From Vezdaea acicularis (lineage: Eukaryota), in the NCBI GenBank assembly GCA_026025075.1, contig JAPEUI010000033.1, forward strand, positions 62,001 to 126,000: a stretch of DNA of 64,000 nt, given 5' to 3'. The notes under the pieces are model-generated. The model was given only the letters and a program-made list of their open reading frames with translations, had not been told where the DNA came from and searched no databases. Below, one piece after another: positions 1 through 64,000 of this stretch. Both the position numbers and the translations under genes were made by a program. How positions within the stretch are numbered: the first letter of the stretch is position 1; each line of letters begins with the position of its first letter.

Positions 1-934
1 AGGTCGAGGCTGGTGCTGATACGCTTGAGCTGCCGCTGCTTGCGAGCGCGTTGATCAAAGGTTGTTTGCCTCCGTATATCGTCTTCATCATATCAGGTAG
101 CGCGGCGTCGGCGATGTTCTGCGGTGTAGCGAACGAGCCGCCAGGCGCTGGCGCAGACCCAGATATATCGATGTCCATGCATGTCGTGTATATCTCAGGC
201 TTGCCATTTGGATATGTCGGATCGACGCCTGCTGCGGTAGGCCAGTCCCAAACCCAGTAGAGGGTATACGGCTTTCCCGACGGCGCGTCTTGAGGAATTA
301 TAATGTCGTTCTGGCACCAGAGATTGTTACCCCAAGGACTCTGTGCCGTGAATTTGAATTCGGCTTGGCGTTGAGTTGAGATTGCTCCGCCATTGACTTG
401 GTAGCACCGGCCGTCATCGTAATTCTGCGCTGACAAGAGCTTCCCGCGCTTATTCCCTCCTGTGCCATCGGTATTCCATACGTTATGTATGTCCAGAAAT
501 TTGTCATCCGGCTGAGGCTCTGTGGTGCCGTAGATATATATTGTCCCACGGCTAGGGGAAGGTTTGCCTGGCTGGTTCTGCGGAAGTGTGACATGACCGT
601 TCTCCTGATAGAGAAGTGCAAGGTAGCTGCCGGGAGCTGCTTTCAGTCGCGGGCTACCATTCTGTTGTGTTTGCTGCTGCTGTGTATCCTTGCACATCGT
701 GTTACTGGGTAATATTTTGTTGTTTTGACTAAGCGGAGGGATAAGGTTGACCATGTCCACATCTACATCAACTCCTGCGCCTCGCTGAACATTGCCTCTC
801 GGATAGCCTGGGGTCCCAGTAAAACTCCCGTTAGCGCTGATGACCGTCAGATATTCCACCCATGAGTGCGCACGCGCCGTAGGGGCCCAAGCCAGTAAGA
901 CTATTAGCGTAGCTGTGGAAAGAAATATGCGCAT
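1..934 (-). CDS. Conserved fungal secreted uncharacterised protein (resembles the family I recall as DUF7492), 3'-truncated by the window edge
   Basis: Manual translation from ATG 934 gives an uninterrupted frame: MRIFLSTATLIVLLAWAPTARAHSWVEYL..GTPGYPRG..LYQENGHVTLP..NYDDGRCYQVN..NLWCQND..YTLYWVWDWPT..EIYTTCMDIDI. It has a signal peptide. It is absent from the ORF track because its stop lies outside the window. Confidence 0.85.
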   Translation of the reverse strand, partial: MRIFLSTATLIVLLAWAPTARAHSWVEYLTVISANGSFTGTPGYPRGNVQRGAGVDVDVDMVNLIPPLSQNNKILPSNTMCKDTQQQQTQQNGSPRLKAAPGSYLALLYQENGHVTLPQNQPGKPSPSRGTIYIYGTTEPQPDDKFLDIHNVWNTDGTGGNKRGKLLSAQNYDDGRCYQVNGGAISTQRQAEFKFTAQSPWGNNLWCQNDIIIPQDAPSGKPYTLYWVWDWPTAAGVDPTYPNGKPEIYTTCMDIDISGSAPAPGGSFATPQNIADAALPDMMKTIYGGKQPLINALASSGSSSVSAPAST

Positions 935-2078
935 TTTCGGTGAAGAGAGACGGATCGTTTGAAAGTTCGGAGCTTATTGGAAAGGAAGTGAAAAGTGTCT
1001 CGACCAGCGAGAAGAAAGAAAGTTCCAAAGATTTCTAAGGGTGAGTTGAAATATGAATCCGAAGGACTCTAACACAGCGTGTTGCAAAATGTCGGGTATA
1101 GTTTTCGTCGTATTAAACCTGTAGACGTGATAAAGAAAGAAGGAAAGGCAGTGAAGCTGATTTATATGGGTCATCAAGACCTGCCACGACCAGCGTGTGT
1201 GAATAGAGGGCTGGTAAATGCGTAGACGAAAGCCATCGCCACGAGACTTTGGGGAGGTTGAGATGAAAATGGGGTGGGAAGGCTTGGGCGACATTCTTAA
1301 AGAATGTGCTCGATGCCAGCCCGACAATAGAGCAAAGGGCTTGCGACGCGCGGAAAACGAACGCTCCACACAACGGCAAAAGCGCGACGCCTGGATCAAT
1401 AGAACTTGATCCAGCCATTACTACGAACGACAATGAAACAGAGGGCCCCTCCGCGAAACCTGTTGAAGTGAAATGGCCATTCTTGGTTGCTCGAACTTTG
1501 GGCTATTGACGGGCAAGGTTTTTTGCGAGAGGGTTGAAATAGTGGAAATCCATGACGAAGCGCTCGGAGCCAATCATCTCGGACGCTCCACACATCCCAA
1601 ACACGCAACGCTACCCAGATTCCGTAACAAGCGCCCAGTTCTCCCCCCAAACGAACTTTTTCGGCGCCTCGCAGCCACTCCCGAACCCTTGCCCATTCTT
1701 CGCGACAGCCTCTGAAACGTGTCTGGGCGGAACAAGAAATCTCGGAGGGGGAGAAATAAAAGTACGTGGGACGAACTGTGGCGCGCGCGCTCGCTGGTTT
1801 TTCCGGAATGCTACCACCAGTCTGGTATGCTCAAGCCTCACGGCGAGGCGCGCGTGGAATCCCAAATATAGTGCATACTGAACCACTGTAATATCCGTAA
1901 GCCTCCATACCTAAAATCGCCGCTTGCCATTACTACACGCCAGCCCTTATGACATTCCGCAGGGCTACCTGATTCCCCAAAAGCGTAAGGTCTACATGAG
2001 GCTCCCCACCGAGCCAGCCCGAGTTCGTAAGCTGCATATGAGAGGCTGGAGAGAGTGAAGTGTCATATCAAGTTAGCT

Positions 2079-2170
2079 TCATCTGTATAGTGAAATTTAC
2101 GCGCATTTCAACTCTGAACTCACGGCAAGTCAGCTTCATCTGTGTTGTGAGTTCAACTATGCTCTCGATT
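2079..2170. repeat. Imperfect 57-bp tandem duplication
   Basis: caagttagcttcatctgtatagtgaa... recurs as caagtcagcttcatctgtgttgtgag... 57 bp later. Confidence 0.55.
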
Positions 2171-2643
2171 CTAGACCCCCTTGCCACCAAACCCCACCTC
2201 ACCATTCTCGAACATGGCGAGCCAGCATGCTCTCACAGCGATGATGTTTATGGGGGCATATACAAAACACTACACACAATCCATCCAATTCTATGAAAGG
2301 TTCCAACCATTAACGACTTATGAGTTTAATTACTTAAACTATGTATATGTTCTCCTTTCGCGACTTCTTTGGGCAATAAAGGAGATATGGCTTGCGAGAA
2401 GGAAGTGATATGAGTGAATCATCTAAGGGCCTTCAAAGAGCACGAGAGTAGCCCACTCAATGTTTATATGAAGAGAGAAAGGGTTAGGTATCATTCGTTA
2501 GCGCACACCTGTCACTGGAACCGCTAGCAGACCCAGGAAAAGTCCCATATACAAGCAAGCTTGAAATTCAAGAACACCTGGGAAAAACAGTCCCGAAAAC
2601 AGCCCAGTAAAACGCCCCCAAACTCCCAAGAGAAAAGGTCGGG

Positions 2644-5209
2644 TCAAGCGAACACGTACTTCTGCAGCTCCCGATTCACCAGTAGCAGCTCATCGAGCTC
2701 GGCCACCTCCTCCCTGCTCATCGGCTGCGGCACCGTGGTCGAGATTGGTATCGGCGATGGCGACGCGGGGCGGATGACGAGCGCCTTGGGGATACACTCG
2801 TCGTCCTCGTCGCCGTACCAGGAGCTCGTGACGGAGGGGTGGTCCATATCAGGCCACCCCGCCTCGCCATCGGAAGCCGCGCTCGACGACAAGGCCGAGG
2901 CGTGGGAGTCCCGCGCCGAGACCGAGCCGGGCGTACTGGGTGCCTGATCCGTCGTGGTGGTGTCGAGCGGGTCCGCCGACGCCGAGAGCGACGCCGGGCT
3001 GGTCCCGTTGCCGTAGCCAGCCACCAAGATCTCGGAGAAGACGGGCCGCGTGGGGCGGGGCGCGTGCATGAGCAGCGGCCCGGCTGCTGTGGTCGTAGAA
3101 GGTGAGACGCCGGTCGTAGTCGGACTCTTGAGTGCGAACCCGAACATGTCAGTCTCTCGTTCTTCTTGCACGGGGATCTGGTTCCAGGGCGCAAGGGCGA
3201 GGTCCATTCCTTTCTTACCCGGATGTTGCTGCCACGGTGGGGTTCCTGCAAGTTGCTGTGTTTTCGATTGGAGTTAGTAAGCGTGCAAGGGTGGTAGAGG
3301 GAAAGTAAGAAAGGGGATCAAAGGGGGGTGAGGGACGTACAATGCATAATGAATATGAGACGCCCTCGGTGTCGCGCACTTCCTTAGGGGCACGCGTCAC
3401 TGAGATGAGGGTTTGAAGGACGCCGTAGATGAGAAGCCAGCGCACTTTACGTCCGTCGGCTTGGGACAGCTTTTCCTCCTCTTTGAAAACGCACTCACGT
3501 TCAAAAGCTATATATTCTTGGACCAGAGCGCTTTCCTTGACGGCGTCGCAGTCGACATTCGTGGCGGCAGATAGAGCTGCCAAAGAGACTTGAATTTTCT
3601 CGGCTTTGGCCGCTTTTCCTAGACCAAACATCCGCATTGCGTCGAAAGCGCCGTGGGATCGTCTCGAGACGCCACTCGTCTGCCCTGTTGCGGGTATGCG
3701 TGGGAGTGGGTGCGGAAGCGTGGTGTAGTGATGTCTCCGGTCGAAGACGTTGATGTTCTGCGGCACCGAGAGAACGCTATCTAGGTCTTTATCATCCTGT
3801 GTCGAATGCGTGCTTTCCATATCGACGAGAAATTGGTAGAGGCTGCGGAACTCGAAGTACATCGAGCGATATGTCGACTTGGAGAGTGTCTGGGTGTTCT
3901 TTGCGAGTTGTGCTGGGGGCCAGTAGCCATTCTTCCTCACATAGTAAGAGTGCAGGAACGACCTGAATCTATCTAGATGTGCTTGGGCGGGTTGAGGGAG
4001 GCCCAGATGCCCGCTTGAAAGCTCCTCCTCGAGGAAGTTGCCGAGGGAGCGCCCCGCATGGTCCATCCGGAGGTCCATCTCTAGCTTTGCACGGGTGATG
4101 AGGGCCTTTGTAGTCTTACTTATCGGCTACACCGTAGAAAGTTAGTGAAGCATTCTTCTAAGCCTCCAAGAATAACCCGGCCTACCTCAAATTCAGGGCT
4201 GAAGAGTAGGCGGTCATTCATTCCCGCGCAATGAACAAAGGCATCCCTCCATAAATGGACAACTTGGCAGTGCTCGGCAAAGTAGAGAACGGCCAGAGCA
4301 TGGTTAGGGCACTCCCGGAAGTCGGAGAAGGTGAGCTGATCAAGATACTCGACAATGTCCTTGACATTGAGCGAGTCCACGGGCCGGAACCACTTCATCC
4401 TCTCCAGCAAGTCGACGAGTGCACCGCCCAGGTGGGGTCCCACGAGCGGCTTGCCAACCATCCATGCGAAAAAGTTCCGCGTCGTGAGGTGGAAGCGGAA
4501 GGCATCTTCACGGCTCAGATTTCGTGGGGCGGGAATGAAGAGCTCTAACTTGCCGGCCCTGGACGGGTTGTTGGTGAAGCCGCCATCGGAGCTCGAGTCG
4601 TCATCCCTTGAAGCGTCAGGGAAATCAGGGCTCGAATATCGATCCAGCATGGGCTGGTTGAGGTTAGCCAAAGAGGAAAGAAAAATGCGCGGTCGAGGGG
4701 AGATCGCTTGGGGGCGGCACGTACCTCGCAGCGGCTCGCTTGCAGCAGCGAGCAAGGAACGCGGAACGAGGGCCCACGACGGGATTGCCCTCGCCCATAC
4801 AGATGGACCAGACAATTCCCCTCGGGAAACCACAGCTCGGGGTCCTGAAACAACGATAACCGTTAGTCCTGCTGTGTCTTCCCATCTTCATCACCTCCAC
4901 TCTGTGCCAGGACTCCGTCACACTCGAGAAAGTCGGTGAACTCACTCTGCGCAAGTTATCCCAATCCGTCGTCCGTCTCTGCATACCGTCCCATCTCTTC
5001 ACGTTGGCGGCACGACAAGTCTGGCCCAGGATGCTCATTCTCTTCTGGAGCATCGTCTTCGCGACGTCGTCGATGGACTTCTGGTCTTCGGCCATCTTGC
5101 GCCAGGAGGCGTGCGAGGTGCAAGCTTGATTGCCTTTGAGCGGTCCTCCGGACTTGATCTTCAACGTCGACAGCGGCCGGAGGGGAAGGAGGTGGGAGGC
5201 GTCCGCCAT
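2644..5209 (-). CDS. Conserved fungal uncharacterised protein (resembles the family I recall as DUF8004), 5 exons
   Basis: Introns 4845-4945, 4654-4724, 4127-4185 and 3256-3340 join the ORFs in frame: RWDGMQRRTTDWDNLRR|DPELWFPEGNCLVHLYGRGQSRRGPSFRVP..FHLTTRNFFAW..WRDAFVHCAGM..HLDRFRSFLHSYY..DGRKVRWLLIYGVLQTL..LCI|QLAGTPPW. The start may instead be ATG 5095. Confidence 0.8.
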
Positions 5210-8200
5210 CACGTCGAGGCTATCGCGTCGGGCGATCAGTGAAGCGGCGTGAACTGCCCAAGAAGTATGAGGCTATCGACGAGCACGATGTATATGGCGC
5301 TGTGAAGGCGTGGAGGAGTCGTGACATCGCAAGGAGGGGCAGACGCCAGCTGTTATAGACCGGCCGGATGAGGCGTGCTCCTCCAACTCCGCATATCACC
5401 CGATCCCTCGAACCCCCGCCGTTCCTCTCGAGGATAGCACCATGCGAATTGTCGCCGTATGACGGGACGCAGACTGGAGCGATGAGCCGCGGCGATTCTG
5501 GGCTTCTTCCACTCGGCGTGGCGCGACGCCGAGACCCGCAAGGCCAAGCTGCCCGAGCTGCCACAGCTGCCATCGCTGCAGGCCGGACAACGAGAGTGGA
5601 CGGATCGACGCCATCAGATGCGCGGGCCGGCCTAGGGGCTAACCCTAGCTCGAGCCGTGGCTCGCGTGCAGACCGCGCCAGGCCGCTTCGGGCGGGCGGC
5701 AGGGTCGGCGATCCTGGAGCAGACGCTTCTGGCCTTTGCTAAACAGGCCCGTCGCCGAACCTGCACTCCTCCCACTCCCTCATCCGACGGCCCTGATGGC
5801 TTCTCCCTTCCACGGAAATTCTTCCGCCCGGTCAAACGCTCACCGTTGGTTATCGCGACATTCGAGAATGCCATCGTGATTGGCCAGCGAGATATCCACT
5901 CTCGCGCATTCGACGGTCGCTGATGGTCCAGGACGACAGAAATCCCCATGAGCGTCATCCCAATCGAGTTGTCGCAAGCTGTCCCACCAATCCCAATCTG
6001 GCTATGAGGACCGCTGCACAGCTCTTTCGATGCACCGACGAGTCAAAAGCGTCCCACACGATGATCTGGAAGGTCACGACCAGTTCGTCGCGACCGCCCA
6101 CAGACCGCGAATGATAGGTGGCAGCCGTTGTCCCACCCGTTCCATCAGTCCAACGGTGCTCGGTTGGAGTCTCTGACAGCGACGCCAATCGCGGCGGAAA
6201 TGGAATAACTTGAATGGCTGCGGGGAATTTGGACGCCGTGGCTGACAGCCGCTATGGCCCTCACGCCTGGGCTGGCCGTCTGGCCATTGTAGCCGTCGCA
6301 GCCTCGCAATTGCCCCACCATCGAATAAAACCTTCGCAATTACTCAAACATTCAATTGGCTGATCCTGTGTATCATCCTGGCGCGGTCCCGGGCGTGGAC
6401 CACTCAAAACGATCGACTATTATGCAGCTGATAGGGAATGTCCCTTGGGAATCCGCCAGCACCCCATTCTTCCCTCGCTCCCTCTCCGCACGAGGAGCCA
6501 GGCGCGGATTCCCTGCACTCAAAGCCTCGCTACTGTGGTGTGATGGCAGGGTCCCCCCAATCCTCATCCTGACAGGTCGGAGCGTTGCGAAGAGTGTGCT
6601 CGTCGATCTTGCTAGACCGTCAACCAACTCATAGAAACGTCGAGTCGTGGCACGAAGTAGATGATGAGTGCGAGGGTCAAGCTCCGGGAGCTCCAGCAGC
6701 CGGCCATGAGACCCCGCACCCATTCGGTCTTGGCGCGATCGCGTTCGGCGAATCGCAAGTATCCCGTCGCAGATCATCCGCTAGGGCACGATCGAAGGAC
6801 CTATCAAGGGAGGAGAGGGCGTCGAGGCAAGGAGAACTGGCGGATGCCGACCAACATGTCACGACGTCTGCTGTCTGTCATCCTTTATTATTCCGAGTTC
6901 ACGGGGTCTGGTGAAAAACGCCTCCGAGCTTCTAGCGAGTTAGCCCGTTCGGACCTCCACACCCGATCGTGAAGCCGGAGCAATCACCAGCAAACTAGGG
7001 TACATACCCTGAAATACAGGATGATTGGCCCTCTACGAACCCGATTCCTCCTGTACAGAGCCTTATGCTTTTCCACGATCCTTGGGACTCGTTATGGTAT
7101 CTTCACGGGACGGTGCAGCATCTCGAACTGCCTAAATTCGGATGGCGTGGAGACGCTTGACGTCCTGCATTTCGTCTTGCATGTTTCGACTCCTGCACGT
7201 CATCGGCCTTTTCTCTCCCGCGGAGGCCGATCGATATGGAGGACAGGTCGCCTCGTACCACTAGGCCCTTCACACGCGCTGAACAGTATTTCATTCAGTC
7301 TGTACTTCCTCTTGTTTGTCGATACAATGCTTGTATGACGCAGCGATGCTGGAACTGACAGTACCGTCTATATTCCTACACGCGCACTGCTCCCAAAGAC
7401 GCCGTATGGCTCTCTAATACGTCATCGTTCCTCCGCTCATAGCGCTGCAAGTCGTTTCGCAACGCGCTTAGTCTAGCGCGGCACTTCTTCCATTCTCTTC
7501 CTTCTCTCCCTTACCCTCAACCGTTCCTTCATGATCCATGCGAATGGGCATTTCCCCCAGTTTCCTACGAGCCTGCTCACAAAATCACATGGGAAAGGCC
7601 TGGCCAATTGGGTTGTCGCCATCGAGCATCATGCACACCGTCTAGATTCAGCGAGGCTGCAACTGAGATCCTTCATGCAGGTCCTCGACCTCGCGTATGT
7701 CGATGCCGCGCTGCGCCGGGCAGCATTGATTTTCCTATCCATTTGTAATGCAGGATTGATTGACACCGGGATGGCTTCTCGGGTGTTGCCTCCAGGCAGC
7801 TGATGTTGACTGATGTTGAAATGTTGTGGCCTGGTGCGACTGAAGCGATGCCTAGGGGCTGGTATAACCAAACGCACAAAACTGAAGGGGCCTGCCGATT
7901 TCCCAGGTCACGGTCTACGAGAGGTCATCACACGAAGTCGCCTTGGTCACATGAACTCGAAGTCGCCGCATGAACTTGGGTTCGTTCAATAGAGTTGACA
8001 AGCGTGATGCGTGCGCGACTGCGGCGAACTCCCCGAGTGTTGGGAGTTACCGAAGCCGATGCACCCGAATCAGTAACTCGAAGCCATGCACCACGTCTCG
8101 GTGCGCCTGCGCTGAACTTGCGTTTTCTGTTCTCCACTTCTTTCTCACGTACATTGCCATTGATCGGCCTGCAGCTAATTATCTTCGCAGTATCTGTGGA

Positions 8201-10467
8201 GTAACCTTACTCTAATCGTATGCTACAGCACACCTTTACACAGCTCAAACGCAGCGTCTCGGTAACTCGATATCTTGCCACAAGTTTGTTCGCCTCGGGC
8301 ATACCGTCAGGCCAGGTGTCTGAAGTCTGAGGCGTCCATATCGTGTCCGTGTTCAGGAGGCAAGCTCCTGTGCGTATCGTGCAACGCGTCACCCACCAGC
8401 CAAACAACCCCAGTACATCCAGAAGTGCCCCCAAGTAAAGGGCTGTGCTCCTTCTCCTCCACACTCAGGTCCTACTTACAATCCTCGGGCCAATCCGTAC
8501 CAGATTCCCCCTCCTCCCTCCATTGGCCACAAGAATCATAACAGAACCGTGGCGCCCCACCACGCCCATGTTGACGTGCGGAAACGTCAACAGGATTCCC
8601 CTCGCAGCAGAACATCTGCATCGGCAATCGCTGCAAAGCGCGCCATGCATCGCCCTTGTTTTCGTGCGCGTCCTCGCGCCTCCACCCTCTGGCCCAGTCC
8701 TGGCTGTTTCTCGTCCCAATCCGGACGCCAGAAGGAATCTGTCACAAATCGTGGCTTGCCCTTATCCCCTTCGGGCCTTTCACTACTCTCGTTTTGAGAT
8801 CTATGGGGCTACCCAAGGTACCCCGCTCAGACGCCATCGATTCGCGCGAGGGTGCAAGCTCTCTGCTTCTGGCGTTTTCCTTTCCTCTCGCTGGCGCTTC
8901 TTTCGCTTTCTCTTTTGTTCTTGCTTCCACAAGCACCAGAGGCTGCATGGGTTCATGCCGGCTTTTCACGCTCTACACTTGTACTGCTACTGCTGCTGAG
9001 TCTGCTTCTTATCGATGCCCAGACCTATCATCTATCAGCTGACAACACGCGTCGTTGACGCCGGACCCCACCCCTCACTCCACACACTCTCTCACGAACC
9101 TCATGCCCCACCGACGAACTCCTCGACCACCCACGCCCCACCTCTGCTAGGTCCCCAACGCGTCTGTAAGACACTCTCTCCCATGCTAGCATGGACTCAA
9201 CGAGTGGACGAAGAGAGGACAGGAGTGTCGAGACCCAACAACCACACAGACCTCCCATCCATCCCCTTTCCCCTTCCCCAAACCCCAAAAAGTCCGCAGC
9301 ATCCACACCGCCCCTCTAAGCCCGCACCCCATACTGTGAAGCCTACCATCACCCCTCCCCTCCCCAACAACCACCCTCACCCCTCAAACCAGCCCTCACT
9401 AGACCGCCGAGGCCTTGGGTCCTAGCACCGGTCGCGTGGACAGGAGAAACTCTCGCCTCGAGCTTTTGAGAATGAGTGCTATTTAATAAGTCCTAGGTTA
9501 TATGCGAGATATCGTGGGTCTTCTGGGACGGAGGTGGGGGTTTGTGTTTGTGTATGATAGCTAGAAACGGAGGAGCAGACGTTGTCCATCCGAGGAAGTG
9601 TGAGAGGGAAAAACTAGGGAGGAGAGAATACACAGGTGGATGCCCGTTCGGACCACGCGCCAAGGGAAAGGGGAAGGAAGGAGGGAGAGAGAAGATCGTC
9701 AAGGCGCTGTATTCTATATTTTTGTAGGGATTCACATTGTATAGACAGAGATTTGGTGCTCAGGACACCTACTTTTGTAACGAAGCTGCAAAGGCGTCAA
9801 ACACCTACACCTGCACGCACACTTTTCAGCCCCGCAAGCCATAGCCCAACTCTCCAAGCGTCCGGAACCCGCGCTTACCCGCCCCGCCATTAAATTTTCC
9901 CAACACATCACTTCACGAGTATGATTTATCAACTCGCCGCGCTCGCCGGATGGGTGGAGATGGTGAGGTATGATGCCGCGAATATATTTGTGCAATGATG
10001 GTGCCATCAATGTTGTATTGTCCTCCTACAATCACAAAATCGTGTAGTGATTTACGTGGTACAACCAGCCAAAGAACCAAGGGATGCCAGAAATCTGAAA
10101 TGTGAGGGCGTGTCAACTTGAACTGGTAGTCAAAAACGCTGGCGTTGCTCTGCATGCGGCTTGTATATAAAGCCTGCTGAGCGCGATAGGGATTCTTTGT
10201 GGTGGGTTTGGTTGGTTTGCGGTATTGGGGAGCTGGGAGGAGGCGCATTTTCATAGGTGTACGAGTACGGGTACAACGCTTGTAGCTCGGAATGGCGTCA
10301 TGTGTAGAGGGTCGCCCACTTTTGGGGGGGTGCCCCTGCGGGTAAGTTTTAGGTACAGAACGATAATGGTTCCCCACTGAAGCTCCTGGTCTCCGTTAGT
10401 CTTTTCCAGGCCCGGGACTATGATATTCCACCGCCTGAATCTCCCTCTTCCCGCCCCACGCTCTTGC

Positions 10468-11512
10468 TCAACAGCCTAGAAGCGCATTCTGCTGATCATC
10501 GGGCGACAGCGTTGGATACGCCTGGACAATACTCGCCGCCTGATCGGGCGAGCAGCCTTCCTGGAGCAGAACGCTGCTGACCTGATCGGGGGACAGATCG
10601 GCCGCGGGCGCGACCGCCTCCGCTGGACTCGAGCAGTAGCTGTTAAGGCCGTAATAGGCGGCGCTGAGGATCGGGTCTGTAGAGTTATCGTAAGAGAGGG
10701 GCAAGGAGGGGGCGGTGGGGAAGGCGGAGGCGGGGAAGACGTTGTAGAGGGGGCCACCGGGGAGGCTGGTGCTGTTCGCGATGCAATTGTTGGTGTAGGT
10801 GATGTTAGCGAGGTTGAAGAGGACCCAGACACTGGGAGAGGAGATGGTGATTGGGGGTTGGTGGGGGTTAGAAAGGGTAATTGGGGGGATGGAGGTTGGG
10901 GAGGAGGTGGGGGTGGGGAAGGGCAGGGGGAGGGGGAGAGTCAGGTATTCGGGGCCGAACCAGGTGCGCAGGGATGTCGTGGAGTTGGCGTTTACCCACC
11001 AAAACACGGTGCCGTCCATGCTACTCCAGTTGCATTCAGAGCAGATGATGGAGGAGGGGCTGCTGGTGTAGGAGCTGGGTGCGAGGACGGTCGTGAGATT
11101 TGAGGTGTTGGAAGGGTGGGGAGGGGTTGCGGTTGGGGTTTGGAGGGATGCTGTAGTCGCTTGAACGTAGACGGTGGAGAGGAGGGTGATGATCGAGATG
11201 CTGGCGTTCGTGGTGGTTGAGGGCGAGCTGAAGATGATGTCTATTCGGCAGGATTTTAGGGAGTATATGCGCGACGGGAGATGTGCTGTACTCACTGGTT
11301 CCATCAGGGACGTTGCCGGACGGAGCGGATATGGCGGAAGAGTTGCCTACCAAGTAGAGCTGTTAGGCAGTGAAGGTGCGGCAGATATGCAGCTTACTCG
11401 TTCCGTTGGTAGCTAGACTGAACAGGGCGAGCAGACTGGTACCTTCGGCTGGTAGACCTGAGCAAATCTGCACAAGTGCAACAGCAATTGCTGTGGCAAG
11501 AAGGGGGCCCAT
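10468..11512 (-). CDS. Secreted Ser/Thr/Pro-rich six-cysteine protein ending LLGC (paralog A), 3 exons
   Basis: Signal peptide MGPLLATAIAVALVQICSG. Two phase-1 introns (gtaagc..ctaac..ggtag and gtgagt..aatag) join it into ORF 10468-11304. Several N-x-S/T sites; C-terminus ...NALLGC*. Confidence 0.75.
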
Positions 11513-11989
11513 CACGATATATATCGTGTATAAGAGAAAGCGGAGAAATTGGGACACAAGCTTAAGGCTCGATTGGAGAAGCCCGACAGATACGTAAATT
11601 CCCGGTACACGCGTTTGTCTCGAGGTTAGGGGTTCGATCTTTATAGTTTGATCTCGTTCAAATCCTTCTTTACGCCACCTCTGTGAGGCTGAAGCAAGCT
11701 GTCAAAGAATCAAAGTTTTCCTCGCGTTCTCGCAGACGCTGCTGCCGTTCTGTATTGGCCTCAGTCCAGAATCGCGCCTTATGTGGTGCAGCCATCACCG
11801 CATTGAATCCCTCAACTGTGTCTAGAAGTGCACAGCCGAGACTTTGACTGAGGATGCTCCGTGCTGCGGCACAGCCGGGGAAGCTTTGTGGTTGGGCCAT
11901 TCCGAAGTCTGTGAGGAAAAATGGGAAAGCTAGTGGTGGCGTTATCAAAAGTTGGTTCGAGAGACCGTCAACGATGTTAACCTTATTTC

Positions 11990-13500
11990 TGAGCCCTCGT
12001 ATGCCAATAAACTCAATTGCTCCTGCAATGAATGAGAAACCGGTCGATTGCTCGAGTTGCTTTACTCAACAATCATTAACTACCGTGGGACCTTGCGAAG
12101 CTGAGAATATGGTGGATATTCCAGTAGCTGGACCAGAGCCCTTGGAAAAAGATCGTTGTTCTGATTGTAAGGAAAGAGTAAACGAAACCGCCTTTTTTTG
12201 AATTTCATACGAAACGGTGATTTCGCACGTCATTGAGAAGAATCAGGCGGCTCTCAAATATTTTCAAGGAGAGATGAATAGGAGAGACACTATTCGTAGA
12301 GCTAAGTAGAGTAGGCTGGGATACACTCAGGGGCTGTCACTTTTGGGGACCAAAAAGGTCTAGCCCTAAGAATCACAAGATGCGGCTGCTGCACCACAGA
12401 GGGCTTGTATAGAGAGTCAGCACGGTTGCTGCACCGAGGACTGGATTTAGAATGAGGTTCATTCTGCAAAATGTAAACAGAGAATATCCCCAATAAAAGA
12501 TTGAACCTCATCGTCCAAACTCAGTACAGTCTGGTATTTGTGTATCAACACGCCAGGAAGCTTGCTTCAAGCAGTATTAGCCATTCGCCATCTCTGGAGC
12601 ATTCGTAAGATCACATCTATATTGACGATCGAGGTTGACCCGAGGAGATAGCAAAAATCTGCCCTTGAGGGGATCACGTAATGTCTGTATCATCTACGCT
12701 GCGTATCCACGTCTCAGCTCACCATATGTGGCACAGCGCCTGGAGTTGGAGCGGTTGCTTAGTGTCTTCAGCGGTATCCGCAATCTTCTCCAATACGCTT
12801 CGTGGTACCAAAAACGCTGAAGCGCTCTGTGCGGAGGCACAGCGGAAGGAGCCTTGAGCTTATATCGCTATGACGCCTGTGCGAAGAAACTGAGAAACGA
12901 CCTTACGAGGTCTTCCCATATGCGGTAGCAGGAATTCAGTAGACATCCTGAAGGATTTGGATGGATCGAGAAGTTTTGACCTTCCATTTTCAAATGGTAA
13001 ATGCGCTTTCCATGCGGATGTACTGATCGCTCAATATTCAGAATTGGCGTACCATTCCCGACGAAGTTGAGGCGTGCTCTCTCGGCATCGTCCAGCCGGG
13101 AATGAGCACAAGTTCACGGATGCGCGTCTACAAGCCTCACAAGCCTAAAGTCAGCGCACTAACCTTTGTGAGTACCATGATTGAGCACATATCTCTCGAG
13201 CTCGGCAGCGACTCAAGGCCATGGGATCGCGTCGACCATCTTGTTCGAGTGGACTAACATAATAGTATGTATGTATTTTGCATGATGCTTATACATCATG
13301 TTTTGCAGATTACGCTTTCTGTTGCATCTTCCATTATCATGCTTCATTATCTGAAGAATAAGCAGGTGCAGAAAGTTCTTCAAAGCTTGAAGTCGAATAC
13401 AGGTCGTGTTTCTTCCGTTATGTCTCGGGTCGAGGTTTGCGGCAATATCGTGCACAGACTCCGTTAGCACTCCAGCCTCAGAACTTGCCTTCTGTAGTTC
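11990..13500 (+). pseudogene. Possible decayed gene of unknown family
   Basis: Long frames broken by scattered stops (e.g. ETAFF*ISYETVISHVIEKNQAALKYFQGEM), plus two intron-like segments (gtaaat..ctgat..cag at ~12997-13040; gtgagt..ctaac..tag at ~13168-13265). No recognisable domain. Confidence 0.25.
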
Positions 13501-13747
13501 ATCCATAATCCAGCCATCCTGGCTTAGAGCTGCTGACATTGTGGGCGTACCGCCTCGGGGCAAATGTCAACAAGCGCACAATGCGCGCAATCCGGTATCT
13601 TTCTTCTCCTGAGAGAAGCCTCCACCTCTTCCGTGTCTATCGCTTTTTATCTACCCTTCCATCTTGGTAAAGGCCGCTCTTCATCAAGAATTTCCCCGTC
13701 TACCATCTACATATCTCATAATGGGGTTCTAGCGAGAACGTCTCAAT

Positions 13748-15569
13748 ATGCTTTATTACGGTCTCTTCTTTTCTCTCATAGCGACCACATGGTCGCGAGA
13801 CATACCGCACCCTGAGCATCAACTGTTAGCCCGAGATGTTCCTAATCCCCTCAACTTTGCGCCGAATCAACGTTGGTGAGGATGTTTCGATCTGACAAAA
13901 CTATTTGACCACCACCACTAACCCTTGTAAGGGAGGGAGACGATGGCTCCTGGTCTACATTTGACTTACGCGTTGGGACACCTAATCAGATTGTGCGGGT
14001 TCTGATCTCAACGGCTGGGCAAGAAACGTGGGCTGTCGTGCCTACAGGCTGCACTGGAAGTGCTAAGAGCCCTACATGTGCTGCGGACAGGGGCAACCTC
14101 TTCAAGACCAACGAATCATCTACATGGCAAGCGCGAGGCACGAATCTGATAAACATTGAGGCTAATCTCAATTTCTCTGCGTTTGGTCAATATGGCCTTG
14201 ATACAGTCGGCTTTGGTGACAGTCCACCTGATGGCCCTTCCCTTACCAATCAGGTTGTGGCAGGAATAGGGACAGTAAAGCAGTATTTAGGCGTGTTTGG
14301 TATTGGTCCCAAACCAACCAATTTCACAAATTTCACAGATCCACAGCCTAGCTTTTTCTCAACCCTTAAAGACCAAGGGAAGATTCCGAGCCTATCTTGG
14401 AGCTACACTGCTGGAGCCTCCTATCGTAAGAAACTTGAAGGACACTCTCAGCAAGCGATATTTGGCTCTAACACTATTTAGGGGGAACAAAGGTGCCCGG
14501 AAGCCTTGTATTTGGAGGCTATGATCTTGCACGATTTACCCCGAGCAATTTGAGCATTCCATTTGCCGCAGATACTTCTCGAGATCTTGTCATTGGACTA
14601 CAGTCTATCACTACGAATTATTCCGGCGAGGTTACACTTCTCTCTTCTGGTGTGTTGACTTTCATCGACTCGACTGCTTCACAGATATGGCTTCCTCAAA
14701 CTGCGTGCGATGAGTTTGAACGGTTGCTTGGATTGACCTGGGACCCAAGTAATGAAATATATCTCGTCAACGATTCACAGCACAAATATTTACAAGCGAT
14801 AAACCCTTCCTTCAAGTTTCAGCTTGGTACTACTATCTCTGGTGGTGAGACAATCGATATTATTCTCCCTTACTCGGCATTTGATCTCACTGCCAGTCCT
14901 CCATTTGCCTCCAACACAACCAAATACTTCCCTATCAAACGGGCTGCAAGCGACGCCCAGTACACGTTAGGAAGGACTTTCCTCCAAGAAGCGTAAGTAT
15001 TCGAGGCAGGAGTCCTTATTTTCCTTATCAATAGCTTACGAAGGGTTAGGTATCTCATTGCTGATTACGAGCGCGCTAACTTCTCGATTTCACAATGTGA
15101 TTTTGGTCAGGGTAAAGCTCAAAACCTCGTTACGATCCCATCTATCAATGCTACTTCCACTCCCTCACCTACTGGAAAGAAAGCCCTAAGTACTGGTGGT
15201 ATCGTTGGTATTGTGGTCGGGATAATCGTCATCTGCCTAGCTCTCAGTGCGGTGAGTTGGACCTTATGGCGACGTAACAAAGCAAGCAGTTATAGCCCGC
15301 AACCTTCATCAACAGCGACCAATAGCGGAGAAGATGAGCTGCTGGACGGCCAAGCTGTATCGGAAGCTCATGGCCAGTCACCTGCACGAGAGGTGGATGG
15401 CCACGATGCTCGTGCAGAGGTCGCAGGCCAAGCAGTGTCCGAATTACCCCATCGCGAGATGCACATGCTGGCTGGAAGTGAGATGGAGTACGCTGAATTG
15501 CCAGGTGCACCAGTAAAGGGACCTGACATTGAAATCCGAGAGGGCCAGGCTTCGCCTTCGGCCACTTGA
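13748..15569 (+). CDS. Membrane-anchored pepsin-like (A1) aspartic protease homolog, probably catalytically inactive; 4 exons
   Basis: Signal peptide MLYYGLFFSLIATTWS; WEGDDGSWSTF..VGTP..VLISTAG (first catalytic DTG replaced by STA); IPSLSWSYTAGA; GSLVFGGYD; IDST; YTLGRTFLQEAYL..DYER; TM helix GGIVGIVVGIIVICLALSAVSWTLWRR; cytoplasmic tail with EL[P]-type repeats. Confidence 0.85.
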
Positions 15570-16645
15570 TTCAACTGAAAGGTCCAAAATAATCGCATAT
15601 AAGAAGATAAACGGTTACACGTATGAAGAAGAGGAACTTGATCTGTCAAGCCGCTAAACCGATCGGGATTTTCTGTACATACACTTCACTTGGTTTATGG
15701 CTCCGTCACGGCACCGCCATGGGACTAACCCATCTTCAATCCTCGTCAAAGTTTTTAATATTATTCAATGACATTCAACGTTTGATAAACTCCATCTTGT
15801 CAATCGGTTGTAGGGTGAAAATGGAAGCATTCCTTGAACTATTTCAAAATAGGGAAGGATGAAAAACTGAAGCTCGGACTCGTGCTACTTGAGCTGCGGG
15901 AATTGTTCTTCACGCTAGTTTCACTTCAGCCAACCCTTCTTTTGTCGAATCAAGATCAGTGACGACCTCATTTGCAGAGTAGCCGCATCAATCACTTTAC
16001 TTGAGGTTGTCTCGACGACTTTTCACAGACCTGTCGGGACGTATTGACAAAAAGTCCCGCACGCTTTCTTTCCCAATCCAGCAGGTGGACACTATTCAAA
16101 GTTGCATTGATGCTGCCTATCAATCTCTATGTTTTGTTTCCTTCAAGATTCTTGTTTTATTAGCCTTCGTCGCCTTCTGGTCTTTCATGAAGCTCGGCGC
16201 AGTTGAAGCTTTCGTAGATGTAACAAGTCCATCACTTTCTCCTATCCCTTGAATCATACTACCACTCGCACACACCTTCCATAATAGGAACCGAATCACT
16301 TGAGGTCCCGACGAAAGCACTGGATCAGACAAGCATCAAAGCTCGCGTACCTCTTTCTGGGGTACTAGGCACGATTAGGTTCATTGATCCTCCCACGGAC
16401 AGGATGTGCGCTTCGCCTCGTTCCGTTTGGCCTTGCTGGTATTTATCTCAAGTGGCTTGCCAGAGGTCCGCATTACTATCTTTGACAGTTATTCATTGAT
16501 TGTTCCCACTTATAGCACCTTGTCCAACGCGGCAACGCGTTCGAATATATAATTTGAGAAGTCTTCACAAATTTGGTAGCGCTTTCTTTTGTTTCATTGA
16601 TGACAAACTTGCTCCCTATTGAATAGAGCAACCTATGCCCAGGAT

Positions 16646-17550
16646 ATGTATCGTCACTGTTATTTGCCTTTCCTTTGGGCTTATGTGGCGAGAGCTCAGA
16701 ATGGATCACAATACTCAAACGGTCTGTTATCGCTGGACCCTCCATCCGCAATCTCTCAAGGCGAGTTTCTGACCATTCATAGATTCCAGGACCCTTACTC
16801 GAGTAGCATCGCCCACTAGAGCTTCAGATCCTTTCCTAGCATTTACAACCTTATGTTATCCTGGCAACTGTCCTGTACTTCATGTCGGAGCGACAGCCTA
16901 TGAGTGGCTCGGTAATGGCTCCTTGACTTCTCAAGCATTCTACGCAGGTGCTTTTACCAGCTTCAGCACCTTGCCAGGACTCATGCCTCCTTCAAACAAC
17001 GACATCATCACTGCGGTCGTCCTATCAAATCAGTGGCAAGGAAGTGCAACCATGTACGCACTGCTACTTAGCACTACTTGAGGACTGCTAATATACTAAC
17101 GAGATTCAATCCAGCACCAGTCCAACCCCATGGATCTATTATGATCCCTCGAATATGACCGCCGCCGTGAACTGCTCTAAGTATCCTACGCCTACGCCGA
17201 CCAGCGGTCTCTGGTACAAAACTTATCCAACTGATTATTTTCCGCGCAGGACTGCGGCGCCTACCGAAGCCATAGGGATTGTCAGCCTTGATAGTACATG
17301 GATGGATGTTCCAGATGACTTCTTGGCCCATTTCCCGGAATATAAGCCGTACAACTCAAATTGCTCCTTGGGGCTACAATCCGTCACTACAACTGGAACT
17401 ACGGTGGTCCCAGTTGTCCAACTCGGGCTCGATGAGATTGTTGCCATATTGGAGAAGGAAAATTGCGCACCAGGAGTTGCGACAAGCATAGCGAATGCTG
17501 CTCTTTCGGCAGATGCAACAGATGTGCCTTCTCTCCTGCTCGGGTGCTAA
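16646..17550 (+). CDS. Secreted six-cysteine protein ending LLGC (paralog B), 3 exons
   Basis: MYRHCYLPFLWAYVARAQ signal-like start. Intron 1 ends cttcag (~16827); intron 2 is gtacgc..ctaac..ccag (~17054-17114). This gives ..LCYPGNCP..ATITSPTPWIYYDPSNMTAAVNC..SLLLGC*. Confidence 0.75.
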
Positions 17551-17909
17551 CCTAAGTTTGATAATATTTTCTTTACTTGCCACATCTCCCGTCTGTATAT
17601 TCTAGGTTTTGTGGTGTTAGTATCATGTGTGTCATGTGTGGTATTAGTATCATGTGTAGGGAAATTTCTACTGTTCAGTATATCTCGTGTAAAGCATCAC
17701 CGCATTTACTTTGAGATTTGCATCTTCGCTGAAGTGAGAATAAGCGAATCCCGCTCCCACGACGTGTACTTGTCCTGTCACGGTGATATCATACAAGATC
17801 GGTGCCAGTTTTCTGCTACAAACATAGAATGGAGCTTTCTTCTAGTCTACTCTTCTAGTCTACTCTTCTAAATACAACTTATCGCCTTCCATCCATCTGC
17901 TCGCTCGGC

Positions 17910-18852
17910 ATGGAGACCTTTGAATTCGTTCGCGCGCTTGGCGAACGGCCGAGTCTCAATACTGCGACCGACTGCATCCTAGTTCGAAACCTCAGCGCCA
18001 CCTTGAAGTATGGTATTGATGCTTGGGGGAGAGAAAAGCCACAGCCTATCCTCATCTCCGTACGTCTCTGGCTCCGATCGCCATTCACTTCAGCCGCAGA
18101 TAATGATGCGGTAGATGGTAGCACAATTCACTATGGGGAATTGAGCAAAGCTATCCTGAATGGAATTCAAGAAGTCAACTCTCATAAATCGCTAGGCGGC
18201 CCGCTAGATGCGATGATAAGCCTAATTGGAATATGCGAGCGCATGGGAATGGAGATACAGTCCGGACATGAGATTGAGATATTCTTTCCCAAGGGAAGTC
18301 TGATGGGTGATAGCTACGCGATCTGTAATCGCAGGTGCTACGAGCCAAAAGGTGCTCAGTCGACCTTGAGAATCAAAGGATTACAAGTTCCGACAGTCAT
18401 CGGTGTCAATGAGCATGAAAAGGTCAGAAAGCAAATCGTTGTCATTGATTTGGATGTACCCCGGCAAGTGAATCAGTCGATGATTAACACTGGACATCGG
18501 CTGGAGGAGCTTGTTGTAAAGGTACAGTCTCACAGATACTTGTCGCTCTGCTCAACCAAGCATGCTGACAGCTTAGTCGGTTGAAGAGAATACCTTTGAG
18601 ACATTGGAGAAGATGGCGCAGTTTGTCGTAGACCGGGTCAGAAAGTTCTGGGCTCCTCTGTATGCTAACGGGCAAGGCATTATCTATCTGAAGATAGAGA
18701 AACCGAGCGCGGTAGCCATGGCAGATGCCGTTGGCGTTCAAATCGCTAGAAACTTGGCTCTTCCAGAATGGGGCAGAAAGCCTCCGCCACAAGTTCCGTT
18801 TCCGCTGAAGGGAACATTGGAGGAATTCTTGGGGTCAATCGACCAATCATAA
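17910..18852 (+). CDS. Dihydroneopterin aldolase, tandem FolB domains, stand-alone; 2 exons
   Basis: GIDAWGREKPQPILISV, DAVDGSTIHYGELSK, IGVNEHEKVRKQIVVIDL, then intron 18522-18576, then FETLEKMA..KIEKPSAVAMADAVGVQI. Confidence 0.85.
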
Positions 18853-19600
18853 GGCTTCCTGGATGCACAACCCTGTCGGACGAGAGCGCAAGCTTCAAGA
18901 TCCGATTTTCCGCTCCGCTGCAGAGGGGTGCCGGGAAAGAGGCGGAAGACCCCCACGGACCTCCTTAGGGACCCTGCACTTATTGATTCTCCTCGAGCGA
19001 GGACAACAGAGATGGGCCCTTGCAGTGGTTTAAAGCATGCCAAATGAGAAGTGCCGAGATCCTGCAAGGCTGATGGGTGCCACGTTCGGCGTTTATCAAA
19101 CCTCGACCGTTTCTAGTGGAGTCGATTCTGCTCTCAATCGAGCTGAAGCTCTGTCTTCCGGATGTAAAAATCGATAGATTGTGAGCTTCGCGACTGGGAC
19201 ATCGACGCGCTTTTGTATTGCCTGCTGCATTCCTCTAATTACGAACGAAAAAGTTACCGAAAAGTAGCCGAATTGCAGAGCAGGAGATACATGCGTGTCC
19301 GACATTGACTGCGTGAAGCGCATCTGAGATGGGTTGAGGATGTGGTGAAAGAGGCTGTCTCGGCTGCAAGCTGCAGGAGAAGCTCCACGATCCCAGAAAA
19401 GCCATCTAATTCGCAAAGAGCTGTTGCCCAGTGAGCCGTTCCGCGACCTATCAGGCGCTACCCTTGCACCCACCGTTTCCGAGCGTAACCAGAGAAGCCC
19501 CGCTTGATTCATTTCCTCCATAGCTTTTAAAAGTTGACCGCCTCCCCCCAATTGAACTTCTCGACATTCACCCTTCTACTGAACATAGCTATACTTCAAA

Positions 19601-21707
19601 ATGGCCGGATTGTCTAAAGCATTACCCGCTCACCTCAAACCTTCGGGCCTTAATGGAAGCCCGCATGAGTCGTTCGCTCGCCAGCATCATGGCAAGACAC
19701 AGTCGCATATCGTGAGCATTTCCTCCTCCTTCTCTTGTATTCTGGGGGCAGATGGAAAAGGGTCTTCGTTCTTGCAGGAGTACCCGCTTTTTGTCGCATC
19801 TTATGCCTTTCGGGAAAGATTCTGCGTGTTTCACTTATAGAGAGACTCTCCTACTCCCGCCGTTGAGAGCTTCTCGGAAGTTCCGTCATGATTATTTCAT
19901 AGGTGTAAATTAAAGTCGTCAGACTTGCATGACCTTTTTTGGATGTAATCAAGCTCTACTGACGGCTCTCATTCACCGTGTCGGCTTCATGCGATTACAA
20001 ATGCTTCATAGGTCCTTCAAAACTATACCATTTCATCCTCAACTTATTGAAATAACTATCCTAGCTGACCCAGATACTATGAAACAGGCCTTCGAGAATA
20101 CCTCGACCTCGGTGGCTGCTAGCCAAATGCGAAATGCATTGAATAATTTAGCGGACACGGTTACGGATCCGAAGCAGAAGAAGGTATATCATCAATGATT
20201 GGATATCAGTCAGGAAGCTAACAAAAATTGTAGATGTTTGAGACGGAAATGGATAACTTCTTCGGTCTCTTCCGAAGATACCTGAACGATAAGGCTAAGG
20301 GAAATACTCTGTTAGTATTCTGATCGAGGATTTTCTGAGATAAATCTGCTAATACGTTCGATGCAGTGACTGGGAACGTATTGCTCCTCCTCAGGCTGAT
20401 CAGGTCGTCGACTACAATTCACTTGCGAATTCCGAAACCGTCGAATTCTTGAATAAACTTGCGGTTCTCAAACTCAATGGTGGACTGGGCACATCTATGG
20501 GCTGTGTTGGCCCTAAGTCCGTTATCGAAGTCCGTGATGGAATGTCGTTTCTCGATCTCTCAGTCCGCCAAATTGAATATCTTAACCGCACCTATGAAGT
20601 CAACGTACCGTTTGTCTTGATGAACTCCTTCAACACCGACGTTGATACCCAGAACATCATCAAAAAATATGAAGGCCATAACATCGATATTCTTACTTTC
20701 AACCAATCCCGATACCCTCGTGTCCTCAAAGATTCTCTTCTGCCCGCCCCGAAGAGCTACAATTCCCAAATATCCGATTGGTATCCTCCGGGGCACGGAG
20801 ACGTCTTTGAATCACTTTATAACTCTGGTATTCTTGATCAGTTGATTGAGCGCGGAGTTGAGATTCTCTTCCTGTCCAACGCCGATAATCTTGGAGCTGT
20901 TGTGGATCTTCGCATCTTGCAGCATATGGTCGAGTCAAAGTCCGAATACATCATGGAACTCACCGACAAGACCAAGGCTGATGTCAAGGGTGGTACTATC
21001 ATCGATTATGAAGGATCCGTTCGCCTCCTTGAAATCGCCCAGGTTCCCAGCCAGCACGTCCAAGAATTCAAATCAATCAAGAAATTCAAATATTTTAACA
21101 CAAACAACATCTGGCTCAACCTACAGGCTATCAAGCGTGTTGTAGAAAATAACGAGCTGGCCATGGAGATCATCCCGAACGACAAGTCGATCCCAGCTGA
21201 CAAGAAGGGCGAGTCTGACATTTCTATTGTCCAGCTGGAAACTGCCGTCGGTGCTGCTATCCGTCACTTCACCAATGCACATGGAGTGAATGTGCCCCGT
21301 CGTCGCTTCTTGCCTGTCAAGACTTGTTCTGACCTCATGCTGGTAAAGTCGGACCTGTATAGTCTCAAGCATGGTCAGCTTGTTCTTGATGCCAACCGCT
21401 TCGGCCCTGCTCCTTTGATCAAGCTCGGCAACGACTTTAAGAAAGTCAGCAATTTCCAGAAGCGCATCCCGAGCATCCCGAAAATTCTGGAACTCGATCA
21501 TCTAACCATCACTGGTGCAGTCAACCTGGGTCGCAATGTGGTGTTGAAGGGTACAGTAATCATCGTAGCTACTGAAGGTTCTACCATCGACGTCCCTCCT
21601 GGTAGGTTCTCCACTTAACAAGAAAAGTGTACGTCGCTAATTCCTTCACAGGGAGTGTTCTCGAAAATGTTGTCGTTCAGGGTAGCTTGCGTTTGCTGGA
21701 GCATTGA
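19601..21707 (+). CDS. UGP1: UTP--glucose-1-phosphate uridylyltransferase
   Basis: [100 protein letters not shown]. Five exons with canonical splice sites. Confidence 0.97.
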
Positions 21708-22040
21708 ATGGGAAGTTGTGTTCCTTGTTCTCTTTAGACATCTGGAGCAAGGAAAAAATGCATCGAGCAGAAGGGCAGAGTATGCTTGCTAAAGTGGTAT
21801 GGAGGCTTGTGTACAGAATCTGTTGTCTCTCAAATCTTTTTCGGTTCTGTACGAATTCTCCAAAGCACGTGTAGCGTTTGGCAAACGAAATTTACTCTAG
21901 ATGGTGGATTTGTTTACTCTCTAATAGATTCAACTGATTTCAACCTCCAAAAACAATATGTATATTTCGAAGGTTAACATGCCTGCGGACCATGACGCCA
22001 CTTATGACCATCAAAACCCGTGGGTCGGAAGTGGACACCA

Positions 22041-24096
22041 TTACATGAGCCCAGCATTGCTCGCCTTCCTCTTGAAAGTATAGGCGGGTCTCTTTCGCCA
22101 GCTCATATTCGCATCTTTCTCTTCATCCCCTTGCATCCCCATAGCCTGGCTGCCCTTCCTCCCCGCCTCAATATCCTTATATGCCTCTTCGCTCAGCTTC
22201 TTCGTCCACCTCCAATCGTCAATGCCCTTACTCCTAATCTGCTTGCTACTCTTAAAGACGTTCCAACTGCCTCCATCATTAAAGAAGGTGTCCATCTGCT
22301 CCAAACTCCTGCCGGACGTCTCCGGGTAGAGCAGAATGACGAAGGGAATGACAAAGATGTTGAGCCCCACAAGTAGGAGCAGCGTCCCATAGCTAATAGC
22401 CATGAACAAGAATGGCGTTATCATAGTGATAATTCCATTTCCAATACTCCAGCCCACAACGCTCCACGCCCCACCCTTCGCGCGAACATTCAGGGGGAAG
22501 ATCTCTGTGGGGTACAGCCAGGGAGTCGTGAGCCACGTCGCCCCGAAAATCGCCGTGTACACAAACGTAAACGCCGCCACGACAATGCCGTACTCCTTCT
22601 TATTCGGGCTCTGCGAGTTCGCATATTTATCCGCTATCCCGGCGATCAGCAACGCGAGGGCCATGCCGACAGCACCCCATACCATGGTGGAGCGGCGCCC
22701 GAAACGGTCCAGTGTAATGACGGCAAAAATGACGCTGAACATGTACGAGAGGTTGTTAAAGCCTGCGAGAAGGCGCGAGAGCGTATCGGAAAAGCCGGCA
22801 TCTTGGAAGAGATCGACAGCATACACGGTTATGACTCCGATGCCGACGAGCTCCTGCATGATCTGCAGCCAGACGGCGAGAATGGCGCGCCAGCGCAGTT
22901 GCCGCGCGTACCGGTCTTTGGGGAATATCATGGCCATGTAGTGATTGTTTCTAGAGGTTTCAAGTTCGAACTTGACAACGCGCTTGATACCTCGGAGCTC
23001 AAGCTCGATGTCGGAGGAGCGCGTGGCTTTCAACACTTCGATTGCTTCGGACTCGCGTCCCATTTTCATGAGCCAGCGGGGGGATTCAGGGAAGAAGTTT
23101 ATGCTGATGGCAAGGAAGATGATGAAGATGATCTGGAGGGCAAGGGGGACGCGCCAAGCCATCTCTTTGTTGGGGTTCAGATCGATGAAATATTCGAGCC
23201 AGTAAGCCAGGGCTAGGCCGGCAATGTTCAGGAAGAACTCAAATGCAAGGAAGGCGCCGCGAGCCTGATGGCTAGAGACTTCGGCGGACCAGACAGGGAT
23301 GACGCAGTCAATAGCACCTGGCAACGATTAGTGATACTGTCTCTATGGAGGGATAATGAAGCATACCAACGCCAACGCCAGATATTACACGGGCACAGCA
23401 CATCCATGCAATGTTATAGGCAGAAGTCTGGAGAGCGGCACCAAGAAGAGCCCACATGCATCCGAAAACAACGGCTTTGATACGTCCACAGCGGTCGGCG
23501 AGAGAACCGGCAAGAAGAGCTCCAATCAATGTCCCGCCATAATAGACTGCTACTATACCGCCCTCAGCTGCAGTATTTCTCTTGTTGTCTGGGAATGTAT
23601 GTCAGCGGAATGTATCTTTCCGGACACAGATTGAACGGGGCATTTAAGCAAGTTCATAGTTGCCCTGATTCATGCATTCATTTCGGGTGGACTGAAATGA
23701 GGAGATAAAGGAACACACTCTTAATCGGATATATGCCCATGTGCTTTTGGTACTGCTCATTGAGGTTGACCTGGGACATAACACCTTGATCATAACCAAA
23801 GAACTATGAAGATGGACTGAGTGAAGCTCATGTTCATCAATGCTTTATGTTCATACCATAATCGCAATACCGGCAAGAAGATTGATCGCTTTATACATCG
23901 TTTCTGGGTTCTTGAATTTGATCATCCTCGTCCTGTTATAGCCGCCAGGGAACCAGCGCTCCCACTTCCAGGGCTTGGGAAATCGGAGCTTTGAGAACTC
24001 ATTGTCTTCCGTTTCCTCTTCAGAGTTGTCGTAATGAGTTGCTTTTTCGGGGTTGTCCTTCGCTTTCTTTTCAGCAAGAGAGGATTCAGAGGCCAT
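22041..24096 (-). CDS. MFS sugar porter (STL1-like clade)
   Basis: Exons give MASESSLAEK..AIM|FFGYDQGVMSQVN..LADRCGRIKA..ARVISGVGVG|..PESPRWL..QELVGIGVITVY..LDRFGRR..WLYPTEIFPLNVRAKG..PETSGRSLE. Confidence 0.92.
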
Positions 24097-24955
24097 GACG
24101 AGTATCAGTACCCAATGGCCGCAAGAACAGTAATGCAGTTGAGGAATTGAGAGGCAGAGTAGCGGCACAACATGTGTGTTGATATCTGGGACAACAGACA
24201 ATCATGCAAACCCCTTCCGAAATGTATATGCTAAGCTTTCCTGGTGTATACCAGGAAAGCACCAGAACTTCAAACATCGCTCTATCGTCATTGTGCTATC
24301 ATCGCGCTGTATATTAGAGATAATCCGTGGATAAAGTCAGCAAATGACTTCATAGACGGAAGATATCATGCGTGCTTGAATCCTTCAAGCGCACCAATAA
24401 TCCTATCTGCAAAGAAATTTTGGGGAGCAGCGTCAAAACTTGCGTCGCAATGCTATATCCTAGCTCTTAGCGTCGGCGATGTCGCCGATCCACTGACGGC
24501 ATCCAATTGGAAATGACCTTGGTGGGACGAGTCGTGCGGGGAGAGCTATGGAGTCTGTCGATCTCTGTTGTTTCGAATTAGCCCGTGATCTAGATTAAGA
24601 ATGTTGAAGATGAATGGGATCTGGATGCCTAGGAAATACCTCGAAGGTTTTTAAGGTGTAGAAACGCCACGAAAAACTCACAGCGCAAATGTTCAACCAC
24701 CTTAACGTCATCCTCAATAGACGTAACGCTTATCACGAGATTATTTTGACGCGAACCACATCGCCTCGAACTACATGATTAGAGCTTTTATCCCACCAGG
24801 TATAATGCCGAATATCTGATCAAAGCTCCCAAACGCCTGAGTTATGCATAAGACAGAATATACCATTATCTACACAAAACCTTGTACTTGGAAGATGCCA
24901 GCGTTTCTTCGATGATTAGGAGTTCTTCTCATGCAAAACTTTGATCCCTCATGGA

Positions 24956-26356
24956 CTATTCGACATACTCCCCTATTGCCCCGGCACCCCTTTCCCTCGC
25001 CATCCTCAATTTCTCATCGTTCGCTTCCCGCTCATCCTTTTCTTCATCTTCCAGCTGGTCCATCCATTTCCCCATCCCATCCGGTATTTCGTGTAGCTCA
25101 ACGCTTGGCGCATTTGCCAGATATCGCAGTTGCTTGTATATGCCCATTCGAATTGTATCAAGGTGCTCTTGGTCGTTAAGGTTGTCCTTACGAGTGGAAC
25201 CCCCGTCGAGGGGCGGCAGTAACTTCCGATCGGGAAAACTGTTCATGGAGGGCGTATGCGCGGGAAGAGCGTCATCGAGGTCAACGTCTAGAGCAATGGC
25301 GGTCTCATGTGTCCAAAGGCGCGCAACATTCCGTGGGGTGTAGCCTCCGCCTCCCAATAGCAATATCGGCCGGTCGAGCGACTTAACAAATTGTACACAT
25401 TGCCCATGGCCCGTAATATTTAGGTTGAAGCAACCTAATCGATCTCCACCAAGTGAGTCAGCGCCACACTGTAGCACGATCACGGTCGGATTGTAGGCTT
25501 TCACGGTATTTCCAACGATATCCTCGAAGAGCGCATTATACTGTTTGTCGACGATGCCGTCGTGCAGAGGGACATTCAAGCTATGATGTGCACCTGGGTT
25601 GTTGGGGTTCGTAGGTCCAGTCGCATCAAGTGCGCCCGTGCCTGGAAAGAACGTAACCCCATCATACTTATGGAAGGACAATGTCATGACCCTATTTGTG
25701 CTCCAAAAAGCTTGCTCTACACCATCCCCATGATGGACGTCAATATCGATGTACAGGACGCGCGGATGAAACCGAAGAAGCTCGAGAATGGCGATTACTA
25801 TATCGTTTATATAGCAGAAGCCGCTCGCTCTGCTCTTCTTTGCATGATGTAAACCTCCAGACCAATTTATCGCAATGTCAGACTGGTTATTATTCAGTTT
25901 TCGAGCAGCATCAAGAGAAGCACCAGCATATAGGGAGCAGTGTTTGTAAAGCCCATCAAAGATAGGGCAGTCGGAGAGATCGAGGTATTCGTCGGTAACT
26001 TCATCGGTTGGGAGAACCCGAGATAAGAACTTGATGTATTCCGGAGAGTGAAAAGACATTAGTTCCTCAGGCGTAGCTTGCCGTGCCCGGTAATTGTCCA
26101 TAGCCTCATGCATACCGTAGCCCATAACAAGCTGCTTCGTAAGGGTCAAACGCCACGGTTTCATTGGATGATTAAGCCCGAAATGATTCTTCTCAACCTC
26201 TGGATTACTATGCCACGACACAGTGTGACCCTTAGGCCGTGAGACTCCATTTTTCAGGAACGATATCTGGGTTTTGTTATCGACTGTGAAGGTTGAGGTA
26301 TTGCCCCGCGAGGGCAGTGTGTACTCGTGAACGACGGAGGACTTTGTTCCGTTCAT
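24956..26356 (-). CDS. HOS2: Class I histone deacetylase of the HOS2 subfamily
   Basis: Single ORF with HFGLNHPMKPWRLTLTKQLV, DCPIFDG, NWSGGLHHAKK, SGFCYIND, YIDIDVHHGDGVE, QCGADSLGGDRLG and GGGGYT. First ATG at 26356. Confidence 0.92.
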   Translation of the reverse strand: MNGTKSSVVHEYTLPSRGNTSTFTVDNKTQISFLKNGVSRPKGHTVSWHSNPEVEKNHFGLNHPMKPWRLTLTKQLVMGYGMHEAMDNYRARQATPEELMSFHSPEYIKFLSRVLPTDEVTDEYLDLSDCPIFDGLYKHCSLYAGASLDAARKLNNNQSDIAINWSGGLHHAKKSRASGFCYINDIVIAILELLRFHPRVLYIDIDVHHGDGVEQAFWSTNRVMTLSFHKYDGVTFFPGTGALDATGPTNPNNPGAHHSLNVPLHDGIVDKQYNALFEDIVGNTVKAYNPTVIVLQCGADSLGGDRLGCFNLNITGHGQCVQFVKSLDRPILLLGGGGYTPRNVARLWTHETAIALDVDLDDALPAHTPSMNSFPDRKLLPPLDGGSTRKDNLNDQEHLDTIRMGIYKQLRYLANAPSVELHEIPDGMGKWMDQLEDEEKDEREANDEKLRMARERGAGAIGEYVE

Positions 26357-27027
26357 GGTGGCGGACGTGAAGATGACATACAACCCCCAAGGACTTCTCC
26401 AGCAAGACTCAGGTTGGAAAGGCCATACGGTCTACAGGTGTTGCGTGAAGGTGGCGCATTCTGAGGCAGCGAGTGAAGAATTAGGTAGGAGATATTTCAA
26501 ATTTTAGGATCTTTTGATGAGGAATGGGCTGGATGAGGACCGGGATGTGAAAATAGAAGCGGGCGACACGGAAGATCTAGGTTTCGCTTGCGTGTGCCTG
26601 AACTACTGGAGAGATGTGTGATGTGGGGAGTGATATGACGAGTGACCTGACTCAACTTCGCTCAAAGCTGTCGCTCGACTTTCATTACAACTCATATGCA
26701 GTGTCATCGAAGCTCAACGGTATTGCAAAAAGCCCATCGGAGCTTTGTGAACCTTTGAGAATCTGACGAAAATTGAAAGCAAATTCTTTGACTTCTAGGC
26801 TGGAAGCATCGATCCCCATGAAGGCTGTCAGATGAATGCCGCTTGTAACAGCCTTACCGTTCCCGCCACTAAGCACCTACACCAAAAGCTGCTCTATATC
26901 CGCATTATACCCACTGAATATGCGTAGCAGCGAATAGACTAATACTACCCTCATAATTCACAGGAACCTTTGATTCAACAATTCATAGTTTGCATCACAC
27001 AAGTTTCTAGTATAAGCGTCCACTAGA

Positions 27028-28396
27028 ATGGCCATGGCAGAGGATGCAGCAAGCGTCCTGGAGCAGTTCGTACAGGATGGTAAGGGATCTCATATGAAGT
27101 ATAATTGAAAGCTACTGTCTAACATCCACCTAAAAGTTGCAAACCTTCCGGCAGAGATTGCGCATCTACTCGAGGAAATACAGGATAAAGAGGCCCGCAT
27201 TCAAGAATGTCTGAATATAATTAATAGACATGACGGTAGCATACAAAAGCACATGCGTCTCAATGGTATAGACAAGCCTCATCCGAAAGAAGATCAATAC
27301 AACGTCATAATGCAGAAGAACTATGAAAGGGCACAAAAGCTTCAGGAGGAAAAGATTACTTTGAGCGAAAAAGCTAGCACTCTGGTTTGCCACTATTTCT
27401 TCCTACTGCTATAAAACCTAGCTGATCAACTTCTAGCTGGATCGGCATGTCAAAAGACTTGACATAAAGATCAGAGATCTGCACGCGGACGGGTCTATGA
27501 TCAGCGACCCACCACTGCCTTCTCTCCTCCATCCACATGGTACGAACCGCGGATCACTGTCCTCGACTCCTACGGGTGCAAGTACTCCTCTCCACCCCTT
27601 GAATCCGAATGCTGGTCCCTCAACCACTATAGCTAATGGCCCTCATTCCCGACTCCTCCATCCACTCGTTACACAGCAGTCTAACAGAGTGCCACCAGTG
27701 CATGCGCCAAGGCCTTCAAATCCCCTCATTCCCGCTCACCTTGTAGCTTCAAATCCAAATTCTCCAAGCCCTGCGAGTGCTTATGCCAGGCGCGAATCTT
27801 CTGCGGGCGCAGTCGAGAAAAAGCGGAAAAGTATTGTTGCTGGACAAACCAATGCTTCCGGCTCTGGTCTCAAACAACAAACCATCACTGCCCATCTCAA
27901 TGGGCCAAGAGCTTCAACGCCAACAACAGGTTCAAGGGCAGGAAGTACTGGTCCTCGCGCAGCAAGGAAATCAATCAACATGACAAATACCAAAAAACTC
28001 CCTCCACACCAAGCTGCAGCGGCTGCTCGAAAGCTGAAGAGCGGGCCAGGAAAGCAAGCACGCCAGAAGGGTGGGCCAGCGACAAAAAAGAAGGGGTCGG
28101 CATCTCCGCCTCCGTCAACTGCTGACACATCAGCAGCAACAAGTGATAATGAAGAGTCGGAACATGAACGTGGGGCGCCTCCGCCTGCTGACGTGGAGAT
28201 GCCCGATGCCGAAGCAGAAGTGGAAGGCGACGACAGCTTGTACTGCTATTGCAAAAAGGTTAGTTCAGGAAATATGATAGCATGTGATAACCCAGACTGT
28301 CCGACGGAATGGTTTCATTGGGAGTGTGTGGGTTTAACGAGCGAGCCAGAAGGCTCGTGGTACTGTGATGATTGTAAAAAGAAGCTGGGGAAATAG
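27028..28396 (+). CDS. YNG2: ING-family PHD finger protein, NuA4 subunit Yng2-like; 3 exons
   Basis: MAMAEDAASVLEQFVQD|VANLPAEIAHLLEEIQDKE..|LDRHVKRLDIKI.. with C-terminal PHD YCYCKKVSSGNMIACDNPDCPTEWFHWECVGL..WYCDDC. Confidence 0.88.
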
Positions 28397-29939
28397 TCAG
28401 AGAGCTGATTGCGTGATTCTTGGTTATGTGTCCTTGAGGCAAGGCATCAAAGTCTAGGGTGTCATACAGCCCTTGCCGGGATACCCTTTTTGTATCATAT
28501 TTCTGGGACATAGGTTTGATGTACGAGGAATCGCATTTGTTATTCCCCTTTTTCATCTATGCTACAGCCACGTAGCTACAAACATGCCAAGTCCGGCACC
28601 ACAACCGATTAGCGCCGGCAGACGGAGCATTTTGATAGAGATCGCCGCGATGACGGTGGCCTTTATCAAATAGCTCCTTCTGCCGCATTTCTATCTTGAG
28701 ACGCTGCGTTCGGTCAATCCAAGACGTATTGGCGGCTTGTCGATACCTTGGCAGTTGGGAAAGCCCAACTGCGTCAACTCTGTGTACCAACGGAGGTCCC
28801 TCCATGGAACCAGAATGTTTGTCAGCATTTGTTAATTGGGGTTGATCTGGGCGGGAACAAGCAATTCGTCGATTCCCTCGTATAATTTGTGACCGCGGCT
28901 GACTGGAGTGCAGTGAGGCTTGCAGGGATGCACGGGAGGTGATCGTTCGCTATCTGCCGATCGACCCGCCAATAACGACCGTCATTCCCCACCGCCTCAT
29001 GAACGATTCAAGGAAAATCATCCCGGCTTCCGAGGTATGCTAGCGGATGGAAAGCAACGATGTTATTGCACGGGTGGACCGCTCTCTGTTCGGCGCAGGA
29101 GGTAGGGTGGACACTCTCTGGGTAACCTATGATTGTGGAAGAAAATAATGCAGAGATCACCAATATAGCTGAGGGCATCTCCTTCCATGTCATGATGCTT
29201 GCCTTGCGCAATTGATGAAGATTCTATGGGGATAACTCCTCTTGAAACTCCAGAACCGATTTGCTATTGGGAGTAAGCCATCTTAGCACATTGCGAAGAC
29301 CATGCAACGGAGGCTGTCGTGGGACCGATGGCGATATTCCGAATTCGCAATATGTCCCAGTTCCAAGGGTTCCCTATCTTGTTCGGTCTCGCTGCTGATT
29401 CATTGGAATGCACCATGTGGCTGCAAGCTACTGCAAGGGCACAACACCGCGCTCGCTTTCCTTTGCCTCGTCGACCACTCGATGCGGTGCCTGCCAGGGA
29501 TTTCTACCGGGGATGAGGACCACGGACCGGTATTTCGGAAACACGACCAACTGCTGACGCCGTTTCTTCGGCTTGGTTCATGGCTTCACAAAAGCGGAAG
29601 CCATGCCGTGATCGCACATACGCCTCATAATCGCGATTGACCGTGCGATGCAGCCCCGATTCCGACGGCTTGGACGCTGGCCCGTGGCGGCACAGGCATA
29701 CGGTAGGTCGGCCCGAGTCTGCGCTCTACCACTGCTCATGTCAAATCCCCCAGATGCTGCTACACGTACTGCTACTGCTGTTACTTCTGGGAATGAAGTA
29801 ACCTCGGACACATATGGAGCGATCATCTCTAGTATATATGCGCGCATGTCCAGCACCTCTCTTTCTTCCAATCAACATGTTGTCTTTTAAGTAAACCAAT
29901 ATAGAGCGTATCGTTGCTTCTAGCACAATTGGCGCCGAG

Positions 29940-31324
29940 ATGACGAACAGTGCCGTGACTGAAAGCGCTTGTGTGTACTCTACCACGAGTTTCGTTCTGA
30001 GCAACGGGGTCTATTTGGTAAAACTTCAACCCAACTTTTACCGGAGATATGAATTGTTGATTTTGATATCAAGGGTGCTCCCTTTGGCTTCCTAGCCATA
30101 GCTGTTCTCTCTATCCTTGCTCGAATCGTCTCTCGGCTTAGAAACTTCCAACGGCTGTTCATAGATGACTACTTGATCATATTGGCCGGCCTTTTCCTCG
30201 TTGCTCAGGCTACTTGCCACGGAATCTCTGCCAATGCCCTACTCACTGCTCAGAGGGAAGGAGTGGCTGGAGACCAGGTTTATACAGAGTCTACACCCGA
30301 CCCAATAATCCCGTGGGTCATGAAAATGTAGTGTATCGCTCTATTCGGATTGTTCATCTACGTTACTGAATCTATGTAGTGGATTGACTATTGCGTACTT
30401 ATTCTCCATCTGCCTCTGGACGGTCAAAGCGTCCTTTCTCATGTTCTTTCGCCGCCTTGGGAAAGACGTTCAGTACTATGAGATCTTATGGTGGATTGTT
30501 GCAATCGTCTGTTTCCTAACATTCATAGGCTGTATGGTTTCAACGCCGTTATATATTACCTTCAAGTACCCTTGTAGGTGTCCCCTTTCAATCAAATGAT
30601 TCGAGTTCAGCTGACAACCACAGCAGCCGTAGACCAGAGAACGCAGTACATTCACCAGGGGCTGTTTGTCCTAAGATTTGGGGCTGGAGCCGACGTGTCT
30701 ACTGACATCTTAAGTATTGAAACTGATCTCAACTCACCACATCAGCTAACAGAGGTAGTCGCATTTCTTCCCGTCAGTCTGTTATGGAGGGTTAAGCTAC
30801 CTATTCGAAGGAAGCTTATGCTTTCATGCCTCCTATGCGGGAGCCTCATCACCGTCGTTGTGGCCTTTCTTCGCATAGAAGTCACCAGCAAGATGAGCTA
30901 TCTCCCGAACCCGGTCTGGTTGAACTTCTGGTCGGGGATAGAAGGAGCAGTTGGTGAGTATCTGTCACCGCACGCCCGCTGCTGTACTTTCTCGAGTGGA
31001 GAACGGAATATGACGTACTAATACATTGAAATAGCAATCATTACATGTTGCATCGCTTCATTTAGAGCTCTTTTCCCCGACGACAACCACTATAATTCTG
31101 CAAGTCCCCCAAGCCCACCTTTCACCCACATGTCCACCAAGGCTTTGGGGCAGCAGCCCAGCCCTGGTTTTGTCGAATCTAAATCTCCTTCATCCTCAAG
31201 CAATACCTCCCAACACGAGAACTCCACAAAGAGAGAGGACGAAAGTATCACGAACGCCGAAGAGCGAACTTCATGCGATCGTGACGAAGAGCTATTCAAG
31301 GGCTATGGTCTCTTGAATGCTTAA
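29940..31324 (+). CDS. Pth11-like (fungal rhodopsin-domain) integral membrane protein, about 5 exons
   Basis: ILARIVSRLRNFQRLFIDDYL; LWTVKASFLMFFRRL; ADVSTDIL; LPVSLLWRVKLPIRRK; FWSGIEGAV|AIITCCIASFRALF. The last exon is in frame with ORF 31130-31324. Confidence 0.78.
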
Positions 31325-31850
31325 CAGAACCCGAGAAACATTTCATTCAAAGCATCGGGAGCGTTTGTAGCAGGCATAGCTAGCAGGCACTACATCGCAT
31401 CCGCCCTATTTAGAGGATTTTGCCGTTTTTGTTCAGTCCTAGACGTTGGGTTGGAATTTGGTCATATTTGGTATACCCCATTGGGACTGGGGGTGAATAC
31501 GGTCATTTGTTCATTTTGAGATAGCAAAAGGGATAACGGCATTTTACGGAGTTTACACAGGCAGCGGATACAGTCCTTACTAGCGTTCTTGATATAGTGT
31601 ACGAGCGTTATGCTCAAAGGCTGTCTAAAATGGCATACGAATGCGCTCTAGCGGCCGGCGAAGGGATCGGAAAGGAAATGAAACAAACGACTCAGCGAAC
31701 AAGCAATACTTGGTGCACAACAATACGTGATGGTTATTATTGCTAGTTGCAGTGCAACTGAATTAAGTTCTGTCTGCGTTACGAGCAAGGAGGCGGAAGG
31801 ACCAATAGCTGAATGTCGCTCAAGCTTTCACATCCAAATATCTTCAAAGT

Positions 31851-33649
31851 CTATAAGTCGTCCAGCTCCAACAGCTTATATACCTTACCATGCTTCCGGA
31901 GGGCGGTCTGCACGACCTTCATCCATCCGAGTACCCACTCTTCTAACTGTCTTCTACAGACAACTTGAACCCCTACAGGTAGCCCGTGCATCGCCGTTGC
32001 GTCGTACTGGGAGTAAGCTCCTCTCTCCACACCGTTCGAGGGCTTGAAACTTGGATCCAGCTGGTCGAGATTCTTGTCGACATGAGTGACCGGCATCACG
32101 CCGCATGAATAGTCGAGCTACACGATGGTTAGACTGCGTGCTTGTACAGGAGAGCTAGTGGGACACCCCTTACCAAGTTAAACAAGAAAGTATAGCCGCA
32201 GCTGCTGACCGCTTGCTTCATTCCGCCGTGTAGCACGGCAGGAGTAGCGTTAGGCACCGTGATGATGAAGTCAAAGTCATTCTCATTCCACCAGTCGTTC
32301 CACGTTGCTCTGTAGGCTTCGCGCTTTGCTACTAGCTCCCATTGTTCCTGTGTCGACTTCTCCCCCCATCCTTTTAGCAAATCGGCCCAGATCGCATCTT
32401 TCCTCACGTACTTCACCCAAAGGTACCATAAGTATGCGATCGGCCGAGGGAGATTCGCGTAGAGGCTCATTTGCGCTGCTCCCGGATCTTCCCACTCACC
32501 TGTGCGAAAGAAGGATCGGAAGGTTTTACATCCGTCAGAGTTAAGTAAATGCGAGGCGATCTTTAGTCCTTCATAGGGAGAAGGGGGGGATATATCCTCG
32601 ACCGTACAGCCATCCGCTTTCAGCGCAGAGACCACTTCTTCAAGGGCGCGAGCGCAGGCAGGCGACGGTTTTACAACGCCATCAGTACGGAGAACGCCGA
32701 CTTTAGCTTGAGGGTCTTTATCGAAAATTGAAGAGGGAAGTTCGCGCCAAGGCAATGCATGAACACTATGGTCATAGACCCAAGGTTTCATGCTCATGAC
32801 GCTTTCGGTGAAGTAGATCAAGTCTTCCAAGGTTCGCGCCATAGGACTGAACACGCTGGGAACTCCTTCTTGACCTGGCATGCTGGTTGTGAAGCCTGCC
32901 TTCGGCCACCTTCCGGTGGAGCAGCGAAGAGAGTATATCCCAGAGAAATGGGCAGGGACACGGACTGATCCAGCAACGTCGGATCCAATACCGATTCTAC
33001 CTCCGCCTGCAGCAAGTAGAGCAGCTTCTCCGCCTGTCGATCCCCCTGGGGAGTACTTCGAATTATGTGGATTCGTGGATCGGCCCCACACGTCGTTGGT
33101 AGACTCGAAAGATAGCAGAGTGACTGGTAGATTTGTCTTTACATATGGGATAGCACCTGCGTCTTTCAATAGCTTCACTACACCTCCATCATGCTGTAAG
33201 GGCTTTCCAGTATTGCAAGAATATCCTGCACTTGAGTCGAAGCCTCCAACACCCATGGAATCCTTCAACGACACTGGAATACCGGCGAGAGGTCCTTGCC
33301 TGTTGATCCCAGACTTAGCCCATTTCTCGGCCTCAACTATCATCACCTCCGTCACACAATTCGTTTTCTTGTGAACAGCTATCGCGGCCTTTCCATAGCT
33401 CCTAAGTATATCAACTGGTTGAATATCTCCCTCATGAACATCATGGACTAGCTCCTCGATCGACTTGCTAAGAATAAGCTTGTCTTGGGTCAAGATTGGT
33501 CCATGGTATGGAGCTGGCAAGGATTTTATTCGGCTGGCCCTTTCATCTTGTTTCTGTTGGCTATAGAACTCATAAGCCTGCATTCGCTCTGTTTTGCAGG
33601 CCACTCACCAAGCCCGACGATGAGTAAAATAACTCAATCCTAGCACCAT
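31851..33649 (-). CDS. Amidase-signature family enzyme (acetamidase/FAAH-like); 3 exons
   Basis: GPLAGIPVSLKD, PGGSTGGEAALLA, GIGSDVAGSVRVPA, YTFLFNL|LDYS, GLPVGVQVV. First exon MVLGLSYFTHRRA is joined through intron 33561-33608. Confidence 0.92.
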
Positions 33650-35002
33650 CTCGACACAGCTCGGCCTTATCGATGCTTCAAAGTCTAATGTTCATTGGTT
33701 CTAGAGGGAGAACATCCCATGAGGCAGCCCTTAGAAAACTTGAGGCCTGAGCACAAAGTTGAGTCGAGTCCCAAAGGAATCTACAGAGCGGAGAATATGG
33801 AATGACACTTTGAACCATACGCTGGCGCATGGTAGTCATCTATTCTTGCAGGTATTGGCTGCGCTTTAGATGTGATGCCCTAACCTCGGTCTACAGTAGA
33901 TCTCTCCGATAAGATTGTCGCGTTATCTTACCGAATTCGGGTAGCGCGATTCTTGAGTAGAACACTGCCCTTCAATCCTCCCCCATCACCATTAATGACA
34001 ACGGAAGTATTCCCATATTCCGACGCAAGTAAGTTGACGCAGAAATGTCCCTTCGTACGGTGGATGTGATACCATGCTTGACGTCCTCCTTAAGCTTACG
34101 CCAAGGATCGATGGAGAGCAGGTTTCTACTTTTACCTCAGTCACTCCGTCCATTTCCATCATCTCATCGTCATCATGGTCCTTCATTCCTTAAAACTAGA
34201 AAACTTAAGAGCTTTGGCAATGCCAAACCGCACTCTAGCCTCCGCATGAAACCTCTGAGCCTCCAAACACATGTGTCAAATTGTTGTCAACAAAGAGTCA
34301 AGAGCTCCACCCGGCGGCTTGGGAAAGCGTCTCGCTACCGGGAGAGGGCGAAACGAAGCAAAGAGCAAGAATAGATGCTTCAGCGCAGCTTGAAACAGCC
34401 GGAGTCTGCGTTGGAGTTGCGATTCTTTCATAGGACGTGCGTGACTGGTTCTCGTTGGACCCTGAGGTTTGGGCGTCTGCTCGGTAACCGCCCGTTCGGT
34501 TCTATCCGCCAAAGAGCTTCTGAGTCGCTATTGGCCGTCTCGGCGCATCATCAGAAAGGCGTGAAACCGCCAACGGTATTTCTGTCTGCAACAAAGCGGA
34601 TAACGGAAAGCCGCCAAATGTTCCTCATGTACTTAAGCCTGGCTCGAGTACCATTTCCTTCTTTCTGTATCTAGTCCTCAGTTACAGTCTCTCTACGAAT
34701 TTCTTCAGTCTATTTCCTTTGGTCTTTCCTTCAGGATTTCCTATCGTCGTTCATTGCCTGCTGTGCAGTCATTCTTTATACGCATCACTCTCTTGCATCT
34801 AGTCCAGGCGGCTCTCTACAGCATTTTCGGTACCTTTTACTTCAGCGTCTATAGATCTTTGACAGATCTCTCCCATCAGCATCTTCCTCAAGTTCTTCAA
34901 GTTCTTCAAGTTCCTCGCTCCCAACTCCAACTTCTCGACGCCTAACCGGTTTCCAACCCCTCTGAATCCTCAACCCAAACTACCTTCTACTTCAATCTCA
35001 AG

Positions 35003-35578
35003 ATGGGTGGACCAAGCTATGGAGCCCTCGGCGCAACCTTCACTGCCGTGCGCGCCCTCCAAACCATCTCCTTCATAGGCATCATCGGCATGACCGCGAA
35101 CTTCATCGCCGAGATGGTGAACGACAACATCGCCCCACAGGCCGTACTCGTCGGTACCCTAAGCATCACTTGCATCGGCGTACTCTACTGTGCCATCACA
35201 TTCATCCTATACTGGGACAACATCCTCCCGTTCTTGGCAAACACTGCGATGGACTTCTTGCTCCTGATCGCACTTACCGTCGTCGCTGTCACGGTCGGCA
35301 AGCCTTTGTCGTACATGAACTGCATGGCAATTGGCAACACATCGGGAGGGAATAGTGGTGGCAATATCAGTGCCTTCACGGACTCGCTACGCCAGAACCT
35401 CAATAAAGACTATGGCGTATGGGTTGGCGCGAGCCGTACCACTTGCTTCGAGATGAAGAGCATCTGGGGATTGAGCATTGCGCTATGTATCCTATTCGCA
35501 TTCAGTATGATCTCCAGTGTGTGCCTTTGGAAGAGAAACAAGGCCGCAAGCGCGCCAGCGGGCAAGGGGATGGTTTAG
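35003..35578 (+). CDS. Conserved four-TM MARVEL-like membrane protein
   Basis: Intronless 191-aa ORF with four hydrophobic helices and the motifs GKPLSYMNC and CFEMKSIWGLSIALCILF; strongly biased codon usage. Confidence 0.8.
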   Translation: MGGPSYGALGATFTAVRALQTISFIGIIGMTANFIAEMVNDNIAPQAVLVGTLSITCIGVLYCAITFILYWDNILPFLANTAMDFLLLIALTVVAVTVGKPLSYMNCMAIGNTSGGNSGGNISAFTDSLRQNLNKDYGVWVGASRTTCFEMKSIWGLSIALCILFAFSMISSVCLWKRNKAASAPAGKGMV

Positions 35579-35906
35579 AGTCCGATCGAGATTAGAGATG
35601 GATGCCTTAATAGTAGGGTATGCGCGAAGGAAGCTTGGTGGCGGAGGAAATCAGAATGTTTGCATTGCATAGAAGGACGGCGCTTTTCTCTCACTCTAAT
35701 GAACTCGCATTAGGCGTTTATAATTATTAGAGAAGCGATCAATCAAAGATGGATGATTAGGGATATGTTCAAATGGTTTAATCGTGTCACTGTGTATTGT
35801 GTTGACATCAATTCACCACCAGTGACTCAAACGCACCGCCTGCCCTACGCCCAGCCCTATATACAAAAATAAATTCACTTATCAGCCAACCCTTGTTCTC
35901 TCCAGA

Positions 35907-37763
35907 TTAAGTCCCCGCTCCAGCTGTCGCGGCGGCAGGCATCAAGCTCTCTGTTGCGCCCTCCGCCTCAGCTTCTAAGTGCTCCCTCTTCATCGTCCGG
36001 CTACGGTGCCAGACAAAGCCTACAAGCGCCGACCCAACGGTCGCTGCTAGCACCAGCAAGAAGACGTTCACTGGCACCGGATCGTTATGGAAAACCTCAT
36101 GCGTCAGGGCGTCCAGGGCGGACTCGGAGAAGTTGAAGAGGCCAGCGAGACAGATGATGAGACCGTATACTTTGCCGAATGTTTGGAAGCCGAAGACTTT
36201 AGCAGCGTAGTCACTATTTGGGGAGGATGTTAGACGGGAAGGGCTGAGTTTCGAGGTGATGAGAGGACGACTTACGATACGGTTGTGTAGTATAATGGCC
36301 GGTAGACGACGAACATGGCGACTTGCGTATAGGCAGCCCATTTCTCATGGAGCGTTCCCAGAATACCGATGATGGTCGCAAGACCCACAAGACCAGCGAG
36401 GACGAAGACAGTACTCATATTATCTAGAATCACGCCGATGAAGGGCACGGCGAGGACACCACCGAGAGGCAGTGCAACATCAAAGAAGGTGTTTAGGTGC
36501 ACAGCTTTCTTGTAATTTCCGAAGAGATATTCGTACTGCGGACGAATGGTCGCGACAAAAAAATTAATCCGCGTCATCTGTACTACTGTGAACAGCGTGA
36601 TGAGGACGAACCACCATGACTTGATCTGCTGCCAAGCAGTTAGACCGTGGAGAGCCCCATATACGCCACTTATATCCGCCTTCTTTTCCTCTTTCTTTGC
36701 ATGACGCTCCCCCCCTTTAGAGCCAATGAGCGCGTTGAGTTCGTCGACTACGCTTTCGCGTCTAAGTTGGCGCTCTTCAAGGATGCTGTCACGGCGATCT
36801 GAGGGAAGCGACTGAATATCAGCGTCCTCGACTTCAGTCTCAGCCTCCACGGTTGCTATTAGTTCGCCAACTGTCTTATAGGAGTTTGCTGGCATAAGTA
36901 CGATCTGAACAACAAATATAAGGGCTGGTACGATTAAATATATGAGAAAGAACTTTTCAGGGCTGAACGTTTGTCCAGACCAGTTGTAAAGTAGTCTGTA
37001 GAATAGAAATATTGCACTCGATGAATCAAAGGCACCAGTAAGCATCGAAAGGATGAGGCCTGAATGATTAGGGAAGGTGTTCGAAAGTTGGAAAGAAGGG
37101 ATAAAAACGAATGGACCCCCCAAGGACATGAATAGGTAGCCTGGTATATATCCATCGAATGGGAGCCGTGGTGCAAGGCCAAACACAAGACAGCCTAGAG
37201 CAAGGAAAAAGCACCCTATCAGGCTGGCAACTCGAGGGCCGTAACGGTCGAGAATGGTGCCAACAGGTAGAGCGCAGACATTGGTTGCAACAGCAGCGCA
37301 TGTGAACATGAAGTTTAACCTGCAGAGGACTGATCAGTATCGTGAGGCGCAGACGTGGGGCATCGCTCCTTACCTCAGTTCCTGCTTATAACACACACGT
37401 AACGTAGGGTCTTCAAGCTCTTGCTTTGTGCATTCACTCCTGTATATGCCCTCTGCAATTAAGACCGGCTTGATCGCAGCATAGCCAAAGACGATTCCAG
37501 CAGACAGTAAGCAGTACAGAACCGCAAAGCCGACTTGTACTACAAGAAGTGTCAGTATGGTTTCACAACATGGTTCAGTGTCACTGACGTATCCGCTTCG
37601 TCTTCGAGACCTCGAAAGCCGCAACAGGTACTTCATGAGCTTCGGACGGTGCCCAGTGACCGACCGGATTGAAGCTCAGTCTCCTATCCTTCCCATCCGG
37701 AGACATATTCCTCCCAAACGTATCGTAAGTCTCCATCGAGGAGACTCTCTCTGCTAAAGACAT
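35907..37763 (-). CDS. MFS transporter, FMP42/LAT3-like; 4 exons
   Basis: AAFEVSKTKRI|VQV..LYCLLSAGIVFGYAAIKPVL..CYKQELR|LNFMF..ATNVCALPVGTILDRYGPR..LTGAFDSSS..YRPLYYTTVS|DYAAKVFGFQTFGKVYG. Confidence 0.88.
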
Positions 37764-38775
37764 ACTGGTGCTTTTATTGCCACCCTGCCCTCCAAGCCGG
37801 ACTACCCTTGTGCACTGCTATGGTGGGGCAATTCAAACTTTTCGCGCGCTTGCGAAGCTTGACCCACACGCTATGATAGTAGGATGCACAAAACAGCAAA
37901 TCTAGATGCATGCGTCATAAGAGATATTGGGTAGATGGTGCACATATATAAAGAGGGGAAGTCGCCCGTTTGGTTAGGGAGATTGCGGACCCTGACAGTC
38001 CGGGGACTGATCAGGAGCAAGATAACAGAGCACCAACGGCCAGAGCAAGTATTAGCAGGCATGGCGCATAGGCGAGCCGGCATCTCGGCGACCAGTAAGA
38101 ATGCCCCACCCATTCTTTACTGAGGTTTGCAAGCCCGACGATAACCACGGACAGTGAACGCCACAATCATCACCCGCTATTTTGTAGAGGGGCATCAATC
38201 ATAGGCAATACTCGTAGTAAATAGCGTGTTCCCAACATAATCAATGAGCGCAATGCGTGCAGCATGAGTATCTTGAAGCGGAAGGCTTCCAAAGCGCATT
38301 CTCATGTGTTGACTTTAATCTCACCGTTGGAAGATATTTTTCATCTCGTCAGAGTGCGGTAGAGATGAGTTTGAGCATTGCAACACAGGAGCCGTTTAAC
38401 GCCAAAGGTTGAAGCATTGGACGCTCAAGTTTGGCAGATTTACCCTCTACTAGTGCCACGTTTATAGACAACATAGGCAATACTTCTTCGAGGCTTCGAT
38501 CAAAAGGGCTCATAGATGATGACTTGACCGTAGGGTCATCTGCTTTACCTTTAACTAATTTTGCATATTTAAATCGGTCGCTGACCCTTTTAAGCTGTAT
38601 CGTAAATGCTTATGGCACCGCCAAAGTAAAATCCCACATCGCATCGTGATATATACATCCCACAAATTAGACAAAGACCTTTCAGTATTGTTCCTTAGAC
38701 ATATGCCACCAGCCAAGCCACATAGTCCCTCTTGATAGAGTGAGTAATGCTAGATTTGTACAGAGCAATGAGCAG

Positions 38776-41571
38776 CTAAACAGTCGGCACTCCATAATTC
38801 TCGAAGATAGGACCGCCGTCCATGATCGTCGATAACATCTCGTCGTCCATGAAGAACGTGCTGAAGTCCCCGGCCGGCGTCGTGTCAAAGCCAGGAGGGA
38901 ACATTCCATAGTCAGTTCCGAATATTTGTGAACCGGTAGGGTTCACAATGCCAGGCTGGCCTTGCATGCCCATTCCGTACGTTCCAGCCATATTCGATGT
39001 GTCCAAGCTACTTGACCAAACATTATTGTATCGGCCTTTTCCTATCGACCCATCGACTCCATTGGAATTACCCATTGCAACTTCGCTAAGTAGTTGCAAT
39101 GGGGTGTTTGCTGTCCCGTAATCTTGAGCGTTTTCGGCGGGTTGCCCATTCTGGTCCAAGTTGTTGCTGCCTTGACTGTTTGTTAGCTGGAAAGCGGAAG
39201 CTGGTCGACTACCATCACCTTGGCCTTCCTCTCTTGGGCATCTTCCCGTCCCACAGCCATCTTTCTGCCTCTGGAACCACGTTCTGAGCATCATGAGCAT
39301 CATGAGGAACCTCGCAGCAGGTCTTGATCGATCTCCATCTGTAGTGGCCTTAAATTTTTCCAAGACGCGCTCGACATAGTCCTCTGCCCTCAGGTCCTCC
39401 TTTTTGAAGATTCCGCTCATTTCTGAATTAGGTATCATGGTAGCGAAGTGCATCTTTATGAGCATGACCATTGTGTAGGTGCAGCGGACGAGATAGAAAA
39501 CCGGCAACGCTCGCATTGTTTTGACATCAAGCGCGATAAGAGTCTCAAAAAGCGTATGAATCGACTTTAAGCAGGTCGATAGCGCTGCAATATGAGCAGG
39601 TGTCAGGCGTTCTCCCTGTCCCACAGCATACCTAAGCGTTTCTTCGGTAAACGGAGGTTTGAAGTCATCAACATTATGGTCTACATGAAGTGCAACTTCG
39701 TGGATGTACAAGTCCAAGTGACTCTCGCACATTGTCAGGGTGGCTAGGAGTTATCAGCTATTGTTATCACAGAGAAAGGAGAATACCGACGTTCGTCCAA
39801 ATGTTTGGGTGACAAAGCTTTCCAATGTTCTAGATCTTTCTCGAAGCCTTTAATCTGATATTGAGTTTTGGGATCGGAGAGTGTCACAGTGGCAAAAGGA
39901 TCATCCATTGAGAACTGGAACGCAACCTGTTCGGCAATCTGTTGTCCTCTCACTAATTGGCATAAGAATAAATCCGAAGTCACCGAGTCGCTGGATGTTT
40001 CCAACACATCCGTACACTCCTTCAAGTAATTGGTCCAGGTAAGCAAATGAGGCCTCCGCATGTGCACCGCAACACTTCCTAAGGTCAGCAAGGCAATAAG
40101 ATTCAAGACGGACGACCTACTTAGAACATAAGAAATAGACTGCTAGCCATAGCCGCCGAGAGCCCAAAGTGGCTGGATCTGGCAATGCGAACATTTTTCT
40201 TGAATGATATTGTGAGGCTACAGCAGGGTGACGAGCCTTAAGGGGCTTGTATTTCTTGAAGATACCTAAGTCGATCGCCATAGACATGGCCATATGCGTA
40301 AGCTGATAGAACTTCAGCTGTTCGTAGTGTTCCGGTGGCCAGTACCATAGAACTGAAATCAACAAAGCCTGAAGAAGTTCGATGCTCTTTTCTCCATTTC
40401 CAACGACACGGTCGCCGAAGATATTCATGATTTCCTTTGTCAAAGACCTTTGGAGGTCTGGATATGAAACACTTGCGCCGACGGCAATGATTGACAGGAA
40501 AAGAATAGGTTTGGTTTTTCGAATTTCTCCTGCAGTCATATCTGGGGTGAAAACTATGCATGGGAATAGAGGTCCCATTTTCTCGACAAAGTAGTTGAAG
40601 ATCGTCGTTGCAGTTTCGGAAGAAAGAAGGCCGCGATCGATCACATCCGTATAGGGACTGTATGGTACCTTGCTTGGACCTGGAACAGAATCTGGCGTGA
40701 TCGATGGACCTGTAGCAGATCGTGGTGTCTTCGGCATTAAGAAAGGATACACGACGGCCGAATCGTCCTTCGCAGTTATAGGCGCGTCCATAGCAGCCAT
40801 TGTACCTTGCTGCCTCGTTGTTCCTTTGATTGGCGATCGTTGTTGGTTATCTTGTGGGCCGTTTTCTTCAGATAGCCTCCGCTTTCGGCCGGCAACTGAA
40901 GTAGTTGGAGCCGATCGAAGGGCCGGATTGTCGTGCTTAGAAGTAGTCGTATACTGCTGCTGTCGCAACCATTCGCCTGTCTCACGATTATTCTCTATTG
41001 GAGCGGAGCCGTAGCGATCGAGCACTTCGTCGTAATCAGTACCCTCCCGACTATATTGGTTGCTATCGCTGTCTCGTCGATTCTCTCCGGCTTGAGTTGC
41101 GTGCAAGCTTGCCGTCAGAGCATCGATCTTCTTTTCGAGTTCAGCAACACGACTATCAGTCTTCTTCTGACGTTTGCGACTTGGAACTGTCACAACACAA
41201 TCTCGTCCAGCTTTGGCGCATCTACGGCAGGGACCATCTGGGTTCTGAGAATTTGGATCGCAACGGACCTTCAAGCCTCGACAAGCTTCACACGCTCGAG
41301 GACGCTTCGCATCATTAGGGACATTCGGATCGGATTGATTCGACTCTGAGGGAGGTAGTTCGTAATATGGCGATTGCTGCTGTTGTCGTTGCTCCTGTTG
41401 AGATTCATCGGGCAGAGCTGGTGGCAAGCCGGAAGCGGAGGGCACGGTAGCATGGGGCCGGCCAGCACGCAAAGGATTTGTTCCGAGAGATCTTGATGGG
41501 GGCGGTGGAGGAGGATAGACGCTTTGTTGTGGGCTGGTATCCGTGGATCGCAGTCTCGGATCAATCTCCAT
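38776..41571 (-). CDS. Zn(II)2Cys6 fungal transcription factor; 3 exons
   Basis: RACEACRGLKVRCDPNSQNPDGPCRRCAKAGRDC zinc cluster followed by a coiled coil (SRVAELEKKIDALT) and a middle homology region (KPILFLSII..GEKSIELLQALL..RRLWLAVYFLC). Confidence 0.92.
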
Positions 41572-42316
41572 CGCGGGCCGTCATGAGCTCAATGACGGTG
41601 ATGTGAAAGTTGGGGACATCGGTGGTTGATTGAGGCCGTAGACCGATGGTAACTCACGAGGAACCAATGATTTTGGAGCTAAAAGGACCAGATCGGGCTG
41701 TCTCCGCGTCCGCTCATGGTCTCCCGTCTAACGGACCGGGTGGGAGCGCCAGTAACTTTGGTCAGAAATCAAGCAGAGTTTCGCGTAGGGGAAGCTCCCG
41801 TCGGGGAGAAGCGGTCTTGTTCTCGCCGAGTCCCCGATTCACATTACCATGCCTCTACGCGGTGAAGTCACTACAAGCAAGGCCCATGGGTTGTCGAAGA
41901 GGCAAGAAAATCTTGACTAGCTGAGGATATGAATGTTTCGACTCACTCTAGTCTTATATAGATCCAAAGATTACTATCAATGCAGTTGCAGGGACTACAA
42001 TACTCCCCAAATCTGTCGTAACGATCTTGGGCAAGCGAGAAGCTCATTGGTCCATGCCTGCGTCGACTTCGTATTACGCGTCCTTGGAAAGTCCAACGGA
42101 GCACTTTGAACCCCGAAGTCTAAAGGGAAATCTGCTAAATTCCACAACAAATGTCGTTAATTCTTGATATAAGTTAGCCTATTTTAAAGAAGCCATAAAA
42201 CCATCGGCAGAAATCTGCGATCCACAGCTTCGGCTTCAATCACTCGAAGCGGATACCCTATAGTTGTTCTGGCGACACGGACACAACACAAAGGTAAAGG
42301 GAGAGATACGGCCAGA

Positions 42317-42598
42317 TTATCCTGAGCTAACCGGAGGAATTATCCCAATCTCGTCTCCTCCACGTAATATGATCGGTGAGTCTGACGTCTCGTCCTCAAC
42401 GTCTACGTATTCGAGGTTGAGAGTGATTGCACTGCAACTCAAAACTTGCTTTCTAAAACCAGGATACCGAGACTCCAGCATTTCAAACAATCCTGTCAGG
42501 GATCCCGGCACTTTGAATGACTCTGAGCGCTTCTTGGTGAAGGTTGATGCACTCGCAAAGTAGAGTACCCGTATTTGCTCTGAAGACCCCTCGGCCAT
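42317..42598 (-). CDS. cnxG: Molybdopterin synthase sulfur-carrier (small) subunit, MoaD/MOCS2A/CnxG-like
   Basis: 93-aa ubiquitin-like ORF: VLYFASA..LESRYPG..NLEYVD..GDEIGIIPPVSSG. Confidence 0.85.
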   Translation of the reverse strand: MAEGSSEQIRVLYFASASTFTKKRSESFKVPGSLTGLFEMLESRYPGFRKQVLSCSAITLNLEYVDVEDETSDSPIILRGGDEIGIIPPVSSG

Positions 42599-43082
42599 AG
42601 GCAGTCACTTTTGCTACACAACGTCCATATTAGCATTTTGGGTTGTTGGAGGAATGTTAAAATAAGCCTGGATAGTTAAGAAGCCTCCATCAGACATGTG
42701 AACAAGTCCACAGCTACCTAAGCAATCTGCAAAAGTATCGGATAATACATGCTTGTTGTTTGGTTCTCGTCATATCTGGCCCGGGATATCATGGCGTTAT
42801 ATTGACGACTACACATACCTTTTTTGCTTCCAAGGTATAAATTAGCGCTCAGCAAGTTGCTTGACCATAGAACTGATGGACTTTTCAAATGGAATTTACT
42901 GAAGGACAAATTCAAGTCTCGGAAAAAAGGCGAGACTTTTGCATGGCACGATTTTTCGGCTCATCCCGTTAATTTTCCTCGGCTCCGACTCTCATTGCCC
43001 TCACGTCACTTGCCATAACCATGAGGGGCCTGTCATGCCTATGAGACGGTAGAAAGGCTCTGCCAGCTTCATCGGAAGGGCC

Positions 43083-46000
43083 ATGCGCTCCAGTGTCTCG
43101 AATATTCGCCAAATATGGAGCAGAAAGCCTTTGCGTGTTCGTGGGAACGTGAATTGTGCCAAACGTTTCCAACGTCCACTAAAATCTACATGCTCGGTAG
43201 TCAACTCTTCCTACTGGTGAGAATGTACTAACTCTAGCAGTGCCTCAATATAGGAAGTGAGGGTCAAGATCATGGCGACCATCTTACTACCGCAGATATC
43301 TTCCCAGCCGAGTCGGTCTCTGGTCGAGGAGGATGGCAAGCGCGCGCCCTACCCATTCGTGAAAAGCTTAGAAAATGGCAGAAAGCTAAGCCTGAGCCAT
43401 CAACTACGGCGGACGTGTCACAGTTCTTGCCTATCCCATCAGACACCGCTCTCGGCGCGATGACAACCTTACCTCCGGGCGAGACCTCCGTTATCCAGGC
43501 GACGCTCAATAGCGATAACGCGGCAGAGGAAGATGATCTACACGATATGCCACTTAATGCTGGCGATAACTTGAGTCCTGGGGACCTTGTTGAGATCTCG
43601 TCAGTGATTGTGAATTAAAATCAACTTCTGACTGACCTTTCTATAGGTTGCGAAGTCTAGCGGATGAAACGGAGCCTGCAGTTTTCCTTAAGGAATATAC
43701 CGATTCAAGTTTGATATATACGCTTGGTGGACGCTGCCGCTTTGTGAGATCCTCGGACATCTTATGGTCTAGTCCCAGATTTGTTTCAATTTCAATCCTG
43801 GCCCCACTACTATCTGATGTACCATCTGTCGCCACAATGGCGACGATGACCGCTGAAGCAAGAAAAGCCAATGAACCAGTACTCCTAGAGTTGCCACGTG
43901 AAGCTGGACTTCCAGTGTTGACACAAATGCACCAATTCAATGAGAAGGTTGTTGCTCTTTACAGAAACCAATCGCGGAGGCTTGATCAAATGCATGAGAC
44001 TATAGCGGACGAACGCATCTATCTTTCAATGTCGGTGGAAGAAATTGCTACCAAGCTAGGTCTTCGAAGATCTGGCCCAACCCCAAGCAGTTTTTCTCCA
44101 GAAACAATATTCGCCTTGCGAAGAGCACTACTACTTCACCCGTACGCTTTCAAGCCAGATCTTTACGACCCACGTGTCTCTCAAAATTTTGAGATCAGGC
44201 CTAGGAGTCATCTGATCCGATTGGAAAGAGCGGAGCAAATGATTAGGGAGCATCGAAAAGCTTGCATGGACGCAAAATCAGCTGGCGCTGCAGCGCTTGA
44301 GGCCAAACGTAGTCTCACTTCGGCGCCAGTCGAGGAATTCCTTATAAAGTCACGACGACTGATTACGGAGAGTCGTAGCGGCAGGCGACGAATACGGTCA
44401 GCTCTAGGGCCTTCGTTGGAAAATCCCGTTGCACCCTCAAATGTCTCGCCTTCGGTTCGACGAACCCAATCTATTCAAGAGAGGCTTTCGGAAAGATTTT
44501 CTCAGGATGATCAAGACATCATTTTTGCTCTGAAGGCTTGGTGCAGCTATCGTGAAGTCCAAAGGCATTCCAGCATGTTTCCTCTAGGATCCTGGATCCT
44601 TCGAGCTGTTGGTATGTACGAGGAAGACCTAACTTTTGACCCTGACCTTGGGGTGCTTTTCCTGCAAGAGATAGGCGTTCATCCCCCTTGGCTAGATACG
44701 ATATTTCTGGACAGAACCTTTAAGCTTCTAACCAGCTCTACCTCTTCTTCGAGCAACGGTATGCCAGTGGAAGAGACTCCAAGTCTTTCCGACTCAATGG
44801 AAGACATGAGGAGAGACTGGGGCTCTATGCCTGTTTACTGCATTGATGCCGCTTCTGCTCTAGAAATTGATGACGGCATATCGATCGAGCCTACTTCTGA
44901 CCCTTCACGTAATTGGATACATGTTCATGTAGCGGACCCTTGTGCATTCATATCACCTGATCACCCCATTGCCAAGAAGGCAAAAGAGTCAGGTAGCACT
45001 ATCTATCTCCCAGGACAGGCGTTTCCTATGTTGCCATCTTCGATCGTTCAAGAACAGCTCAGTTTAGCGCCGGGTCGCCCGTCAATAACATTCAGCGGAT
45101 TAATAGACAGCGATGGATCTATCTCAGATGTCAAAATAACTCCCGGAGTTGTGCAAAATGTTATCTTTATAACACCGACAAAAGTTCGGGAAATCATTGG
45201 TGCGGAACGTAGTCCAGGAGGTACTTGGATAGTTGGAAGCCGACCAAAGCGCAGCACCCTTCAAAATCGTTCTTGTGTAGCAGAAATACCAGCACAACAG
45301 AGGAATGACCTTGTTGCGCTTCAAACCGTAGCGGATTCCCTTCATCAGAGGCGACTTCAGATGGGGCAACTTCATACTAACATGAATACTCGGCCGGATG
45401 TGTTTGTATCCTTTAACTCTCCTACGCCACTTATAGCGCCAGAAACTACCGAAATGGCTCGCTTCTTCGATGGTGATCCCTCGATCCAGCTCAAATATCC
45501 GTCTCCAGACACCAGCCAGCCAGAACTAGATATTGTCGCCCCCTTCATGATCCTCGCCTCTCAAATAGCAACCAAATGGTGCTTCGACCGCAACGTACCG
45601 ATTCCCTACCGCGGTAGCGTCCCCCGTACGGCCGAGCCCATAAATCATGGCGAATTTTTCAGACACTATATCCTTCCTACTCGGAAGAGACTAGGGTACG
45701 ATCCGCCGGAGCTAGCGCAGAAGTACATCAACCTGGCCGGCCGTTCAAAGTACTCTTTAGAGCCTCTCCCTCTCGTTACACTTGGGTTAAATATGTACAC
45801 ACGGTGTACGAGCCCTTTACGACGTTTTGCCGACATGGTCGTACACTGGCAGATTCAAGCTGCGCTCCGTCATGAGATGCTGACAGGTGAATCTCTCATC
45901 CGGTGTAAGACGGAAGAGCACCACTTTCTTCCCTTTTCATCTTCCGACCTCAACAACCTGCTCCCCCTCTTGACCAAGAATGAACGCGAAATCCGGCGGC

Positions 46001-46344
46001 TACAATCCCGCAGTCTCAAATCCTGGTCAGCACAGCTCATCGCGCGCTCATTCTATTTCCACGAAACTGTTACACCTCTACCTCCAACCTTGTCGATGGT
46101 CCTGTTGCTCGGCTTCGATCTCAAAAGCAGCACTATAAGGGGTTGGGTGAAAGAGCTGGGGGTGATGGCCAGTATGCAGTCTGTCTTAGAGGATCAGGAG
46201 AAACTGTGTAACATGAAGAAGGGTGAAGTATGGAAAGTGGCGTTAGAGAGGGTGGAGACGGTGAAAGGCAATGTGATTGTACGACCATTGGAAAGACTAA
46301 AGAAAAGTGTTACGGAGGAGGAGGGCATAGATTGGCCTCAGTAA
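43083..46344 (+). CDS. Mitochondrial RNase II/RNB exoribonuclease, CYT-4/Dss1-like; 3 exons
   Basis: Arg-rich N-terminal exon (43083-43196), PIREKLRKWQ exon, then ORF 43648-46344 with the RNB motifs YCIDAASALEIDDGISIE, WIHVHVADP and YTRCTSPLRRFADMVVHWQI. Confidence 0.85.
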
Positions 46345-47044
46345 AACACGCAACGCAAGATGTACAGCGTCAAGATATTTCCCACCGACTCCGCCTACTA
46401 AGGCACGAATCATCACTTCCCTGAATCAACTGTTCATTCACACACCATAACAGCATTCCGCTCGATATGCGATTCCTACTGACTTATATTTACTCTAGAT
46501 AGAGGTCTTGCCAATTGCAATGAAAAGGCCATATTATGGATGCCATTAACATTGCGAGATCGGATCAACACCCTTCAAGTTTGATAGATCCTACGCCCGA
46601 ATCGTCACAAGACGTACTTATTTAATACTAAAAATCTCCCCTAGGCGTAGCCATTGGACTTTTCTATACGGTTTCGGGATTGAGAGTGCATGGCGAGGCG
46701 TTTGTAGATTAGCATAGATACCCATAGATATGCATAGGAGCAGCAGGGAGGCATTTTTATCGATGATAAACTAGGTAAAGAGACTCGTTCAGCATAGTAT
46801 ACTATATCTGCACATAGAATTGTTACTCTTCAATCAAAATCGATAATCCGGAGACTGCGGTGAAAAGCTGTTGAGCGTACTAATATGACAAGCCAAGCCC
46901 TAGCTTGGAGATCTTAGGTCACGTTTTCCAAAAAGAAAAGTCGACATGATATATCAATAAAGTATACGGGCCGGGGTATCAAGTATTGCATGAAAAAAGC
47001 ACCATGCAGCCAACCGCTCCCTCGCTCCCATCCTCAGCACAAGC

Positions 47045-49287
47045 TCATCCAAAGACGCTATAATAAAACTCCTCCTCTACGCCCTCCCTCCCCGGAATCT
47101 GCGGCTCCTCCGCACCCCCTTCATCGAAGCGTACATTCAGGAGTCTGATCTTAAGGCCGTAATCGCCGATGACTTTGATCAGCTTGCTCGTCTCGCTCGT
47201 GATGGGTTGTTGATTTAGCAGCATGAGGAGGCCGTCCAGCCACTCCGAAGCTAGGCTATGGCTCTGCGGCTCTAGGGTGAGCAGCACGACTTCTTTTTGA
47301 GGTTGGGAGGGCGTGGTGCCGTGGATCATGATTTTGGTCGTCGAGAGGCGGGACGAGGGGAGGTTCTTGAGGGTTGATGTCGACGAGCGGACGGAGCTGG
47401 CGGGGTATTCGGAGGTGGCGCTGATGTTGGAGTTGATGGAGGTGACAATCGAGAGGTCGATTTTAGAAGGAAGGAGGTCCAGGCCGGGTTCGTAGCTCTC
47501 TTGGACGTCGAAGTCGTGGTAATGCAAGTATCTTCTATTATGTGAAAGACGCACGTAGCGCCAACTAGACGGGACGGAGCGTTTAGTGTCAGCTTTTGTA
47601 ACAGGCCCGGAGTTGTCGGCTGATTTGTACCCAAGTGCAATGGGAAACCAGGCACCCTGAAGGAGGCATCGGATGCGTTGCTCTTTGACAAATTGAAGCG
47701 CTTCATGCTTTAGCTCTTCGCGCACTTGCTTCAGGTGATGGCCCCACGCATCTTCGTAAGAGAGCTCGAGTAGTTCCATTTGTAGCTCGCGCAAACGGGA
47801 GCACTCATAGTCTGCTAATTCTTCTTCGATTTCAGCGATGTCTTTGGTGCGGCTGGCCTGGCCGACAACCTGTTCTACGAGGATGTTGACCAGTTCTTTC
47901 ACTTTTTGAAAGTCTTCTAACTCAGCGCCTGTGGCTTTCCAGAGTCTGAAGAAAGATTGGAGAGATGCAGTGTGGAGACGCGACCATTGCAAGATCAAGG
48001 GCTGGAAGAGCTTGTCAAAGTTTGTTCGGGAGTCTAATGCAATATAGTTCTTTGCTTCTTCGGCGCTGGAGCGTTCTACTTCGAAATATTCATAGAGGGT
48101 TAATGTAATAGAGAGGCTAGCCCGAGCAATGGGACAACGTTGATCTAGTGGTTTTGATGACTGCTCGAGCAACAACTATCAAACAATGTTATCAGCGGGG
48201 AACGTAATGCAAGTAGTTTGAAGCTAACTTTCTGGAATCCATCTTCATGCTTCCTAATAAAATCCGTTAGATCCATCATTCCCAGGAATCCTACTTCTTC
48301 AAATTCCCATGCAGGCGACTCTGTCTCAAACCCAAGCCGTCTCCATTTCTCCGGATTATGCCTCCGACTTCTCCTAACATCATCGGGCCTTTCGGTCTTG
48401 TCTGATCGTTCCGGATTACTCGCCAGGTGTATTCCCTTCAGCGCTCGTCGATGTTCTGGCTTCTCCAAGTCCACTCCAATCTCCCGCCATTTTTTCAGTA
48501 GCACCTTCGTCAGTGCTTGAAACTCTAATAGTGGTTGCGCTAGGTCTTGTAAGGCTGAACCCTGCATAAGAACCTGGGCGTCTGTTAGCCATTATCTCCC
48601 ATGTCAAACTGCTACCACTCACATAAACCGCTTTTATAACTCCCAGATCCTGCAACCGTTTAATGAACTTTGGCCATTCCGCTTCCGTATCATTTGTGAT
48701 GGCGTCCCGCATTAAGGAATTGATCAGTTGTAGAGCGTTCGCACACAATCCGTAGTCGGCAGATGAGAGTCTACTAACTAGCATCTCTAGAAACTGTGGG
48801 TATATAGCGATTGCAGGTTTCAGTGCTCTGAAGCCAAAGGCCTGTCGGGGGCTAACTCGGTTCGACGCGCTCTGAGGATGTGAGACGACTGCGACAAGTA
48901 TCGACATAGCACCACGAAGGATGTTAACGAGAGGATGAGTGACAACGAGCTCGACAACCTATATCATGGCTCAATTAGTTCCGCTATGAATATTACTTCA
49001 GGATAAGAATGACTTACGCGCTCGATCAACTCCGTACTCACACATTCCCAGCCCTTGTCTACCTCGAGAAGCTTTGAGAATGACGCTAAACTGTAGGAAA
49101 GGGTATTATGCGTAGAGTGAAGAACCAGATAGCGTAGCTTTCCCAAGCCCCCTTCGGCAATAAACACGTCTGCAAAAGACGGATCTCCAATCTCAGACTG
49201 AAGCTTGAATACCGCCATCTTGCGCACGGCATCTTCTTCACTCCCTAGTCGTTCAACGAGCTCTTTAGTGTTGATGGCCCCCTCCAT
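47045..49287 (-). CDS. ELMO/CED-12 family protein with C-terminal PH domain; 4 exons
   Basis: RLGSEEDAVRKMAVFKLQ..|..HPLVNILRGAMSILV..|..PEKWRRLGFETESPAWEF..|..RCPIARAS..KEQRIRCLLQGAWF..WRYVRLSHNRRYLHY..SEWLDGLLMLL. Confidence 0.9.
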
Positions 49288-50110
49288 TACGGTAGAAGTA
49301 TGCTGCGAGGGGATTGTTCGGAGAGAAGTGAACTTCTCCGGAAGCACTATTCATATACTCTTCCGCTCAACTACGACCAAGAATACCTATCGTCAAGGAG
49401 TCGCAGCCAATGAAATGTCTCCGAAGTTTAACCGAGTTTGCGAAGGGGAGGTATGAGGTATGCGTATACCCATATGCATATGGGGGGTCATAAGTGTTGT
49501 ACATTCGCGAAATTCTACCTCCCACATTAATCATGCCCTAAGCACGGCGATTAACGAATCCATTCGTAAGAAACCTATTTCACAGATTACCTAGGGAGGT
49601 CTCCGATATATCGATTGAATAAATGCCCCATCGAGTGCAAGCAGTTCTTGATTCCTGGGTGTTATACCATATATTAGCGGTCTCGTGAATGTCCTACAAT
49701 TACGACCCCCCACTGTATGATCAGGCAGAACTCAACGAGGTCTAGACGCAGGCTATATGCAGAAATGAAGCAATAGTAGCGAATAAGTATTGTCGGAGGC
49801 AAATCCATATAAGTCCATCAAAGCTACCTGTGCAGTTTCCTTATGGGCCAGATTATGGGGAACCTTAGCATAGGGCATGCGAGAACAGTCCGCCGAATGG
49901 ATATCGGAGCTACCATACGACGACATAAACAGCTAGAATAAGTATTTTGCTATAGGAGCCTTCTAGTGTGCTCGAGTAAGTCCTGTAACTATACTACCAC
50001 TTGACAATTGTCCTAAACTCAGATAAATTGGTAGACAGCGCTGTATAGGAGAGAACCCAAATCATGGAAGGTGGATAGGGAGGCCAGCATCATCAAGGTG
50101 GTAGGAAAGA

Positions 50111-51450
50111 TCATAGCAGCCTAACCACCGCTTCTTGTCCATATAATACCGGCCAATGCAAGGCCGTCTCTCCGTTACTATTCCCCGTCTGTTTACTGGC
50201 CCCTTTCTCTAGCAACAGCTTGACCACCGCTTCGTGCCCAAGATCGGCTGCTGAGCGCAGTGCTGTCCATCCATTGTCATCCACTGCTTCGATCTCAGCC
50301 CCCTCCTCTAGCAACAGCTTAACCACTGTTGAGTGCCCATGACGGGCTGCTAAGTGTAGTGCTGTCCATTCATCATAACCTACTGCTTCGATCTCAGCCC
50401 CTTTCTCTAGCAACAGCTTGACCACCGCTTCGTGCCCAAGAATGGCTGCTGAGTGCAGTGCTGTCCATCCACCGATATCTGCTGCTTTGATCTCAGCCCC
50501 CTTTTCTAATAACAGCTTAACCACTGCTGAGTGCCCATGACGGGCTGCAAAGTGTAGTGCTGTTCATCCATTGTCATCCACTGCTTCGATCTCAGCCCCC
50601 TTCTCTAGCAACAGCTTGACCACCGCTTCGTGCCCAAGATTGGCTGCTGAGCGCAGTGCTGTCCATTCATTGTCATCCACTGCTTCGATCTTAGCCCCCT
50701 TCTCTAGCAACAGCTTGACCACGGCTTCCTGCCTGTATAAGGCTCGGCCGACGCAGGGCCTTCTCTCTAATCCTCTTTGCTCTGGCAATGGCAAATTTCT
50801 CCAGCAAACGCTTGGCCGTGGCTTCGAGCCCAAGCCTATGATAGCCTACTGAGTACAGCATTGTCGATCCGGTAGCATCTACATCTTTGATTTTGGCCCC
50901 TTTCTCCAGCAACAACTTGACCACGGCTTCGTGCCCACGATAGGCTGCCCTGTCCAGCGCTCTCCATCCCCGTCTATCCTCTGCTTCAATATTGGCCCCA
51001 TACTCCACCAACAGCTTAACCACGGCTTCATGCCCTTGCGCGGCTGCTTTGTGCAGCGCTCGCCATCCAATGCCATCCACCGCTTCAATTTCAGCCCCCT
51101 TCACTAGCAGCAGCTCGACGACGGCTTCATGCCCATTCTGGGCTGCCTTGTGCAGCGCTCGCCATCCATCGGCGTCCGCTGCTTCGATATTGGCCCCCCT
51201 CCTCAGCAGCAGCTTTATCAAGGCTTCATGCCTCTTCGTGACTGCCCAATGCAGCGGTGTCCATCGAATGCTATCCACCACTTCGATATTGGCTCCGTAT
51301 TCCACCAGCAGCTTGACCACGCCTTCATGCCCACGATAGGCTGCTATTTGTAGCGCTGTCCGTCCACCTTCGTCCTCCGCTTCCATGTTAGCCCCCTTTT
51401 TTAGCTGCAGCTTGGTAGCTTTCACGTTTCCGTCAATAGCTGCCTGGATT
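50111..51450 (-). repeat. 99-bp ankyrin coding tandem repeats
   Basis: Units such as ccactgcttcgatctcagcccc..tctagcaacagcttgaccaccgcttcgtgccca recur at 99-bp intervals and are nearly identical in 50200-50730. Confidence 0.85.
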
Positions 51451-52309
51451 AACGCTGTCCCCAGATTGAATTGATTCCCCCCCCTATTATACATTTTATT
51501 AGCCAGTATTTCATCGACAATCAACGTATGCCCGTTTCTGTCGGCTGAATTTATCAAAACATCGAGTTCATTTGAAGTAACATTATTGACACCACTCGGA
51601 AAGCTCAGCAGCAGCCGGAGGACATGTACGCAACCATAACGTGCTGCTATATTAATTAGAGATCGATTCAAGATATCTCGACAGCTACCTTGCGCTATCT
51701 TCATAATTTGATCCGAGAATAAGATTGTTTTATTTGATTGAAATAGTCGAAAAGGCGATAGTGTAACTAAGAGAGCGAGGGATGGATCAATTTTCCAACG
51801 AGCGGCTACCGTCAAAAGTTTTCGGTCCGAGATTTCAAATAGCCTGAGAAGGGTTTTTTCCGCTTCAGCAGGCTCCGGATGATTGTACCAGGAAAGTCCA
51901 TCATGGAGAATCATGCACTCTTGATATTCCTCAGCGGCAGCGTAATCTCCAACATTTTCAGAAAGTTGTGCCAGCGTATAACAATCGGAGATCGAATTAT
52001 CATCTAAGAAAGAAAACGGCTTTTGCACATTGGAGAGGCGTTGATGAAGAAGGAGAGCTGTTTGATGTTTTTTGGCGGTTTTCAGCAATTCAAGTTGGAC
52101 TCGGCCACTTTCAATTGCGATGTCAAGCGCTAAATGAACATTTTTGGCAAAATCATCCGGTATCCGCCAATAGTATTCCACGCAATTACGCTCTTTGTTC
52201 TCAGCAAGGTCTTGATAACGTCTTGAGAGCCTACTCAGATAACCTAAATCTTCCAGGCTTTACTAGGTGGTGAGCTTGTGGTTGAAAAAATTACTGAACT
52301 ACTCACTTC

Positions 52310-52464
52310 TTTTCTATTGTCTTATCCTTTAAACATTCTATAGGGCTGAGGCTATCATCATTTTGCTTCTCTATTGTCTTATGCTTCAAGCATTCAATAG
52401 GGTTGAGGTTTTTATCATTCTGTTTCTCTATTGTCTTATGCTCTAAGCGTTCTATAGGGCTGGG
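52310..52464 (-). repeat. 57-bp (19-aa) coding minisatellite, about 2.7 copies
   Basis: SPIERLEHKTIEKQNDKNL / NPIECLKHKTIEKQNDDSL / SPIECLKDKTIEK. Confidence 0.8.
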
Positions 52465-52813
52465 GTTGTCATTATCCTGCAAATATTTCTTCTCCTCTGC
52501 TTTTTTCGACAGATTTTCTGAACATGCGTAGTTGAACTTTTTACAACGATCGCAGCGGTCTGGCCATATCCTTTCTGTAGGCACGCACTAAAAAAGGATT
52601 AGCCGTCAATGTTAAAACCGTAAATAACTGATGACTTGACCTTCTGCCGATCATAGCGACACTTTGAACACTTAAGAAAATTCAACACTGGAGCTTTCTT
52701 TGGCCGTGGCATGTTGAGTTGAATGGATAGGTTCAGAGCAAAAGCATTTCAACAAAAGCACAAGCTATAAGTTGATTGTCAAAAAGCCCCCTCGTCAGAA
52801 AATTGTTACATAG

Positions 52814-53078
52814 TGTGAGGCAGAGGCGTACGAGCAGGGAGCAGACTAAGCCGTATCCGGCGCAGCGCAAGCATCACTCAGGGGAGTCACTAAAGGTATC
52901 AAGAAGTATAGAACATAGTAGCAGTCAATGAATACGTCTATGTGGATTGTGTATTGAATGCTGGGGAGCCATGCCTCAGCGCTTCCCCGCATTCTTAGCT
53001 ACTACGGTGCGTCACGTGACTCAAGCCTAGTGCAGGCATAACGCAGGCTGCGATCACGGGATGGGTACGTTCGTGACA
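52814..53078 (-). repeat. 3' LTR (265 bp)
   Basis: tgtgaggca...gttcgtgaca; I count 4 mismatches against 61292-61556. Confidence 0.95.
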
Positions 53079-53093
53079 ACTACCCCCTCTCCT
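53079..53093 (-). other. Polypurine tract
   Basis: The minus strand reads AGGAGAGGGGGTAGT immediately before the 3' LTR. Confidence 0.8.
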
Positions 53094-53475
53094 ATGGCTG
53101 CGGTCCCCGCAGACTTATGCTAGGGTTCCTTTCTACTATATCCGCTGCTAGCATCTTATGCTAGCTTTGGCGTATGCTAGCTATTGAAGCTAGATTCATC
53201 TCAATAAGTACTGTAGGCTGCCGTCTCAAAAGGCGCTCAGAAGAAGAGCAGGCCTTATTGTCGATTGCTGCGGCTCTATTGTTCTTTGTATTGAGATGCA
53301 TCTCCTTTGTTTCAGGTTGGACAGGGGTCTTTTTGGTGTTTCCTGAGCTCCTCAAGACTAGCTCAAGCTTCACTCGAGCAATAGTCCTGAGAGATCGTAT
53401 GCCTCATGACGAAGAGTTATGAACTCTCACTTCGCCGTCATGTCATTGCTTTGTGGGACCTTCTGCCGTCCCGCC

Positions 53476-53482
53476 TATATAA
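53476..53482 (+). promoter_or_regulatory. TATA box of the antisense cargo gene
   Basis: TATATAA followed by a CT-rich leader, about 120 bp upstream of ATG 53598. Confidence 0.55.
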
Positions 53483-53597
53483 GGCAGCGGCTCCCCCACT
53501 CTTCTTCGTCCAACCTTCTTCCTTTTTACACCTTGCTGGTGTCCTTTTCTTTGCCCTCTGCTTATAGCTTAATCAAGCTATAATCAAGCTCTTTACT

Positions 53598-55415
53598 ATG
53601 TCTCGCATTTGTCCTCCTAAGGATGCACAAGTGCCCTTCAAGAAAGGAGTCGTGCCTAGTCGGCTTGCCAATCCGCCTGAGATGACTCGTCAGGTCTGCC
53701 TCAGATGCATGAAGAGGGTTGACCAAGATCCTGGGGCCAAATGTGCTCGTCTCACTCCATTGACAAAGTGTACCTACTGTCAGGAGTTCAACCATCTTTG
53801 CCATGACGTGAGTATCCTTTGATTCTCTCACGAGCTCAGCTGTAATGACTGTATTAGCCCCTAGCTTCTATCAAGTCTTTTGGGATGAATAAGGGGTAAG
53901 GAGACTAGCTTTGCTTCAGCTTCGCTTCTGCTTCGCCTAGCTCTCTAGCACCTAGCATAAGGCCAGGTGGTTCTTAGATCACCTGACATAGACGAGCGTA
54001 GCTATTAGAGCTGCCGCTTTCCTTAGGATAGCTCTTCAGCAATCAACTCATCTATTCATCTGAATAACTAGTAGGAAGACATCCTCGCTTTGCTTCGTCT
54101 GACCCTTCTCTTATCTTGCCTTGCCTCGTCTTACCTCGCCCCAGTTACTATCACTGCACCTAGTCTTCGTCTGCAAGTTCTCGAGTCCTTGGGAGTTAGC
54201 TCACACGCCTACAGATCCTTGCTCCCTGACAAAGCACTGGCCTGTCCTTACATCAGCTAATCGCTCATAGGTTCCGGTCTCTTATGTCGCTATCGCCAAC
54301 AAACTCCTCGAGCATGCTAACGTCTTGTGGGGTATGGGTGAGTAGCTCTAGGATACCTCATGAGTATAGCTTGCTAACGCTCTGAGTTTTAGGTCCCGAT
54401 CATCCGCGATACAAGGACGGTCAGGCTCTTTTTGTAAGAACGCGGTGGCATCCGTCTTAGGCGCGCCGACGCGCCCTAGACGGCTGCTCTTGCTTAGACG
54501 CCGACGGCGCTCAGGGGGCGCTTAGTCAGCGCGCCCCTTACATATATACCAAGTCGGTCCCGCTGGGGACGCGGCATCGAATAGTCTTGACTCATAACTA
54601 GTTCTTGGAATCTATTCATGTAATTGCAGTCTACTCATTATATCGCTATACCGCTACATCTATATAGCCCTGTGACACTGCTAGCTATCGCCGGCGGCCC
54701 GCCTACTCCGATAGCCTATTAAACACGCAGCAACACTGCAGGCGGACCGCAGACGGCGCCGGCTTACCACGCTCTCAGAATCAGAGGCAGCTATTGTGCC
54801 CGTCCTTACATTTTTGGCTCACAAGACGGCTATCTTCGCCAAGGACGTTGAGGCATGGCGCAAGGCCAACGATCCAACTCGCAACACCCAGGACGAGGCT
54901 CAACGTTCACGAGATGCCACTCAAAAGGGTATTCGTCTGGCTCTCGAGGCTCTTGTTGACGTTACTTGATATATTGTAAGTGCTCCTTTTCAAACCCAAC
55001 TCTAAGGCTACTCTTGAGTTAAGCCTGCTAACTCTTCTTCTAGGCCCGCCTCCCGTCTCTTCCTCTTGGCCGCTGGTTCGAAGACGACGAGTATGGTCTG
55101 AACTGAAACTACTTCTTTGAGGGTCGCGATCAGAACGGCACTCCTATTTCCGGAGTTGAGCCCATGGACCCGCCTCTCCCTACAACCTTGGTGGTGAGAA
55201 CTCCAAGACGCAGTACCTTCTTCCTTTCTGGTCCTGATCCCCCCGCGCTTGCCTTCAGCTCCGATTCTGCTTCCGGTTCTGACCCTTCTGGCCTGCCCAA
55301 AGTGACGAACTACGACACTAAGGACCCGGACAACAATAGCGGAGAGGACGAGAACGCCGAACTGGACCCCGCCGGGGCAGCACGTCGTGGCTTCTCTTCC
55401 GTCAATTATCAGTAG
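53598..55415 (+). pseudogene. Retrotransposon-internal antisense gene encoding a variant six-Cys zinc-cluster protein (damaged copy)
   Basis: Exons 53598-53807, 54271-54337, 54393-54975 (minus the nested solo LTR) and 55044-55415, with gtgagt/gtgagt/gtaagt donors and ctaat/ctaac branch sites. Translation: CLRCMKRVDQDPGAKCARLTPLTKCTYCQEFNHLCHD|VPVSYVAIANKLL..M|GPDHPRYKDGQAL[LTR]LAHKTAIFAKDVEAWRKAN..VT*YI|ARLPSLPLGRWFEDDEYGLN*NYFF..VNYQ*. Confidence 0.72.
54432..54810 (+). mobile_element. Nested solo LTR (379 bp)
   Basis: Termini TGTAAG...CTTACA; flanks tcttt/ttttt (degenerate TSD in a T-run). Shares blocks with the reverse complement of 60497-60899 (catcgaatagt; cgcagacg; ccacgctctcag; ttgtgccc..ccttaca). 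Confidence 0.8.
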
Positions 55416-55826
55416 GCACTCAAGGGGCAATCAAGCTCTTGCCGGCGTTAGGGACACAGCGTTTGGTAGCTGAAGGGCTTGCCTTTGGTGTAGGATGGCG
55501 GAGATCGGACAGATTGAGCAACAGGCTCTAGACTTGCGTTGCTTTCCTTAGATAGACTCAATAAAGATGATCTATTTTATGACCTGACCTCGCGTGATAC
55601 CCTCTCAATTGACTCGTAGTTATGCCCTATGCGTTGAGCTGCTCTGCCTCGTTAAAACTGTAAAAACCTATGTAGGAAAACCAGAAAGAGTGCAGACAGT
55701 CTCATGCGTGGCTGCTGAGTGTCTCGCAAGTAGGGCTTGAGCGTGTCTTCTTCTTCAAGATATCCATTGTCTTCCAATGTCTCCAGGGTTCTTCAAACCC
55801 CTACGGAGCTCCTTAAGCAATAAGGA

Positions 55827-58800
55827 CTATGTTGCGACACAATTGCGTCTCTGCCTAGGCTTCCGTTGATGCCGTTCCTCAGTAAGCTTATTTGCTTTGG
55901 TAGGATAACGCTCATGAAAGTCTGAGACTAGCTTGCGCAACGCTTGAGTGATATCTAGCTCAGGGGCTGATAGCCATTCATTCTCAAAGTTGCCTCTATC
56001 CTCTTACGAGACTAAGTACTTGAGCTTCCCGTAGTGAAGCTTACTGTCGAGGACCTGTCCTACGACTAAGTCATCGTCGCTGAGGACACGCAAGAGTAAA
56101 GCCCCAGCATCGCTGCGGTCCTTGCCAGCCCTATAGGGCTCAAGTAGGGAAACATAGAATACGGGATGGATCTTGGTTCCCTCAGGGAGGCTCAGGCGAT
56201 AAGCCTGCTCCCCTATTGCGTCTACTATGCGATAGGGCCCATAGTACTTGTAATCGAGCTTTTTCGAAGGTCTCGCAGTACGTATGTTCCTACCCGATAG
56301 CCAGACCATATCATCAATGGCATAATCCATCGGCTTATGCTTTGCGTCATAGTACTCTGCTTGCTTAGCCACTGCCTCTTCCCACCTTGCCGTGAGCTCC
56401 TTTCGCAGCTTGTTTACTGCATCGAGCCTCACATTGACCGCAGGGAGATTGCAGGCTTCTCTCGAGAGCTCATCACCCGTGTTAGGGTGCTTGCCCCGGA
56501 CAGCATAAAAAGGGGTCATTCCCGTTGTACTATGCACGCTATTATTATATGCAAACTCTGCACTCGTGAGCTACTCAAGCCAGTCATCCTGCTGGTAGTT
56601 GACGTAGCTTCGGAGATACTGCTCCAGAGTTTGGTTCTGCCGCTCAGTTTGGCCGTCTGTCTGAGGGTGGAACGCGGTGCTTAATCGTTGCTTGATTCTC
56701 AGTTGATAGCAGAATGCTAACCAAAACTTTGACGTGAATTGGGTACCCCTATCCGTCACAATAGACATTGGGACCCCATAGTCCTTCCAGATGCGCCGGT
56801 AGAACAAATCTGCCAGGCCAGCCGCATTCAGGCTCTTTTGAGTTGGTATATACATGGCCATCTTTGATAGTCGATCGACCACCACCAAGATGACATCGTA
56901 TGAGTGACCCTTGCGTCCAGCAGAAGGCAAGTCAGTGATGAAATCCATCGTGAGGTCCTTCCACACCCCCTGAGGTGCGAGAAGCAATTGTAGCCGCCCG
57001 TGGGGCTTATGCCTGATTGCCTTACTCCTCGCACCTGCGTTACACGTGCAAACATACTGTTTGATGTCTCTAGACATCCCCGGCAAGTAGTACTTGCGAC
57101 GTACTAACTCCAGCGTACGCAGATACCCAAAATGACCCGCGTGTGGATCGTCGTGGTTGCTCCGCATAGCTTCCCCTCTTGAGGGACTCGGGAGGTACGC
57201 TTGAGTGCCATGATATAGCACACCACCGCTGACATTCCAGTCAGGGTCATCTCCCCTGGGTGGCATCTGCAATGCTTCACCTGCGCCTCCTTGAGTCTCC
57301 GCAGAGACTAAGGCAAGACGTTGCTCTCTCGTAAGACTTAGGAAGGTTATCAACCCCTGAGCAAGCTCATCGTCTTGCTGGAGTCTTGCGATAAGCCTGC
57401 AAAACTCCAGAGTAGGGTCTGAATACGCATCTTCGGTTTTCGCGCTTTCTCTCACCTCGTTTAAAGGCACCATGTGCCTTGACTTACGACCCCTAGAGAG
57501 CATAACTGTAGCCATTAAACGCAGGAAGTATGTAGCATTATTCGCTACTATGTTATCTTGCGTCGTTTCCAAATCAGGCTCGAACCGCAGGCCTGGCTCT
57601 GATGTAACGCTTGCTACACTCAGGCGCGCCTCATCCCCTAAGAGACTTCCACCATCCTGTTCGAGAGCGGCGGCTTCTTGCCTAGCACGCTCCTCGTAAT
57701 CAGGCCTCCGGGATGGCGCATCAGCCGGATTGAGCTTTCCCGCTCTATAGGAGATATTCAGGTCTAACGCTGATAATATCTCCCACCAGCGCGCATATTT
57801 GCCCCTAAGAGTCTTTGTACTCAGGAACGTCCGCAGATTGGCATGATCCATTAGGCAGCGTATAGCATGAGTGGCTCCTTTTAGATAGTGGCGCCACTGC
57901 TTACAAGCCTCAACGATCGCCAGCATCTCGGCGTCCCCTACGCCGTAGTTAAGTTTGGCTTCTTTCAAGCTCCTGAACCAGTACGCGACAGGCCGCCAGT
58001 GAGCTTGAGTGTCTTCTGAGTTGCTCTGGGATAGAATCCCAGCAATAGCATACTTGAACGCGTCCGTCTCAAGTTTTATTGGCAGCGCAGGGTCAAAGTG
58101 CCTTAAGATAGGAGCACTGGTAAAGCAACGCTTCAGCTCCTGGAAAGCCGCTATGGCTTCATCGGACATCACCAGCGTCTGACCTGTGAACTTCCCCTTT
58201 ACCGATCCTCGCAGCAGCTTGTTCAGCGGGCGCGCCACCTGAGAGTAGCTTGCGATGAACCTGCGGTAGAAGTTAGCAAACCCTAGAAAGACTTGTATGT
58301 CTTGATGGGTCTTAGGGGTAGGCCAGTCTTGGATCGTAGCTATCTGGCTTCTCTCCATCTCCACTCCAGCTGGGCTCACGATGAACCCTACGAAACCAAC
58401 CTGCGTCACATAGAATTCACATTTGTCAAGCCTCGCAAAGAGTCTATACTTCGACAAGCGTGAGAGGATCCTGCGTACATGCTGAGTATGCTCAGCGCAA
58501 GTATTCGAGAAGATCAGTATATCATCCAAATATGCTATGCAAAACACATCTAGGAAGTCCCGCAGGACGTAGTTGATGTAACTTTGGAAGGTAGCAGGCG
58601 CATTAGCTAGGCCGAAAGGCATCACCTTATACTCGTAGTGGGCATAGCGTGTGCAGAAGGCCGTCTTCCATTCATCGCCCTCCTTGATCCTAATCAAGTT
58701 ATATGCAGAGCGGATATCAAGCTTGCTGTAGAATCTAGCTCCTACAAGCCTATCAAGCGCTTTGCTGATGAGGGGCAGGGGATATCGATTCTTAAACGTA

Positions 58801-59702
58801 ATCCGATTTAGCCCCTAATAGTCTACACACAGCCGTAACGTCCCATCTTTCTTCTTGACAAAAATGATCGGGGCTCCCGCAGGGGAGGAGCTGGCTTGAA
58901 TAAAGCTCTTCGCAAGATTCTCGGTGATATACTCCCGCAGAACCTTGAGCTCAAGATTTGATAGGGGGTACAGCGGCCCAAACGGCGGCTGCTGCCCCTG
59001 AGTATCAATTGCGTGGTCTTGGAGGCCATGAGGAGCCAACTCATTTGCCTCTTCTTCGGAGAAGACTCGCTCATAGTCAGAGTACTCCTCCGGGAAAGAG
59101 CTGCTCACGGTCGTCCCCCAGAGAACTCCTGCTTTGCTCCCGCTTGCATCTTGAGTGACAATAATCTGGTATGGACGTAGATCTTCCTCACTGATGCACG
59201 CAGCAAACGCGATAGGATAGATCACGTCGATTGCATTCGGCGTGCCCTCTGAGAGGCTCTTGCGCCAGGTCAGCATTCCATTTGCCCAACGAATGTCCGG
59301 GTCTCGCTCTTGAAGCCATGTTATCCCTAGTATGAGATCACAGCCCGTAAAGCTAGCAGCTACATAGCTGTCCGTGTGTCGCTGGGTCTTTCTATTGCTG
59401 TCCGTGACAGAGGTTTCAATGTCATGAGTCTGATAAGTGGACATGACATGTCCGCTCAGGCTGCGTATACCATGAGGGGCGTCTGAGTGACCCCTGAGCC
59501 CTAACTCTTTCACTTTTAACTGCGATATAAAGTTAAGAGAGGCTCCTGAATCGATCAGAGTGTTTACTTGAGTCTCTCGTGAGTTACTCATGCGCAAAGT
59601 GACTGGTATAAACATCGTTTGAGCTCCCATATGAGCATTACGGGTCAGTAGCACAGAAGCCACGTCTACGACCCAGACCCTTTTACTCGACGGTCCTGTC
59701 AC
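55827..59702 (-). pseudogene. pol: pol polyprotein (protease, RT, RNase H, integrase, chromodomain) with in-frame stops
   Basis: ORFs 58815-59702, 56571-58697 and 56004-56537 are in one frame. Motifs: LIDSGAS; LRLCVDY*GLN; VMPFGLANAPATFQ; YLDDILIF; LETDA; HDDPHAGH; MDFITDL; TDRGTQF; DGQTERQNQTLEQYL; GPYRIV; chromodomain YLVS*E..NEWLS..FHERYP. Confidence 0.93.
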
Positions 59703-61231
59703 GTTTCAGCTAGCCATTTGCGGCATTCCGAGCGATAATGGCCCTTCTTGCCGCAGTGATGGCAAATGGCATTCTTCTTACGCTCTACCGCTAAGGGTAT
59801 CGGGCGTGAAGCTGGAGGGGAGGCTGCGTAGGCAGTCTTAGGAGGTTCGGCGTTAGCCCTCGTGGCAACAGTCTCCTTCTCAAACGTCTTGCGTTTGTAA
59901 AAGGAATAACCCTTGCGATGAGAACTATGACTCTCATGAGCAGCGCTTGATTTGAACTTGCGCAGCTCCTGCTCCCTGGCTTCATAATGAATTGCCAGCG
60001 CAATGGCAGCTTCTCTGGTCTCGGGGAGTATCCCAGACCTAAGGACTTTGCCCTGTAGCGATGGTCTGAGGGCGGCAATGATCACATTGCGTCAAATGGG
60101 CTCCGGCATTAGAGGCATGCATGATTTGTAGTCGTTGATGGCCTCGACAAGCTTGACTACCGTGCGTCCCTCTTGCTTGACGCTGCGCCAATCCTTGAGA
60201 TCACGCAGCTCAGCGTTAGCATCAGTCGTAAGGAGGCGTCGGAGGTACGTCATAAAGTCCTCCCATGTATGGCTGTCTCCCTTTTCCGCGAACCTCGTTC
60301 ATGCCGCTTCAGCGGTGCCCTTGAGCTTCGCTTGCGCGAAGAGAATCTTCTTCTCGTCTCTGGCAAAAAAGGTAGGGCGGGCCTTGAAGCAGTTCTTCAA
60401 GGCTCGTTCCCATTCTCGTAGCTCTTTGTGGCTGCCCCCCTTATAGTTCTTGACTTCAGGGAGGGGCATATATTTCTCGTCGTCGGTCATCGTCTTTGTA
60501 AGGGTGGGCACAAGCTCTGCTCCTATACTGAGAGCGTGGCAGGCGTACGACGTCTGCGTCTTGCCTGCGGCAAGGAGGCGTACGCTCAGCGATGCATACG
60601 CGGGCTACGGTAGCTAGATATAATGATATGCTTCGCATATAATGATATTCGCCTGATTACATGGGGCGATATAGAGATAATGGGGTCATATAGATATAAT
60701 GAAGTTTCGTACGATCTAGCTATGGCATATGATAGTAAACTATTCGATGACGAGCCATCAGGGTAGCGCCATCGGCATATATAGGTAAAGGGGCTCGATC
60801 AGCGCTGCCCCTGGGCTAGGCCCTAAGCGGCGCTCATCTCGCTTAGCCCGCCCTAGCGCCGCTGGCGGGCTACCGCGAAAGCCACTGCGGCGTCTTACAG
60901 TCTTCTGGCGCTTGGCTATGCTGAGGTCAGAACTAGACAGCATAAGTCCATCTTGAGTGTCTCCTGCGGGTGCTGCTATGCCTTCCGCAGTAGTAGGAGG
61001 ATAGCCCTCTCTGCGTAACCGCAAGAGTCGCTCAAGCTTCCGCCTGGTCTCAGCTTCTTGGGCCTCTGCTTCCATTGCCTTCACCATACGCTCGCGAGTT
61101 GTAGGCGAGGTAGTTCTAATGATCTCTGCGTCACTCATGATAGACTCCTGATCCTCCTCGCTGGGAGTATGAGCGACGCCAGTAGTGCCCGACGACTCCT
61201 CCACTGGTGCTGAGCTTCCTACGTCGGCCAT
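59699..61231 (-). pseudogene. gag: gag, interrupted by a solo LTR and two stops
   Basis: ORFs 60758-61231, 60299-60511 and 59699-60085 share one frame. Removing 60497-60904 restores AKRQKTMTDDEKY. Motifs TWEDFMTYLRRLL and zinc knuckle CHHCGKKGHYRSEC. Confidence 0.88.
60497..60899 (-). mobile_element. Nested solo LTR (403 bp) inside gag
   Basis: TGTAAG...CTTACA termini with a perfect GTCTT TSD (60492-60496 and 60900-60904); excision restores the gag reading. Confidence 0.9.
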
Positions 61232-61233
61232 AC

Positions 61234-61269
61234 TGCTTATTCTGCCGGCTGCTTATTCTGCCGGCTGCT
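61234..61269. repeat. 16-bp tandem duplication in the retroelement leader
   Basis: ctgcttattctgccgg x2. Confidence 0.7.
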
Positions 61270-61278
61270 CAAGGATAG

Positions 61279-61289
61279 AGCATTTAATA
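61279..61289 (-). other. Putative self-priming primer-binding site (Tf1/sushi type)
   Basis: Minus-strand TATTAAATGCT, 2 nt inside the 5' LTR boundary, is complementary at 10 of 11 positions to minus-strand AGCATTCAATA at 61440-61430 in the LTR. No TGG tRNA-type PBS is present. Confidence 0.7.
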
Positions 61290-61291
61290 AT

Positions 61292-61556
61292 TGTGAGGCA
61301 TAGGCGTACGAGCAGGGAGCAGACTAAGCCGTATCCGGCGCAGCGCAAGCATCACTCAGGGGAGTCACCAAAGGTATCAAGAAGTATAGAACATAGTAGC
61401 AGTCAATGAATACGTCTATGTGGATTGTGTATTGAATGCTGGGGAGCCATGCCTCAGCGCTTCCCCGCATTCTTAGCTACTACGGTGCGTCACGTGACTC
61501 AAGCCTAGTGCAGGCATAGCGCAGGCTGCGATCACGGGATGGATACGTTCGTGACA
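61292..61556 (-). repeat. 5' LTR (265 bp)
   Basis: Direct repeat of 52814-53078, followed by the CATAG TSD. Confidence 0.95.
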
Positions 61557-62286
61557 CATAGCAACACAAAAATAGAGTGCCTTTCACGACAAATGGCAGA
61601 ATCATGTTTGAGTTGATATTGTAGATAGTTTAGAATAAGATTTAATGAGGATGATCAAGTAAAAATAACGAATATATACAATGAGTTGTGTGCGTATTAG
61701 TATACGCAGGCAATAGACTAGTCTTACAGTAAGTCGAAGCTGTGGTCAAGATTGATGGAGCATAAGCGACGGTTCTTCACAACAAAAGACCACAGGCTTG
61801 AAGGCACAAAACGCCGTCACAAGGCCACGGGCATGGCGCAGAGCATGATACTGCAAAAAGAACAAAGGTTTACTACTTTAGAGCTCATACCAAAAAGAAT
61901 TACTACGAAATTGCTGACAATCTTTGAAATTTTGAGAGTAATGTACGTTGGTGGGTAGATATGCCACGCATGCCCACTGCTCGCTCATGCGCCATCAATT
62001 TTGACCACAGCTTCGGCTAGGCTCCTGGCATCTCACCTTGCACCGTTCGGACCTTAATCCACGCTGTGCACCCTCTCGCGCTCGGAACGAGGAGAAAAGT
62101 TCGTAGCTTAACAACAACGAAAGGCCGTTCTACCATGGCCTTCTCTTGCTATTGCAGTACTTATCATTTATATACCGAACTCCCTTCGCCCAGACTCTGG
62201 ATTAAAAAATCTCCTCACATGCCAAAGTTTAAGATAAGTTACCGGAGCCCTCCTATCCCCCTAATAGCTCTACATAGTCCCACAAT

Positions 62287-63028
62287 ATGAACCACCAGGT
62301 GGCCTCTGTTACTGCTGGCCCCTCTACCATCCATGCCGACCAACCAGCTTCCACGCCCTTGGAGCCTTCCCATCGTGTGCTTGCGGTTGCTCTTCAAAAT
62401 CTCAACCGATGCTCGTATATCTTCTTAACCGACTTAGATAGCAGAGACCAGAGCGAGCAGGCGCTGCGCAAGGCAAAGGAAGCGTATCGCCGTCTGACAT
62501 ATGCACAGTGCAAGAACTCGTGGATTTCTTTGCTCTTAGCGTACCAAACGATCGGGACTGCAGAAGTTGAACATGTAAAGCTCAACTGATCGAGTGTCGT
62601 TATGGAACATTGCTCTGACTGACAATATCTTATCATCAAAGATAGCCACGATGGATTCCGAATGGCAACATCGTTTGTTCAGAGCCCACCTGCTCAATGT
62701 CAAGCACAATGCTCATCTCGCCGAAGCATGGCAATACCCAGAAATACTCCGCCACGACGTCAACTTCATACCAGACACGTACTGCATCACTGCTAACCCC
62801 ACAAACTTGCGAGACACAATTCGCGGCAAGTCTGTCATCGTCATCCGAATTGTAGTGCATAAAGGAAAGGTCGCCCTTTGGCTCACGCTTCCTCTCCATG
62901 TGGCACTCGTCCTGGGTATCGCTATAGGTGTTCGCTCACGGCGTGCCGACATTGGCATCGCAATCGGTACCGGTATCTTCTCCTTGGCCACCTTCCTGCT
63001 CTCCTTGGTTGCTTGGTTCTTTGCTTGA
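62287..63028 (+). CDS. Uncharacterised ~224-aa protein with two C-terminal TM helices; 2 exons
   Basis: Intron 62575-62641 (gtaaag..ctgac..aaag) joins ORFs 62287-62589 and 62594-63028 in frame. C-terminus VALWLTLPLHVALVLGIAIGVRSRRADIGIAIGTGIFSLATFLLSLVAWFFA. Confidence 0.7.
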
Positions 63029-64000
63029 GTACGCCTTGTGCTCTTTTTTACTAGTCTGTGTCGTAGAATTGCGTTTGAAGATGCTTAGCTAATGCGCTTC
63101 GAGATTTTCGTACGCGCATCCAATGCATGACTGGTGTCATGGAGTCGTACATGTAGGAGTCGGTTGGTTAGGAGAGACCGTGCTTGGGTATTGGCTATGC
63201 AAAGTTTTGTTGGAGGCGAAGGTTATCGTGTTTTAAAAGGCTGATACATGATCTGACAACCAAGACATATTCTGAGAGTATACATCCCGGCCTTAGCATA
63301 ACATTCTCTACCAGAGAGTATTCAAAGCAGTGAAGTTGAATATCCGCTTGACATATGGATAGAGCATCCCCACTATCTGTGCAGCAAGGTCAGGTGACGC
63401 AGCCTTAGCAAAGGCTAGCCGTGACCTAATATCATGGTTGAGTTGGGTTCATGACACCATGGCTACTTATGAGCGATGCCCCTGGTGTTACGCGAAAGAG
63501 CTAACCATGAACGCGACGGGCGAGCTGTCAGTGGTGTACTGGTGGTACCGGATAGGAGGCAACGGTCTCGACTTACAGAGCTTCGAGAACATCTCCCAGT
63601 ACCTGGGCCACCCACGATGGAGCTCAGGAACGGAGCGGCCCCGAACATGATACGTAGCCGGCATGGAAGGCAGGGCCGAAGATCCGACCGAATCAGCTGG
63701 GTATGCGGAGTGTTAATCTCTCTTAAATTCTCTCCGCAACCTCGTCTTCGCGGCCAGTGATAGACAAGCAATTAAGCGAGCGGGATCCATGCCCGTAGTC
63801 GTCCCCTAATGCGACCCTCAACCCCTTACGCGCTACGCGATTAGGGAGCACGGCCCGCATCTTACCCTCAAGTCAGCCAGCCACCCGCTCACCCGTTGCC
63901 ATATTGAGCAGAGTCAATTACGCCTGTCATGGCGTTCACAAAACGCCCTGACATACCGCTAGGTACACTAAACCCCATGTGCTCGGTCAATCCTTCCTTT

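Follow-up and report, generated by a model that had tools for sequence, protein, structure and literature searches.

The window analysed here, a 64,000-nucleotide stretch of a Vezdaea acicularis contig (JAPEUI010000033.1, positions 62,001–126,000), harbors on its minus strand a Ty3/gypsy element of 8,743 bp (52814–61556). The element is bounded by two LTRs of 265 nt each with TG..CA ends, the 3' LTR at 52814–53078 and the 5' LTR at 61292–61556 (both minus strand), which are 98.5% identical (4 mismatches per 265 nt). It is flanked by a 5-bp target-site duplication, CATAG, located at 52809–52813 on the 3' LTR side and, in its second copy, at 61557–61561 directly outside the 5' LTR. The gag region (59699–61252, minus strand) contains several stops in the translated frame and a CCHC knuckle at 59699–60091, with weak Pfam matches to zf-CCHC. 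The pol frame (PR-RT-RNaseH-INT-SH3; 55827–59705, minus strand) was delineated by Pfam matches, and the order of its domains along one frame, i.e., PR, RT, RNase H, and integrase, is that of Ty3/gypsy elements. The final stop of pol (TAG, 55827–55829) is separated from the 3' LTR by 2,748 bp (53079–55826), so the 2.7-kb gap reported in a preliminary description of this locus was correctly sized; a repeat search of this region revealed no sign of a nested insertion.

The same description referred to the element as a chromovirus, a designation that relies on the relatedness of pol and not on a chromodomain match. In the pol tree, the window pol is placed among relatives bearing the chromodomain PF00385, which is carried by most pol relatives at about 50% identity (among the matches listed, 120 of 6,068). 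At the same time, the Pfam Chromo model (PF00385) at E ≤ 1 had no match either in the tail of the window pol or in P0005, an intact protein which is 94% identical to the window pol over 1,262 aa without gaps.

Comparison with P0005 also reveals how far the window copy has decayed. The two pol proteins differ in 81 amino acids, and 59 of these differences correspond to C>T or G>A changes in the window copy (27 of the 59 in CpG context), against 11 changes in the reverse direction, a bias consistent with decay by directional C>T/G>A change. The window copy is dead: its pol frame is broken by three internal stops (58815–58817, 56571–56573, and 56004–56006), gag by several, and the antisense gene considered below by one or two TGAs. 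The latter gene is hence not intact but belongs to a mutated relic with in-frame stops. Since approximately 0.5 to 1 stops would be expected in it under neutral decay (an estimate from the element's stop counts), its state in this copy is uninformative with regard to selection.

The antisense gene extends on the plus strand over 53598–54969 or, in a longer version, up to 55415, i.e., within the 53079–55826 region. Its placement inside the LTR pair and the target-site duplication was stated correctly at the outset: the LTRs and the CATAG copies flank 53598–55415. Likewise, both the TATA box and the start codon reported for the strand opposite to pol were found there, the former as a candidate promoter element read from the sequence (TATATAA, 53476–53482, plus strand) 116 bp before the ATG at 53598. 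Exon 1 (53598–53807, plus strand, 70 aa) encodes exactly the stretched cysteine pattern that had been announced, C-x2-C-x11-C-x8-C-x2-C-x6-C, and is closed by a GTGAGT donor at 53808. The predicted intron 1 (53808–54270, plus strand, 463 nt, GTGAGT...CTAAT...CATAG) is backed by the gain in the family HMM score upon splicing (see below). It is followed by exon 2 (54271–54337, plus strand, 67 nt), which opens with the P-x-x-aromatic motif of the family, positioned in the alignment immediately past the sixth cysteine, and ends at a GTGAGT donor at 54338.

The middle exon has three in-frame options for its start, namely 54731, 54742 (after a 41-nt mini-exon), and 54779. In the best-fitting model, predicted with the family HMM, intron 2 spans 54338–54778 (plus strand, 441 nt) and exon 3, encoding the helical region, occupies 54779–54969 (plus strand), ending in TGA at 54967–54969; the protein up to this stop comprises 155 aa, which is the length of its relative P0001. 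The alternatives are an intron 2 ending at 54730 or a 55-nt intron (54338–54392) followed by the mini-exon (54393–54433). With the start at 54779 the family HMM yielded 76.3 bits, compared with 65.1 bits for 54731; the five-exon model reached 62.4 bits. Of the four exons with canonical splice signals proposed initially, the GT..AG signals at 53808, 54338, and 54976 stand, and a GCTAAC branch site is present in two candidate introns, but the boundary of the middle exon is ambiguous.

The downstream end of the gene is less clear. A possible last intron (54976–55043, plus strand, 68 nt, GTAAGT...GCTAAC...CTAG) may have been usable only if the TGA at 54967–54969 was formerly a sense codon. The possible last exon behind it (55044–55415, plus strand) encodes a Pro/Ser/acidic tail terminated by TAG at 55413–55415 and is interrupted by an in-frame TGA at 55104–55106. 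It displays a weak similarity, in one comparison, to the C-terminal tail of a protein encoded at the same position in another element, L010 (BLASTP E = 0.003). In the numbering where the last exon is exon 5, neither exon 5 nor exon 4 gave a significant BLASTP match to P0002, another relative introduced below. Hence, of the earlier statement that the gene runs to 55415, the final stop is confirmed and an open frame leading to it is not, due to the two TGAs; the last exon is a possible part of the gene. An opposite-strand ORF at 55008–55430 had no Pfam match, and its translation gave no lead.

Relatives of the predicted protein are few. A phmmer search of 1.84 billion protein representatives with exon 1 returned only two matches, P0001 (E = 1.8e-5) and P0002 (E = 1.7e-4), annotated as hypothetical proteins in the MAGs of Vezdaea acicularis and Pleopsidium flavum (KAI9852189.1 and KAI9873706.1, respectively); a profile search added a third family member, P0003. 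In pairwise BLASTP with P0001, exon 1 matched at E = 1e-13, and the 54742–54966 segment matched residues 113–154 at E = 4e-6, collinear with exon 1, whereas the 22 aa of exon 2 alone had no match to this protein. When all 2,880 six-frame ORFs of the window were ranked by the family HMM, exon 1 came first (E = 8.4e-14) and the helical exon second. When the exons were joined stepwise, the score grew from 47.7 to 62.0 bits with exon 2 and to 76.3 bits with exon 3. Because the exon matches are collinear and the HMM score grows with splicing, the antisense gene is, judging by homology, real. It probably belongs to a small unnamed family of lichen-forming ascomycetes, although P0001, P0002, and P0003 themselves could be ordinary host genes.

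A word-indexed search among longer proteins gave no match to exon 1, a locus search with exon 1 alone returned no relative, and Pfam assigned no family to any of the candidate exons or to P0001–P0003. Searching PDB sequences with the family profile produced only chance helical matches (E 0.6–2.2). The Atlas neighbour of P0001, at 0.92, is an unnamed cluster with 157 members, most of them from ascomycetes. Membership in DUF3716 (PF12511) was considered and dropped, being an Atlas lead only (a cluster at 0.78, 28% of it with DUF3716) with no Pfam match.

The cysteine domain had been interpreted as a stretched version of the Zn2Cys6 cluster, for which the consensus spacing is C-x2-C-x6-C-x5-12-C-x2-C-x6-8-C. 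In the window gene, the first loop comprises 11 residues, not 6; the remaining spacing fits. Even the loose form of the cysteine pattern is rare, occurring in two of the 2,880 six-frame ORFs of the window, the other being a genuine host Zn2Cys6 factor. The Pfam Zn_clus model (PF00172, curated cut-off 21 bits), which scored 28.6 bits for a host factor at 40120–41580 used as a positive control, had no match in exon 1 even at E ≤ 10 and none in P0001–P0003; its best match among the ORFs occupying the same position in other elements had E = 0.27. The Zn2Cys6 exon of the adjacent host gene (52306–52587, minus strand) was considered as a paralogue and rejected, since its first loop has the canonical x6 length and the host gene encodes ankyrin repeats.

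When exon 1 was modelled with AF2 (pLDDT about 70 over residues 31–70), a short helix was placed at each C-x2-C. The only three matches found for this model in the PDB by Foldseek, none of them significant, are the zinc clusters of GAL4, PUT3, and PPR1 (E 3.1–9.5, probability 0.08–0.14). The model of P0001 (pLDDT 87–94 over residues 31–120) retains the same two short helices and adds three long ones; Foldseek with this full-length model found nothing meaningful in the PDB and BFVD. The alignments also display basic residues behind the first C-x2-C, as in the Zn2Cys6 family. The predicted fold is thus compatible with a zinc cluster, and we infer a Zn2Cys6-like DNA-binding role for the domain. 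The Zn2Cys6 reading of the preliminary description is overstated: it fails the Zn_clus test and gains weak support from the fold, the structure prediction proposed as its check yielding a helix at each C-x2-C without significant Foldseek matches. As to the helical and acidic regions said to follow the cluster, the former is present as the predicted three-helix region, but the acidic tail, carrying an in-frame TGA, is an uncertain part of the protein.

Evidence on the relation of the gene to the element came from the six-frame ORFs of 43 pol-related loci. The family HMM matched two ORFs there, L033(-)14603–14920 (E = 1.6e-6) and L011(-)14161–14970 (E = 1.7e-3), both on the strand opposite to pol, between its end and the 3' LTR. 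The L011 and window pols share a 13-row clade with SH-aLRT 99, whereas the placement of the L033 pol, which sits on a long branch, is unsure. The loose six-cysteine pattern occurs in eight distinct ORFs of the 43 loci, one of them a low-complexity match and the other seven antisense just behind the 3' end of pol. Against the background of this zone (126 of 1,641 ORFs of at least 60 aa), seven of eight is an enrichment with a Fisher p = 1e-7. One of these ORFs, in L020, has the same x11-x8-x2-x6 spacing as the window gene, and ORFs with a six-cysteine cluster were found in the same slot of four further element families, always inside the LTR pair wherever LTRs were found. Between two subfamilies of the gene shared by L040 and L011, dN/dS amounts to 0.33–0.42 at dS of about 0.3, compared with 0.18–0.27 in the RT region of the same copies. 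In L040, the end of the gene overlaps the pol stop convergently.

As relatives of the gene occupy the same slot in related retroelements, it appears to travel with the element and looks like a third gene of such elements rather than a chance passenger, in line with the initial suggestion of a stable accessory gene; the roles suggested for it there (transactivator, integration-targeting factor, or anti-silencing factor) are conjectural. It is not universal, since such an ORF is absent behind 11 pol 3' ends with at least 600 bp of downstream sequence among the 43 loci. Nor is the class necessarily uniform. P0003 matches, over 123 aa (E = 2e-5), the protein that L010 encodes in this slot; the profile–profile comparison of the window family with the L040/L010 group gave a probability of only 3.7%, so the class may represent several unrelated captures. 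In other lineages, the genes occupying this slot lack introns and consist of one ORF each. Consequently, the earlier argument that antisense introns survive retrotransposition is sound in its logic and fits the homology-guided splice model of the window gene, but it does not apply in general.

Taken as a whole, the best explanation, to which we assign a probability of roughly 0.6, is that a third gene of the Ty3/gypsy element, coding for a putative zinc-cluster regulator, occupies the 2.7-kb interval from pol to the 3' LTR. This gene would be transcribed from the opposite strand, starting about 0.5 kb inward of the 3' LTR and heading toward the pol end. In the predicted protein, a six-cysteine N-terminal domain would precede three helices and perhaps an acidic tail. 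The spliceosomal introns of the gene could persist because, being reverse-complemented, they are invisible to the spliceosome in the sense-strand RNA intermediate of the element. Through its cysteines the protein would form a binuclear zinc cluster of the Zn2Cys6-like type and bind DNA; on this reading, it may regulate the transcription or the chromatin state of its own element, a logic comparable to that of HBZ of HTLV-1 or of the plant Retand elements, for which antisense ORFs with a DNA-binding role have been proposed.

The opposite extreme, that there is no gene and a long untranslated region has come by chance to contain ORFs and signals resembling splice sites, could appeal to the lack of a Pfam family, the two in-frame TGAs, and the ambiguous exon boundaries. 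It is nevertheless exceedingly improbable and already contradicted by the homology results, i.e., the collinear matches to three independent proteins, the gain of about 14 bits at each splice, and the first rank of exon 1 among 2,880 ORFs (8.4e-14). A one-off transduction, in which the element lineage picked up a gene of its host, from a small ascomycete family and with no role in the element, would agree with P0001 and P0002 being annotated simply as hypothetical proteins in fungal MAGs. It would also agree with the Atlas cluster beside P0001 (157 members, 0.92), suggestive of a wider family which is not necessarily TE-borne; the plant literature traces such ORFs to capture (PMC4408406, PMC11963269). 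However, a gene carried along passively would not be expected to turn up at one position in several lineages, and relatives with the same slot and strand exist in L011, from the pol clade of the window, and in L033 (placement unsure), along with the same-slot six-cysteine genes of four further families, one of them under purifying selection; transduction is therefore disfavoured and seems quite unlikely.

The gene may also be element-borne without encoding a DNA-binding regulator: its zinc module could mediate protein or RNA contacts (with Gag, integrase, or host silencing factors), or the antisense transcript itself could matter. Such a function would be in keeping with the unmatched Zn_clus model and the first loop of 11 instead of 6 residues, with the want of a solved structural relative of the full-length P0001 model, and with the predicted three-helix bundle after the cluster in place of a long coiled coil. 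The version with antisense RNA could draw on L040, where the convergent overlap with the pol stop would yield antisense RNA against pol, yet dN/dS below 1 argues that the protein and not the RNA alone is selected. As for a non-DNA-binding protein, the only three PDB fold matches of the domain are Zn2Cys6 DNA-binding domains, and basic residues stand behind the first C-x2-C as in the Zn2Cys6 family; we regard this explanation as somewhat unlikely and prefer the element-borne zinc-cluster regulator.

Antisense genes located between pol and the 3' LTR are, as such, already known from fungal and plant elements. Thus, brtn is an antisense gene in this position in the Boty-like Ty3/gypsy elements of Botrytis cinerea and Sclerotinia (cited as Zhao et al. 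2011, Virology 417:248; excerpts of PMC7264820, PMC8365987, PMC4227169, PMC5987419). As far as these accounts go, it resembles the window gene in being an extra antisense gene of a fungal Ty3/gypsy element in the same interval; the likeness is one of descriptions, and the two phmmer matches of exon 1 are not named BRTN. By crediting canonical fungal Ty3/gypsy elements with gag and pol alone, the preliminary description overlooks brtn of Botrytis Boty, which these sources date to 2011.

The plant Tat/Retand elements (Grande, RIRE2, Retand) bear antisense ORFs between pol and the 3' LTR with PMD, PMD plus coiled coil, or TRP28 domains; they are described as conserved within element lineages, and a nucleic-acid-binding or regulatory role has been proposed for them (excerpts of PMC7264820, PMC11963269, PMC4408406). 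Slot and strand are shared with the window gene; the differences, by the same excerpts, include the plant, non-chromovirus Tat lineage and unrelated protein domains. The word "intron" is absent from PMC11963269 and PMC7264820, whereas the window gene has predicted introns. In the literature searched, no report was found joining a zinc cluster or Zn2Cys6 domain with an antisense retrotransposon gene.

With the DNA-binding domains of Gal4, Put3, and Ppr1, the window gene shares six cysteines in two C-x2-C halves, the second half being C-x2-C-x6-C. It differs from Gal4-type factors in the size of the predicted protein (about 155–300 aa), in lacking the fungal transcription-factor middle domain, and in being encoded inside a retroelement. 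HBZ, a bZIP regulator of HTLV-1, is encoded antisense from a promoter located in the 3' LTR, and its mRNA is spliced. The resemblance would lie in a small nuclear regulator encoded opposite to gag-pol by a spliced mRNA starting at or near the 3' LTR; HBZ, in contrast, belongs to a vertebrate retrovirus, has an unrelated bZIP domain, and is functionally established, the role of the window protein being conjectural.

In the usual picture, an LTR retrotransposon consists of a gag-pol machine and leaves its regulation to factors of the host. A DNA-binding regulator encoded by the element itself, if real, would offer a handle on the timing of expression or the evasion of silencing in fungal gypsy elements and would explain why a "spacer" of 0.5–2.7 kb persists behind pol in several lineages. 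The broader proposal, that a sizeable part of fungal-type chromoviruses carry behind pol a hitherto undescribed class of antisense genes for small Gal4-like zinc-cluster regulators, starting at or near the 3' LTR and with introns in some lineages that their antisense orientation protects, is tentative and rather doubtful. Such proteins would control the transcription or chromatin of their own element and be the retrotransposon equivalent of the accessory regulators of retroviruses. For annotation, genes of this kind are masked together with repeats or listed as orphan hypothetical proteins, and so make the sets of lineage-specific genes reported for fungi and lichens larger than they should be. 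The placement of an intron in antisense orientation is also the principle exploited in engineered retrotransposition reporters, and the intron-bearing version of the gene would be a natural example of it.

The plus-strand cysteine-cluster gene that the Ty3/gypsy element carries between pol and its 3' LTR is a real, now decayed, gene. Its signals, announced in the preliminary description, were located in the sequence: the TATATAA box (53476-53482, plus strand) is followed by an ATG at 53598, and exon 1 (53598-53807) extends over 70 codons to the GTGAGT donor at 53808, encoding exactly the pattern C-x2-C-x11-C-x8-C-x2-C-x6-C. Further downstream, fungal-type splice signals are present, including GTGAGT at 54338, GTAAGT at 54976, GCTAAC branch sites and several in-frame acceptors. 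The four-exon frame proposed to run to TAG 55413-55415 is not open as claimed, because it crosses two stops, TGA 54967-54969 and TGA 55104-55106.

No Pfam family was recognized in any exon of the gene, even at E<=10. When exon 1 was used in an exhaustive phmmer search covering 1.84 billion cluster representatives, only two proteins matched, P0001 (155 aa, E=1.8e-5) and P0002 (172 aa, E=1.7e-4), recorded as hypothetical proteins from MAGs of two lichen-forming ascomycetes, Vezdaea acicularis and Pleopsidium flavum; a profile search with both added P0003 (185 aa). The three proteins share the same cysteine spacing, followed by a P-x-x-aromatic motif and helices. Exon 1 aligns with residues 1-70 of P0001 (BLASTP 1e-13) and the ORF 54742-54966 with residues 113-154 (BLASTP 4e-6), so the matches are collinear. 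When an HMM built from P0001-P0003 was run on the window's six-frame ORFs (2,880), exon 1 came out on top (8.4e-14), followed by the ORF 54742-54966 (E=0.25).

The same HMM was used for scoring splice models. Exon 1 yielded 47.7 bits, its combination with exon 2 (54271-54337) 62.0 bits, and the top model, with a third, helical exon starting from 54779, 76.3 bits; lower scores were obtained for a third exon from 54731 (65.1 bits) and for a five-exon model with a 55-nt intron and a 41-nt mini-exon (62.4 bits). The best model gives 155 aa to TGA 54967-54969, i.e., the length of P0001, which ends there as well. P0002, in contrast, extends into an acidic tail; in the window, a possible extension past this TGA comprises a 68-nt intron and then an acidic tail (55044-55415), weakly resembling that of the protein encoded in the same slot of L010, one of the related loci described below (E=0.003, single comparison).

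The decay of the window copy can be read from its pol gene (55830-59705), whose best database relative, P0005, is an intact protein of 1,262 aa alignable without gaps at 94% identity. The two differ at 81 amino acids; 59 of these differences fit C>T or G>A changes in the window copy, 11 the reverse direction, nine are transversions and two require more than one change. The context of the 59 changes is CpG in 27 cases and CpC/GpG in 22. Given this strong bias (59 vs. 11) and these contexts, the internal part underwent directional deamination-type mutation, in contrast to the LTR pair, which differs at only four sites. In classical Neurospora RIP, the context is CpA, whereas the window changes are mostly in CpG and CpC/GpG. 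Both in-frame TGAs of the antisense gene could descend from CGA or TGG via such a change.

The element itself, the only copy in the window, lies on the minus strand between direct repeats of 265 nt with TG..CA ends (52814-53078 and 61292-61556; 98.5% identical), with the 5-bp target duplication CATAG on both sides. A single minus-strand frame contains, in Pfam order, aspartic protease, RT, RNase H, integrase zinc finger, integrase core and Tf2-type SH3 domains; a weak CCHC knuckle was detected upstream in a different frame. The final stop of pol is TAG 55827-55829, and in-frame stops occur at 58815-58817, 56571-56573 and 56004-56006 (all minus strand), along with several stops in the gag frame. 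Regarding the designation of the element as a chromovirus, the Pfam chromodomain model had no match in the pol tail of the window at E<=1; this domain is present in most pol relatives at ~50% identity.

Related loci were surveyed by a genome scan of a bacterial/archaeal collection, where mis-binned eukaryotic contigs were expected. Exon 1 as the query found no match in this collection; the pol alignment retrieved 43 loci with related gypsy pol genes (L001-L043). The contigs are filed as bacterial or archaeal genomes, yet they bear eukaryote-type gypsy pol genes and reach 187-446 kb for L011, L023, L024 and L033; they look like mis-binned eukaryotic contigs within MAGs.

The antisense gene belongs to the window's element. 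Among 9,452 six-frame ORFs of the 43 loci, the family HMM matched L033(-)14603-14920 (E=1.6e-6) and L011(-)14161-14970 (E=1.7e-3). Both ORFs preserve the x11-x8-x2-x6 register, apart from some cysteines replaced by tyrosine, and continue into the P-x-x-aromatic region of the family, and both lie on the strand opposite to pol, between its end and the 3' LTR (L011: LTRs 8136-8428 and 15185-15477, pol to 13663; L033: LTRs 8318-8580 and 15049-15311, pol to ~13700). A quick maximum-likelihood tree built on RT-RNase H (54 rows, with L023 absent for lack of a long enough stretch) pairs the window with P0005 within a 13-row clade including the L011 element (SH-aLRT 99). In this clade, L011 alone has enough downstream DNA for judging the presence of the gene, e.g., L004 ends 387 bp past pol.

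Use of this slot is wider. The loose pattern C-x2-C-x6-13-C-x5-12-C-x2-C-x6-8-C matched nine ORFs of the loci, two of which are the same DNA in overlapping loci and one a low-complexity run in L005. All seven remaining ORFs, namely L010(-)5245-5898, L020(-)6240-6689 (with spacing identical to that of the window gene), L023(-)8961-9224, L040(-)9229-9798, L040(-)2437-3156, L011(+)16947-17516 and L011(+)18586-19011, are situated directly behind a pol 3' end in antisense orientation, and inside the LTR pair where LTRs were found. In a post hoc test, this zone contained 7/8 pattern ORFs vs. 126/1,641 ORFs of >=60 aa (Fisher p=1e-7); a single element family accounts for four of the seven, and the count by family is 4/5. 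The L040 gene is a single ORF of 165 codons; its ATG lies inward of the 3' LTR boundary by ~40 bp, and its stop overlaps that of pol, tail to tail. The sister copy L037 carries this type of gene with an internal deletion of ~275 bp: compared with L040 9229-9723, L037 7011-7328 (-) retained the start and the acidic end and lost the cysteine cluster and helices. After removal of duplicates, 10 of 24 distinct pol 3' ends displayed a same-slot gene or its deleted form; the gene was not seen at 11 ends with at least 600 bp downstream, and three were too short.

The L010 and L040-type elements group together (SH-aLRT 97) in a clade with the gene in 7/7 rows, and the presence or absence of the gene, scored for the DNA rows, requires at least four changes on the pol tree. 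P0003 matches the L010 same-slot protein (E=2e-5 over 123 aa), yet the profile of the window's family, when compared with that of the L040/L010 alignment, gave a probability of only 3.7%; therefore, one ancient gene and repeated capture of similar genes are both possible. Comparison of the two subfamilies of the L040/L011 gene yielded a dN/dS of 0.33-0.42 at dS ~0.3; one close pair shows 0.75 on 14 changes, and the RT region of the same copies 0.18-0.27. This shows protein-level constraint on the L040/L011 gene family, as distinct from the window's own.

Splicing cannot remove an intron that lies antisense to the genomic RNA, and the intron thus returns to the DNA with the copy. The proposal that the orientation lets the introns survive retrotransposition stands for the window gene insofar as the homology-guided model supports at least intron 1 and a further one separating exon 2 from the helical exon, but it is not general: the L040 and L010 genes are intronless. 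Hence, the introns represent a lineage feature and not the reason why this gene class exists.

In the AlphaFold2 model of exon 1 (four-sequence alignment), pLDDT is ~70 over residues 31-70 and a short helix begins at each C-x2-C; the only three Foldseek matches in the PDB are the zinc clusters of GAL4, PUT3 and PPR1, but these are weak (E 3.1-9.5, probability 0.08-0.14). The P0001 model (nine-row alignment; pLDDT 79 overall, 87-94 over residues 31-120) shows the same two short helices, then three long ones, and as a whole matches nothing meaningful, whether PDB structures or viral models. Pfam Zn_clus was not matched by the family, though it detected its positive control in the same window, a genuine fungal Zn2Cys6 transcription factor (40120-41580, minus strand; Zn_clus 28.6 bits plus Fungal_trans). 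The domain is therefore called Zn2Cys6-like in layout without being filed there. Most likely, the antisense mRNA would give rise to a small zinc-dependent DNA-binding protein, which would act on the element's own LTR or chromatin.

Antisense accessory ORFs of this kind are already known. In Botrytis cinerea, Boty-like gypsy elements carry the antisense gene brtn in the slot separating pol from the 3' LTR; it was published in 2011 and also reported for Sclerotinia, according to papers citing it (PMC8365987, PMC7264820, PMC4227169, PMC5987419). In plant Tat/Retand elements, such ORFs are regular in the same slot, and a DNA-binding role has been proposed (PMC7264820, PMC11963269, PMC4408406). Slot and strand are common to the window gene and both systems, and brtn, compared by description, might be the same thing as the cysteine-cluster gene. 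No report joining Zn2Cys6 or a zinc cluster with an antisense retrotransposon gene was found in the literature searched, mostly outside subscription journals. Unless brtn proves identical, this cysteine-cluster family appears to be undescribed, as do its introns and its repeated occurrence in several gypsy lineages.

In the gag leader (~60300-60760, minus strand), an N-terminal ORF begins just inside the 5' LTR, and between it and the recognizable gag the frame crosses an AT-rich, stop-filled stretch, which could represent decay, a sense-strand intron or inserted DNA. The sequence adjoining the 5' LTR (61262-61291, minus strand) does not open with TGG, as is usual for a tRNA primer-binding site. 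The genome is fungal, and neighboring ORFs encode the Zn_clus plus Fungal_trans factor, a cyt-4-type RNB protein, an amidase, a histone deacetylase and sugar transporters. The element is inserted upstream of a host gene (50691-52712, minus strand), ~100 bp from its ATG (52712), and may influence its promoter. The first two exons of this gene encode an intron-split canonical Zn2Cys6 cluster, C-x2-C-x6-C-x9-C-x2-C-x6-C, and its body consists of ankyrin repeats, seen also as a 99-bp tandem repeat family (50098-51490).
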